A stretch of 64,000 nt of DNA, from positions 1-64,000 of the forward strand of contig JACRKZ010000093.1 of NCBI GenBank assembly GCA_016235455.1, in the 5' to 3' direction. This document shows positions 1 to 64,000 of the stretch, one piece after another. The position numbers were made by a program, and so were the translations under genes. The DNA comes from Armatimonadota bacterium (GTDB lineage Bacteria > Armatimonadota > UBA10988). A model generated the notes under the pieces. It was not told where the DNA came from. It saw only the letters and a program-made list of their open reading frames with translations, and made no database searches. Position 1 is the first letter of the stretch, and the number at the start of each line of letters is the position of its first letter.

Positions 1-683
1 TCGGTGCGCATGGGCATGTTGCCGCTGATGAAGACCACCGAGCCGTACTCGCCCAGCGCCCGCGCGACGGCCAGGGCGAAGCCGGAGGCCAAGGCCGGCG
101 AGACCGCGGGCCAGATGACCCGGCGGAAGGTCTGCCAGCGGCTGGCGCCGAGGCTGGCGGCGGCCTCCTCCACCTCGGCCTCGAGCTCCTCCAGAGCTGG
201 CTGCAGGCTGCGCACGACGAACGGCAGACCGATGAAGGTCAGGGCCACGGCGATGCCCCAGGGCGTGTAGGCGATCTTGATGCCATAGGGTGCCAGCAGC
301 GCGCCGATCCAACCCTTGGGTGAGTAGAGCGCGGCCAGCGCGATGCCCGAAACCGCCGTCGGCAGCGCAAAGGGCAGGTCGACCAGCGCGTCGAGCAGGT
401 CGCGGCCGGGGAAGCGGTAGCGCACCAGCGTCCAGGCCACGATCGAACCGAATACCGCGTTGATGGAAGCGCCGACCAGCGATGTGCCAAAGGTCACACG
501 GTACGAGGCCAGCACGCGCTCGTCGGTGACCACGGCCCAGAAGCCGGCCAGTCCCAGGCTGGTCGTGCGCCAGACCAGCGCCGTGAGCGGCAGCAGGACG
601 ACCAGACCCAGATAGAGCAGCGTGTAGCCCAGAGTCAGGCCAAAGCCTGGTAGAACGCTGCGCTGGACCAGTCTGCGTGACAT
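1..683 (-). CDS. cysT: Sulfate ABC transporter permease CysT (3' part outside window)
   Basis: Manual translation from ATG at 683: MSRRLVQRSVLPGFGLTLGYTLLYLGLVVLLPL, then LVDLPFALPTAVSG and the EAA loop EEAAASLGASRWQTFRRVIWP; directly downstream of sbp. Confidence 0.92.
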   Translation of the reverse strand, partial: MSRRLVQRSVLPGFGLTLGYTLLYLGLVVLLPLTALVWRTTSLGLAGFWAVVTDERVLASYRVTFGTSLVGASINAVFGSIVAWTLVRYRFPGRDLLDALVDLPFALPTAVSGIALAALYSPKGWIGALLAPYGIKIAYTPWGIAVALTFIGLPFVVRSLQPALEELEAEVEEAAASLGASRWQTFRRVIWPAVSPALASGFALAVARALGEYGSVVFISGNMPMRT

Positions 684-696
684 GACAATCCTAGCG

Positions 697-732
697 GACC
701 AACGGGAGACGCCATGGCGCCTCCCGTTGGTC
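697..732. terminator. Strong stem-loop between sbp and cysT (terminator or mRNA-stabilising hairpin)
   Basis: GACCAACGGGAG(697-708)...CTCCCGTTGGTC(721-732), a perfect 12-bp inverted repeat just after the sbp stop; no U-tract. Confidence 0.55.
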
Positions 733-737
733 GGGGG

Positions 738-1880
738 TCACTTGGCCTTGGGCTTGTAGATGGCGTCGAACACGCCGCCGTCGGCGAAGTGGGTCTTCTG
801 CGCGTCCTTCCACGTGCCGAACGCGTCGGCGATGGTGAACAGCGCCACCTTGCCCAGCCGCGCCACATCGGCCGGGTCGGCCTGCTCGGGCGTCGTGGGC
901 CGGTAGTAGTGCCGCGCGATCAGCTTCTGGCCCGTGGGCGAGTAGAGGAACTTGAGGTAAGCCTCGGCCACCTCGCGGGTGCCGCGCTTGTCGACCACCT
1001 TGTCCACCACCGACACCGGCGGCTCCGCCAGGATGCTGAGGCTCGGCGTGACGATCTCGTACTGACCCTTGCCCAGTTCGTTGATTGCCAGGTAGGCCTC
1101 GTTCTCCCAGGACAGCAGCACGTCGCCAATGCCGCGCTCGACGAAGGTCGTAGTGGAGCCGCGGGCGCCGGAGTCGAGCACCGGCACATTGCCGAAGAGC
1201 TTGGTCACGAACTCCTTGGCCTTGGCCTGTGCCTTGTCGACATCAGCCTTGGCGGAGGGATCGTTGAGCTTCTTAAGATCGCCCAGCTCCTTCTGGAGCA
1301 CATAGCCCCAGGCCGCCAGGTAGTTCCAGCGCGCGCCGCCCGAGGTCTTCGGGTTCGGCGTGATGACCTGGACGCCGTCCTTGAGCAGATCCGGCCAGTC
1401 CTTGATGCCCTTGGGGTTGCCCTTGCGCACCAGGAAGACGATGGTCGACGTGTACGGCGAGCTGTTGTTGGGCAGCCGGCTCTGCCATTTGGCGTCGAGC
1501 AACTGGCCCTTCTCCACAATCGAGTCGATGTCGTAGGCCAGCGCCAGCGTCACCACGTCGGCTTCCAGCCCGTCGATGACCGCGCGGGCTTGCTTGCCCG
1601 AGCCGCCGTGCGACTGCTCGATGGTCACGTCCTGCCCGGTCTTGGCCTTCCAGTCGGCGGCAAAGGCCGCGTTGACATCCTTGTACAGCTCGCGCGTCGG
1701 GTCGTAAGACACGTTGAGCAGCTTGACCGGCCCCTCCGCCGGCTTCGGCGCGGCGGCCGCGCTGGCCTTGGGTGCCGCGAGCGCGGAGGCCTCGGGCGAC
1801 CCGCCGCGGCAGCCCGCGCAGCAAGCCATGGCCGCTGTCGCCACCGCCGCCGTCACGCTCCGCCACCAGATACGCCTCAT
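738..1880 (-). CDS. sbp: Sulfate ABC transporter substrate-binding (lipo)protein
   Basis: [51 protein letters not shown] motifs; AGGAG RBS before ATG 1880; signal peptide ending in Cys. Confidence 0.95.
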
Positions 1881-1953
1881 GTTGCTTCTCCTTCCGCGTC
1901 CGAGCTCGGCCTTGTTCTCAATGCCTACATAAACGCTCGACTTACAGGTGTTT

Positions 1954-1982
1954 ACTGTAAGGGCGTCCCGGCGAGTTGTCAA
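1954..1982 (-). promoter_or_regulatory. Sigma70-type promoter of sbp-cysT
   Basis: Minus strand TTGACA-17 bp-TACAGT. Confidence 0.65.
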
Positions 1983-2008
1983 GGGCCGAGTCGAAAGTGC
2001 GCCGTGCT

Positions 2009-2953
2009 ATGCTTCGCGGCCAGCGGGAGGTGGTGCTTCAGGTGGTCTACGCGCTGTTGTGTACGGGGCTGTTTGCCTGCTCGGCGTTCTTCGCCGCGCG
2101 GGCCACGGCGTCGGTGGGGCCGAGCCGCGCAACACTGGCGCGCATCCTGATTGCCACCTTCGTGCTGGGTGGCTGGACCTTGGCTGCCGGCTGTCACCTT
2201 CCTTCCGCGGCCATCGGCTGGTTGCTGCTCAGTGGCCTGGTGGGCATGGGGTTGGGTGACATCGCCTTCTTCGCCGGCATTCCGCTGGTGGGTGGCCGGC
2301 TGATGACCTTGCTCGGCCAATGCCTGACTGCACCCATCGCGCTGGGTGTGGAGCTGGTTTGGCTGGGCGTCTGGCCCGACCCGTCGCGCGCGGCCTGCGT
2401 GGCGCTGATCCTGGTGGGCGTGGCGCTGTCACTGACCGCGGAGCCCGCCTCAGCCGACCGGCCGACGCCGACGCGGCGACGGTTCTGGCTGGGCGTGACC
2501 TACGGCGTGATCGATGCGCTGGGCACGGCGTTGGGCGCGGTGCTGACGCGCCGGGCACTGGCCTGCTTGCCGGCCGGCGCGCCGTTCGATGGTGGTACGA
2601 CCGCGTGGTACCGCATGGTGGGCGGCGCCTTGGTCACCATCGCCGTCTACCGGCCCGTGCTGGTCCGCTGGTGTGCGCTGCCGCGCGAGCGTGGTACGTT
2701 CCGCGCCGTGCGGCGGCGCTACCGGGCCACGGTGGCCAACGCGCTGTGCGGCTCGGTGCTGGGCATGGCGGCCATGCAGGCGGCGCTGACCCACGTCGAG
2801 GCTGGCGTGGTGCTGGGAGTGGTGGCCACGGCGCCGTTGGGCACGATGCTGCTGCTGTGGCGGTTCGACGGGCTGCGGCTGTCGCGGCGGACGGTGCTGG
2901 GCGGGTGTCTGGCCGTGGCGGGGGTGGTGGCGTTGCAGTGGGCGGGTGGGTGA
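2009..2953 (+). CDS. EamA/DMT family transporter
   Basis: About 10 hydrophobic segments in two halves; LSGLVGMGLGDIAFF motif. Start uncertain (2009 ATG or 2033 GTG). Confidence 0.8.
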   Translation: MLRGQREVVLQVVYALLCTGLFACSAFFAARATASVGPSRATLARILIATFVLGGWTLAAGCHLPSAAIGWLLLSGLVGMGLGDIAFFAGIPLVGGRLMTLLGQCLTAPIALGVELVWLGVWPDPSRAACVALILVGVALSLTAEPASADRPTPTRRRFWLGVTYGVIDALGTALGAVLTRRALACLPAGAPFDGGTTAWYRMVGGALVTIAVYRPVLVRWCALPRERGTFRAVRRRYRATVANALCGSVLGMAAMQAALTHVEAGVVLGVVATAPLGTMLLLWRFDGLRLSRRTVLGGCLAVAGVVALQWAGG

Positions 2954-3059
2954 GGGGCGGCGCGACAAGCCGGCACTCCGTCGCTCGCCGGCCGTGGCTG
3001 CGGGATGGCTTGTGGATCGAGGCCCCACGGGCCATAGCAGAGGTGGAGGCGGTGCGCCC

Positions 3060-3344
3060 ATGGCACAGTGGGAGAAGCGCGAGGCAACGGTAAGGCAGAA
3101 CACCAAGGCGGTGCGGCAGGCGGACCTGCTGGGGGTTCTCGAGCGCGCTGGTTTCTCATGCCGGCGCGGCCGCCGCGGCCACTGGACCTGTGTTCACATC
3201 GAGTCGCAGGCGCGATGTACGTTCGCCGAACCGCACGGGGGCGCGGACTCGTTCGTCAAGCCGGTCTACGTGCGCAACGCACTGGCGGCGTTGGATGCGG
3301 CGCGCTCCGATAGGGGCGGCGAGGCCGAGACGCCCGAGGAGTAG
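3060..3344 (+). CDS. hicA: HicA-family toxin (mRNA interferase fold)
   Basis: 94 aa; LERAGF..RGRRGHW..H and EPHG..VKPVYVR pattern typical of HicA; GGAGG RBS. Confidence 0.8.
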   Translation: MAQWEKREATVRQNTKAVRQADLLGVLERAGFSCRRGRRGHWTCVHIESQARCTFAEPHGGADSFVKPVYVRNALAALDAARSDRGGEAETPEE

Positions 3345-3703
3345 TCTCGCAAGGCTTGCGTCAGCAGGTATGTCACCTCTGCGTTGATGCTGATACCCTC
3401 GGCCTTGGCTCGCTGCACCAGCGCGACGTGCAACGACCGCGGCACGCGCACGCTGAACGTGCCGGAGTAGCTGCTCAGCGGCTCGGGTACGGGCTGCCCA
3501 AGGTCTTCCATATGTTCGATCATGTCGGCCAGAGCGGCCCGCAGGTCGGCCTCTGCCTCCTCGGGGCTGCCACCGACGCCGACCACGCCGCCGAAGTCTA
3601 TGGCGCGCGCCACGAACGGCTCGTCCTCTTCAGCCGCCACAGCTACCGCATACCGTTGTGCCCTCAGCAGGTAGTTGTCTGTTGCCTCGGCCTGGACTGC
3701 CAT
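3266..3703 (-). CDS. hicB: HicB-family antitoxin with C-terminal ribbon-helix-helix
   Basis: GGSPEEAEADLRAAL..GQPVPEP..YSGTFSVRVPRSLHVALVQRAKAEGISIN, the classic HicB/RHH signature. Confidence 0.88.
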   Translation of the reverse strand: MAVQAEATDNYLLRAQRYAVAVAAEEDEPFVARAIDFGGVVGVGGSPEEAEADLRAALADMIEHMEDLGQPVPEPLSSYSGTFSVRVPRSLHVALVQRAKAEGISINAEVTYLLTQALRDYSSGVSASPPLSERAASNAASALRT

Positions 3704-3725
3704 GGTGCCGATCTCCCAGTACTGC

Positions 3726-3754
3726 ATTGTAACCACATACGGTGACATCGGCAA
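3726..3754 (-). promoter_or_regulatory. Sigma70-type promoter of hicB
   Basis: Minus strand TTGCCG-17 bp-TACAAT, ending 22 bp upstream of the hicB ATG. Confidence 0.6.
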
Positions 3755-3819
3755 GCGCCGCGAGGCGCCAGAGGATCGACGCGGTCCGCGTCGAACCCCA
3801 CCCCCACGGGAGCCCGCCC

Positions 3820-6762
3820 ATGCGCGCATCGACCCTCTGCCTTGCTGCTGTCGTTGTCGTCGCCGCGTCGGTCGGCCGAGGAATGCCCATGAGTGACAAG
3901 TCGCCGATCTACGAAGTCGAGTCTTGCGCCGCGCTGGACCTGCGTGACGCGGTGACGCTGGAAGCCTGGGTCAAGGCCGACCGCCTGGAAGGTACCGGCG
4001 CGCGCCTCATCGACCGCCACGAATCGGGCACCGACAACGGCTACCTGCTGGACACCTTCCCCGGCAACTCGCTGCGCATGATCACCGCCAATGGCGCGGT
4101 GAGCTACGGCGCCCGGCTCACGGTCGACCGCTGGTGGCATGTGGTGGGCGTGTACGATGCCGCGCGGAAGGTGCAGAAGCTGTACTTGGACGGCAAGGAA
4201 GTGGCCGCCAAGACCACGGGCGACTTTCCGCCGATGACCATGCGCGAACTGCCGTTGCGTCTGGGCGCCAACCAGGCGGGTGGCGACCGGCTGCGTGGCG
4301 CGATGGCGCGGGCCGCGGTCTATGGCCGGGCGCTGACGGCCGAGGAGATCGCCGCGCGCGCGGCCGCCGGGCCCGAGGCAGCGGCGCCGCTAGACGGCGC
4401 GCTGGGCGACTGGAAGCTGCCTGACCGACCCGGCCGGACCATCCAGCCCGCCGCCGGCGCACTGAGGCTCGCATCGGGTGTGGTCGATGTGGATCTGACC
4501 GGTCAGGCCACGCCGCCGGACGGGCGCTGGGTGACCTGGTACCGGCAGCCCGCGGCGCAGTGGGTGGAGGCGCTGCCCATCGGCAACGGTCGGCTGGGCG
4601 CGATGGTCCACGGTGGCGTGGCGCGTGAGCGCCTGCAGCTCAACGAGGGCACGTTCTGGGCCGGCGGGCCGTACGAACCCGGCAATTCCGACGTCAAGGA
4701 GCCGCTGGCCGAGGCGCGCGCGCTCATCTTCGCCGGCAAGTACCGCGAGGCCCAGAAGGTGGTCGACGACAAGCTGTTCGGCCGGCCCAAGGGGCAGATG
4801 TCGTACCAGCCAATCGGCGACCTGCTGCTGACCTTCCCGGGTGGCGAGACCGCGGCCGACTACCGCCGCGAACTGGATCTGGACACCGGCACCACGCGCA
4901 CGCGGTTCGTGCGTGACGGTGTGACCTACACGCGCGAGGTGCTGGCCAGCCCCATCGATCAGGTCATCGTTATGCATCTCAGCGCCGACAAGCCTGGCGC
5001 GCTGAGCCTGTCGGCCGCGCTGAAGTCGCCGCAGAAGAGCGCCGTGGCCATCGACGGCGACACGGTGGTGCTCACCGGCACCGGGCCCGACTACCGCGGC
5101 ATCAAGGGCGCGGCGACCTTCGAGTGCCGCGCCAAGGTGCTGCCCACCGGAGGCCGGCTGACGACCGAGGGCAGCCAGCTCAAGCTGAGCGGCGCCGACC
5201 GTTGTGTGGTGCTCGTCAGCATCGCCACCAACTACGTGAGCTACAAGGATCTCAGCGGCGATCCGCACCAGCGCGCGCTCAAGCCGTTGCAGGCCGCGGC
5301 GGGCCGCACCTGGGCTGAGTTGCGGAGCCGCCACGTGGCCGAGCATCAGCGGCTGTTCCGCCGTGTCGATCTCGACCTGGGAGGCTGGCAGGAGGCGCTC
5401 CGACCCACCGACGAGCGCATCCGCGCCATCGCCAAGGGCGTCGACGACCCGGCGCTGGCGGCGCTGTACTTCCAGTTCGGGCGCTACCTGCTGGCCAGTT
5501 GCTCGCGGCCCGGCGGCCAGGCGGCCACGCTGCAGGGCTTGTGGAATGAGAGCACCAGCCCGCCGTGGGACAGCAAGTACACCATCAACATCAACACCGA
5601 GATGAACTACTGGCCGGCCGAGACCGCCAACCTGAGCGAGTGCGTTGAGCCGCTGGCGCAGATGCTGGCCGAGATGGCCGAGTCCGGCGCGGTGACCGCC
5701 AAGTCCATGTTCGGCGCGCGCGGCTGGGTCTGCTTCCACAACACCGATGGCTGGCGCGCCACGGCACCCATCGACGGGCCGTGGGCCTACACGCCGACCT
5801 GCGGCGCCTGGCTGGCCACGGCCCTGTGGGAGCGCTGGCTGTTCACCGGCGACCGCGCCTTCCTGGCCCGGGTCTACCCGATCCTCCGGGGCTCGGCGCT
5901 GTTCTTCCAGGACACGCTGGTGCCCGAGCCGACGCACGGCTGGCTGGTCACCTGCCCCTCGGCCTCGCCCGAGAACGCCCATGTCAAGGGCGGCCATGTG
6001 TGCGCCGGGCCGACCATGGACAACCAGATCCTGCGCGATGTGTTCGACCAGGCCGCCCGTGCCGCGGAGGTGCTCGGCCTGGACAGCGAGTTGCGCACGC
6101 AGTGGCAGGCCACGCGCGCCAAGCTGCCCCCCGAGCACATCGGTAAGGCCGGGCAGTTGCAGGAGTGGCTGGAGGACTGGGACACCGAGCCCGGCGCGGA
6201 CCTGCACCATCGGCATGTGTCGCACCTGTACGGCTTGTATCCCAGTGGACAGATCAGCCCCAAGACCACGCCGGAACTGGCGGCGGCCGTGCGCAAGTCG
6301 CTCGAGATTCGCGGCGACCAGGCCACCGGCTGGAGCCTGGGCTGGAAGATCAACCTGTGGGCCCGGCTGCTCGACGCCGAGCACGCCCATCACATGGTGC
6401 TGATGCTGCTCAGCCCCGACCGCACCTACCCGAACTTGTTCGACGCGCACCCGCCGTTCCAGATTGACGGCAACTTCGGTGGCGTCTCGGGCATGTGCGA
6501 GATGCTGCTGCAGTCGCACGAGACGGTCGACGGCCAGCCCGCGCTCGACCTGCTGCCGGCGCTGCCGCGGGCCTGGGCCAACGGCAGTGTGCGCGGGCTG
6601 CGCGCGCGCGGTGGGTTCCAGGTCGACCTGACCTGGCGCGACGGCCGGCTGACCGAGGCGCGGATCACCTCGCTGCTGGGCCGGCCGGCCACGCTGCGCT
6701 GGGGTACGACCACCAAGACCGTCGTCCTGCGCGCCGGCGCCTCGCAGGTGATCAAGGGCTAG
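3820..6762 (+). CDS. Secreted GH95 alpha-L-fucosidase with N-terminal LamG/concanavalin-like domain
   Basis: Signal peptide; LamG-like [21 protein letters not shown]; GH95 motifs [59 protein letters not shown]. Confidence 0.93.
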
Positions 6763-6763
6763 C

Positions 6764-8083
6764 ATGGCGCGGACACCCAACATCGTCGTCACCATCGCCG
6801 ATGACCAGCGCTTCGATACCATCGGCGCGCTGGGCAATGGCTGGATCCGCACGCCCTATCAGGACGCCATGGCCGAGGCCGGCACGGCCCTGACGTGTGC
6901 CCACCACAACGGCTCCACGCATGGCGCCGTGTGCGCGCCCAGCCGGGCCATGCTGTTCACGGGCCGGCGCCTGGCGCAGGTGCCCGAGCGGCTGCGCGAA
7001 TACTGGCGCGACCACGGCGAGGATCCGGCGCTGGCCGAGGCCACGCCGCTGTTGGGCGAACTGCTGCGGCGCGGCGGCTACAACTGCCATGCCGTGGGCA
7101 AATGGCACAACGGCCACCGCGCCTTCCAGCGCTGTTTCGACAGCGGGGAGGCGCTGTTCTTCGGCGGCATGAGCGACCACGACAAGGTGCCCATCGACCC
7201 CTTCGACCCTGACGGCATCTACCCGCCCGAGCGGCGCACGGTCGGCGCCAAGTTCTCCACTGAGCTGTTCACCGATGCCGCCGTCGATTTCGTGCGCGGC
7301 TACGATGAGGACCGGCCGTTCTTCCTGTTTGTGGCCTACACCGCGCCGCACGACCCACGCACGCCGCCGGCCGATGTGCGCTACGCTGCCGACCAGGTGC
7401 CGCTGCCGGCCAACTACCTGCCCATGCACCCCTTCAACAACGGGGAGCTGACCATCCGCGACGAGCGGCTGGCCGGTTACCCGCGCACGCCGCGCGAGGT
7501 GCGGCAGCACCTGGCCGACTACGCCGGCATGATCACCGATCTCGACCGCGGTCTCGGCCGGCTCCATGCCGCGCTGGCCGAGTCGGGCCATGCGGACGAC
7601 ACCGTCGTCATCCATACCGCCGACCACGGCCTGGCGGTCGGGCAGCACGGACTGATGGGCAAGCAGAACCTGTATGAGCACAGCATCCGCGTGCCGTTGC
7701 TGGTGCGTGGCCCCGGCATTCCGGTGGGCCATCGTGTCGACGAGCTGTGCTACCAGCACGACCTGTATCCGACGCTGCTGGAGCTGGCCGGGATTGAGCC
7801 GCCCGAGCCGCCTGGCTTCCGCAGCCTCCTGCCGCTGCTCGCCGGCGCGCCGGGCTATGACACGGTCACCTGCTCCTATGCCCAGTGCCAGCAGATGGCC
7901 AAGGACCGACGACACAAGCTCATCCGCTATCGCCCCGTGCACGGTCGCGGCAGCGACTACCGCCAGGTGTTCGATCTGGCTGCCGATCCGCTTGAGCAGA
8001 CCAACCTGGCCGGCTCGCCGGAGCTGGCCGAGGTCGAGGCGCGGCTGGAGTCGCACCTCGTCTGGGAGCCGGCCGAGCCATGA
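6764..8083 (+). CDS. Formylglycine-dependent sulfatase (S1)
   Basis: PNIVVTIADDQ, CAPSRAMLFTG (CxPxR), GKWH, ADHG, GKQNLYE. Confidence 0.93.
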   Translation: MARTPNIVVTIADDQRFDTIGALGNGWIRTPYQDAMAEAGTALTCAHHNGSTHGAVCAPSRAMLFTGRRLAQVPERLREYWRDHGEDPALAEATPLLGELLRRGGYNCHAVGKWHNGHRAFQRCFDSGEALFFGGMSDHDKVPIDPFDPDGIYPPERRTVGAKFSTELFTDAAVDFVRGYDEDRPFFLFVAYTAPHDPRTPPADVRYAADQVPLPANYLPMHPFNNGELTIRDERLAGYPRTPREVRQHLADYAGMITDLDRGLGRLHAALAESGHADDTVVIHTADHGLAVGQHGLMGKQNLYEHSIRVPLLVRGPGIPVGHRVDELCYQHDLYPTLLELAGIEPPEPPGFRSLLPLLAGAPGYDTVTCSYAQCQQMAKDRRHKLIRYRPVHGRGSDYRQVFDLAADPLEQTNLAGSPELAEVEARLESHLVWEPAEP

Positions 8084-9048
8084 AAGCCGCCTTCACCCCG
8101 GTCGTCTACGAGCATGCCGCGCGCTTCGTGGGGCGCTCGCCGTGGGAGGTATCGCGCGATGCCGACCTGTTGTTCGAGGCCCATCGCGCCGCCTATGAGG
8201 AGTACCACCAGCAGGTCGTCTGCGTGGGCATCGACATCTACAACCTGGAGGCCGAGGCCTACGGCGCACGAGTCCAGGCCGGCTCGCCCAACGCCATTCC
8301 CGCCATCCATGAGCCGCTGCTGGAGCGCCTGGAGGACGGCCTGGAACTGGCCCCGTTCGACCCCGCGCGTGACGGCCGGCTGGCGCTGGTCATCGACACC
8401 GCGCGGCGGCTGCGCGACGCGCTGTCCGGCGCCGATGTGCGCGTGCCCGTGGCTGGGCCGTTCTCGGTGGCTTTCAACCTGCTGGGCATCAACCAGCTCT
8501 GCCTCGACGCCGCGCTGCGACCGGCGGCCACGGCGCGGTTACTGATGCACCTGGCCGACAATCAGGCCGTGCTCTGCCGCGCCGTGGCGGCGGCCGGGCT
8601 GGACATCGCCTTCTTCGAGTCGGCGGCGGCGCCGCCCCTCATGTCGCCCGCACAGTTCCGCGCGGTCGAGTTGCCGGCGCTGGACCACATGCTGCACCTG
8701 GCGGCACAGGCCTTGGGTCATGCCGTGCCCTGCATCATGGGCGGCAACACCTGGCCCATCGTCGACGACCTGCTCTCCACCGGGACCAACTACCTGGTCT
8801 GCAATGCCGAGACCGACCAAGCGGCCTTCGTCGCGCGTGTCGCGAGTCGGCGGCCGGAAGTGCGAGTGCGCGTCAACCTGGACCCCGCGGTGCTGGTCAG
8901 CGACGATCACGCGCGCCTCACCGCCGAAGTCGAGCGCGTGCTGGCCGTCTGCGCGGGTCGCGCGACGTGCGTCATCGGCACCGGCGCGCTGCCGCTCGAG
9001 ACACCCCCGGCCAACGTCCACGCGATCGCCGATTACCTGGCCCTGTAA
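8080..9048 (+). CDS. Uroporphyrinogen decarboxylase-like / MtaA-CmuA family protein
   Basis: LEAEAYGA, GPFSVA, LMSPAQF, LPLETPPANV pattern of the URO-D superfamily; ATGA overlap with the sulfatase. Confidence 0.75.
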   Translation: MKAAFTPVVYEHAARFVGRSPWEVSRDADLLFEAHRAAYEEYHQQVVCVGIDIYNLEAEAYGARVQAGSPNAIPAIHEPLLERLEDGLELAPFDPARDGRLALVIDTARRLRDALSGADVRVPVAGPFSVAFNLLGINQLCLDAALRPAATARLLMHLADNQAVLCRAVAAAGLDIAFFESAAAPPLMSPAQFRAVELPALDHMLHLAAQALGHAVPCIMGGNTWPIVDDLLSTGTNYLVCNAETDQAAFVARVASRRPEVRVRVNLDPAVLVSDDHARLTAEVERVLAVCAGRATCVIGTGALPLETPPANVHAIADYLAL

Positions 9049-9119
9049 CCCTCTGTCCATAGCTCGCCTCAAGACGGATCGGCGTGGCGACCGAACACCG
9101 TTCGGATGGCGAAAAGCGC

Positions 9120-9162
9120 TTGACACCTGACCCGCGATTCTGGCATCCTTTAGGAAACCTAA
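9120..9162 (+). promoter_or_regulatory. Promoter and palindromic operator upstream of MarR operon
   Basis: TTGACA at 9120-9125, weak TGnCATCCT -10, and inverted repeat TTAGG-AAA-CCTAA at 9150-9162. Confidence 0.55.
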
Positions 9163-9172
9163 TAGTTGCGGG

Positions 9173-9664
9173 ATGCACATGTCTCAATCCGAGCCAAATC
9201 CAGACCGGGTGGTTGCCCCTCGCTACCGCGAGGCGGAGTTGGTGATGGATGCGGTGTTCGCGACGATGGGTTTGATGCGGACCGAGATGCGTCGGCGCCA
9301 TCAGGGCGAGGTTTCGATGTCGCAGTTCCCCATACTGCGCACGCTGGCCAAGCAGCCGGGCGTGTCGTTGGGTGAGCTGGCGGAACGGTTGGGGCTGCGG
9401 CCGCCCACTGTTTCGAGGCTTGTCGATGACCTGGTGGCGCGTGGCTGGGTGCAGCGGACGCAGTCGACGTCGGATCGGCGGTCGGTGGCGTTGAGCCTGA
9501 CCGAGGCTGGCGACGAGATGATGCGCGAGGGACGCCGTGCCGGGCTGCTGAAGCTGGCCGAGCGCCTGTCCGCGCTGGACGATGACGAGGCGGCCCGGCT
9601 GGTGGCCGCGGCGGGTTCACTGCGGCGGGCCGTGGTGGGCGTTGAGAACGAGCGAGGAGAGTGA
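9173..9664 (+). CDS. MarR family transcriptional regulator
   Basis: VSMSQFPILRTL..SLGELAERLGLRPPTVSRLVDDLVARGWVQR..DRR..LSLTEAG winged HTH. Confidence 0.93.
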   Translation: MHMSQSEPNPDRVVAPRYREAELVMDAVFATMGLMRTEMRRRHQGEVSMSQFPILRTLAKQPGVSLGELAERLGLRPPTVSRLVDDLVARGWVQRTQSTSDRRSVALSLTEAGDEMMREGRRAGLLKLAERLSALDDDEAARLVAAAGSLRRAVVGVENERGE

Positions 9665-9680
9665 CCGTGCTGCTCAAGGG

Positions 9681-11021
9681 GTGGCGCCGACGGGTGTCGC
9701 GCCACCTGTGGCCGCGATCACCGCGGAGGCGGCCAAGCCGGTGGCCGGCGATGGCGTGGTTCGTGTCAATCTGGCCCAGGCGCTGAAGCTGGGGCTGGCC
9801 CACGACCGTGATGTGCGCTCCAGCGCCTACGACGCGGCGAGCGCTCGCGCCTCGGTCACCCAGGCCTGGTCGGTCTACCACCCGCAAGTGAGTTTTGATG
9901 CGTCGGCGCGCCTCTTCGACTCGGCGCGCACGGGCATCACCAGCGGCGCCGGCGCGGCGGCCACCAACAGCTACGACGTGAGCCTGACGGTGACGCAGTT
10001 GCTGTTCGACCTGGGCCAGGGCCTGTTCGACGTCTACCGCTCGCGCGAGCTGGCCAAGGTGGCCAGCTTCAACGAGTTCACCACCGCGTTGAGCGCGGCG
10101 CAGCGCATCTACGGCGACTTCTACGATGTGCTACGCACCGGCGCGCTGGAGACGCTGCAGCGTGAGGTGCTGGCCCAGGCCACGCGCCAGCGGCAGCAGG
10201 CCACGGCGCTGTTCGAGTCGGGCAAGGGCTCGCGGCTCGACGTGACCCGCTCCACGGTGGCCGAGAGCAACAGCAAGGTCGACCTGGAAGTCACCGCCAA
10301 CGCCTCGCGCGAGGCACTGGCCCGGCTGCGGCGCGACCTCGGTCTGGCGCCGGCTACGCCGCTCGAGGTCAACGAAGCGACGGTCGTGCCGACGGTGGAC
10401 GTGGAGTTGGTGAAGGCGCTGGGCCTGGGCGAGAAGAGGCCCACGGTGTTGGCCGCCGAGGCCCAGACCAAGGCGCAGCGACATGCGCTGGACAGTGCGC
10501 GCATCGCGCGCTGGGCCTCGTTCCAAGTGACCGGCAGCTACGACTACTACCTGAAGAGCAGCCGCGACGTGAGCAGTGAGTATGTGCTGGGCGCGTCGGT
10601 GTCGGTGCCCCTGTGGGACGGGCAGAGCGGTAAGTCGGCCGAGACGCGGGCCAAGCTGTCGTGGCTGCGGGCCGGCGAGCAGTTGCTCAAGGAGCGCGAG
10701 CAGGTGCGGCTCGATATCGAGCAGGCGCACTTGTCCAACCGCGATGCCACCGACCGGCTGACCTCGGCCGAGCGGGCCTCGGGGCTGGCGGCGGAGAGTC
10801 TGCTGCAGACCGAGGAGAGCTACCGGCTCGGCTCGGCGAGTCTGCTGGACGTGGGCGATGCCCGCACGGAGTACCAGCGCGCGGAGAGCAATCGCATCAC
10901 CGCGCGGTTGGATAGGGATTTGGCGGCTTTGAACCTGATGGTGGCTGTGGGCCGGCTGCCGTTGACGGATGCGGCGCTCGCCGCGACCACCGGTGACGTG
11001 GCCAAGGAGACGGGTCGATGA
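9681..11021 (+). CDS. TolC family outer membrane efflux protein (start uncertain)
   Basis: Two OEP-like repeats: LFESGKGSRLDV and SYRLGSASLLDV, VSVPLWDG; lies in an efflux operon. Confidence 0.82.
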   Translation: MAPTGVAPPVAAITAEAAKPVAGDGVVRVNLAQALKLGLAHDRDVRSSAYDAASARASVTQAWSVYHPQVSFDASARLFDSARTGITSGAGAAATNSYDVSLTVTQLLFDLGQGLFDVYRSRELAKVASFNEFTTALSAAQRIYGDFYDVLRTGALETLQREVLAQATRQRQQATALFESGKGSRLDVTRSTVAESNSKVDLEVTANASREALARLRRDLGLAPATPLEVNEATVVPTVDVELVKALGLGEKRPTVLAAEAQTKAQRHALDSARIARWASFQVTGSYDYYLKSSRDVSSEYVLGASVSVPLWDGQSGKSAETRAKLSWLRAGEQLLKEREQVRLDIEQAHLSNRDATDRLTSAERASGLAAESLLQTEESYRLGSASLLDVGDARTEYQRAESNRITARLDRDLAALNLMVAVGRLPLTDAALAATTGDVAKETGR

Positions 11022-13357
11022 AGCGGTTTGTAGGGCAATACAAGTGGGTGATTGGCACGGTGGTGCTGGTCGGTCTGAGCATCGGTGTGCTGCGCATGCG
11101 CCAGACCGCCGAGACGGCGCCAGCCGCCGCGCCGACCACCGCATCGGTGACGCGGGGCACGATCAAGGCCACCGTGGTGGCCACGGGCGCCATTCAGCCG
11201 GAGACCTCGGTCGACGTGAAGGCCAACGCCGGTGGTGAGGTGACCTCGCTGCTGGTGGACGTGGGCGATGTGGTCAAGGCGGGCGACCTGCTCTGCACCA
11301 TCGATCCCACCGACAGCCAGACCACGGTGCGCACCTCACGCGCCGACCTGACCTCGTCCCAGGCCCAGGTCTCGCAGGCCCGAGCGGCCGACTCGCTCGA
11401 CCGCATGACCCTGCCCGCCAAGGTGACCGATGCGGTGGAAGCGATCAAGGCATCGCGTGCCAAGCTGCGGTCAGCCGAAGAGAACCTGCGCCTGGCCCAG
11501 AGCACGGCCGCCACCGACATCGACAGCGCCAGCCAGGATCTGCTCATCGCCAACGTGCGGGCCAACCGCGCCGGCACGTCGCTGACCATGGGCGAAGGCT
11601 CGGCCGATGCGCAACTACGCCAGGCGCTGCAGCAGCGCGAGCAGGCGGCGGCCAGCGTGGCCCAGGCGGAGGCGACGCTGTCGCTGGCCAAGGACGAGTA
11701 CGCGACCGGCTTGGAGAGCGCCCATCAGACCCGCGCCTCAGCGGCGGCGCGTCTGGAGCGCGCGCGGTTGGGTGCGTCGACCACGCCGGCCGGCGCCGAC
11801 GCCGGTGTGCGTCAGGCCGAGGCGTCGTTGGCTCAGGCCAGGCAGCGGCTCACGCGCCTGACCAGCGCCACTCAGCCCAGCGCCTCCGCCAGCGCCGAAG
11901 GCGACTACGAGTCCGCCAAGGTCAGTCTGTCGGCTGCTGAAGCCGAGCTCAAGCGCCAGCGCGAGCTGTTCGCCAAGGGCTACGTGCCGTACACCGCGGT
12001 CGAAGGCGCCGAGACGGCGTTGGCCGCGGCGCGCGCCAAGAGCCAGGCGGCCAGTGAAACCTGGAAGAACCTGCGCAATTCGCAGTCGGCCGACCGCAGC
12101 GAGGCCGAGGCGGCCGTGGCGCAAGCCGAGGCCTCGTTGGCCCAGGCCAAGGAGACGCAGCGCGCGTCAGGCACCACCAAGTACGATGTGGCCGATGCCG
12201 AGGCGACGCTGAACTCGGCCGACCAGTCGCTGAAGTTGGCCGAGGCCGGGCAGAAGACGGTGCAGATGCGCACCGAGCAGCTGCGGTCGGCCAAGTCGGC
12301 CCTGGCCAGCGCCGAGGCTGGCGTGCAGGCGGCGCAGTCGCAGATGCTCGACGTCAAGCGACTGGGCAACGACGTGACCGAAGCGGGCTATACGGCCAAG
12401 CGCAGCGAGATCGCCAAGGCGCAGGCCGAGGCGAGCCGGCGCACGATCGAGATGCGCAGCGCGGATGTCGACGCGGCGCGGGCCGCGCTCAGGCAGGCCG
12501 AGGCGCAGCTCACGCAGGTCTACGCCCAGCGCTTCAAGCTGGCCCAGAACCGCGGCGCGGTGACCCAAGCGGCAGCCTCCGTGGTGCGCAACGAGGCGCA
12601 GGTGTTCAACGCCGAAAAGCAGTTGCGCGACACGATCATCCGCGCGCCGCGCGACGGCGTGGTCATCGACCGCTCGGTGGAAGAGGGCACGATCATCTCC
12701 TCGGGTCGCAGCAGCGTGACCGAGGGCACCAAGATCCTGACCCTGGCCGATGTGCGCCAGCTCTACTGCCTCGCGGCAGTGGACGAGAGCGATGTCGGCA
12801 AGGTCTACGCGGGCCAGAAGGCGCAGTTCAAGGTGGAGGCGTTCGGTGACCGGCAGTTCCCGGCCACGGTGCGCAAGGTCTACCCCAAGGGCACCGTCAC
12901 GGCCAACATCACCCAGTTCACCGTGGAGTTGGCCGTCACCAAGACCGAGGTCATGCTGCGGCCTGGCATGTCCGCCGACATCGAGATCCTCACCGAGGAG
13001 CGCCCCAACGTGTTGGTCCTGCCGGCCGAGGCGGTGCGTGAAGGGCCGGGTGGCTTCTATGTCATGATGCCGGGCGCGGCCGGCGCCGGCAAGGCCAAGG
13101 CCAGCGGCGCCAAGTCCAGGAGCGGCGCCGGCGGGACCGGCGGCGCCGGCAAGCCGGCGGAAGACGGCACCAAGGTGCCGATCAAGGTCGGCATCACCAC
13201 CGCCGAGAGCATCGAGATCGTTGAGGGCCTCAAGGAAGGCGACAAAGTGCTGGTGCCAGCCGCGGCAGGCAACGCCAAGGGCGGCGACAAGCAGAGCAAC
13301 AACGAGCAGATGCAAAAGGCTATCAAGATGGGCATGAAGAGCATGGGCGCGAGGTAG
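11018..13357 (+). CDS. Periplasmic adaptor (MacA/HlyD-like) with very long coiled-coil
   Basis: N-terminal TM; lipoyl halves VDVGDVVKAGDLL and IIRAPRDGVV; VDESDVGKV, LRPGMSA; Ala/Gln-rich heptads between the lipoyl halves. Confidence 0.9.
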   Translation: MKRFVGQYKWVIGTVVLVGLSIGVLRMRQTAETAPAAAPTTASVTRGTIKATVVATGAIQPETSVDVKANAGGEVTSLLVDVGDVVKAGDLLCTIDPTDSQTTVRTSRADLTSSQAQVSQARAADSLDRMTLPAKVTDAVEAIKASRAKLRSAEENLRLAQSTAATDIDSASQDLLIANVRANRAGTSLTMGEGSADAQLRQALQQREQAAASVAQAEATLSLAKDEYATGLESAHQTRASAAARLERARLGASTTPAGADAGVRQAEASLAQARQRLTRLTSATQPSASASAEGDYESAKVSLSAAEAELKRQRELFAKGYVPYTAVEGAETALAAARAKSQAASETWKNLRNSQSADRSEAEAAVAQAEASLAQAKETQRASGTTKYDVADAEATLNSADQSLKLAEAGQKTVQMRTEQLRSAKSALASAEAGVQAAQSQMLDVKRLGNDVTEAGYTAKRSEIAKAQAEASRRTIEMRSADVDAARAALRQAEAQLTQVYAQRFKLAQNRGAVTQAAASVVRNEAQVFNAEKQLRDTIIRAPRDGVVIDRSVEEGTIISSGRSSVTEGTKILTLADVRQLYCLAAVDESDVGKVYAGQKAQFKVEAFGDRQFPATVRKVYPKGTVTANITQFTVELAVTKTEVMLRPGMSADIEILTEERPNVLVLPAEAVREGPGGFYVMMPGAAGAGKAKASGAKSRSGAGGTGGAGKPAEDGTKVPIKVGITTAESIEIVEGLKEGDKVLVPAAAGNAKGGDKQSNNEQMQKAIKMGMKSMGAR

Positions 13358-13365
13358 GGCGTGAG

Positions 13366-14569
13366 ATGAACCCACTAGAGGCACTTCGCATCGCGTTCAG
13401 TGCGCTGAGCGCCAACAAGATGCGCGCGGCATTGACCACGCTGGGTGTGGTCATCGGTGTGGCGGCGGTGATCGCCATGACCGCGCTGGGCCAGGGCGCG
13501 GCCAAGGATGTGCAGGCGCGGCTCAACAAGCTGGGCAGCAACCTGATCTTCGTCGCGCCCGGCCAGGCCGGCCGAGGCCCCATCTTCATGGGCTTCGGCA
13601 GCGCCGACACCCTGTCGCTGGAGAACGCGGAGAAGCTGCGGCGCAGCATGCCCGAGCTGATCGCCGGCGTGGAGGCTGAGGTCAGCTCGAGCGAGCAGGT
13701 CAAGTTCGGCACCTACAGCAGCAACTACCGCATCGTGGGCACGTACAGCGATTACTCGTTCGTACGCAACCCCGACATCGCCGACGGGCGGTTCTTCTCG
13801 CGCTTGGACGAGGAGGCCGCGCGTCGCGTCTGCGTGGTGGGCTCCAACGTGGCCCGCGACGTGATCAAGAGCGGCCGCGCCGTGGGCAAGCGGATCAAGA
13901 TCAAGGGCATCCCCTTCGAGGTGGTGGGTGCGTTGGCCGAGACCGGCGGCTTTGGCCGTCAGGACGACCAGGTGTTCATCCCGCTGCGCACCTTCGTCCA
14001 GCGCATCAACTTCAGGCGCTACGCCTCGAACATCGGTGTGTCGGCGCGCGACGGCAAGAGCTTCGAGGAGGTGCAAGCCGGCATTCGGCGGTTCCTGCGC
14101 CGCGAGCACAAGCTGCGCCCGAGCCAGAAGGACGACTTCTCCATCGCCAGCCAGACCGATATCGCCTCGACGCTGAACGACACGAACCGCATCTTCACCA
14201 TGCTCCTGGCCGGCATCGCCGCCATCTCGCTGGTGGTCGGCGGCATCGGCATCATGAACATCATGCTGGTGACCGTGACAGAACGCACCCGCGAGATCGG
14301 CATCCGCAAGGCACTGGGCGCCCGCAAGCGCGATATCCAGTTGCAGTTCCTCATCGAGAGCTGCGTGCTGAGCATCCTCGGCGGCCTGCTGGGTGTGGCC
14401 ATGGGCCTGGGCACGGCCCACCTCATGCAGACCAAGATGGGCCTGACGGTGGATGTGAAGATGCAGTCGGTGGTGCTGTCGTTCGGCTGCGCCGCGGCCA
14501 TCGGCATCTTCTTCGGCTTCTACCCGGCCAGCCGCGCGGCGGCCCTCGACCCGATCCAGGCACTTCGCT

Positions 14570-14577
<8 letters not shown>
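13366..14577 (+). CDS. MacB/FtsX-type ABC permease
   Basis: LTTLGVVIGVAAVI, ISLVVGGIGIMNIMLVTVTERTREIGIRKALGA, YPASRAAALDPIQALRYE. Confidence 0.95.
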
Positions 14578-15298
<721 letters not shown>

Positions 15299-15354
15299 GC
15301 TGCCTCCGAGCCGCGGGGCAAGGAATGCCGGCGGCGCGGGCGAAGTGAACCGCC

Positions 15355-16032
15355 ATGGAACGTCTAGGTCACCGCGGTGCGCCCAGCCTGGCCACCGAGA
15401 ACACGCTACCCAGCTTCGCCGCGGCCGTGCGCCTGGGCGTCGACGCTGTCGAGCTCGACGTGCAGCTCAGCGCTGACGGGCGGCTCATGGTCATCCATGA
15501 CGACACCGTCGACCGCACCATGCCCGGTAGCGGCCGCGTCGCCGACATGGACTCCGCCGACCTGCTGGCCCTGGGCGTGCCCACCTTCGCATCCGTTCTG
15601 GGCGTGCTGGCGGACCACTGCGGCCTGACCTGCGAACTTAAGGGCCCGGGCACCGGCCCGCCGGCCGTGGCCCACGTGAACGCCGCCGGTCTGTCCGCCA
15701 CCACCGTCTTCACCTCGTTCGACCTCGATCGCGTGACCGCGGTCAAAGCCGCGCAGCCCGCGTTGCGAGTCGGCGGCATCAGTGGTCGGGCCGATGACGA
15801 GCTATTGGAGCGGCTGCTGGCCCTGGGCGCCGAGCTGGCCGACATCCATTGGGCCGCGCTCACCCCTGGGTGGGTCGAGTCGGCGCATGCCGCCGGCCTG
15901 CGCGTGCGCGCCTGTACCGTGAACGACGAGGCCGCCCTGGCCCATGCGCTGGCCGCGGGAGTCGACGGGATCATGAGCGACCGGCCTGATTGGCTGCTCT
16001 CGGCGCTGGCTAGCGCTGCGCAGGGCACCTGA
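15355..16032 (+). CDS. Glycerophosphodiester phosphodiesterase family protein
   Basis: GHRGA, ENT, ELDVQLSADG, IHD, ELKG, GVDGIMSDRP. Confidence 0.92.
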   Translation: MERLGHRGAPSLATENTLPSFAAAVRLGVDAVELDVQLSADGRLMVIHDDTVDRTMPGSGRVADMDSADLLALGVPTFASVLGVLADHCGLTCELKGPGTGPPAVAHVNAAGLSATTVFTSFDLDRVTAVKAAQPALRVGGISGRADDELLERLLALGAELADIHWAALTPGWVESAHAAGLRVRACTVNDEAALAHALAAGVDGIMSDRPDWLLSALASAAQGT

Positions 16033-16739
16033 TGGCCACGAACGTAGCCATGCCGACCTGCGAACACGAGTCGGCGCTCATCGCCGACGGGCTGCACATC
16101 GTGGCCGGCATCGACGAAGCCGGCCGCGGGCCGCTGGCCGGGCCGGTGGTGGCGGCAGCGGTGGTGCTGCCGCCGGGGCTGGTGATACCCGGCCTGACCG
16201 ACAGCAAGAAGCTCGACGCCGCAGCGCGGGATCGGCTGTTCGACGTCATCGGCGAGTCGGCGCAGGCGGTGGGTGTAGGTCGCTGCGAGGCTGACGAAAT
16301 CGATCAACTCAACATCCTGCGCGCCACGCTGACCGCGATGCGCCGCGCACTCGACTCCCTGGGCCTGGCCGTAGACGCCGTGCTGATCGACGGCAACCAG
16401 CGCCTGCCGGGCCTGGCCTGCCACCAAGTGACGCTGGTCAAGGGCGACTCGCGCAGCATGTCCATCGCCGCGGCGAGCATAGTCGCCAAAGTCACGCGTG
16501 ACCGCGAGATGTGCCGACTCGACACATCGTACCCGGGCTATGGATTCGCGGGGCACAAGGGCTATCCGGCGCCATCGCACCTTGCCGCGCTGAGCGAGCT
16601 GGGTCCGTGCCCGGTCCATCGGCGCAGTTTCGGCCCGGTGCGCGCGCTGCTGGCCGATCCGCCGCCGCTGCCGCCCGCGCGGAGTCGGGGCGCCTCGGCC
16701 ACTCAGTTGTCGCTGTTCGAGAACGACGATGCGCGGTAG
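16032..16739 (+). CDS. rnhB: Ribonuclease HII
   Basis: GIDEAGRGPLAGPV, DSKKL, DGN, KGD..SIAAASIVAKVTRD, HKGY, HRRSF. Confidence 0.97.
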   Translation: MATNVAMPTCEHESALIADGLHIVAGIDEAGRGPLAGPVVAAAVVLPPGLVIPGLTDSKKLDAAARDRLFDVIGESAQAVGVGRCEADEIDQLNILRATLTAMRRALDSLGLAVDAVLIDGNQRLPGLACHQVTLVKGDSRSMSIAAASIVAKVTRDREMCRLDTSYPGYGFAGHKGYPAPSHLAALSELGPCPVHRRSFGPVRALLADPPPLPPARSRGASATQLSLFENDDAR

Positions 16740-17121
16740 GAGAGGCCCATCGCGCGGGCAACTGCTGGGTCGCCGGGCCGAGCGGGCGGTGGCCTGGCGG
16801 CTGTTCTGGCGCGGGTACCGGCTGTTGGCCCACAACTGGCGCTGCGCGTTGGGCGAGATCGACCTCGTGGCCCGCCATCGCGGCCAACTGGTGGTCATCG
16901 AGGTCAAGGCGCGACTCAGTGAAGACCGCCTGCCGCCCGAGGCGCAAGTGGGTCGCGAGAAGCAATGGCGGCTCTGCCGGCTGTTGGATGCTTACCGTCG
17001 GGCGCATAACATGTGGCAGGTGCCCTGTCGTTTCGATGTCGCCGCCGTGGTGCTCGACGAGCGGGGCCGAGTACGCGAGTTGCGGCTCTGGCAGGATGCG
17101 TTCGAGTACCAGGACGCGTGA
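16729..17121 (+). CDS. yraN: YraN / UPF0102 family protein
   Basis: GRRAE, GEIDLVA, IEVKAR, CRFDV; conserved position after rnhB. Confidence 0.9.
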   Translation: MRGRRGPSRGQLLGRRAERAVAWRLFWRGYRLLAHNWRCALGEIDLVARHRGQLVVIEVKARLSEDRLPPEAQVGREKQWRLCRLLDAYRRAHNMWQVPCRFDVAAVVLDERGRVRELRLWQDAFEYQDA

Positions 17122-17210
17122 ACGGTCGGCCGCCGGGCAGAGGACGTGGACCTCGACAGCTCACCAGCACGAGCCTCGAGGGTGTGGTGGGGGATCGATT
17201 GGGTAGCCCC

Positions 17211-19715
17211 ATGCGCTGTGTGGTGTCGGGCACAAGCTGGGTCAGTCGGACCATCTGGCTGTTGCTTCTGCTGGTCGCGGGCGCGGCGCGGTTGGCGCTG
17301 GCCGCCGGTCCCAGTGCGCCGTTGCGCGTCGTCACCGACGACAACTACCCGCCCTACGTCTTCCGCGGTGGCAGCGGCGAACTCAGGGGCATTCTTGTTG
17401 ATCACTGGCGTCTCTGGACCGCCCGGACAGGGCGGCCGACCAACCTGACCGGGATGGACTGGAATGAGGCCATTCGGCGCTTCGAGGCCGGCGAGTTCGA
17501 CGTGCTGGACACGGTCTTCCGGACCCCGCAGCGTGAGTTGCGCTACGACTTCACGCGTCCCTACGCGCGCATCGATGTGCCGCTGTTCTTCGACCAGAGC
17601 GTGTCGGGGATCAACAGTGCGCAGGACCTGGGCGGCCTGGTGGTGGCGGCCAAGGCGGGCGATGCCGTGCTGGAGACGCTGGCCCGGAGCGGCGTGCACA
17701 ACGTGGTCACGTATCCCTCGTATGAGCGGCTGATCGCCGCCGCGGCGGCGGGTCAGGTGCGTGTGTTCACGGTGGACGGGCCGCCGGCACACTACTTCCT
17801 GACGCGCATGGGCGTCGCCGACCGGTTCCGGGAGTCGCCGCCGCTCTACACCGGCCAGTTCCACCGCGCGGTGCTCAAGGGGCGGGTGGCGCTGTTGCGC
17901 GAGGTGCAGGGAGGATTCGACCGGATCTCACCGGCCGAGTTGCGCGGCATCGACGAGCGGTGGATGGGCTCACCAGTGACCATCGGCGGGCTGTGGCGGC
18001 AGTACCGCTACCCTGTGCTGGCGCTGATCGCCGCCTGGGTGCTGCTGTCGGGCTGGCTCTGGTCGCTGCGGCGCACGGTGGCTCACCGGACGGGCGAGTT
18101 GCGGGCCGAGGTGGTCGAGCGCGCGGCCAAGGAACAGGCGCTGGCCGACAGCCAGGAGCGGCTGGCCACCATCTTCAATACGGTCCACGAGGCCATCTTC
18201 ATCCATGACGTGGAGGGCCGGATATTGGACGTGAACCAAGCCGTGACCGAGCTGTTCGGCGTGTCGCGCGACGAGGCGCTGGCCCTGACCGTGCGCGACT
18301 TCTCGGCCGAGGACAGCCCGCTGCTCGAACTGCGTGAACGCTGGGGGCGAGCGCTCTCGGGCGAGTCGAGCTGGTTCGAGTGGCAGGCCCGTCGGCCGCG
18401 CGACGGCCAGCTGCTGCCGGTCGAGGTGTCGCTGCGCGGCGTGACCTTGGGCGGGCAGGCCCTGGTCCTGGCCAGTGTGCGCGACATTGCGCAGCGCAAA
18501 CGCGCCGAAGCGGAGCGCGACGATCTGGAATCGCAGTTGGCCCAGTCGCAGAAGATGGAAGCCATCGGGCGCCTGGCCGGCGGCGTGGCGCACGACTTCA
18601 ACAACCTGCTCACGGTCATCCTCGGCCATTGCGACGACCTGCTAGAGGACTCCGGCCAGGCCGACACGCGCTGCGAAGAGATCGTCCAGATCCGCACGTC
18701 GGCGCTGCGCGCGGCGGATCTCACGCGCCAGCTCCTGGCCTTCAGCCGGCGCCAGACGCTGCGGCCAGAACCGCTCGACCTGGGGCTGGTGGTGCTCGAT
18801 ATGGAGCGCATGCTGCGCCGACTGATCGGCGAGGATATCGAGTTGGTGACCGAGATCGGCGCCGTGCTACGCAGTGTCACCGCCGACCGCGGCCAGCTCG
18901 AGCGCGTGATCATGAACTTGGCCGTCAACGCCCGGGACGCCATGGAGGCCGGCGGCCGCCTGTCCCTGTCGGTGTCCAACGAGCCGTTGCCGGACGGCCA
19001 GGCCGCGCTGCCGCCGGGCGACTACGTGACCCTGATCGTGGCCGATACCGGACACGGCATGGACGAATCCACGCGCCAACACGTCTTCGAGCCGTTCTTC
19101 ACCACCAAGGAGAAGACCAAGGGCACGGGGCTGGGCCTGTCCACCGTGCTGGGCATCGTCAAGCAATCCGGTGGCGAGATCGTCTGCCACAGCGCGCTGG
19201 GCGCGGGCACGCGCTTCGTCATCTACCTGCCGGCCAACAACACAACAACGACTGCGGCCGTGCCGCGTACGAGCCCTGGATCGGCGGTTGCTGGTCGCGG
19301 CGAGCATGTGCTGCTGGTGGAGGACGACGACGCGGTGCGTCGATTGACCCAGCGGCAACTGGAGCGTCTGGGATTCGCCGTGACCGCCGTGGCCGACGGC
19401 CGCGAGGCGCTGGCGGCGTTCGACGCCTTGCCGCAGGTGCCCGACCTCGTGCTGAGCGACGTCGTCATGCCCGGCATGAACGGCATGGCCCTGCTGCGCG
19501 AGATGGCCTCGCGCCGGCCCGGTTTGCGCGTGCTGCTGATGTCGGGTTACACGGACGATGCCATCGGCCGCAGCGGCGTCCTCGACCCGACGGTGCCGTT
19601 CCTGTCCAAGCCGTTCGGCTCGGCCGAGTTGCTGGCCAAGGTGCGCGCGGCCATCGATGGGGATCCACCACCCCTGGCCGCGAGAGGTCCTGAGAGCAGT
19701 CGCGAGCAGGCCTGA
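17211..19715 (+). CDS. Hybrid sensor histidine kinase (family-3 solute-binding domain, TM, PAS, HisKA, HATPase, REC)
   Basis: DDNYPPY periplasmic domain; PAS; QSQKMEAIGRLAGGVAHDFNNLL; FEPFFTTK..GTGLGL; VEDD, SDVVMPGM, SKP. Confidence 0.93.
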   Translation: MRCVVSGTSWVSRTIWLLLLLVAGAARLALAAGPSAPLRVVTDDNYPPYVFRGGSGELRGILVDHWRLWTARTGRPTNLTGMDWNEAIRRFEAGEFDVLDTVFRTPQRELRYDFTRPYARIDVPLFFDQSVSGINSAQDLGGLVVAAKAGDAVLETLARSGVHNVVTYPSYERLIAAAAAGQVRVFTVDGPPAHYFLTRMGVADRFRESPPLYTGQFHRAVLKGRVALLREVQGGFDRISPAELRGIDERWMGSPVTIGGLWRQYRYPVLALIAAWVLLSGWLWSLRRTVAHRTGELRAEVVERAAKEQALADSQERLATIFNTVHEAIFIHDVEGRILDVNQAVTELFGVSRDEALALTVRDFSAEDSPLLELRERWGRALSGESSWFEWQARRPRDGQLLPVEVSLRGVTLGGQALVLASVRDIAQRKRAEAERDDLESQLAQSQKMEAIGRLAGGVAHDFNNLLTVILGHCDDLLEDSGQADTRCEEIVQIRTSALRAADLTRQLLAFSRRQTLRPEPLDLGLVVLDMERMLRRLIGEDIELVTEIGAVLRSVTADRGQLERVIMNLAVNARDAMEAGGRLSLSVSNEPLPDGQAALPPGDYVTLIVADTGHGMDESTRQHVFEPFFTTKEKTKGTGLGLSTVLGIVKQSGGEIVCHSALGAGTRFVIYLPANNTTTTAAVPRTSPGSAVAGRGEHVLLVEDDDAVRRLTQRQLERLGFAVTAVADGREALAAFDALPQVPDLVLSDVVMPGMNGMALLREMASRRPGLRVLLMSGYTDDAIGRSGVLDPTVPFLSKPFGSAELLAKVRAAIDGDPPPLAARGPESSREQA

Positions 19716-19719
19716 AGGC

Positions 19720-19759
19720 AAAGGGCGCGGAACCGGTCTGCCGACCCGTCCGCGCCCTT
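19720..19759. terminator. Hairpin between convergent kinase and oxidoreductase genes
   Basis: AAGGGCGCGGA...TCCGCGCCCTT inverted repeat. Confidence 0.55.
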
Positions 19760-19791
19760 CTGAGACACACTGCGCCCTGGTGCGCCGCAGC

Positions 19792-21108
19792 CTACACTTT
19801 GTCGGGCTCGGGCACGGTGAACGCCGCGGGGCTGTCGTGCCGAGCCAGCAGTGCATTGGCCTGCTCGTCGCCGGGGAAGACCATCTTCTTGGGGTCGAAG
19901 GTCAACGTGCGGCCACAGCGATAGGCGATGTTGGCCAGCGCGCAGAGCTGCGCCGACAGCACGCCCTCGCTCACCGGGCAGTTCAGGTCCTCGGACTTGC
20001 GTGAGCGCACGCAGTCGATGAAGTTCTGGAAGTTGTCGCCGCCGGCGCCGCCCACCGCGGGCAGCTTCTTGTCCTTGGGCCGGTCGATCACCCCGGTCTC
20101 TGTGCGCAGTGTGTAGTTGTCGCCACTGCTCATGTAGCCGGCCGTGCCGTAGACCAGGTTGCCGATGCTGACCTTGGCCTCTTGATGCGTTGGCAGGCCG
20201 CGCACCTCGAACTGCAGTTCCACGCCATCGGGGTAGCCGAACGTGGCGAACTGCGTGTTGGGCGTCTCGCCGTCGTCGGTGTAGCCGTACCGCCCGCCAG
20301 CCGAGGACACGGTGGTCGGCGCGCCGCGGTTGAGGAACCAGCGGGCCTGGTCCATCTGGTGGACGCCCTGGTTGCCGATATCGCCGTTGCCGTACTCGAA
20401 GAACCAGTGCCAGTTGTAGTGTACGTAGCGCTCCGAGAAGGCGCGGTGCTTGGCTGGCCCCTGCCAGACGTCCCAGTCGAGCCAGTCGGGCACGGCCGAG
20501 TCGGGCTTGATGCCAAGCGACTTGCGCGGCTTGAAGCACAGGCCGCGGCTCAGGTAGACCTGACCCAGGTCACCGTCCCACACCCGGCCAACCGCCGTGC
20601 GCGCGCCACCGTTGGCGCGGGTGTGGTCGTGGCCGATCTGCACGATGCGCTTGTACTTCTGCACCGCGGCGATAAACGATTGCCCTTCGGCCACGCCCCA
20701 ACACGCCGGCTTCTCCACGTAGGCATCCTTGCCCGCCTGGCAGGCCCAAATGCCCGCCAGCGCGTGCCAGTGGTTGGGCGTGGCGGTGAAGATGCAGTCG
20801 ATCTCTTTATCCTCGAACAGGCGGCGCAGGTCCTGGTAGGTCTTGGGCCGACGACCGGTCTTCTTCTCGAGCGCCGCCGCGCCGCGCTCGAGCACGCGCT
20901 TGTCGACATCGCACAGCGCCACCACGACGACGTCTTTCATCTTCAGGCAGGCGTCGATATGCGCCTGGCCACGGCCATTGAAGCCGATGACGGCGGCACG
21001 GACGGTGTTGGCCTGCGCCGTGGACGACGGCGCGGCGCTGAGAATGGTCAAGCCGGCGGCGGCCAGGCCACTCGAGCGCAGGAAGTCACGACGATCCAGA
21101 GTGCTCAT
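19792..21108 (-). CDS. Tat-exported Gfo/Idh/MocA oxidoreductase
   Basis: MSTLDRRDFL twin-arginine signal; IGFNGRG, ATPNHWH, YVEKP, NQGVHQMD. Confidence 0.92.
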   Translation of the reverse strand: MSTLDRRDFLRSSGLAAAGLTILSAAPSSTAQANTVRAAVIGFNGRGQAHIDACLKMKDVVVVALCDVDKRVLERGAAALEKKTGRRPKTYQDLRRLFEDKEIDCIFTATPNHWHALAGIWACQAGKDAYVEKPACWGVAEGQSFIAAVQKYKRIVQIGHDHTRANGGARTAVGRVWDGDLGQVYLSRGLCFKPRKSLGIKPDSAVPDWLDWDVWQGPAKHRAFSERYVHYNWHWFFEYGNGDIGNQGVHQMDQARWFLNRGAPTTVSSAGGRYGYTDDGETPNTQFATFGYPDGVELQFEVRGLPTHQEAKVSIGNLVYGTAGYMSSGDNYTLRTETGVIDRPKDKKLPAVGGAGGDNFQNFIDCVRSRKSEDLNCPVSEGVLSAQLCALANIAYRCGRTLTFDPKKMVFPGDEQANALLARHDSPAAFTVPEPDKV

Positions 21109-21119
21109 GGCAGGCTCCC

Positions 21120-22388
21120 TCAGGCAGGCAGGCTGTAGCCGGCGGCATACGACGGTCGGGCCAGCAGTTTGTCGGCGTCCGGCGCGTCCACGAAGCGGCC
21201 CGCGGCCGGGTCGAAACGCAAGGCCCGGCCGAGTTTCAGGCTGATGCCGGCCAGCGCAATGTACTGCGCGGTGCGCACACCCGCCAGCAGCGGGCAGTTC
21301 ACGTCGGCCGGCGCGTTGGCGCGCACGGCCGCAGCGAAGTTGGCGACCACGTCGCTGCCGCCCGCGCCGGGCAGCTTGACCTGGGGCAGGCCTTCGGGCG
21401 CCTTGCCTTTGCCATCGTAGTCCAGGTGCGGCTCGAAGCCGTCGGCCTCGGTCAGCCAGCCGGTGGCGCCGTAGGCCATCGCGCCCACGCGCAGGCCGAC
21501 CTCGTCCGGGCTGGGCAGCCCACGCACCTCGACAGCCAACGACCGCTTGTCGGCCAGGGTGAAGACCGCGTGTTGCACGTTGGGCGTGTCGCCCGGCACA
21601 TCCTTGCCGAAGCGGCCGCCCGAGCTGTGCACGGCGATGGGCAGATCGGCGCCGCCGAGCAGCCAACGGGCGCTGTCGAGCGGGTCGAGCGCGCCGTCGC
21701 CCAGTTCGCCGTGCCCAAGCGCGCCGTAATGAGTCCAGCCACCGCTCAGCAGGCCGATGTTGAAGGCCAGCTTGCCCACGGGCCCTTGCCACTGGGGCCA
21801 GTGCAAAGTCTTGGGTGGGGCCGCGTCGCGGGTCGCCACCGTCGGCACATACGGCCGGTAGCAGATGGCGCGGGCGGTATGCACGGCGCCGACCACACGG
21901 CTCTGGGCGCGCACCACGCCGCCGCGCACGGCCGCCGCGGTGCGGTTGTCGTGGCCAACGGCCACGATGCGGCCCGAGGCTTTGGCCGCTTCCAGCAGGC
22001 GTTCGCCCTCGGCGAAGGACCAACACACCGGCGGCTCGACCAGCACGTCCTTGCCCGCGCGCAGGGCCATCAGCGTGGCCAGCGCGGTCCAGTGGGTGGG
22101 GACGGCAATGATCACGGCCTTGACGGTCGGATCAGCCAGGAGTCGGTGCAGGTCAGCCTGCGGCTTGATGCCGGCGGGTGCCGTGGCCCAGGTCGTCTCG
22201 TCGACGTCGCAGGCAGCCACGAGTCGGGCATCGGCACAGGCTGCGAGTTGGGCCAGGCGCTGCAGGCCGCGGCGACCCAGGCCAACCAGACCGACACCCA
22301 GCGGCGCCGCCTGGGCCCGAGCCGCGGCGGTGGCGGCGGCCAGCACGGCCGCCTGTCCCGCGCCGCGCAGGGTAAGCGAATCACTCAT
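21120..22388 (-). CDS. Gfo/Idh/MocA paralog with degenerate catalytic motifs
   Basis: VGLGRRG, AVPTHW, VEPP (not EKP), DGALDPLD (no His); collinear with the neighbouring paralog. Confidence 0.85.
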   Translation of the reverse strand: MSDSLTLRGAGQAAVLAAATAAARAQAAPLGVGLVGLGRRGLQRLAQLAACADARLVAACDVDETTWATAPAGIKPQADLHRLLADPTVKAVIIAVPTHWTALATLMALRAGKDVLVEPPVCWSFAEGERLLEAAKASGRIVAVGHDNRTAAAVRGGVVRAQSRVVGAVHTARAICYRPYVPTVATRDAAPPKTLHWPQWQGPVGKLAFNIGLLSGGWTHYGALGHGELGDGALDPLDSARWLLGGADLPIAVHSSGGRFGKDVPGDTPNVQHAVFTLADKRSLAVEVRGLPSPDEVGLRVGAMAYGATGWLTEADGFEPHLDYDGKGKAPEGLPQVKLPGAGGSDVVANFAAAVRANAPADVNCPLLAGVRTAQYIALAGISLKLGRALRFDPAAGRFVDAPDADKLLARPSYAAGYSLPA

Positions 22389-22441
22389 GGGGCTTCCTCA
22401 CTGGCCTGGAGGTTGGCCGGTGACGCCCCGAATCCTTCTGG

Positions 22442-22825
22442 TCAGGCCAGTTCGTCGGACAGCAGGCGGCCTACGAGCTCGATCAGGTGCTGCGGCTCAT
22501 AGGGCTTGGTAAGGTAGATGTCCGCGCCGCGGATGAGCCCCTCGCGTTCGTCGCTGTCCTGACCAAGCGCGGTCAGCATGATCACGGGCGTGTCGCGGAG
22601 TTCCGGGTCCTCACGAATGCAGGTCAGCACGTCCCACCCGCTCAGCTCGGGCATCATGACATCCAGGACCACCAGATCGGGCCGGTGGGCCTCGATGGCT
22701 TCGATGGCTTCGCGTCCGTCATACGCCTCGATGACCTCATAGCCGGCGTATTCGAGATTGTGCCGGATGGCCAGCACAATCAGCTTCTCGTCATCGACGG
22801 CCAGCACTCGTTTTTTGCCCGCCAT
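22442..22825 (-). CDS. Single-domain response regulator (REC only)
   Basis: VLAVDDE, LDVMMP, MLTA, TKP; no output domain. Confidence 0.92.
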   Translation of the reverse strand: MAGKKRVLAVDDEKLIVLAIRHNLEYAGYEVIEAYDGREAIEAIEAHRPDLVVLDVMMPELSGWDVLTCIREDPELRDTPVIMLTALGQDSDEREGLIRGADIYLTKPYEPQHLIELVGRLLSDELA

Positions 22826-22992
22826 GCGCCCCATCCTACGCGTTCATGCTACCACACCACCACCGCCGACGCAACGCGACACTCTCCCGGCCCGTGCGGC
22901 GCGGCGCCGTGCGCCACGCGGTGCGACCGGACGCGGTTAGCCCTCAACCACCGCGCTCGTGCACCGCGCTCGCGTGCGCCGCGAGCGCGCGA

Positions 22993-23021
22993 TTGCCACG
23001 GCGCTGAGCCTCCGCTACAAT
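22993..23021 (+). promoter_or_regulatory. Sigma70-type promoter of dapF
   Basis: TTGCCA-17 bp-TACAAT. Confidence 0.6.
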
Positions 23022-23056
23022 CGTGCCTGCAACCAGGTGGTGGAAAGAGGCAAGGC

Positions 23057-23896
23057 GTGGACTTCGTCAAGCTGCACGGGCTAGGCAACGACTTCCTGAT
23101 GATCGACGCGAGGGATAAGGCCGGCGTCGACTGGGCGGCCCTGGCGCGCTCGGCTTGCCACCGGAACTTCGGTGTTGGCGGTGATGGCTTGCTGCTCCTC
23201 CTGCCCAGCACGACATGCGACTGGCGGTTGCGCATCATCAACAGTGACGGCTCCGAAGCCGAGATGTGCGGCAACGGCATCCGCTGCTTCGCCAAGTGGC
23301 TGCGCGACCGAGGACTGGAGACGCGTGACACCTTCACCGTGGAAACCCTGGCTGGCATCATCACGCCCACCATCGTCGACTACGACGGCGGCGCCACCGC
23401 GCTGGTCGCCGTCGACATGGGTGAGCCACGCCTCGCGCCAGATCAGATACCGTTCGCCGCGGACCCAGGCACCGAGCAGGTGGTCGGCGCGCTGCTGCAG
23501 GTGGACGAGGAGCCGTTTCTGATCACTTGCGTCTCCATGGGCAATCCGCACTGCGTGCTGTTCGTCGACGACCTGGACCAAGTCTCGGTGGAATCCTGGG
23601 GGCCGCAGATCGAACGGCACCCACGCTTCCCGCAGAAGACCAACGTCGAGTTCGTGCAGGTGCACAACCGCCAGGAGATGACCATGCGCGTGTGGGAACG
23701 CGGCGCGGGCCGGACTCTGGCCTGCGGCACGGGCGCGTGTGCCTCGCTGGTCGCGGCCGTGCTCACGGACCGCGCCGATCGCGAGGCTGTGGTGCACCTC
23801 GACGGCGGCGATTTGCGCATTGCCTGGCCGCTGGCCGACAACCGCATCGTGATGACGGGCCCGGCCACCACCGCCTTCTGGGGCTCGCTGGCCTGA
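23057..23896 (+). CDS. dapF: Diaminopimelate epimerase
   Basis: FVKLHGLGNDF, NSDGSEAEMCGNGIRC, SMGNPH, WERGAGRTLACGTGACA; GTG start. Confidence 0.97.
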   Translation: MDFVKLHGLGNDFLMIDARDKAGVDWAALARSACHRNFGVGGDGLLLLLPSTTCDWRLRIINSDGSEAEMCGNGIRCFAKWLRDRGLETRDTFTVETLAGIITPTIVDYDGGATALVAVDMGEPRLAPDQIPFAADPGTEQVVGALLQVDEEPFLITCVSMGNPHCVLFVDDLDQVSVESWGPQIERHPRFPQKTNVEFVQVHNRQEMTMRVWERGAGRTLACGTGACASLVAAVLTDRADREAVVHLDGGDLRIAWPLADNRIVMTGPATTAFWGSLA

Positions 23897-23942
23897 CCAG
23901 GACCACCGGCTCGGGTCGCGCACGTGTCCGAGCCACAACCCA

Positions 23943-24167
23943 CTACGACTCACCCTCCTCCTTGGCCCCCCGCGGGCCGCGCGCGATGAACCGCTTGAGC
24001 CGCCGTTCCAGCTGCGCGCGCGGCAGCCACACCTGATGGCCGCAACCAGCGCACTCTATCTTGAAGTCCGCGCCGCTGCGCATGACCAGCCAGTGGTTGG
24101 CGCCACAGGGATGGGCCTTGCGCAACTCCAACTCGTCGCCAACGTAGATGGGCAGGATGTCAGCCAC
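23943..24167 (-). CDS. DUF951 family protein
   Basis: GDELELRKAHPCG..W..RSGADFKIECAGCGH; GGAGG RBS. Confidence 0.9.
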   Translation of the reverse strand: MADILPIYVGDELELRKAHPCGANHWLVMRSGADFKIECAGCGHQVWLPRAQLERRLKRFIARGPRGAKEEGES

Positions 24168-24254
24168 CAGGCTCGCCTCCGGATCTCAAATCTCGGCAAG
24201 CCGCTCTGTGAGCGGTGTAGCGCATACATTCCGGGAGTATTACGGGAAAGTCGC

Positions 24255-24283
24255 TTGACAGTTAGCGACGCTCTGCCTATACT
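24255..24283 (+). promoter_or_regulatory. rrn promoter P1
   Basis: TTGACA-17 bp-TATACT. Confidence 0.8.
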
Positions 24284-24417
24284 CCGGACCTGTCGCCGGT
24301 GAGGCCGGAGACGGGGGGCGAAGCGAAGCCGCGAGGCGGAGCGAGCCCAGCACCTAGATACCAGAGATCCTGGGAGCAGCGCAAGGGCGGCGAGAGCGGC
24401 CGGAGCTGAAGAAGGGG

Positions 24418-24446
24418 TTGACAGAGAAGACCAACTCAGGTAGACT
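24418..24446 (+). promoter_or_regulatory. rrn promoter P2
   Basis: TTGACA-17 bp-TAGACT. Confidence 0.75.
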
Positions 24447-24490
24447 GAGAAATTGGTCGTCCGCGATACGGGCGATGAACCGGAAGCGGC

Positions 24491-24516
24491 GGTACCTTGA
24501 AAACTGAATAGCGTAC
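24491..24516 (+). other. 5' arm of 16S processing stem / boxA-like element
   Basis: GGTACCTTGAAAACTGAATAGCGTAC pairs with GTACGCTATTCAGTTTTCAGGGTACC at 26122-26147; a similar GTACCTAGACAACTGAATA precedes the 23S. Confidence 0.8.
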
Positions 24517-24527
24517 ATTCCACGACC

Positions 24528-26063
<1,536 letters not shown>

Positions 26064-26175
26064 GGGACACCTGGTACCAGATGAGAGTCTGGCATCAATC
26101 CCAGGTCGAGCGGTTGACAAAGTACGCTATTCAGTTTTCAGGGTACCCCTCGGTAGCCAGGCGGCTTTGCCCGAT

Positions 26176-26249
26176 GGGCTAGTAGCTCAGATGGTTAGAG
26201 CGTCCGGCTGATAACCGGGAGGTCGGTGGTTCGAATCCACCCTGGCCCA
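26176..26249 (+). tRNA. tRNA-Ile(GAT)
   Basis: GGGCTAG acceptor, anticodon arm TCCGG-CTGATAA-CCGGG, GGTTCGAATCC T-arm; CCA not encoded. Confidence 0.96.
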
Positions 26250-26259
26250 TGAGAGTGTC

Positions 26260-26332
26260 GGGGATGTAGCTCAGCTGGGAGAGCAGCTGCTTTGCACGCA
26301 GCAGGTCACCGGTTCGAGCCCGGTCATCTCCA
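26260..26332 (+). tRNA. tRNA-Ala(TGC)
   Basis: GGGGATG..CATCTCC acceptor with G3:U70, anticodon arm GCTGC-TTTGCAC-GCAGC, GGTTCGAG. Confidence 0.96.
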
Positions 26333-26514
26333 ATGATCCGGTCCAGGCAACTGGGCGGGGCCAACAACCAGATTGAGGCAGGAAGTCCGGCACAGCCGGG
26401 CGGAGGGCCCCATAGCCCGCTTGGCGGGCGATGTACCTAGACAACTGAATATGGATAGCGCAAGCTGTAGCCGTGATACCGAGTTTATACAGCCCCTGAC
26501 CTTTGGTTCAGGGG

Positions 26515-29440
<2,926 letters not shown>

Positions 29441-29567
29441 TCCCCTGAACCAAGGGTCACAGGCCTACAGCAGCGTCACCGCAAGCGGTGACGTCAGGCT
29501 CCGCTTCCGCGGAGCCGACCCGCGCGCTATCCAAACACCGCCAGGCTGAGCCTGGTGTGTGCCAAGT

Positions 29568-29686
29568 TTCCGGGTGGCCATAGCGGAGGGGTCACACCTC
29601 TTCCCATTCCGAACAGAGCCGTTAAGCCCTCCTGCGCCGATGGTACTGCACGGGCGACTGTGTGGGAGAGTAGGTCGCTGCCCGGT
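29568..29686 (+). rRNA. rrf: 5S rRNA
   Basis: CCGGGTGGC..CCCATTCCGAAC..GTTAAG..GCCGATGGTACT..GGGAGAGTAGGTCGCTGCCCGG. Confidence 0.97.
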
Positions 29687-31361
29687 TCCTTTCTGCGCGT
29701 AGAGCTTGCTCGGGCGTTCGCTTCAGGCGTTGGAGTGCTGCCCCGCGGCGCGCCGAGCCTCAGGCAGGCCCGCTCCGCGTCGACGGGTACACCGCTAGGC
29801 GGCGTCGGGCCTGCAGGGAGGCCCGCACGCGCAGCAGGCCTCCTCGGTTCTGCGGTGTCCCGCGGGCTGGCCTGACCAGTGAGCACCTGCCTATGAGATA
29901 CGAGGGCTCGGGCGGGCCCTTGCGGGGCGAGCGGGTGCGTGGTGTGGTCGACAACACCGTGTTCGGCGGCGGACAGGCGCCCATCTTGACTGGCTGGGCC
30001 AGGCCTTGAGGATCACCTCGTGTTCCCCGGTTCGCTGCGGAGTACGGAGCGCTGGGTGACCACGGCGCAGACGGCACTGTTTGGGGCTCGTGCATGCACC
30101 GGCTCGGCGGCGATGCTGGACCGAGCCATGTCAACTGCAGAGCGGTAGCCGAGGGCCGGAGCGTCGGCTGTGGCCGCTGGCCGTGACGGCTCATTGCTGG
30201 TGGTGGACGCAAAGGATGGCCGGACGGCGTGTGCGGTGCCTGCGGACCGGTCGCGGCCCACGGAGGCCTATGGGCGGAGCAAGGCGCGGGACACGTGGTC
30301 AGGCGGTCACAGAGCCAAGTCGTCAGCGGCTCGGCGGGGCCCGTCCAGGAGCCATGGCCGCAGAGCGAGTGGCATGGCGCTGCGATTGGCCCGCTTGCCT
30401 GGTTGCTGCCCGTGTCGCGTTGCCGATTGCGGTCGCGAAGAGGACCCTAGCCAGAATGCCAAGTCAGGGGCCAGGTGGACCCGGGTGAGGCCGCGCGCTT
30501 CTACTTATGGGGGCGCATCGACCGGTGCCCAGCCTACGCCGCCGTAGCCCGGCTCCTGGGCAAGCCGTCCGGGTCAGCGCTATCCTGGCCATCAGCAGCG
30601 CAGCACGCCTGTCTGCACGCCCTTGCGCAACACGGGAAGCGACCGCGGCCCCCTGGTCAGCACGCCGAGTCAGGCCTACCAGACTGCGCCGAGCAGCGCG
30701 CGCGGGGCAGGCAGGCCACCGTCTCGCAGTGAGGGTGCCGCGCACGTCGCGCCGCAGCCTCTAGCACCACAAGCTCTTGACGAGCAGTGCCCACAGACGC
30801 TCCCGGGCGTTTCGGCCCACGCTTCGACGATGCATGCTTCAACAGCGCTTGTGCACCTGGCCGGTGTCCAGGCTGGAGGGCAGCTGGAATCAAGCGACAC
30901 ACGCATGAAGGTCGGGCACTCATTGCTGCTCTCCCAGAGCGGCTCCGCCTACGCCAAGTCGCCCCTTCCGCGACAGGAGGCCAACACGGCGCCAGGCGAA
31001 CGGAGCCCGCTGTCCGAGGCCTCGGTGTGCTGCCCTTGCCCTCTCTGCCCGGCGGGCCGCGCTTGCGCTAGATCCGGCCTATGGCGCCCGGTGACCAGGT
31101 CTCCCGCCCGGAGTCTGCGAGCCGAGCTCCTAGCGGGCGACGATGTCGACCTGCCTGGCAGGGCCTGGGCCGCCGACCCGCGAATCATCGCAGCCTATCG
31201 GGACGCAGCCGCACCACACGCGGGCCGTGTGCCCAAGCGCACCGTCGACGTGGCGGTCAGGGACGGGGTGGCGGGCTTCGCCGACGGTCGCGCTCCCGAT
31301 GCCATGGCTGACCCGCTGCATCATACTATCCGCACCATGCCATGGCTGGGGATGCGCTATC

Positions 31362-32813
31362 GTGACCACCAGACCACGCCCCCTGCGGAGCGTCATGCTC
31401 TGTCAGCCCAACTTCGCCTGGTGCGGCCGCCGCACCTGGAACCTGCTGCCCTACGGCCTCGGCCTGCTCAACGCCTGCCTCAAGCAGCGCGGCTACGACT
31501 CATGGCTGCTTGACCCCAACGCCGCCAACCTGAGCGAGGAGGAGGTGCGGGCCGAACTGCGCCGCACGCGGCCTGACGTGGTGGGCATCACGACCTTCTC
31601 AAGCGAATACCTGGACGAGCCGCGCATCATGAGCCGGCTGGTCAAGGAGGAGCTGCCCGAGACGCTGGTCATTCTGGGCGGGGCGCTGCCGACGGTGTGG
31701 CTTGAGGCGATCATCGACGACCCAAACATCGACTACCACGTGACCGCCGAAGGCGAGTACCGCCTGCCGGCCTTGCTCGACGCCCTCAACCGCGGCGATG
31801 CTCCGGCGCTGGCCACCATCGATGGCCTGGCCTCGGCGCACCCGGTGCCCTTCGAGCGGCCGTCGGCCGGCTTCGTCGAGGACCTGGACGCGCTGCCGGT
31901 ACCCGACTACGGCGGGCTGGACCTCGCGGACTACACGGAGTACCGCCACGTGCAGGCGCACACGGTGCTGCCGCGCCAGTGGCCCTATGAGACCACCATC
32001 ACCAGTCGCGGCTGTCCCTATCGCTGCTGCTTCTGCGCCGGCCGCACCGTCAGCGGTGCCCGCGTACGCCTGCGAAGCGCAGCCCATGTGCTGGCCGAGG
32101 TCGACCTGATGCTGGCGCGCGGCACGCGTGAAGTCATCTTCCTCGACGACCACTTCCTGGCCAATCGCGACCGTGCTCTGGCCATCATGGCTGGCATCCA
32201 CGAGCGCGATCCCCAGATGACCTGGAAGTGCGTCAATGTGACGCTTTGGCATCTGGACGAGGAACTGCTGGCGGCGATGCTGGCCAGCGGCTGCAACCAG
32301 ATCACCGTGTCCGTTGAGTCGGGCAACCAGCAGGTGCTGCGCGACATCGTGCACAAGCCCATCCAGTTGCCGACCGTGGCCCCGTTGCTGGCCAGGGCGC
32401 AGGCCATGGGCTTCGAGATCGCCGTCAACTTTGTCCTGGGCTTCCCCGGCGAGACCTGGGAGCAGATCCGCGAGACGGTATGCTTTGCTGAAGCACTGCC
32501 GGCCGACCTGGTGCTGTTCCACATCGCTACACCCATGCCGCGCACCGAGTTGTGGGACGTCTGCCAGCGCGAGGGCTGCCTGGCCGAGGAGGCGTCGTCG
32601 GCGGGGTACACCACGGGCCGCATCTCCACCGACGAGTTCAGCCCGCAGGACCTGCAGATCCTGCGGGCCTACGAGTGGGATCGCATCAACTTCGCCAGCC
32701 CTGAGCGCCGCGCCCGCATTGCGCGCATGTCTGGCTTGACGCTGGACGAGCTCGATCAATGGCGGCGCCGAAGCCGGCGGCAACTCGGCCGCGTGCTGGC
32801 GGGGCAGGCCTGA
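31362..32813 (+). CDS. B12-binding radical SAM protein
   Basis: PYGLGLL, PDVVGIT, ILGG cobalamin-binding domain; TSRGCPYRCCFC; ESGNQQVL; GFPGET. Start uncertain. Confidence 0.92.
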   Translation: MTTRPRPLRSVMLCQPNFAWCGRRTWNLLPYGLGLLNACLKQRGYDSWLLDPNAANLSEEEVRAELRRTRPDVVGITTFSSEYLDEPRIMSRLVKEELPETLVILGGALPTVWLEAIIDDPNIDYHVTAEGEYRLPALLDALNRGDAPALATIDGLASAHPVPFERPSAGFVEDLDALPVPDYGGLDLADYTEYRHVQAHTVLPRQWPYETTITSRGCPYRCCFCAGRTVSGARVRLRSAAHVLAEVDLMLARGTREVIFLDDHFLANRDRALAIMAGIHERDPQMTWKCVNVTLWHLDEELLAAMLASGCNQITVSVESGNQQVLRDIVHKPIQLPTVAPLLARAQAMGFEIAVNFVLGFPGETWEQIRETVCFAEALPADLVLFHIATPMPRTELWDVCQREGCLAEEASSAGYTTGRISTDEFSPQDLQILRAYEWDRINFASPERRARIARMSGLTLDELDQWRRRSRRQLGRVLAGQA

Positions 32814-33049
32814 GCGGACGTAGGTCGATGACCAATCCGGCAAAGATGCGGCGTGCCATGCTGCGCGTCCGGCGCGTCGCGGAAGCTGTCGCCGTCGGTG
32901 TCTGCGCGGTACCGGCGCCACAAGACCACGGGCTCAGCGCGCGCCGCTCGCACGAGCACTGCCTGATGCGCGGCGGCGACCCGGCGGTCATGATGGCGGA
33001 GCCGCATGGGCGGGTCAATGCACCTGATCGGCCTGCGCGTGGTCTGCCT

Positions 33050-33280
33050 GGGCGCCGTGCTCATCGTTGGCAGGCCCAAGCCTTGCGCGCTGCAACATAC
33101 CAGTGAGGCCAGCCGTGGAAGCCTGATCAGTCTGAAGACCGCGGCCACGTTGCGCGACCGGCTGGCGCGCCGGTTTGTCAACTTGTTCAGCTTCGCGATG
33201 AACGACGATGTCGTACACACCGGCTGCGCGCCGGTGGCCGACTGCCTGCCGGCCATGGCGGTCGGCCAGCAGGGGCTAGG
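33050..33280 (+). pseudogene. Probable remnant of the C-terminus of a class I SAM-dependent methyltransferase
   Basis: AVLIVGRP..SLKTAATLRDRLARRFVNLFSFAMNDDVVHTG resembles, from memory, the F-x-N-x-F-x-F-S-M-N-D-E-V-V-H-T-G tail of a glycan-locus methyltransferase family; no N-terminal SAM motif seen. Confidence 0.5.
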
Positions 33281-33287
33281 AGCCGCC

Positions 33288-34514
33288 ATGCCAGACGTGA
33301 TGACGCCCGCCGAGACGATGATCCGGATCGAACGACTGGTGGCCCAGGGCCTGGTGCGCGAGGCTGCGGAGGTCGCCGCCGCCGCGCTCTGGCAGCATGC
33401 CGACCAACCAGACCTGCTGCTGGCCATGGCCGCGCTGAATGAGCACTTGGGCGAGACCGAGTTGGCCCTCGGCGCCTACGAGCGGGCCTGTGCCGTGGCC
33501 GCCGACCGCGTCGACGCTTGGCGCGGGTGGGTCGACGCCCTGACCCATGCTGGGCGTGCCGCCGACGCCGGACCGGGGCTGGCGCGGCTCATGGCGCTGC
33601 AGCCACCGATCTGGCAGCAGGTCACCGTGGAGGTCACCACCTACTGCAACCTGAAGTGCCGCGGCTGCGCGCGCACCATCGACGCGGCGCGCGGCCAGTG
33701 GACCAACCGCCATATGAGCGTCGACTCGTTCCGCCGCATCGTGGAGGCCATCCCGCCCACCGCCGAGATCGTCACCCAGGGCGTGGGCGAGCCGACACTG
33801 CACCCCGACCTGCCCGGCATCATCGCCGTGGCGGCGGGCAGCGGCAAGTTCGGCTGCATCTGCTTCACCACCAACGCGCTGGTGCGCGATGCGGACTACC
33901 ACCAGGAACTGTTCGACCGTGGGCTGAGCCATCTGCTGGTATCCGTGGACTCGCTGGAGCCCGACTTGGCCCAGACCGTGCGGGGCGGCACCAACGCAAG
34001 CGATCTGCGCGAGCGGCTGGCTATTCTGTTGCGGCGCTTCCCCGGCCGGGTGATCGTGGAGATCACCCTGGGTGGCACCAACTTGCATGGGCTGGCCCAG
34101 ACCCTGGCCGACCTGCAGGCGACCGGCGCAGGTCGCGTCAACATCCATCCATTCGACGACATGGGCCTGCCCGACGACTGCCTCAGCCGCGAGCGCAGGG
34201 CCGCCATCGCGCAGGTGGTGCCTGACCTGCGGCGCGCCTTCCCCGGTCTGCATATCGAGTTCCACAATGCCGATCCTTCTCCGGCGGTCTGCCGGCATCC
34301 GCTGTTCGAGCCGGCCATTCGCGTCGACGGCAGCCTGACCCCCTGCTGCCGCATCCTCGACGACGGCGGCTTCAGCTTCGGCAACCTGCTGGAGCAGTCG
34401 TTCGAAGAGGTGTGGTTCGGCACTGCCACCGACCGTTGGCGCCGCGCATTTGAGCAGCGCTCGCCCGACCTCTGCGCGGGCTGCCCGATGTTCCTGCCCC
34501 GCCCGGGCGCCTGA
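33288..34514 (+). CDS. TPR-like + radical SAM + SPASM/twitch protein
   Basis: AGGAG RBS; helical TPR-like N-terminus; CNLKCRGC; GVGEPTLHP; C-terminal CRHP..DGSLTPCC..GNLLEQSFEEVW..CAGC. Confidence 0.9.
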   Translation: MPDVMTPAETMIRIERLVAQGLVREAAEVAAAALWQHADQPDLLLAMAALNEHLGETELALGAYERACAVAADRVDAWRGWVDALTHAGRAADAGPGLARLMALQPPIWQQVTVEVTTYCNLKCRGCARTIDAARGQWTNRHMSVDSFRRIVEAIPPTAEIVTQGVGEPTLHPDLPGIIAVAAGSGKFGCICFTTNALVRDADYHQELFDRGLSHLLVSVDSLEPDLAQTVRGGTNASDLRERLAILLRRFPGRVIVEITLGGTNLHGLAQTLADLQATGAGRVNIHPFDDMGLPDDCLSRERRAAIAQVVPDLRRAFPGLHIEFHNADPSPAVCRHPLFEPAIRVDGSLTPCCRILDDGGFSFGNLLEQSFEEVWFGTATDRWRRAFEQRSPDLCAGCPMFLPRPGA

Positions 34515-35106
34515 GGCGACCTGCCGTGGCCCAGACCAACATTCAGGACCGCCACGCGTAGGCGTCGCGCCGCTGCGACAGTGCGTCGCTCTCATGGGGT
34601 GCAGCGCCTTACTGGGCCGCCCGGCGCTCCGTCACTCGCCAGACTGGCAGCCAGTCACCAACTGCGGTCCAGTTCCTCGTCCGCGGTCTGCGGGATAGTC
34701 AGCACGTGCTCCAGCCCGCCGGCCTCGGCAGGGCCCAGCCCCATGCGCCTGAGTACCAACGGCTCGATTGCCCCGCTGGCTTGCTGCTCCCTGAGCAGCG
34801 CTGGTCATGCTGCTCTCCGGGCTTCGCCTGCCGTTCATGCACTCGCACAGCCCCTGCACGCCACCGCCAACGACGCGCGCTGCGCTGGGATCGTCCATGC
34901 CGGCGCCGCCCACCCCGGCCGAACGGCGCAGATGGATGGAACCACGCCATGCGCCTCGTCTCCCTTGCTTCATCTGCTCACCGTGCGGGGCCAGCGCGCC
35001 TGCGCACCGACGCCGGTGCACCAGACTGACTGATGCCAGACAATCGCCGACGCCGATTGTGCGCGGGCGAAGCGGTCGCTGGCCTGTGTGCCAAGGAGAC
35101 CATGAT

Positions 35107-36435
35107 ATGAGGCGATGCCTGACGTTGCTGGCGACCGTTGCGGCCGCCGGCCTGGTGGGCTGCGGCAGCGGCTCCGCGGGCGGCCAAGCCGCCAATCCGG
35201 CCTTCGCGCGGATGACGGTCGGACAGGGCACCAGCCCGACGACGGGTGCCATTGCGGGCAGCGTCACCGATGCCGCCGGCTCGCCGGTGGCCCAAGCGGC
35301 AGTCGTGGTTACCACGGGCGGCACGGGCCGCGCCGCGGGGCAGGGCTCGTTCTCCGTGACTACGGACGCGCTCGGCCATTTCGCCATCGGCAACATGACA
35401 CCAGGCAGATACCACGTCGACGCGACGCACGACGCCTATGGCGGCATGAGTGAGGATGTCGTGGTATCGGCTGGCCAGAACCACGACATGGGCGCCATGC
35501 ACATGGCCCCGACGGGCCAGTCGGGCATGGGCGGCGGCGCCATGGGCCCACAGCCCGATGGCGCCAGCGCCGGTAGTGGCATGGGCATCATCCTGGGCCT
35601 CGTGACCCACGACGACGACATGCCGTTTGAGGGCGTGACGCTGACCACCGGCAACGGCCACTTCACGGCCACTGGGCCCGACGGCCTGTTCGCGCTCGGG
35701 AATCTGCCGCCGGGCCACTACGATGTGACCGCCAGCGGCGCCGAACACCACGATGTCATGCTGAGCGCCGACGTGACCGGTCAGCAGGTCGCTGGTCCGC
35801 TGCACTTCATGATGCTGGACGGCCAGGGCGCGGCCGTGCCGGGCTCAGCGAGTCTGGCCGGGCAGGTCATCAACGCGGCCACGCACGCAGCGGTCGCCGG
35901 CGCACAGGTCTCGGTCATGGCGGGCACGCCCGTCACCTCGATGGCCGACGGCACCTTCGCCCTGGCCGGCGTACGGCCCGGCATGCGCATGCTGCGCGTT
36001 ACGGCAAGCGGTTACCTGCCCTATGCGCAGCCCGTCATGCTCCAGAACGGCGACGCCTTGACTGACGTGGTCGTGGCACTGGACACCGTGCCAGCCAGCG
36101 CCTCCGCCACTGGCACCATCCACGCCATGGTCACCGACTCGGTGAGTGGCCTGCCCATCGGCGGCGCGGCGGTGCAGATCGACAACCGTCGCCCGTTCCA
36201 CACCGGTGCCGATGGCACCGCCACGATCACCGGGGTGCCAGCGGGCGCCCATGCGGTGCGCATCGGGGCACGCAGACATCTCATGCACGAGGAGCAGGTG
36301 ACGGTGCTGGCCGACCAGACCGTGCACGTACCAGCGGCGCCGCAGCCGGCCACCGATCTGCAAGTCGGCGACGGCCATGGCCCCATGGGCCACGGCGGTG
36401 GCGGCGGCGGTGGTATGGGCGGAATGCGCCACTGA
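35107..36435 (+). CDS. His/Met-rich lipoprotein with four carboxypeptidase-regulatory-like beta-sandwich repeats
   Basis: GGAGA RBS; lipobox LVG-C; repeats of G.V.D..G.P...A.V..T...G.F.....PG.Y.V.A. Confidence 0.85.
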   Translation: MRRCLTLLATVAAAGLVGCGSGSAGGQAANPAFARMTVGQGTSPTTGAIAGSVTDAAGSPVAQAAVVVTTGGTGRAAGQGSFSVTTDALGHFAIGNMTPGRYHVDATHDAYGGMSEDVVVSAGQNHDMGAMHMAPTGQSGMGGGAMGPQPDGASAGSGMGIILGLVTHDDDMPFEGVTLTTGNGHFTATGPDGLFALGNLPPGHYDVTASGAEHHDVMLSADVTGQQVAGPLHFMMLDGQGAAVPGSASLAGQVINAATHAAVAGAQVSVMAGTPVTSMADGTFALAGVRPGMRMLRVTASGYLPYAQPVMLQNGDALTDVVVALDTVPASASATGTIHAMVTDSVSGLPIGGAAVQIDNRRPFHTGADGTATITGVPAGAHAVRIGARRHLMHEEQVTVLADQTVHVPAAPQPATDLQVGDGHGPMGHGGGGGGGMGGMRH

Positions 36436-36705
36436 CGACGGCTTGGCCAATAGCCTATGCAGAGCGAACAGGGCCGAGCAGCGCCGCTGCTTGGCCCCGT
36501 TCGCTTGGGGCTTGGGGCGCACGGCGCCATCGCGGGCACGCGGCCCTTGGCGGCCGAGTCTGCACGGTCGTCAGTTGCCTGGGCACGACCTGGCAAAGAA
36601 GGCCGAGGGCCCAAGACAGCTGTGGACCGCGGCGCGGAGCTGAGCGCCACCTACCCGCGCGCGGCCAGCGGTGCTACACTGCCGCGACCGATGCGGGAGG
36701 CAACC

Positions 36706-39069
36706 ATGCGGATCCTAGGGGCGAGTCTGGCGGTGTTGTTGTGCCTGGCGCCGACGCTGGCCGACACCACGCTGACGGCCGGCGCGCTGGGCGCGACCGT
36801 CGCGGACAGCGGTGGCCTGACCAGCCTGACCGTCGATGGTGTCGAGTGGCTGGGCCCCAAGGCTGGCGGGCTGCGCGGCTTCTACTTCTACCAGGACAAG
36901 CCGCTGACGCTGAGCAAGGTGGAGAAGCAGGGCGCTGCCGCCGTGCTGGCTAGCGCCGACTTTGGCAGCGTGCGCTACGAGTTCGGCGAGGCCGGCGGCA
37001 CGTGGTTGGTCACCAACGCCACCGACAAGCCGATGGAGTTCGTCGGCCTGTTCGAGGCGCCGACACATGTGGCCAACGACAAGGGCGAGATGGTCAAGGC
37101 GCTGGGCAACCAGCCGTGGCCGACCACGTCGTGGTTCGTCGACAAGCGCAAGCTGACCATCACCGGAGGCACCCGCATCTGGGGACCCTACTCCAAGACG
37201 TTGGAGGTGTGGCACTGCACGCTGGCGCCAAAGGAGGCGCGCACCATCACGTTGACGCTGGGCAACGCGTCCGAGGCGGAGCTGTCGGTGATGGCGGGCA
37301 AGGCGCCAGCGCCGACCGCACCGGCCGTGCCGGCCGCGCCGGCTGCGCCGGCGTTGGGCGAGCGCGTGGTGATGTGCGATGCCTACAGCGCGACGGTCGG
37401 CGAGGACGGATGCGTGACCAGCCTGAAGACCGGCGGGCAGGAGTTCCTGGTCAGCGCCGCGGGCTTCCCGCGCGGTGGCTATTTCTTCCAGGGCACGGGC
37501 ATCGTGCGCATGGCCCGAGTCAACCAGCCCGAGCCTGGCGTGGTGCTGGCCGACGGCGACAAGTGTGCAGCCAAGTATGAGTTCGCCGCCAAGGGGCAGA
37601 CCTGGAGCCTGACCAACAAGACGGACCAGCCGATGCTGTTCGTGGTGGTGATGGACGCCGGGGTGGGCGCGGTGTGCAACGAGCAGGGCACGTTCGCCAA
37701 GCCGCCCATCGAGCGCCCGTGGGGCACGGCGACGTGGTTCCGCGGCGAGGCCAATGTGACCCTGGCCGGCGGCACGCGCATCTGGGGACCTTGGAACGAC
37801 AAGCACGCCATCTGGGAGACATCGATCCCGGCGCATGGCACGACCAAGGTTGACGTCAAGGTAGGCGCGGCGAGCCCCGAGCAGGTGGGTCAGGCGCTGA
37901 AGGTGGCAGCCGCGGCGCGTGAGGTGCCGCGTGATCCGGACGGACCAATGTGGGATTTGCAGCGCTTCGCGGCCGCGCCGCGTGTGTGGCCGGCCGAGGG
38001 CTTCACCAGCCCCGACTGCCGATCCGTCTACTTCGAGGGACCAGCCTACCAGGGCAAGCCGACCAAGGTGTTCGCCTGGATCGGCCTGCCCAAGGTCGAG
38101 CCGGGCACGAAGGTGCCGGCCATGGTGCTGGTGCACGGCGGAGGTGGCACGGCATTCGACGCGTGGGTGCGGCGCTGGACCAGTCGCGGCTACGCGGCCA
38201 TCGCCATGGACACCTGCGGCTGCGTGCCGCACGGCGAGTACGGCAAATGGGACCGCAACCCCGAAGGCGGCCCTCCCGGCTGGGGCGGCTACGGCCAGAT
38301 CGACGATCCGCGTGAGGATCAGTGGACCTTTAACGCCGTCGCGAGCGCGCTGCTCGCTCATTCACTGCTGCGCAGCCTGCCCGAGGTCGATCCTGACCGC
38401 GTCGGGCTGACCGGCATCTCGTGGGGCGGCTATCTGGCCAGCCTCCTGGCCGGCGTCGACTCGCGGCTCAAGTGCGTCATCCCCGTGTATGGCTGCGGCT
38501 TCACCAACGAGCACAGCTTCGCGGGTAGCGTCGCCGCGCTGGGGCCGGAGCGCGCCGCGCGGTGGATGCGCTGGTGGGATCCGTCGGCCTATCTGGCCAA
38601 CGCCAAGATGCCCATGTGCTGGGTGACCGGCACCAACGATTTTGCCTACACCTTCAATGCGCTGCAGAAGAGCTATCGACTGCCCACCGGGCCGCGCACG
38701 CTGTGCATCCGCCTGCGCATGCCGCACGGCCATGGCGACGCGGGCGAGGGGCCGGCAGAGATCTTCGCCTTTGCCGACAGCGTGCTCAAGGGCGGCGTGC
38801 CGCTGGCCAAGATGAGCGCGGCCAAGCGCGACAAGCTGGCGGTCTCGGCGACGGTGGAGAGCCGCGCGGCGATCAAGAAGGCGGAGCTGTGCTTCACCAA
38901 GGACCGCGTGCGTTGGCCTGACCGCCTTTGGCAGACGGTGCCGGCCACCCTTGACGGCACCCGCCTGAGCGCCACACTGCCCGAGGGTGTCAGTTGCTGG
39001 TACCTCAATGTGTTCGATGATCGGGATCTGTGCATCAGTACCGAGCACGAGGAGATTCCGGCCGGCTGA
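36706..39069 (+). CDS. Secreted alpha/beta-hydrolase (acetyl esterase-like) with duplicated N-terminal domain
   Basis: GGAGG RBS, signal peptide, LVHGGGG, GISWGG nucleophile elbow, GTND, MPHGH; two N-terminal repeats each containing GGTRIWGP. Confidence 0.87.
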   Translation: MRILGASLAVLLCLAPTLADTTLTAGALGATVADSGGLTSLTVDGVEWLGPKAGGLRGFYFYQDKPLTLSKVEKQGAAAVLASADFGSVRYEFGEAGGTWLVTNATDKPMEFVGLFEAPTHVANDKGEMVKALGNQPWPTTSWFVDKRKLTITGGTRIWGPYSKTLEVWHCTLAPKEARTITLTLGNASEAELSVMAGKAPAPTAPAVPAAPAAPALGERVVMCDAYSATVGEDGCVTSLKTGGQEFLVSAAGFPRGGYFFQGTGIVRMARVNQPEPGVVLADGDKCAAKYEFAAKGQTWSLTNKTDQPMLFVVVMDAGVGAVCNEQGTFAKPPIERPWGTATWFRGEANVTLAGGTRIWGPWNDKHAIWETSIPAHGTTKVDVKVGAASPEQVGQALKVAAAAREVPRDPDGPMWDLQRFAAAPRVWPAEGFTSPDCRSVYFEGPAYQGKPTKVFAWIGLPKVEPGTKVPAMVLVHGGGGTAFDAWVRRWTSRGYAAIAMDTCGCVPHGEYGKWDRNPEGGPPGWGGYGQIDDPREDQWTFNAVASALLAHSLLRSLPEVDPDRVGLTGISWGGYLASLLAGVDSRLKCVIPVYGCGFTNEHSFAGSVAALGPERAARWMRWWDPSAYLANAKMPMCWVTGTNDFAYTFNALQKSYRLPTGPRTLCIRLRMPHGHGDAGEGPAEIFAFADSVLKGGVPLAKMSAAKRDKLAVSATVESRAAIKKAELCFTKDRVRWPDRLWQTVPATLDGTRLSATLPEGVSCWYLNVFDDRDLCISTEHEEIPAG

Positions 39070-39217
39070 GACAACGGCGATCCGAATGGCGGACCGGCTT
39101 CAGGCGGGGCACGGGCGTGAGTCCAGAGCGGCATGTCGCCTGAAGGCGGTACTCTCCGCGGCAGGCCCAGCAGGCGTGGGTCGCGCGCTCACAATGTGGT
39201 AGAACAACCGGAGGACC

Positions 39218-40618
39218 ATGCCCAACGCACACCAGCCAGCCGACAGCCCTGCCGCCCGGCCCGCCGAACGACGGCGGCGGCTCAACACGGCCCTCAGTCT
39301 GGCCGGCGTGGTGGGCGATGCGGTGGTGCTCAACCTGGCCATGGTGCTGGCCTTCTGGTTGCGCTTTCGTAGCGGCTGGCTGGCCGTGCCCAAAGGCGAG
39401 CCGCTGACGCTCGAAGCCTACTGGGGCGCCATGGTCGCGGTGACCGGCGTGTGGTGGGTGGTGTTTGGCTGGCTCGGCCTGTACCGGCCGCGTCCCTGGT
39501 CCACCGCGCTCGATGAAGCCTATCGCGTGCTCATTGCGTCGGTCGGCGTGCTGGTGGCGTCACTGGCGCTCAGCTTCCTGTATCGCTCGTCAGAGTATTC
39601 GCGGCTGACTGCCGGGCTGGCCTTCTTCCTGGCGGTGCTGCTGGCCATGACCCAACGGGCCGTGGGGCTGAGGCTGGTCAAGGGCCTGCTGCGACAGCCA
39701 GGCTATCGCACCCGCGTGGCGCTGCTAGGCACGCCGCCCGAGGTGCGCGAGGCGATTGGCGATGACCGTGAGGTGGTGCTCGAGCTGCCCGCCGATGCCG
39801 ATCATCTGGCGCAGGTGCGCTGTGGCGTCGAGCACGGCGACATCGATGAGGTCATGCTCAGACGGCACGGCTTGGACAGCAACACGCTCGTGGCACTGTT
39901 CCGCGCGTGTGAGTCGGTCGGCGCGGCAGTGGTACTTGTCGCCGACCAGGTTGACCTGCTGCTGGCGCGGGGCACGCGCGAGGACACGGCCGGAGTGCCG
40001 CTGGTCCGGGTGCGCGACGTGCCGCTGGATTCCGCGCAACGCGCCATCAAACGGCTGGCCGACCTGGTCATCGGCGGCGTGCTGCTGGTGCTGTGCGCGC
40101 CGCTGATGCTGCTGTTGGGCCATCTGGTGCGCCACGGTTCGCCGGGGCCGGCGCTGCTGCGGCAGACGCGCGTGACCGAAGGCGGGCGCCAGTTCGCGTG
40201 CCTCAAGTTCCGCTCCATGGTGGTCGACGCCGAGGCCGGCACGGGCGCCGTGTGGACCCAACGCGGCGACCCGCGCGTGACGCCCATCGGCCGGTTCTTG
40301 CGGCGCACCAGTCTCGATGAACTGCCGCAACTGATCAATATCGTGCGCGGTGAGATGAGCCTCATCGGCCCGCGGCCCGAGCGGCCGGAGTTCGTCAATC
40401 AGTTCATCGAGGAGATCCCGCGCTACGACGATCGCCATCGCATGCCCGCCGGCCTGACCGGCTGGGCGCAAGCCAATGGCGAGCGCGGTAGCGACAGCCA
40501 GATCGGCCGGCGCACGCGGTTCGATCTGTTCTACGTGGATAACTGGTCGCTGATGCTCGACCTGCAGATCCTGGTCAAGACCGCCGCCGAGGTGTTCTTC
40601 CATCGGGGAGCCTACTGA
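39218..40618 (+). CDS. Polyprenyl-phosphate hexose-1-phosphate transferase (WcaJ/WbaP-like)
   Basis: N-terminal TMs; KRLADL, KFRSM, DPRVTPIGRFLRRTSLDELPQL, GEMSLIGPRPE, GLTGWAQ. Confidence 0.93.
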   Translation: MPNAHQPADSPAARPAERRRRLNTALSLAGVVGDAVVLNLAMVLAFWLRFRSGWLAVPKGEPLTLEAYWGAMVAVTGVWWVVFGWLGLYRPRPWSTALDEAYRVLIASVGVLVASLALSFLYRSSEYSRLTAGLAFFLAVLLAMTQRAVGLRLVKGLLRQPGYRTRVALLGTPPEVREAIGDDREVVLELPADADHLAQVRCGVEHGDIDEVMLRRHGLDSNTLVALFRACESVGAAVVLVADQVDLLLARGTREDTAGVPLVRVRDVPLDSAQRAIKRLADLVIGGVLLVLCAPLMLLLGHLVRHGSPGPALLRQTRVTEGGRQFACLKFRSMVVDAEAGTGAVWTQRGDPRVTPIGRFLRRTSLDELPQLINIVRGEMSLIGPRPERPEFVNQFIEEIPRYDDRHRMPAGLTGWAQANGERGSDSQIGRRTRFDLFYVDNWSLMLDLQILVKTAAEVFFHRGAY

Positions 40619-40619
40619 C

Positions 40620-42800
40620 ATGGCCAAGATTCGCTGGCGACCGGCCGATGTGGCCATGGCGGCACTGCTGCTGGCCACGGCCGTGGGCCTGGGCTGGGCT
40701 TGGCTCGACCGGCCGCTGGTGGGCAACGACATCGAGTGGCAGTACCTGCCGGGCCATGCCTGGCTGGGTCGCGCGGTGGCCGGCGGCGAACTGCCGCTGT
40801 GGTGCAGCGAGGCCGGCGCGGGCTTCCCGCTCGTGGCCGAGGGGCAGATCGGCCCGTTCTATCCCGGCAACCTGCTGCGCGTGACCAGCCTGCCACCGTG
40901 GCGGGCCTACGGCCTGACCATGCTGCTGCATCTGGCGCTGGCTGGGCTGGGCGTGTATGTGCACCTGCGGCTGCTCGGCGCGCGCCGGCTGGCGGCGCTC
41001 ATCGCCGGCATGACGTTCATGGGCTCCGGCCCCATCCTTGCGCGCGCGGTCCATCTGAACCTGTTCGAGGGCCTGTGCTGGCTGCCCTGGCTGGGCGTTG
41101 GCCTGGAGTTGGCGCTGCGTGGCCGGCGGGCGCTGGTCGGCGGTGTGGCCGTCGGCATGATGTTGCTCGCGGGGCACCAGCATCCGCTGCTGCTCTCCAC
41201 GCTGTTCGCGCCGCTCTACCTGATCGGCCGCCGTCTGGTCGGCGATGTGGACGCCAGCTGGCGCGATCTGCCGAAACGGGTCCTGACACCGTTTTTGCTG
41301 GGCGCGCTGCTGGGGGCCGCGGCCTGGCTGCCGTTGGCGGAGCTGGTGCCCCAGGGCGAGCGCGCGGCGGGGCTCACCCTCGAGTCGCGAACCGTGCTGT
41401 CGCTGGAGCCAGCGGGACTCTATGCGCTGATCGCTCCGCAGTGGTTCGGCTCGCCCCATGCGGTCGACCAGTCGCCGATGCGGCGGTTCGGGGTGGTGCT
41501 CCCGTATGAGTGGTGCCCGTATGTGGGCCTGGTGCCGCTACTGGCGCTGTGCTGGCTGGGCGGGCTTGGGCGGCGCTGGCGTTGGTTGTTTGGGCTCATG
41601 GCGCTGGGCGGGCTGCTGTTGGCCATGGGCCGCGTGCTGCCGTTCTACCCAGCGCTCAGCTACCTGCCGGGCTGGTCCATGGTGCGCGGTCCGGGCCGGC
41701 TGCTGCCGTTGTTCGCCTACGGCCTGGCGCTGCTGCTGGGCCTGACCTTGAGCGAGCACACGCTGCGCGGCGGGCCCGTAGGGCGGCCCAGGCTCTACGC
41801 CCTGCTGGCCACACTGTTTGCTGCCCTGCTCCTGGCCGGGATAGCGTGGCTCCTGGCCACGGCGCCGAGCCGCAATGGTGAGCCCTGGTGGCGTGCCGGA
41901 TCGGTCGTGGGCTGCGCCACGCTGCTGCTGGCGCTGCGGGTCAAGGCCGGGCGTGGTCGGCTGTGGCTGTCGGCCTTGGCGCTGGTCGTGGCCGCCGACC
42001 TGATCAGCGCTTTCTCGGGCTACTACGCGCTAGGCGAAACCGACTACTACGACCCACCGGTGGGCGTTGCCGCCATGGGTGACGCGCCGGTGCGGCTGAT
42101 GGCACCCGACTACCACGGCGTGCTTGGATCCAACCGCCATCTGCTCTATCCCGGCATCGCCAACGTCGGGCTGCGCAGCGTCTTGGCCACGGCACGCACC
42201 ATGCACCTCGGCGCTCTGCTGGAGAAAGGCCGTCGCGATGGCGATAGCGCGGGCCGCACCTGGCTGTCGTTGCTGCGAGTGACCGCGACGCAGTCCCTGC
42301 AGACGCCCGAGCGGTCGGTGCCGCGGCTGCGGCTGAAGCCCACCGGTGTGCCGCCGGCGCCGGATGCCTGGCTGGTGCCGCGTGTGGAACGGGCCGCTTC
42401 GGCCCAGGCCAGCCTGGAGCGCGTCTCACGGCCCGACTGGCGGCCTGACGCCGTGGCCCTTGTCGAAGGCCGCGCGCCGGCGGTGGCGGCGTCCACCCTC
42501 GGCACGATCGGTGTGGTGCGCCACCTGTCGCGCCAGCGGCTGGCCGTGGCGACCGATTGCCAGGAGGCGCAGATGCTGGTGGTTGGTCAGTCGGCCTATC
42601 CCGGCTGGCGCTGCTATCAGCAGGGCCGCTCCAGTGCGGTGCGCGTGGTGGATCACGCCCTGGCCGGGGCGGTCGTGGCGCCGGGCCGGGGCTGGGTACG
42701 GCTCGTCTTCGAGCCGACCACGCAGCGGTTGGGCCTGTTCCTGAGCTTGCTGGGACTGGCGCTGGTGGTCGCGATGTGGATCGGTGGGCGCCATGAGTGA
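40620..42800 (+). CDS. YfhO-like polytopic membrane protein (GT-C superfamily)
   Basis: GELPLW...GAGFP..A..Q.GPFYP, many TMs, C-terminal YPGW and final TM, typical of YfhO. Confidence 0.8.
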   Translation: MAKIRWRPADVAMAALLLATAVGLGWAWLDRPLVGNDIEWQYLPGHAWLGRAVAGGELPLWCSEAGAGFPLVAEGQIGPFYPGNLLRVTSLPPWRAYGLTMLLHLALAGLGVYVHLRLLGARRLAALIAGMTFMGSGPILARAVHLNLFEGLCWLPWLGVGLELALRGRRALVGGVAVGMMLLAGHQHPLLLSTLFAPLYLIGRRLVGDVDASWRDLPKRVLTPFLLGALLGAAAWLPLAELVPQGERAAGLTLESRTVLSLEPAGLYALIAPQWFGSPHAVDQSPMRRFGVVLPYEWCPYVGLVPLLALCWLGGLGRRWRWLFGLMALGGLLLAMGRVLPFYPALSYLPGWSMVRGPGRLLPLFAYGLALLLGLTLSEHTLRGGPVGRPRLYALLATLFAALLLAGIAWLLATAPSRNGEPWWRAGSVVGCATLLLALRVKAGRGRLWLSALALVVAADLISAFSGYYALGETDYYDPPVGVAAMGDAPVRLMAPDYHGVLGSNRHLLYPGIANVGLRSVLATARTMHLGALLEKGRRDGDSAGRTWLSLLRVTATQSLQTPERSVPRLRLKPTGVPPAPDAWLVPRVERAASAQASLERVSRPDWRPDAVALVEGRAPAVAASTLGTIGVVRHLSRQRLAVATDCQEAQMLVVGQSAYPGWRCYQQGRSSAVRVVDHALAGAVVAPGRGWVRLVFEPTTQRLGLFLSLLGLALVVAMWIGGRHE

Positions 42801-44325
42801 GGGGTTGCGTCGCCGGCTGCCGGGTCTGGCGCTGTTCGGCGTGGTGATGTTGTGCTTCGTCTTCGGTACCGTCTTCGCCACGGGCGAGCGCCCCAACCAG
42901 GACGAGGGCTGGTACCTGAACGCGGCACGGCTGGTCATGGCCGGGCACACACCGTATGTCGATTTCGCCTACGTGCAGCCGCCCCTGCTGCCGTATGTCT
43001 ACGGCCTGCTCGGCGGGCATCACACCCTCGAGGCCGGCCGCGCGGTGAGCCTGTTGTTCGGCACGCTGACCGTGCTGCTGGTCGGGTTGGCCGCTTGGCG
43101 TGACGGCGCGCTGAGCGGCCTCGTCGCCGCCAGCCTGCTGGCCTTCTGCCCCTTCGCGCTGTCGCAACAGAGCATCGTCAAGACCTATGCGCTGACCAAT
43201 GCGCTGACCGCGCTGGCGCTGCTGCTGGCGCTGCGGGTGCCCGGGCGGCGCGGCCTGGTCGGCGCTTCGCTGGCCTTCGCCCTGGCGGCGTTGACCCGTA
43301 ACTCCGCCGCGGTGGTGCTGGTGGCCTGGTGGCTGTGGCTGGCCGTCGACCGTGAGCGGCGGCGCGACCTGCCGCTGGCCGTCGCCGCGTCGTGCGCGCC
43401 GCTGGTCCTGGCCTACCTGCCGTTGGGCCTGATGGACCCCGCGGCGCTGCGCTACAACCTGGTTGGCCACCATGCCGCGCAAAGCGCCGGCGGCGACCTG
43501 GGCCAGGTGCTCGTGGCAGCCATTGTCGTCGTGCGCCAGATGACCGCCGCGGCGCCGGCCATGGCCGCGCTCATCGCGGCTGGGCTGTGGCTGGAGCGGT
43601 CCACGGCCGACCGCGGGCCGCTCGATCTGGCAGCGCTGCTGTTTGGCCTGCTGGCGGCGGGCCATTTCGTTTCGGCGCATCCCTACCAGGAGTACCAGGT
43701 GCTCTGCCTGCCGGCTGGCGCGGTGCTGGCCGGGCTGTGCTGGGGGCGCATCACCGCGCGTTCGGCTGAGCGCGCCACGCTCCTGGCACTGCTGACGGCG
43801 GTGGTCGGACTGGTGCCGTTGCTGGCCATGGGGCCGACATTGTGGAAGCTGCCCGGTCTGGCCATGCCCGGTGGGATCCACGCTCCGCTACGCAAGGTCG
43901 CGGCCATCGTGCGCGCCAATGTGCCCGCCGGCCAGCCCGTGCTGACCTTCCAGAGCGACGTGGCGGTGGAAGCCGGCCGGCCGCTCACGCCCGGGCTGAC
44001 GCTCGCCTCGTTCAGTTTCGTCTCGTCAGACGACGAGGCCCGCCGGCTGCACCTGATGAGCCCCGGCTTGCTCCGCGCCGAACTCGAATCGCGTCGGCCG
44101 GCCGCGGTGGTGGTGTCGCCGGGCGATCTGGCGCGCATCTTCCGCGCGCGCTGGAAGGAAGACCGGTTGGTGCCGGCCGAGGGGCTGGACACCGATGCGC
44201 GCCGCCTGTATGAACCCATTGTCGAGGCGCTGGACACCAACTACCGGCTGGTCGGCAGTGTCGACGGCGTCGGCCAGTTCGGTGAGTCGTTCTGGGTACT
44301 GGCGCGGCGAGGAGAAGCACGGTGA
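42793..44325 (+). CDS. GT-C fold membrane glycosyltransferase (ArnT/PMT-like)
   Basis: NQDEGWY after TM1, PYVDFAYVQPP, multiple TMs, periplasmic C-terminal domain. Confidence 0.78.
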   Translation: MSEGLRRRLPGLALFGVVMLCFVFGTVFATGERPNQDEGWYLNAARLVMAGHTPYVDFAYVQPPLLPYVYGLLGGHHTLEAGRAVSLLFGTLTVLLVGLAAWRDGALSGLVAASLLAFCPFALSQQSIVKTYALTNALTALALLLALRVPGRRGLVGASLAFALAALTRNSAAVVLVAWWLWLAVDRERRRDLPLAVAASCAPLVLAYLPLGLMDPAALRYNLVGHHAAQSAGGDLGQVLVAAIVVVRQMTAAAPAMAALIAAGLWLERSTADRGPLDLAALLFGLLAAGHFVSAHPYQEYQVLCLPAGAVLAGLCWGRITARSAERATLLALLTAVVGLVPLLAMGPTLWKLPGLAMPGGIHAPLRKVAAIVRANVPAGQPVLTFQSDVAVEAGRPLTPGLTLASFSFVSSDDEARRLHLMSPGLLRAELESRRPAAVVVSPGDLARIFRARWKEDRLVPAEGLDTDARRLYEPIVEALDTNYRLVGSVDGVGQFGESFWVLARRGEAR

Positions 44326-45410
44326 AGCTGGCGCTGGTCCATGAATGGCTGACCAACATGGCGGGCAGTGAGCGCGTGCTGGGCGCCATGGCCGAGCTGT
44401 GGCCCGCCGCGCCGGTCTACACCAGCGTCTACGCGCCCGAGTCACTGCCGCCTGAGTTCGCGCCCGGCTCCATGGACGTGCGCTGCTCGTGGCTCCAGCA
44501 GGTGCCCGGCGCCAACCGCCACTGGCGCGCGCTGCTGCCGTTCATGCCCAGCGCGTTCGAGAGCTTTGACCTCAGCGGCTACGATACCGTCATCACCAAC
44601 TGCCATCAGTGCGCCAAGGGCGTGCTGACCCCGGTGCATACGCGGCACATCTGCTACTGCTACACGCCGATCCGCTATGCCTGGGAGATGCCGCACCGCT
44701 ATCTGGCCGAGGCCGGGCCGCTCGCACGCCTGCTGCTGCCGCCCGTGCTGCGGCGGCTGCGCGTCTGGGACTACGTTGCTGCCCAGCGGCCGGACCACTA
44801 CATCGCCATCTCGCGGTTCGTCGGTCGGCGCATCGAGAAGCACTACCGCCGCGCCGTGGATGCCGTCATCTACCCGCCGGTGGTCACCGCTGACTACGCG
44901 CCGGCAGCCACGCGCGAGGACTTCTACCTGGTGGTCTCGCGGCTGGTGGGCTACAAGCAGGTCGACCTGGCTGCCGCGGCGTTCACCGAGCTGGGCCTGC
45001 CGCTCAAGATCGTCGGCGTCGGCCCCGATGAGGCGCGCGTGCGCGCCGCCGCCGGGCCGACCGTCGAATTGCTGGGCTGGCGCGACGACGCCGCCGTGCG
45101 CGACCTCTACAGCCGCGCGCGCGGCTTGGTCTTCTGCGGCGTCGAGGATTTCGGTCTGACACCCGTGGAAGCTCAGGCCAGCGGCTGCCCGGTGGTCGCG
45201 TTGGGCCGCGGCGGCACGTTGGAGACCGTGGTCGAGGACGAAACCGGCCTGTTCTTCGCCGAGCCGACCGTCACCGCGCTGGCCGACGCCGTGCGGCGCT
45301 TTGCGGCGCGCGACTGGTCGGTCGAGGCCTGCCGAGCCAACGCGCGCCGCTTCGATGTCGCGCTGTTCAAGCAGCAGTTGGCCGACTTCGTGGCGGGCAC
45401 TGCTGGCTGA
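44322..45410 (+). CDS. Glycosyltransferase family 4
   Basis: ALVHEWL..GSERVL, CYTPIRYAW, SRLVGYK, EDFGLTPVEAQASG (ExxxxxxxE). Confidence 0.94.
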   Translation: MKLALVHEWLTNMAGSERVLGAMAELWPAAPVYTSVYAPESLPPEFAPGSMDVRCSWLQQVPGANRHWRALLPFMPSAFESFDLSGYDTVITNCHQCAKGVLTPVHTRHICYCYTPIRYAWEMPHRYLAEAGPLARLLLPPVLRRLRVWDYVAAQRPDHYIAISRFVGRRIEKHYRRAVDAVIYPPVVTADYAPAATREDFYLVVSRLVGYKQVDLAAAAFTELGLPLKIVGVGPDEARVRAAAGPTVELLGWRDDAAVRDLYSRARGLVFCGVEDFGLTPVEAQASGCPVVALGRGGTLETVVEDETGLFFAEPTVTALADAVRRFAARDWSVEACRANARRFDVALFKQQLADFVAGTAG

Positions 45411-45418
45411 GCGGGCTG

Positions 45419-46963
45419 CTACTGCTGCTCCACCCGCGGCAACTCGACATCGGTGATGGCGAACGGCAGGCTGCCGACCTTCGTGCCGGGGTCAATCAGG
45501 CCGACCAACATGCGCGGCACCTCCGCCGAGGCGCTGATGCTGTAGAGCACGCGCGCCACCACGCGCTTGTCGCCGTCGCGGCTCTGCTGCAGGTTGACCT
45601 GCGACATCTCCATGCGCCTCCGGCCAGACTTTGTCTCCAGTACGACCACGGGAACGAGTGGGTGACTGGCCGGGCTGCCCATGCCGCCCATGCCCGGCAT
45701 GCCCATACCGGGTATTCCGCCAGGCATGCCACCCGGCATCCCCATACCAGGCATGCCACCCGGCATCCCCATGCCCGGCACGCCACCGGGCATATCCATG
45801 CCGGGCGGCGGCCCTTGGGCCAGGATGGTCACTCGCGGCTCGTCTTGCGCGGCGGGCACAGCGCCGAGGCCCGGCGGGCCGGGCGGCAGGACGGGGCCCA
45901 TGCCGCCGCCGGGCATCCCCGGACCCATGCCGCCGGGCGGCATGCCCGGGCCCATGCCGCCGCCCGGCATGCCCGGGCCCATGCCGCCGCCCGGCATGCC
46001 CGGGCCCATGCCGCCGCGCATGTTTTGGCCGCGGCCGCCACCGTTGGCCTGCGTGGCGCGGATGAGCTTGGTGAGTGCGTCGGTGAGCGGCATGGAGATG
46101 CTGAGTTCGGCTGTCCAGGTCTTGGGTGTGCCCTCGTATTCGGCACAGTGGACCAACGTCACGTCGATGTCGTGCTCCGACTGTTGCTGGTTGTCCTGAG
46201 CCAGGTCGCCGAACTCGAAGATGACTTCCTGCGCCTCGGGCAGCACAGCCAGCGTGCCGGTCAGTTCGTCCAAGTGCTGCAGCGGCGCCTTGGGCAACTG
46301 GAAATCGAGGCTGAAGCTATCGCGGTACTGCGCGCCGCGCTGGATGGGCAGGTACTCGAGGCCCTGCGTGGCGCGGACCTTGGCGTCGAGCACGGTGCCG
46401 TCGAACTTGGCCCCTCCGGTGAGCCCAGCGCCGAGCAGCGTCCGCGACGCCAGTTCGCTGTCGGTCTCGAGTTGGAGCATCGTGGTCAGCGCCTGTCGGC
46501 CGACCGCCCGGCCGCCGATAGTGATGCTACTGGCATCTTCCACGGTGATGTTGGTCAGAGCCACGCGGTAGGCGCCGACTTTGACCGTCGGTCGCTCGGG
46601 TTCGTGCTGCTGCGGACCCATGCGCGAGCCGATCATCAGGCTGGTGCCCATGTTCTGCACCACCAGGCCCTGCTCGCGCAACATGGCCAGCACCGCGCGC
46701 AGCGACTGACCTTCGGCCTTCAGGCTGATCTTGGGGTCGACGCGGTCCAGCAACTCCTCGGGGATCGCATCGATGTTTCCGCCCGGCGCCATGGTGCCGA
46801 TAGCCACACCCGTCTGCGCGGCCAGCGCCGAGGCCACCGCACTCAATCGCGTGTCCATCGCGTTGATGGTCACCGGTGGGTCGATGACGCTCAGTGGTGC
46901 GGCCGGGGCGGCCGCCGTCATCGCCAGAGCGGCCAGGGCCGCCGCATACACGCGATTGGTCAT
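45419..46963 (-). CDS. Secreted protein, array paralog 5 (STN-like N-terminus; GMPG-rich)
   Basis: Signal peptide, PLSVIDPPVTIN, DPKISLKAEGQSLRAVL, C-terminal VGLIDPG..LPFAITDVELP; GGAGG RBS. Confidence 0.85.
   Translation of the reverse strand: MTNRVYAAALAALAMTAAAPAAPLSVIDPPVTINAMDTRLSAVASALAAQTGVAIGTMAPGGNIDAIPEELLDRVDPKISLKAEGQSLRAVLAMLREQGLVVQNMGTSLMIGSRMGPQQHEPERPTVKVGAYRVALTNITVEDASSITIGGRAVGRQALTTMLQLETDSELASRTLLGAGLTGGAKFDGTVLDAKVRATQGLEYLPIQRGAQYRDSFSLDFQLPKAPLQHLDELTGTLAVLPEAQEVIFEFGDLAQDNQQQSEHDIDVTLVHCAEYEGTPKTWTAELSISMPLTDALTKLIRATQANGGGRGQNMRGGMGPGMPGGGMGPGMPGGGMGPGMPPGGMGPGMPGGGMGPVLPPGPPGLGAVPAAQDEPRVTILAQGPPPGMDMPGGVPGMGMPGGMPGMGMPGGMPGGIPGMGMPGMGGMGSPASHPLVPVVVLETKSGRRRMEMSQVNLQQSRDGDKRVVARVLYSISASAEVPRMLVGLIDPGTKVGSLPFAITDVELPRVEQQ
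45894..46016. repeat. 27-bp coding tandem repeat, about 4.5 copies (GGMGPGMPG)
   Basis: Units starting at 45894, 45921, 45948, 45975, 46002; consensus GGGCCCATGCCGCCGCCCGGCATGCCC. Confidence 0.9.
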
Positions 46964-46965
46964 CC

Positions 46966-48420
46966 TTATCCTCCGTCGGGCGCCTCCTTGCCGGAAGCAC
47001 CCAGCACTGTCTCGTTTGGCCCCAGGGGCGCGGGCTCGCCCAGGAACACGTCGCCGAACCGCACCGTCTGGTAGTCCACCGCGCGGCCGAAGTCCACCAG
47101 GCCCACACGCAGCTTCGTCGGCTGCTCACGGATGCCCACGGCGCGGGCCACGTAGCGCAGCGTCAGGCGCGCCGTCGCCGGGTCAAGGCTGATCTCGCGC
47201 AGCCCGACCGCCATCGTGCGGCGCCCATGCTCGCCTTCCAGCAGCACCACCGGCGCCAGGGGGTCGGTGGCTGTGTCGACCCAGGCGCCTACTGGCACCA
47301 CCCGCCGCCGCGAGCCGTCGTTGGCGCGGCCCGCGAACGGCATCGGCCACATGCTGACGCTGTCCCATACGGAGTCGACCCCGCCAATGCCGGTTACACC
47401 CGGCGAGATGACAGTTTGCGGCAGGCTTGGCTGATCGGAGTCGATGGGCATCTGCAGCGCGCTCAGTCGCGGCCCGGCCGAGCCGGAGACCGCCACACGC
47501 GACAGCAGGTGCTGCAGCGGGCCGCTCATGGGACGCACCACGGTCAGCATGGCCTCGACCGCTTCCAGCCGGCGGTCATCGACCAGTCTGTGCAGGACTA
47601 CCGACGCGCCCGGCTGCTCGGCGCGCTGTTCGGGCATGCCGTACGGATCGAACGTGAACACGCGCTCCTCGGCATCGCGGCACCAGGCCACCAGCAACGT
47701 CTGGTAGCCGATGCGGGTCAAGGCCGCGCCCGACCACGGCACGACATACTCGAGCGTGCCATCGGCGCCCAACGGCTCGAACGGCCGCGTGGGCGGTCCA
47801 TAGCCCGTGGCCATGACGTCGCCGACGCGGAAGACGGACTCCACGCGTGCGCCAAGCAGCGCGCGCGACAGCAACTCCGTCTCGGCCCGCACCCGGTAGC
47901 GCAGCCGCGTGACGCGCCGGGTCAGGCTCTGAGCACCGCTCTCGAGTTCGCGTTCGGTAGTCGTGGCAGCACTGCTGAGCGTGACGCGATAGGGGTAGTC
48001 AGCTTCGGCAGCCGGCGCCAGATCGCCCAGCGTTGCGGCACCGCTGGCCGCTCCGCCGGAGATGGCGATGCTGTCGCCGCGCGGCTCGACATCGTAGCCC
48101 TGGCCGGCGAGCAGGTTGAGCACCGCGCGCAGGCCGACATCCTTGACCGACAATGACAGCCGGGGCACCAGATCGGCATCGCTGCCCTGCGCCGGGCCTG
48201 GCCGCCGGGTCCACGGCGAGTCGCCGCGGCCGACCATGCGGCCAAAGTCGAGCGCATCGGGTACGACCACACCGTAGCCAGTCTGCTCCTGGATCTCGGT
48301 CGCTAACCGGGTGAACGGCACCTCGTCCAGCGTGAAGGTCAGGCGTGGATCGAGCACGCTGTCGGCGGCTGACGCGACCGCCGGCAGCAGGCAGAGAAGT
48401 GAGCACAGCCATGTGCGCAT
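46966..48420 (-). CDS. Secreted protein, array paralog 4
   Basis: Signal peptide MRTWLCSLLCLLPAVASA, SVLDPRLTFTL, RLSLSVKDVGLRAVL, C-terminal VGLVDFG..VRFGDVFL. Confidence 0.83.
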   Translation of the reverse strand: MRTWLCSLLCLLPAVASAADSVLDPRLTFTLDEVPFTRLATEIQEQTGYGVVVPDALDFGRMVGRGDSPWTRRPGPAQGSDADLVPRLSLSVKDVGLRAVLNLLAGQGYDVEPRGDSIAISGGAASGAATLGDLAPAAEADYPYRVTLSSAATTTERELESGAQSLTRRVTRLRYRVRAETELLSRALLGARVESVFRVGDVMATGYGPPTRPFEPLGADGTLEYVVPWSGAALTRIGYQTLLVAWCRDAEERVFTFDPYGMPEQRAEQPGASVVLHRLVDDRRLEAVEAMLTVVRPMSGPLQHLLSRVAVSGSAGPRLSALQMPIDSDQPSLPQTVISPGVTGIGGVDSVWDSVSMWPMPFAGRANDGSRRRVVPVGAWVDTATDPLAPVVLLEGEHGRRTMAVGLREISLDPATARLTLRYVARAVGIREQPTKLRVGLVDFGRAVDYQTVRFGDVFLGEPAPLGPNETVLGASGKEAPDGG

Positions 48421-48527
48421 GGGCACCCCCGGATCGTGGCACGGTCGGGCCGCGGCGCGGGTGCCGAGGCTCACCGAGGGTCACCCATTCGACAGCCGAC
48501 CTGATCCTCCTCTGTGTCGACGACCGG

Positions 48528-50087
48528 CTAGCGCGCGTCGGCCGCCGGCAGGTCCACGGCCGTGAACGCGAAGCCGACATTGCTCGTGCGCTGGCCGTAG
48601 TCCACCAGCCCGATGAGGAGGCGCTGCACCGGCTCGGCCGGCGCGGGGCCCTGGGCGGTGCAAGTCACGACGATGCGGTCGCCCGGAGCGGCGGCGCCTG
48701 GCGCGCCACCGCCGCCGCGGCTCTGCTGGCGCAGCACCAGCGGATAGCGGCCCTTGGCGGTCTCCATCACGATCATCGGCGCCAGGCCGTTGATCAGACC
48801 GGATCCGACGAGGACCGAGTCGAACGCCGGCTGGACCAGGCCGCCGCCGGGCAGCCCGAGCACTGGCGGGTTGGCCGGCATGATCTGCACGCCGACGGGC
48901 GGCGGCGGCGGCGCGTCTGCTGGCGGGCCTTCGACCTGCCTCATCACGCCGTTCGGGTCCATCTCGAACCGCTGCGTGACGCCGTTGCGCGTAATGGTCA
49001 CGTTGCCCTGGCGCTGGACCTGCACGTTCGGCTGCGGCTGGCCCAACCCGCCGGGCAGGCCCGGCACGGCGACCGCCGGCGGGATGGCCGCCGGCGGCCC
49101 GATCTGGAGTTGGATAGGCGCATCGTGCAGCCGGAACGCCTCGGGACCCGCCATCCCGCCCATGCCCAGCCCGCGCATCGGTCGCCCCTGTTGCTCATTG
49201 GCCTCGGTCTTGGGGTAGGAGACGGTGACCTGGGCCTCGACGGGCAGTGGCTGGCCGACGGGGCTGAAGCCGCCTTGGGTCTGGCCGAAGCGCACCAGCG
49301 TGACGTCGATGTCTCCCTCGGTCTGTTGCTGGCCGGTCTTGTCCAGGTCGCCGAACTCGAGCGCGACCTCCTTGGCGTCGGGGTAGACGCGTAGCGAGCC
49401 GGTCAGCGAGTCGATGGTCGACACGGGCTTGATGGGCAGCGCGAAGATCAGGCTCAGGTTGTCGGTCAGCCCCACGCCCGGCAGCGGCAGCCAGCCGGTC
49501 TGGGTGCGGGGTGCCTGCGCGGCGAGTTCTGCGCCGTCCAGCTTGAGCTGGTAGTCGGCGCCATAGCCGATCAGCGCGCGACTGGCGACCTCCGTGTCGC
49601 AGTCCAGCGTCAGCTCGACGCGCGTCTGGCGGCGTGACGGCATGGGGCCACCGAAGCGGCGGTACTCGACGTTCTCGGTGGTCAGGCTCTGGAGCTGCAC
49701 GCGGTACGCGCCGACCTTGGCTTCCGGCCGTGGCTCCGCGGCTCGGGCGTTGGGCACACCGATGACCTGCACCTGCCCACCGACCATCTGCACCGTAACG
49801 CCCAGGGCCGTCAGTCGGCGCAGCACCTGCCGCAACGTCTCGTCCTTGACCGACAGGGAGACGTTGGGGTCGAGCCGGCGCCGATGCTCCTCGGGCATGT
49901 TGCCCCATTGGACGCGGGCCATCGGCGAGGCGACCCCCACACCCGACCCGCGCGACAGCGTGTCGAGCACCTGGCTGAACGGGACTTCGCGCAGGTCGAA
50001 GGTGAGACGCGGATCGAGTACGCTGAGCGGCGCCGCGTGCGCGCGCAGAGCAATCCCCAAAAGGCAGAGGGCCAGGCAACGTCCCAT
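48528..50087 (-). CDS. Secreted protein, array paralog 3 (Pro/Gln-rich insert)
   Basis: Signal peptide, PLSVLDPRLTFDL, DPNVSLSVKDETLRQVL, C-terminal IGLVDYG..VGFAFTAVDLP. Confidence 0.85.
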   Translation of the reverse strand: MGRCLALCLLGIALRAHAAPLSVLDPRLTFDLREVPFSQVLDTLSRGSGVGVASPMARVQWGNMPEEHRRRLDPNVSLSVKDETLRQVLRRLTALGVTVQMVGGQVQVIGVPNARAAEPRPEAKVGAYRVQLQSLTTENVEYRRFGGPMPSRRQTRVELTLDCDTEVASRALIGYGADYQLKLDGAELAAQAPRTQTGWLPLPGVGLTDNLSLIFALPIKPVSTIDSLTGSLRVYPDAKEVALEFGDLDKTGQQQTEGDIDVTLVRFGQTQGGFSPVGQPLPVEAQVTVSYPKTEANEQQGRPMRGLGMGGMAGPEAFRLHDAPIQLQIGPPAAIPPAVAVPGLPGGLGQPQPNVQVQRQGNVTITRNGVTQRFEMDPNGVMRQVEGPPADAPPPPPVGVQIMPANPPVLGLPGGGLVQPAFDSVLVGSGLINGLAPMIVMETAKGRYPLVLRQQSRGGGGAPGAAAPGDRIVVTCTAQGPAPAEPVQRLLIGLVDYGQRTSNVGFAFTAVDLPAADAR

Positions 50088-50113
50088 GGATGACTCCCGG
50101 TGACCGTTGCACT

Positions 50114-50149
50114 GGCCCTCTGTCGAGAGCCGGCTCTCTTGCGAGAGCC
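50114..50149 (-). other. Two abutting 7-bp hairpins with GNNA tetraloops in the paralog 2/3 spacer
   Basis: Minus strand GGCTCTC-GCAA-GAGAGCC immediately followed by GGCTCTC-GACA-GAGGGCC. Confidence 0.7.
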
Positions 50150-50154
50150 AGGCG

Positions 50155-51726
50155 CTACTGGAGCGGTACGTTCGGCAGAGCGAACGGCACGTTGGCCGTC
50201 TTGTCGCCCGGGTCGATCACACCGACCAGAACGGACTTCGCCTCGGCGGCGGCACCCGTCAGCGGCACGCGCATGGTCACTGTGAGAGTGTTACCCGCGA
50301 ACCGCACCGTGCGTTCACACGACTTGGGGTCGATGCCGATGCGCTTGCCCGGCGCCGTCTCCACGGCCACGGCCTGCAGCAGCCAGCGCGCCACGGCCGC
50401 CATGTCCAGCCGCACCGGCTGGTCGCCGATGAAGGCCATGCCGTCGGCGCCAAAGCCGCCACGACCACCGAAGCCACCAAAGCCACCGAACCCGCCGGGC
50501 CCGCCGCCACCACCTTGGCGACCTTGCCGGCCGGGGTCAGGCTGACCGGGTTGGCCAGGCTGACCGGGCTGACCGGGCGCCTGGGCGAACTGCACGCCGC
50601 CGTCGGCCGGCGTGGCCAGCGCGAACCGCAGGCCCGGCTCAGCCTGAGCCTGACCGCCAGCGGCCGGGGCTCGTCCCGGGGCACCGGGCGCACCCGGCGC
50701 GGCACCGGGCGCGCCCGGGCCGCCACCAGGACCGCCAGGACCACCTGGGCCACCACCGCGACCGCCGCCGAAGCCGCCGCCACCGAACATGCCGGCACCG
50801 GTCTCGATGCGCAGCGGGCCGTTGGCATTGGCGAACACGCCGGACAGACGCTGGGCCATCTCAGGACCGAGCGTGCGCTTGAGCGTCAGGTTGACCGTCT
50901 TCACGTTGCCGGCGGTCTGCACGCCAACCAAGGTCATGTCGATGCCGGCATCCGTCTGCGTCTGGTTGGCCGCGGCCAGATCGTCGAAGACGAAGCTGCG
51001 CTCGACGCAGTCGGTCAGGACGATGAGCTGGCCACTGACCGCGTAGGAGGTCAGGGGTGTGGTCGGCAACTGGTAGGCCAGATCGAACAGGCCGTTGCGC
51101 GGCGCGATGGGCTGCGGCGTGTTATTACCGCCACGGCCGAAGCCGCGCTGGCGCATCTCCGCCGGCTGCCCGTTGATGGCCGACTGCACGGTACCATCGA
51201 TGCCCATGACCGCCAGCAGCGCCGAGGGCGAGGTGGGGGCCACGGCCAACTCGAAGGTCAGGCCGGAGAACGAGTTCGGGTCATTGGGGCCGAACCCGGT
51301 GGTCAGCATGTTCACCGCGCGGTAGTTGTTGAGCACCAGCGCCCACTTGTCGGCCTTGGCCACGGGCCGCGTATCGACCAGCGGCGCATTGGCCGGCGCC
51401 GCCACGGTCGACGGCGTGAGCTCCCAGGACATCTTCGCCGCCTGGTAGCTGAGCGTGCCGCCGACCTGCACGGCCAGCGCCGCCAGCACCTGCGACAGCG
51501 GGTTGCCCGCCGCGATGATGGTCACGGTCGTCGTGGCCGGCTTGGCGTCGGCCGGCAGTTCGACCTTCACGCCGCCCGCGGCCGACAACTGCGTCAGTGC
51601 CTCGGCTAGCGCGACGCCCTTGAGATCCAGCGTGATCGGCGGGTCGTAGACCGAAGTGGCGGCCGCCCACAGCGGGCTCGTCGCCAGCGCCAACACGCAC
51701 ACCAGTGTGAAGAGCTTGCGCGTCAT
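50155..51726 (-). CDS. Secreted protein, array paralog 2 (GGPG/PGQ/GGF-rich insert)
   Basis: Signal peptide, SVYDPPITLDL, VTIIAAGNPLSQVL, C-terminal VGVIDPG..VPFALPNVPL; ATGA overlap with paralog 1. Confidence 0.85.
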   Translation of the reverse strand: MTRKLFTLVCVLALATSPLWAAATSVYDPPITLDLKGVALAEALTQLSAAGGVKVELPADAKPATTTVTIIAAGNPLSQVLAALAVQVGGTLSYQAAKMSWELTPSTVAAPANAPLVDTRPVAKADKWALVLNNYRAVNMLTTGFGPNDPNSFSGLTFELAVAPTSPSALLAVMGIDGTVQSAINGQPAEMRQRGFGRGGNNTPQPIAPRNGLFDLAYQLPTTPLTSYAVSGQLIVLTDCVERSFVFDDLAAANQTQTDAGIDMTLVGVQTAGNVKTVNLTLKRTLGPEMAQRLSGVFANANGPLRIETGAGMFGGGGFGGGRGGGPGGPGGPGGGPGAPGAAPGAPGAPGRAPAAGGQAQAEPGLRFALATPADGGVQFAQAPGQPGQPGQPGQPDPGRQGRQGGGGGPGGFGGFGGFGGRGGFGADGMAFIGDQPVRLDMAAVARWLLQAVAVETAPGKRIGIDPKSCERTVRFAGNTLTVTMRVPLTGAAAEAKSVLVGVIDPGDKTANVPFALPNVPLQ

Positions 51727-53300
51727 TGCGCACCTCCTTGGCCGCCCTGGCCACCTTCAGCACCACCGCGGCCGCCGCGGCCGCCACGGCCACCACGGCC
51801 ACCACCGCCGTCACCACCAGCTCCGCCAGCGCCAGCGCCCGGCTGACCGGGCTGACCGGGCTGACCGGGCTGGCCGGGCTGGCCTCCAGGGCCGCCAAAG
51901 CCGCCCGGCCCGCCAGCGTTGTTGGGTCGAGGCGCGGGGATGGCGATGTCATTGACGATGACGATCTGGTCCTTGGCGGACACACCGGGGTCGAGCACGG
52001 AGACCACCAGGCGCTGCGCGCCCTGCACGGCGGTCGGCCAGGTGGCGACCAGATGCGTGGTCAGCGTATCGCCCTTGAGCGTGAACTCGCGCTGCTGCGA
52101 CGAGGTGCGGGCATAGGCGAAGCCGGCCGGCGCCTTGGAGAAGGCTACCACGGGCACAATCCAGGCCGGAAGGGTGCGCATGCCGCCCATACCACCCATG
52201 CCGCCGCGTCCGCCGCCGCCGTTGGTGTCCAGCACCGAGCCGACGTCGATCTTGCCGTCCGCCGCGACGGGCAGCGCCTTGAGCTGCTCAACCGCCGTGG
52301 GACCCAGCTTGGTGGTGACGGTCAGATCGGCTGTGGCGGGCTGGTCGCCGGCCGCGGCGGTGAAACTGTTGAGCGTCACTTCCACGTTGCCGGCGGCCTG
52401 CTTGGCCCCAGCCTGCGCGGGGTCGAGCGTGACCAGGCGCTCGGCGATCTGGTCATAGAGCTTGAGGCTCAGGTTGACCTGGCGCACGGCCTTGATTTCC
52501 GGCGCGCCGGCCGGCAGCTCGAACGGCAGATCGAAGTTGCCGTTGGCCGGATTGGTGGCCAGCAGTTGGCCCGACAAGCCGGCGACCGGCTTGAAGGTGA
52601 CCGTGGCTTCGGGCAGCACGGTGGCTTCAACCGACTCGACCGAAATGCCGGCGACCTTGGCGTCGGCCAGGGCCGTCGCGCCGTCCACAGCGACCTCCAG
52701 GGTCAGCGTGGCGTTGGGCTGGTGCGCCGGACGCGGCCCGAAGAAGTGCTCCGTCGTGCGGGCGTAGCGCAGATTGTTGACCATGATGCCCAGGTCACCC
52801 ACCACGCGAAACGGCGGCTGGGACTGGTTGCGGCCCATGGCCGGCAGCACGTAGTAGGTGCCGCCCACGCGCTGCACGCGCTGGTTGTACTGGCGCGCCA
52901 GTACGTCCAGCACGTAGCCCAGCGGAAAGCCGTTGGCCTGGGTGGTGATCTGCGGATCGAGCATGTCCAGGAACCGGTTGCCGCCCTGGCCACCGGCGCC
53001 CGGCTGACCGGGCTGGCCACCGGCACCGGGCTGGCCCGGCTGGCCCGGCTGACCACCAGGCATGCGACCGGCCATCATGCGCACCGCGGCCTGGTCGAAG
53101 TTGTAACCGGTCTGCGCGCCGATGAACTTGAGCACCTCGGACAGCCGCTGCCCCGACGCATTGATGGTCACCAGCGGCTCGACCAGGCTGATCTGGGCCG
53201 GGGCCTGCTGGGCAGGGCTCGGCCCAGCGGCCAGCGCTACGCTCAGCGCGGGCGCGGCCCAGAGCCAGCCGCGGCTCCGGCACCGAAAACGTGTACCCAT
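51723..53300 (-). CDS. Secreted protein, array paralog 1 (PGQ and RGG repeats)
   Basis: Signal peptide, SLVEPLVTINA, DPQITTQANGFPLGYVL, VSVLDPG..VNDIAIP; GAGGGAG RBS favours ATG 53300. Confidence 0.85.
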   Translation of the reverse strand: MGTRFRCRSRGWLWAAPALSVALAAGPSPAQQAPAQISLVEPLVTINASGQRLSEVLKFIGAQTGYNFDQAAVRMMAGRMPGGQPGQPGQPGAGGQPGQPGAGGQGGNRFLDMLDPQITTQANGFPLGYVLDVLARQYNQRVQRVGGTYYVLPAMGRNQSQPPFRVVGDLGIMVNNLRYARTTEHFFGPRPAHQPNATLTLEVAVDGATALADAKVAGISVESVEATVLPEATVTFKPVAGLSGQLLATNPANGNFDLPFELPAGAPEIKAVRQVNLSLKLYDQIAERLVTLDPAQAGAKQAAGNVEVTLNSFTAAAGDQPATADLTVTTKLGPTAVEQLKALPVAADGKIDVGSVLDTNGGGGRGGMGGMGGMRTLPAWIVPVVAFSKAPAGFAYARTSSQQREFTLKGDTLTTHLVATWPTAVQGAQRLVVSVLDPGVSAKDQIVIVNDIAIPAPRPNNAGGPGGFGGPGGQPGQPGQPGQPGQPGAGAGGAGGDGGGGRGGRGGRGGRGGAEGGQGGQGGAQ

Positions 53301-53330
53301 GTTGGTCATCTCCCTCAGACGATGGGGCCA

Positions 53331-53357
53331 TAGACGCTGGCCCAGACGGAAGGTTCA
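53331..53357 (-). promoter_or_regulatory. Candidate ECF-sigma promoter of the five-gene array
   Basis: Minus strand tGAACCT-16 bp-TCTA (cGTCTA), similar to sigmaE-type GAACTT-N16-TCTAA. Confidence 0.55.
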
Positions 53358-53461
53358 CTCAAACGTCACAGTGCCCATGGATCTTGTCGGGCAGGGCGTC
53401 AGACCAGCGGATCCGGGCCATTTCGCGGGCCCCACGGCCATGTGCTGACCCGTCCCGCCTC

Positions 53462-53490
53462 TTGCCGTGCCGGCGGTCCAGTGATATCGT
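53462..53490 (+). promoter_or_regulatory. Sigma70-type promoter of the small ORF
   Basis: TTGCCG-17 bp-TATCGT with an extended -10 TG. Confidence 0.5.
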
Positions 53491-53518
53491 GAGACTAGCT
53501 GGATCTGGAGGGCGAGAT

Positions 53519-53752
53519 ATGCTGATCGTTAAGGTCACCGAGCGCGAAGACGGCACGATCGTCGCGGAGACCCAACGGCAGGTGTTGGCGCAGTTCCAGG
53601 GGCAGACCAGGCAGGATGTGGTTGCCTATCTGGAGCACAAAGCGCGCTCATGCGGGGAAGACCTGCGAATTGTCGAGAGCTTCGACGACTTCGACCCGAA
53701 CGGGCGGCTCACGGACCGTGACTTCCGGCACATGATGAAGCGACACTTCTGA
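53519..53752 (+). CDS. Small hypothetical protein (77 aa)
   Basis: GGAGGG RBS, ATG, natural-looking composition MLIVKVTEREDGTIVAETQ..., promoter upstream and hairpin downstream. Confidence 0.75.
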   Translation: MLIVKVTEREDGTIVAETQRQVLAQFQGQTRQDVVAYLEHKARSCGEDLRIVESFDDFDPNGRLTDRDFRHMMKRHF

Positions 53753-53786
53753 GACGAAGCGACGGCTCAGGTCAGGCGAAAAGGGT

Positions 53787-53822
53787 CGAGCGGCCAGCCC
53801 CCGTACGGTGACCGGCCGCTCG
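53787..53822. terminator. Hairpin between convergent small ORF and csp
   Basis: CGAGCGGCC...GGCCGCTCG inverted repeat. Confidence 0.55.
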
Positions 53823-53834
53823 TGGGTAGAATGC

Positions 53835-54044
53835 TCAGGATTCCTTGGGCTGTACGGCTACGGCTCGTGGGCCGCGCCCGTCATCGTTGATCTCGTACTC
53901 AACCTCTTGGCCCTCAAACAGCGTCTTGTAGCCTGCTGAGTCGATCACCGAGTAGTGAACGAACACGTCCTGGCCACCGTTGTCCTGTTCGATGAAGCCG
54001 TAACCCTTTTGATCGTTGAACCATTTGACCTTGCCGACCGGCAT
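53835..54044 (-). CDS. csp: Cold-shock protein (CspA family)
   Basis: [15 protein letters not shown] (RNP1), DVFVHYS (RNP2); GGAG RBS. Confidence 0.97.
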
Positions 54045-54140
54045 GGGACACTCCAAATCCGGCTGCTCTCCGCCGCGTTCACGACCTCCCCAGTACTAGT
54101 CACGTCTGGTTGGCGGTCGGTTCATCCGGATCCAACCCCC

Positions 54141-54170
54141 ATTGTAATCAACTTCGGTCCCGCTCTTCAA
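54141..54170 (-). promoter_or_regulatory. Candidate csp promoter giving a 5' UTR of about 90 nt
   Basis: Minus strand TTGAAG-18 bp-TACAAT. Confidence 0.5.
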
Positions 54171-54219
54171 GATGCTCCCGGGGGTACGAGTCCGCGTTAC
54201 TCAACCGTTTCACAACACT

Positions 54220-54966
54220 CTACAAGCCGGCGCAGCACGGGCACCAGGGGTCTTTGGGCACGTTCAGGGCGAATGCGTCGCCTGCCATGGTATCGAATAG
54301 CATGACACGGCCCAAAAGCGGCGCCACGCGGGGATGTTGCGGCAGCAGCAGCTTGAGTGTCTCGGCGGCGCAGCAGCAACCCACCTGACCCGCCAGCGGG
54401 CCCAGCACGCCTTGTGTGGCGACCTCGGCGGGTGGCGCCGGGAACCGGCAGCGATAGCACGGCCCGCCCAACGCGGGCGCATAGACCGCCACCTGCCCCT
54501 CGCCCTGGTAGACGCTGCCATCGATCCACGGCCGGCCAAGGCGCACGCAGGCGTCGTTGACCACATAGCGCAGGGCGTAGCTGTCGCCCGCGGCAACGAC
54601 GGCATCGTACTCGGCCAGCACCAACTCGGCGTTGTCGGCCGTGAGCGCGATGCTCAGGCCGCGCACCTCGACCTCGGGGTTGGCCTGCGTCAGCCGGGTG
54701 GCGGCTCGCTCGGTCTTGAGCAGGCCCAGGTCAGCCGGCCCGAAGAGGATCTGGCGGGGCAGGTCGGCGGGCGCCACGCGGTCGTGGTCGATCAGTGCCA
54801 GTCGGCCGACGCCCGCGGCGGCCAGATACAGCGCGCACGGCCCACCCACGCCGCCCAGCCCGACCACCGCCACCGACGCATCACGCCACGCCTGCTGCCC
54901 GGCCTGGCCGACCTCGGGCAGCATGATCTGGCGCGCGTAGCGTTCGTGGTCCAGTGCGCTGAGCAT
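54220..54966 (-). CDS. HesA/MoeB/ThiF family adenylyltransferase
   Basis: RYARQIML, VGLGGVG, LAAAGVG, CYRC and CPCC zinc motifs; no rhodanese domain. Confidence 0.92.
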   Translation of the reverse strand: MLSALDHERYARQIMLPEVGQAGQQAWRDASVAVVGLGGVGGPCALYLAAAGVGRLALIDHDRVAPADLPRQILFGPADLGLLKTERAATRLTQANPEVEVRGLSIALTADNAELVLAEYDAVVAAGDSYALRYVVNDACVRLGRPWIDGSVYQGEGQVAVYAPALGGPCYRCRFPAPPAEVATQGVLGPLAGQVGCCCAAETLKLLLPQHPRVAPLLGRVMLFDTMAGDAFALNVPKDPWCPCCAGL

Positions 54967-54977
54967 GGTTGCCGTCC

Positions 54978-55817
54978 TCACCTGTGCCGCTCGGCCGCGC
55001 CGCGCAGCCTGTCGAGCACCTCGTCGTCGTCGGGCACGCGACCGGGCACCTGGCCCAGGCGTACGCCGGGCTTGGTGGCGCCGTGGAAATCCGAGCCGAC
55101 GGTGATGGCCAGCCGCCAGCGCGTGGCCAGGTCGCGGTACAGCCGACGTTGGCGCGGCGTGTGCTGCGGGTAGTACACCTCCAGCCCGTCGAGTCCTCTG
55201 GCCACCCAGCGGCTCAGCGTGTCGGCCAGATCGGCCGGGCTAAGCCGCGTCTGGCAGGGATGCGCCAACACCGCCGCGCCGCCGGCCGCGTGGACCAGTT
55301 CGATGGCGTCGCCGGGCGACAGGTCCTCGCGCGGCACATACAGCGGCGAATCGTCCGCCAGGTAGCGCTCGAAGGCCTGGTAGATGCTGCTCACCGCGCC
55401 CAACTCCACCATGGCCTGAGCCATGTGCGGGCGGCCGATCTGCTCGCCGCCGGCCAGTCGGTCGAGCTGTTCCATCGTAACGGCGAAGCCGGCGGCGTTG
55501 AGCCGCTCGACCATGGTCACGTTGCGCACGCGGCGCGCGGCCTGCAGTTGGGCCAGCACGGTCCGCAGCCCAGCGTGGTGCGGGTCGATGTGGTAGCCCA
55601 GCAGGTGCAGGTTGCCCCGCGCCCAGGTCAGGCTGAGCTCCACGCCGACGATGATCTCGACATCCTGGCGATCGTCGGGCAGCCGGTCGTAGGCGTCGAC
55701 GTTGTCGTGGTCGGTGATGGCCAGCGCGCGCAGGCCCGCGGCGGCGGCGGCGGCCACCAGTTCCGCCGGCGTCAGCGTGCCGTCGGAGCAGACGGTATGG
55801 CTATGCAGATCGATCAT
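54978..55817 (-). CDS. PHP domain protein (YciV/TrpH-like)
   Basis: IDLHSHTVCSDG, AITDHD, GVELS, HLLGY, GRPH, LAHP, GSDFHG; ATGA overlap with murC. Confidence 0.94.
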   Translation of the reverse strand: MIDLHSHTVCSDGTLTPAELVAAAAAAGLRALAITDHDNVDAYDRLPDDRQDVEIIVGVELSLTWARGNLHLLGYHIDPHHAGLRTVLAQLQAARRVRNVTMVERLNAAGFAVTMEQLDRLAGGEQIGRPHMAQAMVELGAVSSIYQAFERYLADDSPLYVPREDLSPGDAIELVHAAGGAAVLAHPCQTRLSPADLADTLSRWVARGLDGLEVYYPQHTPRQRRLYRDLATRWRLAITVGSDFHGATKPGVRLGQVPGRVPDDDEVLDRLRGAAERHR

Positions 55818-57142
55818 GCTCGCTCTGTCCGCACCCACTCGGCCAAGCGATGCGCCAGCGCGGTCACGTCGCCGGCGCCCATGACGAGCCATGTCTCGCG
55901 GTCGCCGGCGGCGGCGGTCAGGCGCGCGAAGGCGTCGTCGTGCCCACCCACGTAGGACACGCCGGCCGCCTCGCCACCCGCCACGGCGGCCACCTGCGCG
56001 GAGTCGACACCCAGCGTGTCATGCTCGCGCGCGGCGTAGATGTCGCACAGCAGCGTCTCGTCGGCGGGGTCGAAGACCCCGGCATACTCGGCCAGCAGCG
56101 CCCTGGTGCGCGCGAACTGGTGCGGTTCATAGACCACTCTAAGGCGTCGGCCCAGTTGCGTCGCCGCCAGCACCGTGGCGCGCACCTCGGCCGGATGGTG
56201 AGCATAGTCGTCGACCACCACGATGCCGCCGCTATCGACCAGCCGCTCGAAGCGCCGTGCCGTGCCGCCGAACCGCCCGATCAACTCCGCGGCACGGGCC
56301 AACGGCACGCCGGCCTCGACCGCGGCGGCGACCGCGGCGGCGGCGTTCTGGGCGTTGTGGCGGCCCACGGCGGCCAGTTCCACCGTCACGCTCTCGCCTT
56401 CGGGCGAGGTCAGCGCAAAGCGTTGCCCGACGGCGCTGGGCACGGGCTCGCCGGTGCGCCAATCGGCCCCGGCGGCGAAGCCGTAGGTCTGCACGCGGCA
56501 CACCGCCGCGTCGGCCAGGGCGGCGGCGGTGGGGCAGTCGGCGCCCAGCAGCAGCAGCCCGTCGGGCCGCACCTGGCTGACGAACTGGCGGAACGTCGCG
56601 ACGTAATCGGCCAGGTCCACGTAGATGTCGGGGTGGTCGTTCTCGACGTTGGTGACGATGGCCGTGCGCGGTTCGAGCGCCAGGAAGGCCCGCGCATACT
56701 CGTCGGCCTCGACCACCACCCACTCGCCGGCGCCGACGCGGCAGTTGGTGCCATAGTTGCCCACCAGGCTGCCGACCAGGAAGGTCGGGTCGAGCCCGGC
56801 CTCGACCAGGATGACCGAGGCCATGCCTGACGTGGTGGTCTTGCCATGCGTGCCGGCCACGCACAGGCCGCTCTTGGGATTGACCGCGGCGCCGAGCACA
56901 TCCGCGCGACTCCGAATCGGCAGGCCGCGTTGTCGCGCGGCAGTCAACTCGGGATTCTCGGCCGGCACAGCGGCCGAAACGGCCAGCCAATCGACGTCGT
57001 CGGCCAGGTTGGCCGCGTCGTGTCCGATGTAGACGGTGATGCCTTCGGCGGCCAGCGCGCGCGTGTAGTCGGAGGCGGCCTGGTCCGAGCCGGAGACGCG
57101 ATGTCCCTGGGCGGTGAGCAGCCGGGCGATGGCGCTCATCAT
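55814..57142 (-). CDS. murC: UDP-N-acetylmuramate-L-alanine ligase, N-terminally truncated
   Basis: MSAIA..VSGSD, AGTHGKTTTS, VEADEY, DH, HN..N, RRFE, DDYAHHP, MGAGD; the GIGGxG motif is missing, with an in-frame TGA 10 codons upstream. Confidence 0.88.
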   Translation of the reverse strand: MMSAIARLLTAQGHRVSGSDQAASDYTRALAAEGITVYIGHDAANLADDVDWLAVSAAVPAENPELTAARQRGLPIRSRADVLGAAVNPKSGLCVAGTHGKTTTSGMASVILVEAGLDPTFLVGSLVGNYGTNCRVGAGEWVVVEADEYARAFLALEPRTAIVTNVENDHPDIYVDLADYVATFRQFVSQVRPDGLLLLGADCPTAAALADAAVCRVQTYGFAAGADWRTGEPVPSAVGQRFALTSPEGESVTVELAAVGRHNAQNAAAAVAAAVEAGVPLARAAELIGRFGGTARRFERLVDSGGIVVVDDYAHHPAEVRATVLAATQLGRRLRVVYEPHQFARTRALLAEYAGVFDPADETLLCDIYAAREHDTLGVDSAQVAAVAGGEAAGVSYVGGHDDAFARLTAAAGDRETWLVMGAGDVTALAHRLAEWVRTERA

Positions 57143-60100
57143 GCAGCCAGCGGTCCAGGCTCGGGCAGATCAGCCAGCGGGCCAGCGTGATCCCCTGGCG
57201 TGGCAGTTTGCGCCGAGGCTCGGTGGCGGCGACCTTCTGGACCGCGCGCCGCGGCTCGGCCAGAGCCAGGGCGGCGAGCTGAGTCGTGACGCTCGACACG
57301 TCCGGCGCCAGCGCGTCCGCGGGCGCCGCGCCAACGATCTGCGGGTGCCCCTCGTCGAGGCTGCGTTCCAGACCCGGATCGAGCAGTGCACGGGCCACCT
57401 GCAACGGGTCGGCGCGCGGCGCCGCGACGTAGCTGTAGCCGCGCCTGCTCGCGGGCCGCACGCCGCGGCTTGGTGCGGGCAGGGCGTCGAGCCAGGCACG
57501 GGTGGCGATGGGCGCCGCCTCGGCGGCCAGGGGGATCAGCCAGTCGGGCGTGGTGTCACACAGCGCCTCGTCGACCAGGCGTTCGGCGGCATCGGCGGTC
57601 GCCAAGGTGGCGGCGATGAGCCGGGCATCGGCCGCCAGTGGCGCCGGCAAGGCCTTGAGCAGCGCTTCGCCACCGGGCCGAGCGGCCAGCGCGGGCAGCC
57701 AACGCTCCGCGGCGTCCTCATCGAACGAGGCGCCCATCCACCGTAACGCGGCGGACGCGGCGGCGGCGTGCGCGCCCAGGCGAGCCAGACCGACGATGTT
57801 GGTGCGGCGGAGGGCGCGTAGCGAGTCGGGGCTGGCGTGAGCCAGGGTGGCGTCCATCAGGTCCGCTCGGCGGCCAGCATAGCGCGCCATGGTGAACAGC
57901 CACTGCCGTGTGTGGGCCGGCGTGGTGTCCGCTGTCAGCACGCGCCGCAGCGCCTCGATGGCGCCGGGACGGTCGAGTTGTGCGGCAAGGAATGCGCGCA
58001 GGTCCCTGGCCTCGGCCGTCTCGTTGGGCGGCACGGGCGTCTGGTCGAGCAGCTCGCCGGCGCGAGCCACCTCGCTCGCGGCGGCCAGCGCCAGCCCGAC
58101 GGTCAGCCGCAGCACGGTGCGTTGGCTCGCATCGAGAGCATCGGCCAGGCGCAGTGCGCCGAGCATCGCCGTCGGGCGCGCCAGCACGGCGCCCGGCAGC
58201 GCCTCCTCAAGCAGCGCGCGGCCCGCCGTAGCGTGCGGGTCCAGGGCGGCCAGCAACTCGACCGCGCGGCCGGGGTCGATCTCGGCCAGCAGCGTCGGCA
58301 CGGCGGCCTGGCAGCGGTTGTCGTGCGTCGGTGTCGTCCAGATGTCCATGAGCAACGCTTCGGCGGCGTCCCGCATCTGGTCGCGGCTCGGTGTCACCAC
58401 CGGGCGGACGGTGATGGTCAGGTCGCCGCCGTCCGCGGCGGTGGTGCCTTCGCCCGCCAGCGCGCCACGACCGGCGACGAGCCGGATCGGGCCGGGCCGC
58501 AGGTTGGCGAGCGCGAAGCGCCCCTCGTCATCGGACCAGGCGCGTGCGGGCGGGTGGCTGTCGGCGTCGTCGCAGGTGGAGACCAGAGCACCGGCCAGCG
58601 GCTGGCCGGCGGCATCGACCACGCGGCCGGCCGCGCGGCCAGCGCGCCGCTTGAGCACCAGGTCGGGCAGCGTCACCTGCTCGCCGGCGGCGGTGCCGGA
58701 CACGCCATCGGGGTCGCAGTCAGGGAGGTCGCCGGCCATCACCAGGAAATGGCCGCCGCGCGGCACCGCAAGCGGTCCACTGAGGGCGTAACGACCCTCG
58801 GCGTCGGTCGTCGCGCGGTAGTACCACTCGACGCTGTTGGCCTTGGCGCCGGCGTCGATACGCAGCGGCGCGTGAACCACTGGCTGGCCGGCCTTGTCGA
58901 GCACGCGGCCGGCGATGGCGGTGCGCGCCAGGGCCGGCACCACCACCCGCTGCGCCGTCGCCGACCAGGTGGCCAGGTCGACCGTCTGCTGGGCACGAAC
59001 GACCTCGCTGGGCTCGACCACATGGAGATTGGACTGTCCTTCGTGAGGCACGGCGCGCAGCGTGCAGCGGCCGGCGTCGTCGGTATCCGCCATGCGGTGC
59101 AGCGAAGGGCCGAGCAGGTAGACCCCAACTCCGGCCACCGGCCGGTCCTGGTCGTCGACCACGGTGACGGCCACGTCGCGGCCGCGCTCGAAGCGTACCG
59201 GCAGCTCCTGCGTCGGCCTGTCGGCGGCCAGCGTGCCGGTCAGGCGCTGCTCGCGCCGGGCCCAGCCGTCCTCCTGAGGCGCGTGGCAGGTCAGTTGGTA
59301 CGGGCCGGGCAGGCAGCGCATTTGCAGGCGGCCGTCGGCGCCCGTGCGCAGCTCCCGCGCCGTGCTCCCCGGCTGCGGCTCACCGACGATGATCGCCACA
59401 TCGGGTATCGGCGCGCCGGTCGCGGCGTCGGTGGCGACCAGCGTGACCAGCATGCCGGGCTCGCCAACTAGGTCGGTGCCGGCCGTGGTGGCCGAGGGCG
59501 CCAGCGGCACCTTGTCGCGGTTCGGCGTGAGGGCTGGGCCGGTGGGGTCATCCAGGCCGACCTGCACATACCGCGCGCGCAGATGGCCTGAGCGGTAGCG
59601 CCCCTGGGCATCGGTGCGCACCGTCTGCGTGGCGCCGATGTCGGCTGCGGGGCGGATGACGATGCCGTTCACCCCCGCGGCGGCGGCTTGGAACTCGGGC
59701 GCGGGCCGAATGGTCACCGTGCAGCCGGCCAGCGCGCGGCCCTGGCGGTCGGTCACGCGACCGCTGACCACGGTCGGCGGCGCCAGCCGCACGGTCCAGT
59801 CGCCGCGGGCATGGCCATCAGGCTGCGCGGGCCCGATGACACGCTGGGTCGGGTGCGTCACCTCGACCCAGGCGCCCAGCGGCGGCCAGCGGTCGAACCG
59901 CCACGCGCCGTCGGCGCTGGTGGTGCAGGTCAGGTCGCCCTGCGGCCAGGCGACGTTGAGCCAGGGGAAGAGTGGGTCGGCCAGGCCGGTCACGGTCACC
60001 ACGGCGCCGGCCACGGGCTGGCCCTCGGGGGTCAGCAGGCGGCCGGTACGCTGGACCCACGACCGGAGCGTGATCGTCACCGGCATCTGGCAAGCGGATG

Positions 60101-60371
60101 CGTCCAATGGCAGGAGGCCCTGGCCCTGGTCGTCCCAGGCCACGACGGTGCCGTTCATGCCGTTGATAACGCGCGGGTTGTCCAGGTGGAAGCGGCCCTG
60201 CTCATCGGCTGTGGTCTCATGCCGGTCTCCGCACCAGCAGTCCTCCCACGCCAGCCGCGCGCGCGCCGCCGGCTGACCATCGGGCCGCAGTACACGCCCG
60301 TTCAACTCGTCGGCCCAAGCGCCGGCCGTAACCAACAGCACACCCAGCCACGCCCACCACCACCTGATCAT
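57143..60371 (-). CDS. Large secreted protein with carboxypeptidase-regulatory-like repeats and helical C-terminus; 3' end lost (ORF runs out of frame into murC to 56232)
   Basis: Signal peptide; many GRV.D..G.P.AGA.V / TD..GR(Y/F) repeats; collinear with 60469-63759 up to LARWLICPSLDRW. Confidence 0.82.
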
Positions 60372-60468
60372 TCCCGGTCCCCTCGAGCAGGTTGTTTACA
60401 ACCATGTGTTACCTACCCCGGACCAACGTGGGTCAAACGCGCCGGCATGTCGGGTGGCCGGCCGAGCC

Positions 60469-63400
60469 TCAGGCACCGGGCCGCGCGCCAGCGGTCAGCC
60501 AGGCCAGCAGCATCTCACGGCGCGGCCAGTCGGGCTGCCACCGCGCTGGGCTCGGCCGGCTAAGGAAGCGGCCCAGGTCGTAGAGCGCCCGCCGCCGACT
60601 GGACTCCTCGGGGATGGCTTGGGCCATCTGCAGGGCACGTCGCGCGTCCAGCAGGCTCAGGGCGAGGAGCTGGGCCGAGCCCACGACCTGTCGGGCATCG
60701 CCTGGGAGCAGGTAGTCGCGCTCCAGGTCGCGCTGTGACTCACACTCTGACCGGACCATGCCGGGGTTGAGCACCAGCAGGGCGGCACGACGGGCCAGGT
60801 CGGCAGACGAGACGCTCGGCGGCTGGAGGAAGTGCATGGTCATCGGCGGCGCCTGCCTGGCAAGCCAGGCACCTATGGCCTCCGGCGAACGCATCGCGGC
60901 CAGCGGCAGCCAGTCATCGCCGCCGAAGTCGGACAGCGCGTTGGCGAGCGCCAGGGCGCTCAACTCGACCGGAACGCCGGCCAGGAGCGCCGCGGCGGGT
61001 TGGGCCGTTGCCGGCAGTCGATCGCGCAGGGCTGCCGCGCGTGCACTCGGTCCTGCCGCGAGCACCGGCAGCCAGCGCTGCCAGTCCTTGGCGTCGTAGC
61101 CGTCGCCGAGCGTGTGCAGGAGTGAGTCCACGGCTGCCTCGGGACTGCGGCGGGCCAGCGCCACGGCGTTGGCGAGTTGTGCGCGCTCCACGGAGGCGTG
61201 GTTGACCACGGCGTTGGTGATCGCGTCCAGCAGGTCCTGGCGAGCACCGGTCAGCCAGGCCAGCGTCACCGCCCAGTCGCGGTCCGTGCCCGGTATGGAC
61301 GCCCGGTCCAGCGCTTGCCGCAGCGCCACACCTGCGCCCGGCCGGTCCAGTCGCGCGGCAAGCAGCGCGCGGGTTGCCTCGGTGACCGCGTGAGCCGGCT
61401 CGGTCAGCGGCGTCGCGTCGAGCAGTTGCGCCGCCATCGCCGGTTGTCCATCATCGACCAGCGCCAGACCAGCGATGAGCCGCACTGCCGCGCGCAGCGG
61501 GCCGGGCAGCCGGTCGGCCAAGCGCAGCGTACCGACCATCTCGCTTGGGGCGGCGTCGATCGCGTCCAGCAGGTCGAGCGCGAAGCCTCGGCCATCGCCG
61601 ATGGCACCGCCGGCGGTGCGTTCCAGGAGCCTGGTCGCCGCGGGGGCGTCGACGCTGGCCAGCAGGCCGGGGCAGTTGTCGGGCCAGCCGGCCTGCAGGG
61701 CGCGACTGGCGACCGCGCACCGCTCGGCGTCGCTGGTCCAGGTGATGGGCCGCAGCACCAGGTCAGGCCCGTCGGCGCCGTCGGACAGCATGGCCTCGCC
61801 ATAGCGCTGGTCGAGGCCGGCGACGATGCGGCGCGGGCCGTGCTCGAGGCCGGAGAGCACGAAGCGCCCCTCGGCGTCGGTGCGGGTCGAGTAGTCGTCA
61901 TGGTGGAACCCGTCAGGTGAACGGACCACCGCGTAGAACACCGGCCGTCCATCGCTGTCCACCACTCGGCCGCGCACCACGGCGTCGACGGCGACCATGA
62001 CTATGTCCGGCAGTTGGGTCTGGGCAGCACCCGTAGACACGCTCACCTCTGTCGAGGTCCTTCCCTCGGCCCAGACGGAGAGCGTGTAGGGCTGGCTCGC
62101 CGGCGGCCCCATGTCGCCGGCCAACTGGTAGAAGCCCTCACCATCGGTTTCGGCCTGGAAGCCCCAACTCGATTGGTCCGACGGCACCACCGCTTCCAGC
62201 CGCAGTGTCGCGCGCGACGCAGGCCGGCCCAGGTTGTCGAGGACGCGTCCACTGAAGGTAGTTCGGTTCACCGGTGCCACGTCGAACGCGACGGGCGCGG
62301 GCCGATGGGCAGTGGCATCGACCGTCAGTTCGCCGCGCACCAGACCGCTGGGTTCGATGGCGGTCAGGACGACCTCTTTGCTCGGCGGCACGGCGGGCAG
62401 CACGAACCGACCCAGATGATCCGTGGTGGTCGCCGAGTTGCTACGGTCGCGCTCGATGGTGATGCCGTCCAGCGGTCGTCCGCCCTCGGTGACGACGCCG
62501 CGTAGCTCGCGGCCGCGGGTCAGCCGCACAGTCACCGAGGTCCTCGCGGTATGGGTTCTCAACATGCCCTGGACGGAGGTCTGGTCGGCCTCGGCGAACC
62601 AGCTCCACGGCAGCTCCCAGGCCAAGTCGAACGCGCCGGGCAAGGCCCGCAGCGTCAGGTGCCCGTCGTCGCCAGTGCGCGCCGCGGTCGGGGCCACGGT
62701 GTCTCCATCGCCCACCGAGCCCCACACCCGGACCCCGGGCACGCCTCGCCCTGTGCGCTCGTCGACGAAGGCCACGTCCAGCAGCGCGCCCGGCTGGGCG
62801 ACGAAGTCGATGCCCTCTACCGTGCTGCCCTCCACCAGCTCCACCCGCTTGGCGGCGCCGGCCACGACCGGGCTGCGCAGGCTGGACAGGCCGACGAGCA
62901 CCGCCCCCTGCCACAGCGTGTGCGTCTCCAGGTGCCCGAACCGGTAGCGGCCCGCGGCATCGGTCCGGGCCACCCCGCACTCGTCGCCCGACGCTTCGGC
63001 AGTTAGCACCGCGCCACGCACGGGCCGACCGCTGGGATCGGTGACGCGGCCGGAGACGCTGCTGGCCGGACCCACGCGGTAGCGCGGCCGGCGGTTCGTC
63101 CAGAGATGGCCGGCATCCTCGGGCACGACGCGGTACTGGCGATGGCTCACCGCCAGCACGCCGTCGCACGCCGGCCACCGGTCGACGTGCCAACGCCCGC
63201 GCGCATCGCTTGTGGTGGCTACGTCGAGCGCCGCGGGCACGGGCACCGTCTCCGACGCGCCGCGACCTACCGGCAGGCGCGCCAGTCGCACGGTTGCGAC
63301 AGCCAGCGGCTGGTCGTCGACAGTGAGCAGTTGGCCGGCGGCCCGGACCCACGGGGCCAGCGTCAGGTCCAGCCTGGCTGGCTCGGTGATGCCCAAGGAG

Positions 63401-63759
63401 GGCTCCGGCGGCCAGTCGTCACCGACGATGACAGGAGACGTGATAAGGCCTTCCTCGATGCCCGGAAAGTAGTACTGCGGCGGGCGCAGCCGGCGTGCCG
63501 TGGTGTCCGCCGCCAGACCATCGGGCCCGTAGGCGACGACCGCGCCATCCCAGGCGAGATCAAAGTGGTCGCTCTCGAACCGGTAGCGCCCACGCTCGTC
63601 CGCCTGTTGGCGATGCTCCAGGCCGCAGCCGCAATCGACCATCACGACCCACGCGCCGGCCGCGGGTCGACCGCCGGGCAAGGTGACGCGCCCCTCGAGC
63701 ACCGCGCCGCCCGCCTGCGCGCAGGCCAGCAGCAGGGCCAGGCCGACCGACCGTGTCAT
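60469..63759 (-). CDS. Large secreted protein with carboxypeptidase-regulatory-like repeats and helical C-terminus
   Basis: Signal peptide MTRSVGLALLLACAQAGG; SGRVTDPSGRPVRGA, RTDAAGRYRF, GRVVDSDGRP repeats; Ala/Leu-rich helical tail. Confidence 0.85.
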   Translation of the reverse strand: MTRSVGLALLLACAQAGGAVLEGRVTLPGGRPAAGAWVVMVDCGCGLEHRQQADERGRYRFESDHFDLAWDGAVVAYGPDGLAADTTARRLRPPQYYFPGIEEGLITSPVIVGDDWPPEPSLGITEPARLDLTLAPWVRAAGQLLTVDDQPLAVATVRLARLPVGRGASETVPVPAALDVATTSDARGRWHVDRWPACDGVLAVSHRQYRVVPEDAGHLWTNRRPRYRVGPASSVSGRVTDPSGRPVRGAVLTAEASGDECGVARTDAAGRYRFGHLETHTLWQGAVLVGLSSLRSPVVAGAAKRVELVEGSTVEGIDFVAQPGALLDVAFVDERTGRGVPGVRVWGSVGDGDTVAPTAARTGDDGHLTLRALPGAFDLAWELPWSWFAEADQTSVQGMLRTHTARTSVTVRLTRGRELRGVVTEGGRPLDGITIERDRSNSATTTDHLGRFVLPAVPPSKEVVLTAIEPSGLVRGELTVDATAHRPAPVAFDVAPVNRTTFSGRVLDNLGRPASRATLRLEAVVPSDQSSWGFQAETDGEGFYQLAGDMGPPASQPYTLSVWAEGRTSTEVSVSTGAAQTQLPDIVMVAVDAVVRGRVVDSDGRPVFYAVVRSPDGFHHDDYSTRTDAEGRFVLSGLEHGPRRIVAGLDQRYGEAMLSDGADGPDLVLRPITWTSDAERCAVASRALQAGWPDNCPGLLASVDAPAATRLLERTAGGAIGDGRGFALDLLDAIDAAPSEMVGTLRLADRLPGPLRAAVRLIAGLALVDDGQPAMAAQLLDATPLTEPAHAVTEATRALLAARLDRPGAGVALRQALDRASIPGTDRDWAVTLAWLTGARQDLLDAITNAVVNHASVERAQLANAVALARRSPEAAVDSLLHTLGDGYDAKDWQRWLPVLAAGPSARAAALRDRLPATAQPAAALLAGVPVELSALALANALSDFGGDDWLPLAAMRSPEAIGAWLARQAPPMTMHFLQPPSVSSADLARRAALLVLNPGMVRSECESQRDLERDYLLPGDARQVVGSAQLLALSLLDARRALQMAQAIPEESSRRRALYDLGRFLSRPSPARWQPDWPRREMLLAWLTAGARPGA

Positions 63760-63850
63760 CCCGTATGTCCCCTTCGCATCGCTTGGCACCGATACCCGCC
63801 GAGACCCGCGATTGTGACAGACCGGCCAATCTACTCCACCGCCACCCCCG

Positions 63851-64000
63851 TCACACACACCGTGCTCTCCCCAACCTCACTGCCGTTGGCGAAGGTCACC
63901 GTGGCGGAGCCCGAGGTCGGCACGAACGCCAGCTCCCCCGCGACGAACGCGTCGACGCCCAGCACGAGCCGGTGGTTGGCCAGGCTCTTGCCATCGGCGG
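63851..64000 (-). CDS. 3' end of an unidentified gene
   Basis: Open frame with GC3-biased codons: ADGKSLANHRLVLGVDAFVAGELAFVPTSGSATVTFANGSEVGESTVCV-stop. Confidence 0.55.

Follow-up and report, generated by a model that had tools for sequence, protein, structure and literature searches.

A family of Sec-exported proteins that is found mainly in Armatimonadota, begins with an N0 domain and carries no membrane anchor has so far gone undescribed, and it is a real family. Five of its members (g1 to g5) are encoded side by side in the window, meaning the whole stretch of 64,000 nucleotides analysed here. According to the leading, though unproven, reading, they constitute a hetero-oligomeric envelope scaffold, i.e. 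they are periplasmic or envelope structural or adaptor subunits working together, which we put forward tentatively, as a good possibility short of a probability. Within this picture, we infer export to the periplasm, co-transcription and physical association, as well as any link to secretins.

Organization of the gene array

The array and its upstream region comprise the following features, with coordinates referring to the window:

51723-53309, minus strand: g1, 528 aa, signal peptide by eye
50155-51726, minus strand: g2, 523 aa, start overlapping the g1 stop (ATGA)
48528-50087, minus strand: g3, 519 aa
46966-48474, minus strand: g4, 502 aa from GTG, 484 aa from the ATG at 48420
45419-46963, minus strand: g5, 514 aa, 2 bases past g4
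53310-53520, minus strand: upstream non-coding stretch, where the array promoter would be expected

The original prediction of five consecutive, co-oriented genes with signal peptides holds for the open reading frames at 45419-53309, which encode 484-528 aa, and the ORF coordinates equally reproduce the claimed spacing from g1 to g5 (a 4-base ATGA overlap and gaps of 67, 107 and 2 bases). Coupling is tight in the pairs g1/g2 and g4/g5. With the GTG start of g4, the g3/g4 gap amounts to 53 instead of 107 bases; translation probably begins at the ATG at 48420, giving 484 aa. The form of g4 in a public collection (P0009) has 484 aa and resides, together with P0005, on a contig of 73,224 bases. 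Signal peptides and cleavage sites were assigned by eye rather than by a predictor, and g3 is probably cleaved after AHA. GC3 of g1-g5 is 0.85-0.90 in the chosen frames, while GC content and GC3 of the array are similar to the remainder of the window. A contig of 11,199 bases spans 45988-54300; it comes from run X2, which may be the window's own source. The g4/g5 junction is bridged in X3, a further sample from the study of this possible source. A second study contributed X4 and X5, whose contigs cross g1/g2, g2/g3 and g3/g4 at ~99% identity. Within 53310-53520 no match to the sigma-70 consensus was found, the sole promoter-like match being located at 54170-54141 ahead of a cold-shock gene, and a promoter and terminator scan inside the array gave nothing above shuffled expectation. 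Presumably, g1-g5 form one operon-like array and are co-transcribed; a search of public runs listed no RNA run carrying them.

Paralogy of the five proteins was confirmed by pairwise comparison, in which seven of the ten pairs reached BLASTP E<=1e-3 (five-sequence set), ranging from g3-g5 as best pair (E 3.6e-35) to the non-significant pair g1-g4 (E 9.2). All five also match the full-length profile A5, which was built from ~360-aa members of other genomes and whose 47 rows include g2-g5 and leave out g1 (g3 1e-71, g5 1.3e-65, g4 7e-60, g2 3.9e-57, g1 2.6e-29). Both N-terminal patterns described before, S[VL]x[DE]Px[VLI]T and a second block, are present in five of five proteins; judged from the models, they correspond to the two halves of a single N0 domain, between which a variable loop is inserted, and not to two modules. 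Other motifs stood only in part. The middle segment QQQxExDIDVTL, assigned to all but g4, is exact in g3 and g5 only, weaker in g2 and g1, and missing from g4, the most diverged of the five copies. Likewise, the C-terminal motif claimed for all five is shared by g2-g5, but g1 carries a variant (SVLDPG...IAIP) followed by a 67-aa Gly-rich tail; the strand pattern of the family at this end is ...F-x-x-h-P-L-P.

The N0 domain and the two β-sandwiches

The structure models suggest that each protein is composed of a signal peptide, an N0 (STN-fold) domain, a DUF4352-like β-sandwich and an FN3-like β-sandwich, in this order, and that in the lineage of the window a long Gly/Pro(/Met)-rich loop, which is disordered, emerges from the second sandwich. 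Alignment of two models indicates that the low-complexity stretch would be a loop inside this second sandwich instead of an inter-domain spacer. The corresponding features, as predicted, are:

g1, minus strand: Gly/Pro-rich insert, in a loop of the N0 domain
g1 residues 355-383, minus strand: short Gly/Met loop
g1 residues 462-528 (window 51726-51926), minus strand: C-terminal Gly-rich tail of 67 aa with RGG repeats
g2 residues 300-446 (window 50389-50829), minus strand: disordered Gly/Ala/Pro-rich loop of 147 aa
g3 residues about 20-115 (window 49743-50030), minus strand: N0 domain
g3 residues 119-300 plus 435-515, minus strand: β-sandwich region
g3 residues 302-432 (window 48792-49184), minus strand: disordered Pro/Gly-rich loop
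g4 residues 326-402, minus strand: loop of 77 aa
g5 residues 302-433 (window 45665-46060), minus strand: Gly/Pro/Met-rich loop of 132 aa (G49 P28 M22)

The N-terminal likeness to STN/N0 domains noticed at the outset is borne out by a sub-threshold Pfam match, by a profile match to the N0 domain of PilQ and by structure comparison. Pfam STN (PF07660) scores 26.2 bits in g3, i.e. below its gathering cutoff of 28.4, and has no match at E<=1 in g1, g2, g4 and g5; hence, the five proteins are to be regarded as sub-threshold STN relatives. In homologues, 30.2 bits (G006, locus L025) and 23.4 bits (G005) are obtained. Profile A5 matches PilQ N0 (4ar0) with E 9.2e-5 over profile positions 21-101, and the solved relatives found by sequence profile are secretin N0 domains only (PilQ with E 9.2e-5 and 1.2e-3, HofQ with 0.18). 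On the structural side, the AF2 model of g3 (pLDDT 69.2, pTM 0.65) matches N0/STN domains over residues 21-116 with Z 7-9.2. The better model of P0036, a 364-aa family member (pLDDT 89.5, pTM 0.86), does so over residues 19-104 with Z 8-10.6 and 72-80 residues aligned at an rmsd of 1.9-2.7 Å; its matches include the FecR-type 4m0h, PupR, PilQ, PupA, GspD, EscC, FecA and DotD, and the alignment covers 80 of the 82 residues of PupA 2a02. As in other members of the N0/STN fold superfamily, the region is a compact domain of ~80 residues that consists of two β-α-β halves and can be superposed on N0/STN domains of solved structure. Foldseek gives PilQ N0 4ar0 as top match for g3 with a probability of 1.00, global matches against the PDB being weak (TM up to 0.19).

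After N0, the g3 and P0036 models match 3fbq (Z 10-10.7) and YcdA 4r4g (Z 7.8-9.6), both of which we take to be DUF4352 members. A DUF4352 protein in BFVD matches at E 4.8e-6 with a TM of only 0.26-0.32, DUF4352 clusters of the Atlas reach TM 0.33-0.45, and Pfam DUF4352 (PF11611) has no match at E<=1 in g1-g5 and none at E<=0.01 in 30 family members. The expected absence of a secretin or barrel domain from g1-g5 was verified by the Pfam scan, in which neither PF00263 nor PF03958 was found, and Plug and TonB_dep_Rec gave no match. As positive comparison, a true secretin of the host genome, scanned likewise, reaches 137 bits for PF00263, and its N-terminus matches the family profile. Neither a catalytic domain nor a membrane segment or anchor besides the signal peptide was detected in g1-g5. 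Copper binding, suggested by the 22 Met residues of the g5 loop and by matches to the PCuAC and CrdA sandwiches at Z ~7.5, was dropped as a family property because the loops of g2, g3 and g4 are not Met-rich.

Family distribution and genomic neighbourhood

The family had not been recognised in the original prediction, and indeed no covering family exists in Pfam (no match above cutoff in g1-g5), NCBIfam (chance-level matches only, E 0.03-0.16, 12-13 bits vs cutoffs of 180-395), PADLOC (0 matches) or PHROGs (0 matches for g1-g5 or P0036). Its members are annotated in the sources as 'hypothetical protein' only, and among the text portions returned by a full-text literature search there was no paper describing such a family. 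The broader, unnamed family of exported proteins of ~360 aa counts 1019 representatives at E<=1e-3, 108 at E<=1e-10 and 23 at E<=1e-30. Among 151 Armatimonadota genomes, 22 were found to contain full-length members, with diverged copies very often arranged in tandem and at times fused as two units. Such arrays of 2-7 copies recur in many genomes (G051, G133, G026, G011, G039, G003, G004, G002, G084 and others) with a within-array identity of 23-38% (54% in one pair), so that homologues are not scattered singletons. A word-based homologue search, swamped by low-complexity words, yielded one true relative for g5 and seven for profile A6. Related-locus searches gave no relative in genome contigs with P0005 alone, only its own record (an Armatimonadota MAG) with P0036, and a low-complexity match only in metagenome contigs with A10.

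Two-unit proteins make up 5 of the 16 long family proteins examined. In G001, which belongs to the same genus, an 803-aa ORF starts with a g1-like unit and continues with a g2-like one, as in the gene order of the window, the g2-like unit lacking a signal peptide. The branches of both halves are long (2.2-2.3), and the first half joins the g1 clade at only 94/84, which was weighed against the hetero-oligomer. Each of g1, g2, g4 and g5 has its own orthologue clade with support from 99/96 to 100/100: g1 groups with P0015 and P0018 (99/96), g2 with P0024, P0027, P0025, P0028 and the second half of the G001 fusion (100/99), while g4 is sister to P0019 (100/100) and g5 to P0006 (64% identity, 100/100). 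Only g3 is without such a clade and stands beside the pair of g4 and P0019 (92/85). By their sequences, g1-g5 appear to be anciently diverged paralogs. Moreover, longest contigs of equal length were noted for three pairs of metagenomic orthologues, two of them each pairing one g1-like with one g2-like protein (14,607 and 7,000) and the third being P0014 and P0016 (14,062); this is a hint, short of proof, that the proteins of each pair are encoded together.

Regarding the neighbourhood, neither the window nor the 11 other array loci revealed a partner gene that is conserved. Genes for secretins, pili, T2SS or transducers are absent next to all of these arrays, and the secretin link is therefore drawn from domain homology only. 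Surface or binding protein families whose members act independently typically show tandem arrays of diverged exported paralogs, too; together with the lack of a conserved partner gene, this speaks against a hetero-oligomer. At 39218-45410, a cluster of glycosyltransferase genes runs convergently towards the array of the window, and arrays elsewhere have genes for polysaccharide deacetylase, GH125 and arabinofuranosidase nearby. The window further holds an OEP-HlyD-MacB efflux set, which was counted in favour of a diderm host.

Possible function and relation to known systems

Assuming a hetero-oligomer, the N0 domain would serve as docking module, which might dock on the β-sandwich of a neighbouring subunit, by analogy with secretin N0 and GspC or PilP, or else on the ring formed by N0 in the secretins of the same cell. 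The old, diverged paralogs with orthologues of their own lend indirect support to such an assembly, and the fusion of g1-like and g2-like units in G001 as well as the two-unit fusions elsewhere fit cooperating subunits. A five-part complex cannot be general, because the long-linker subfamily is single-copy in four of the five other genomes of the same taxonomic family. A more specific version, according to which the arrays of Armatimonadota, and possibly of Planctomycetota, build a so far unseen periplasmic ring, stack or fibre through head-to-tail N0-to-β-sandwich contacts, with the Gly/Pro/Met-rich loops as a disordered envelope mesh, appears unlikely; if true, it would mean that the docking principle of N0 can be put to use independently of secretins.

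Alternatively, the five proteins may act independently as adhesin- or ligand-binding-like surface or extracellular proteins, their sandwiches binding substrates or glycans, the Gly/Pro-rich stretch acting as spacer, N0 tethering them to the envelope and the arrays reflecting diversified specificity. We regard this as doubtful, yet as an option of some weight. It would suit the two Ig-like sandwiches, which have weak Foldseek matches to SdrG and SdrD N2-N3 (E 6e-4, TM only 0.12), the occurrence of DUF4352-like domains in lipoproteins and phage tail-associated proteins, the 2-7 diverged copies per array in numbers differing among genomes, the in-frame length differences of the low-complexity parts between strains, and the closeness of glycan-active genes to several arrays, the cluster in the window included. 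However, all solved N0/STN matches are periplasmic or intra-machine contact modules, and a surface-anchor signal is lacking (no lipobox by eye; no Pfam match of SLH, sortase or PEP-CTERM type). If the model alignment is correct, the low-complexity stretch is no spacer either. In addition, the paralogs are old and four of them keep their own orthologues, unlike fast-turnover copies, and recurrent fusion of adjacent units suits cooperating parts better.

The original prediction had also considered stand-alone STN modules of a cell-surface-signalling-like pathway, which would bind a transducer STN or a FecR-type anti-sigma factor and modulate transcription. This is not supported and seems improbable: although top structure matches include 4m0h (Z 10.6), PupR (10.2), PupA (9.1) and FecA (8.8), and a zf-HC2 protein (anti-sigma-type zinc finger; L059:5445-6572) lies directly beside the array at one of the 11 other loci, no ECF sigma, FecR or TonB-dependent transducer or receptor gene is present at the window array or at 10 of these 11 loci. 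Besides, the relatives retrieved by sequence profile are PilQ, as the nearest one, and HofQ instead of a transducer STN, and no membrane segment exists beyond the signal peptide. Even less credible, to the point of being hardly worth entertaining, are domesticated or resident parts of a phage or contractile-injection-system baseplate. Their hub proteins do contain N0-like domains matching at Z 6.5-8.6 (Mu gp44 1wru, 8kea, 3cdd, diffocin 8v3w), but all five proteins bear signal peptides, PHROGs gave no match, no phage gene was found near the window array, and base composition is that of the rest of the window. Furthermore, the chromosomal position is conserved within taxonomic families, with the order pfkB - members - CHAT/TPR in three genomes.

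N0/STN domains are universal docking modules of trans-envelope machines, being used in secretins, in TonB-dependent signalling, in type IV secretion and in phage baseplates. In the present case, such a module heads a large, wholly unannotated exported family of a poorly studied phylum, whose diverged copies are found repeatedly in arrays and fusions, away from the genes of any known machine. Should the copies assemble, as the hetero-oligomeric scaffold implies, Armatimonadota would possess a new envelope structure; otherwise, a sizeable unnamed architecture still deserves a family model, which would provide a consistent description for hundreds of 'hypothetical proteins'. Concrete candidate pairs for an interaction, g1-g2 foremost, also follow from the finding.

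Compared with known systems, the family shares with secretins (PilQ, GspD, EscC/InvG, HofQ) the N0 fold over ~75-80 residues (Z 8-9.8, rmsd 2-3 Å), as is also reflected by the profile match to PilQ 4ar0 and by the secretins of the host genome, which match the N-terminal family profile. In contrast to secretins, g1-g5 have two β-sandwiches in place of the ring-building domains N1-N3 and the PF00263 pore, and the family proteins are soluble, ~360-530 aa long, multi-copy and arrayed. The STN domains of TonB-dependent transducers and of FecR/PupR show the same fold (6ovm 10.2, 2a02 9.1 and 1zzv 8.8 besides 4m0h), in agreement with the Pfam STN score that is sub-threshold in g3 and above threshold in one homologue, but the family lacks plug and barrel, cytoplasmic anti-sigma domain and membrane helix. 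In FecR, the sandwich comes first and the STN domain second; the family has the reversed order, with N0 first and sandwiches after. DotD of the Dot/Icm system and the Xanthomonas VirB7, which carries an N0 domain (PMC3093366), are exported non-pore proteins as well, whose N0 makes contacts inside an envelope machine. DotD matches in structure with Z 8.8, and Pfam DotD faintly matches P0036. Unlike these lipoproteins of type IV secretion clusters, the family has no lipobox by eye and no secretion-system neighbours, and it possesses two additional β-sandwich domains. DUF4352 proteins (B. anthracis 3fbq, B. subtilis YcdA 4r4g, YjhA 3cfu) are the best structure matches after N0 and have no N0 domain; as little can be said of what they do themselves, the resemblance speaks for a fold and does not extend to function. 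Finally, GspC(HR)-GspD(N0) and PilP-PilQ(N0), in which a β-sandwich docks on N0 in the periplasm, may serve as a working analogy only. The GspC-GspD contact is the subject of PMC3169554, and 3oss chain D matches the N0 part with Z 8.5, while no sandwich likeness to the HR domain was found among the best 50 matches of each structure search (g3, P0036). Unlike both of these pairs, the family carries N0 and sandwich in one polypeptide.

The five-gene array and its assembly

The array consists of five neighbouring minus-strand genes, g1 to g5, in a window with a G+C content of about 70%:

51723-53309, minus strand: g1, long ORF of 528 aa
50155-51726, minus strand: g2, long ORF of 523 aa
48528-50087, minus strand: g3, long ORF of 519 aa
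46966-48474, minus strand: g4, 502 aa from a GTG start
45419-46963, minus strand: g5, long ORF of 514 aa

Read from an ATG at 48420, g4 encodes 484 aa, the form also seen in the public-collection protein P0009 (73,224-base contig). From g1 to g5, the junctions comprise a 4-base ATGA overlap followed by gaps of 67, 107 (53 with the GTG start of g4) and 2 bases, in exact agreement with the spacing of the original prediction. In the five reading frames, GC3 amounts to 0.85-0.90 versus a GC2 of 0.50-0.56, and other genes of the window behave alike.

The assembly of the array is sound. A contig of 11,199 bases from sequencing run X2, possibly the window's own source, spans 45988-54300, while g1/g2, g2/g3 and g3/g4 are bridged at about 99% identity by short contigs of runs X4 and X5 from a second study, and g4/g5 by run X3, another sample of the possible source's study. 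Length differences between strains occur at 45965 (-3), 50725 (+9), 50761 (+3), 51841 (-9) and 52998/52999 (+3); all are multiples of three and lie inside low-complexity parts, which is the pattern expected of coding repeats. Gly/Pro(/Met)-rich coding stretches varying by 3 or 9 bases are located at 45665-46060, 50389-50829, 51726-51926 and about 52990-53060, and public contigs break at the g5 repeat (45916-45988).

All five translations start with a hydrophobic, signal-peptide-like segment (both the signal peptides and their cleavage positions were assigned by visual inspection), after which the predicted motif S-(V/L)-x-(D/E)-P-x-(V/L/I)-T is present in each. The proposed paralogy was borne out by BLASTP at E<=1e-3 in 7 of 10 pairs, with g3-g5 being closest (E 3.6e-35). 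The pairs g1-g3 (0.006), g2-g4 (0.015) and g1-g4 (9.2) fell short of this threshold, and g1 matched the broad 47-member family profile A5, built without g1, with an E value of 2.6e-29. A QQ...DIDVTLV segment, ascribed to g1, g2, g3 and g5, matches exactly in g3 and g5 only; g2 and g1 have degenerate versions, and g4 lacks it. Likewise, the C-terminal motif said to end all five proteins does not end g1, where it is followed by a Gly-rich tail of 67 residues containing 36 Gly and four RGG.

Domain architecture

In g1-g5, the only Pfam match was to STN, in g3, and at 26.2 bits it stayed below the cutoff of 28.4. Neither a catalytic domain nor a secretin pore, plug, barrel or membrane helix turned up, consistent with the original observation that no secretin or beta-barrel domain is visible; searches of NCBIfam, PADLOC and PHROGs yielded no meaningful match. 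By structure, the N-terminal domain is an N0/STN fold, the domain found at the N-terminus of secretins and TonB-dependent transducers, and by Pfam a sub-threshold relative thereof. The AlphaFold2 model of g3 (10-row alignment, pLDDT 69.2, pTM 0.65) is confident at residues 20-115, 120-300 and 435-515 and disordered at 305-370 and 391-431; the model of P0036, a compact member of 364 aa, is much better (71-row alignment, pLDDT 89.5, pTM 0.86). The first 80-95 residues of either model can be superposed on N0/STN domains of known structure.

Matches of the P0036 model to solved structures
FecR-type 4m0h: Z 10.6
PupR 6ovm: Z 10.2
PilQ 4av2: Z 9.8
PupA 2a02: Z 9.1 (80 of 82 PupA residues aligned)
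GspD 3ezj: Z 8.9
EscC 3gr5: Z 8.9
FecA 1zzv: Z 8.8
DotD 6x62: Z 8.8
Phage baseplate hubs: Z about 7-8.6

When compared with sequences of solved structures, the 47-member profile matched the N0 domain of PilQ (4ar0, E 9.2e-5), PilQ 9sh1 (1.2e-3) and HofQ (0.18), and no transducer. The N-terminal STN/N0 resemblance originally noticed is thus supported by structure superposition, the PilQ N0 profile match and the sub-threshold Pfam hit. From superposition and profile matches it follows that the two conserved blocks described previously together make up one N0 domain, each block being a beta-alpha-beta half of it, and that in the window lineage a variable loop (Gly/Pro-rich in g1) pulls them apart.

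Residues 103-360 of P0036 match 3fbq (Z 10.7) and YcdA 4r4g (Z 7.8), and for an inner segment, about 224-345, the matches are to FN3/cytokine-receptor-like sandwiches and to YajI, with Z of about 7.5. The best viral-library match is a DUF4352 protein (E 4.8e-6), and DUF4352 clusters of the ESM Atlas were matched at TM 0.33-0.45. Judging from the aligned ranges, the region after N0 probably forms two sandwiches, with the final strand going back to the first of them. The low-complexity stretches (residues 355-383 in g1, 300-446 in g2, 302-432 in g3, 326-402 in g4 and 302-433 in g5) lie, according to the A5 alignment and two secondary-structure strings, within the second sandwich, between two of its strands; each would hence be a very large loop and not a linker between domains.

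Family distribution and age of the copies

Out of 1.84 billion entries, profile A4 (first ~300 residues) retrieved 1019 cluster representatives at E<=1e-3; the number fell to 108 at 1e-10 and to 23 at 1e-30, the latter being the long-linker subfamily, which carries the long low-complexity loop and takes in g1-g5. Most other members lack this loop; they are exported, about 355-400 aa long, and share the N0 domain, the sandwiches and the C-terminal ...F-x-x-(I/V)-P-L-P strand. A minority of A4 matches are multi-STN and secretin-like proteins aligned in their N0 part only. A scan of 30 members revealed no Pfam family other than STN-type, with matches sub-threshold in single-unit members and above cutoff in multi-STN proteins. 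As the sole name in the sources is 'hypothetical protein' (Armatimonadota MAGs), the family is indeed unrecognised. The nearest unnamed ESM Atlas clusters are labelled 'commonest Planctomycetota', a label taken from the minority of members with known phylum.

The narrow profile A1 matched in 15 of 41 related genomes, including all five other genomes of the window's taxonomic family and the single one from its order; most carry just one long-type copy. With A5 at E<=1e-8, 112 of 151 genomes of the phylum match, many through the N0 part of ~650-aa secretin-like ORFs only; among the 150 matches listed, those covering at least 250 of 367 profile positions stem from at least 22 genomes in 8 taxonomic families. 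The window's own genome holds seven full-length members, g1-g5 and a tandem pair on contig C122.

The genome search for arrays suggested by the original prediction, performed with A5, found full-length members recurrently, and very often, adjacent to one another: four on G051:C2, about seven on G133:C8, and pairs in G026 and G011 (three places each), on G051:C1 and in G039, G003, G004, G002, G084, G086 and G063. P0036 and P0176 are likewise encoded by neighbouring genes. Identity within arrays is 23-38% (54% in one pair), so the copies are old. In an IQ-TREE phylogeny of 35 rows and 484 columns, with six compact members serving as the outgroup, g1 groups with P0015 and P0018 (support 99/96), g2 with P0024, P0027, P0025 and P0028 (100/99), g4 with P0019 (100/100) and g5 with P0006 (100/100). 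For g3 alone the tree shows no separate orthologue clade; it is placed beside g4 and P0019 (92/85). The single long-type genes of genomes G003, G004 and G005 form a separate clade.

In G001, a genome of the same genus, one ORF of 803 aa (L022, G001:C175, 8710-11121, plus strand) contains two complete units in the g1-g2 order of the window. Its first half joins the g1 clade (94/84), its second falls inside the g2 clade (100/99), and both sit on long branches, which limits confidence in the placement. A signal peptide is absent from the second unit, which identifies the ORF as a genuine fusion and not as a read-through of two separate genes. Two units are present in 5 of 16 longer family proteins (P0062, P0065, P0068, P0136 and P0083, the last a fragment of the G001 fusion). 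Four others of the 16 (P0045, P0056, P0072 and P0085, 620-645 aa) have at their C-terminus an extension of about 250 aa that is conserved among them, ends in the motif ...YYWWVSALDA.G... and has no Pfam match, a further unnamed domain.

Gene context and possible roles

The surroundings of the array comprise the following features:

9582-15298: OEP-HlyD-MacB-ABC efflux set
24526-29686: complete rRNA operon (16S, two spacer tRNAs, 23S, 5S), the cause of the window's low-GC stretch
26176-26249 and 26260-26332: spacer tRNAs of this operon
31143-32813, plus strand: B12-binding radical SAM enzyme
33006-34514, plus strand: radical SAM/SPASM enzyme following it, possibly forming a peptide-maturation pair with it
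34807-36435, plus strand; 56232-60371 and 60469-63858, minus strand: three large proteins with repeated CarboxypepD_reg domains
39218-40618: Bac_transf, glycan-synthesis cluster
40620-42800: YfhO-like (weak match), same cluster, which also holds a PMT_2-like gene
44322-45410: GT4, same cluster
53835-54044, minus strand: cold-shock gene (69 aa) upstream of the array

The downstream glycan-synthesis cluster converges on the array, and beyond the cold-shock gene ThiF, PHP and Mur-ligase genes follow on the array's strand. Because of an overlap with the Mur-ligase gene (55814-57142), the 1379-aa CarboxypepD_reg ORF must have its true start further inside. A putative small ORF, read by eye, lies at about 53520-53760 (plus strand) between cold-shock gene and array.

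Homologue neighbourhoods (6 related and 11 array loci) have nothing in common across taxonomic families. Gene order is conserved only locally: three genomes of the window's family have the arrangement pfkB - members - CHAT/TPR, serS lies beside the G133 and G084 arrays, and acyl-CoA synthetase or DUF455 beside arrays in family f7. The first arrangement includes the compact C122 pair (L065, G000:C122, 4989-6098 and 6116-7228), whose flanks recur at G004:C3 and G002:C91. An FG-GAP gene directly follows the single copy in G003 and G004 (FG-GAP-repeat protein of about 310 aa; L023, 1843-2763, minus strand, and L020, 10802-11743, plus strand, respectively) and is not present beside the window array.

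From gene content, namely the window's efflux set and a true secretin in its genome (L068, G000:C18, 3180-5108, minus strand; PF00263, 137 bits), the organism is diderm. The N-terminus of this secretin matches the family profile, and it is preceded by a 296-aa STN protein (5207-6097, minus strand; 30.2 bits, above threshold) and two unannotated genes, possibly a secretin accessory cluster.

The proteins g1-g5 are exported-looking, have no enzyme domain and present a docking domain first, then Ig-like sandwiches; family genes occur in groups of closely spaced copies that are old and diverged and sometimes fused; and N0-type domains make protein contacts inside trans-envelope machines in every solved case. 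We tentatively favour, at somewhat less than even confidence, that the copies cooperate as a hetero-oligomeric scaffold in periplasm or envelope. N0 would contact the sandwich of a neighbouring copy, in the way that secretin N0 binds the sandwich of GspC or PilP, or alternatively the N0 ring of the cell's own secretins. Related literature, as far as the consulted portions go, covers GspC-GspD (PMC3169554), GspB/OutB (PMC9239104), PupR (PMC7186176) and a Xanthomonas VirB7-N0 protein (PMC3093366).

The main rival, rather unlikely yet the strongest of the alternatives, takes the same exported sandwich proteins as independent surface or ligand-binding proteins, their arrays reflecting diversified specificity. 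That they are cell-surface-signalling modules appears improbable: the N0 models do superpose on PupR, PupA and FecA, and a zf-HC2 protein adjoins the array at one locus (L059), but this reading has little support. Neither in the window nor at the examined homologue loci do family genes adjoin a gene for a secretin, pilus, T2SS, TonB-dependent receptor or ECF sigma factor. A phage origin of the parts, recalling the baseplate-hub matches, likewise finds little support and is most improbable.

The array offers testable pairs; the folds are familiar, with no function yet in sight. The family itself is real, sizeable and unannotated, and the consulted portions of the literature contained no description of such a family. 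Its members g1-g5 are neither secretins, transducers nor FecR-type regulators, nor by sequence DUF4352 proteins, but combine a known docking fold with a new, unnamed architecture and a striking array-forming habit.
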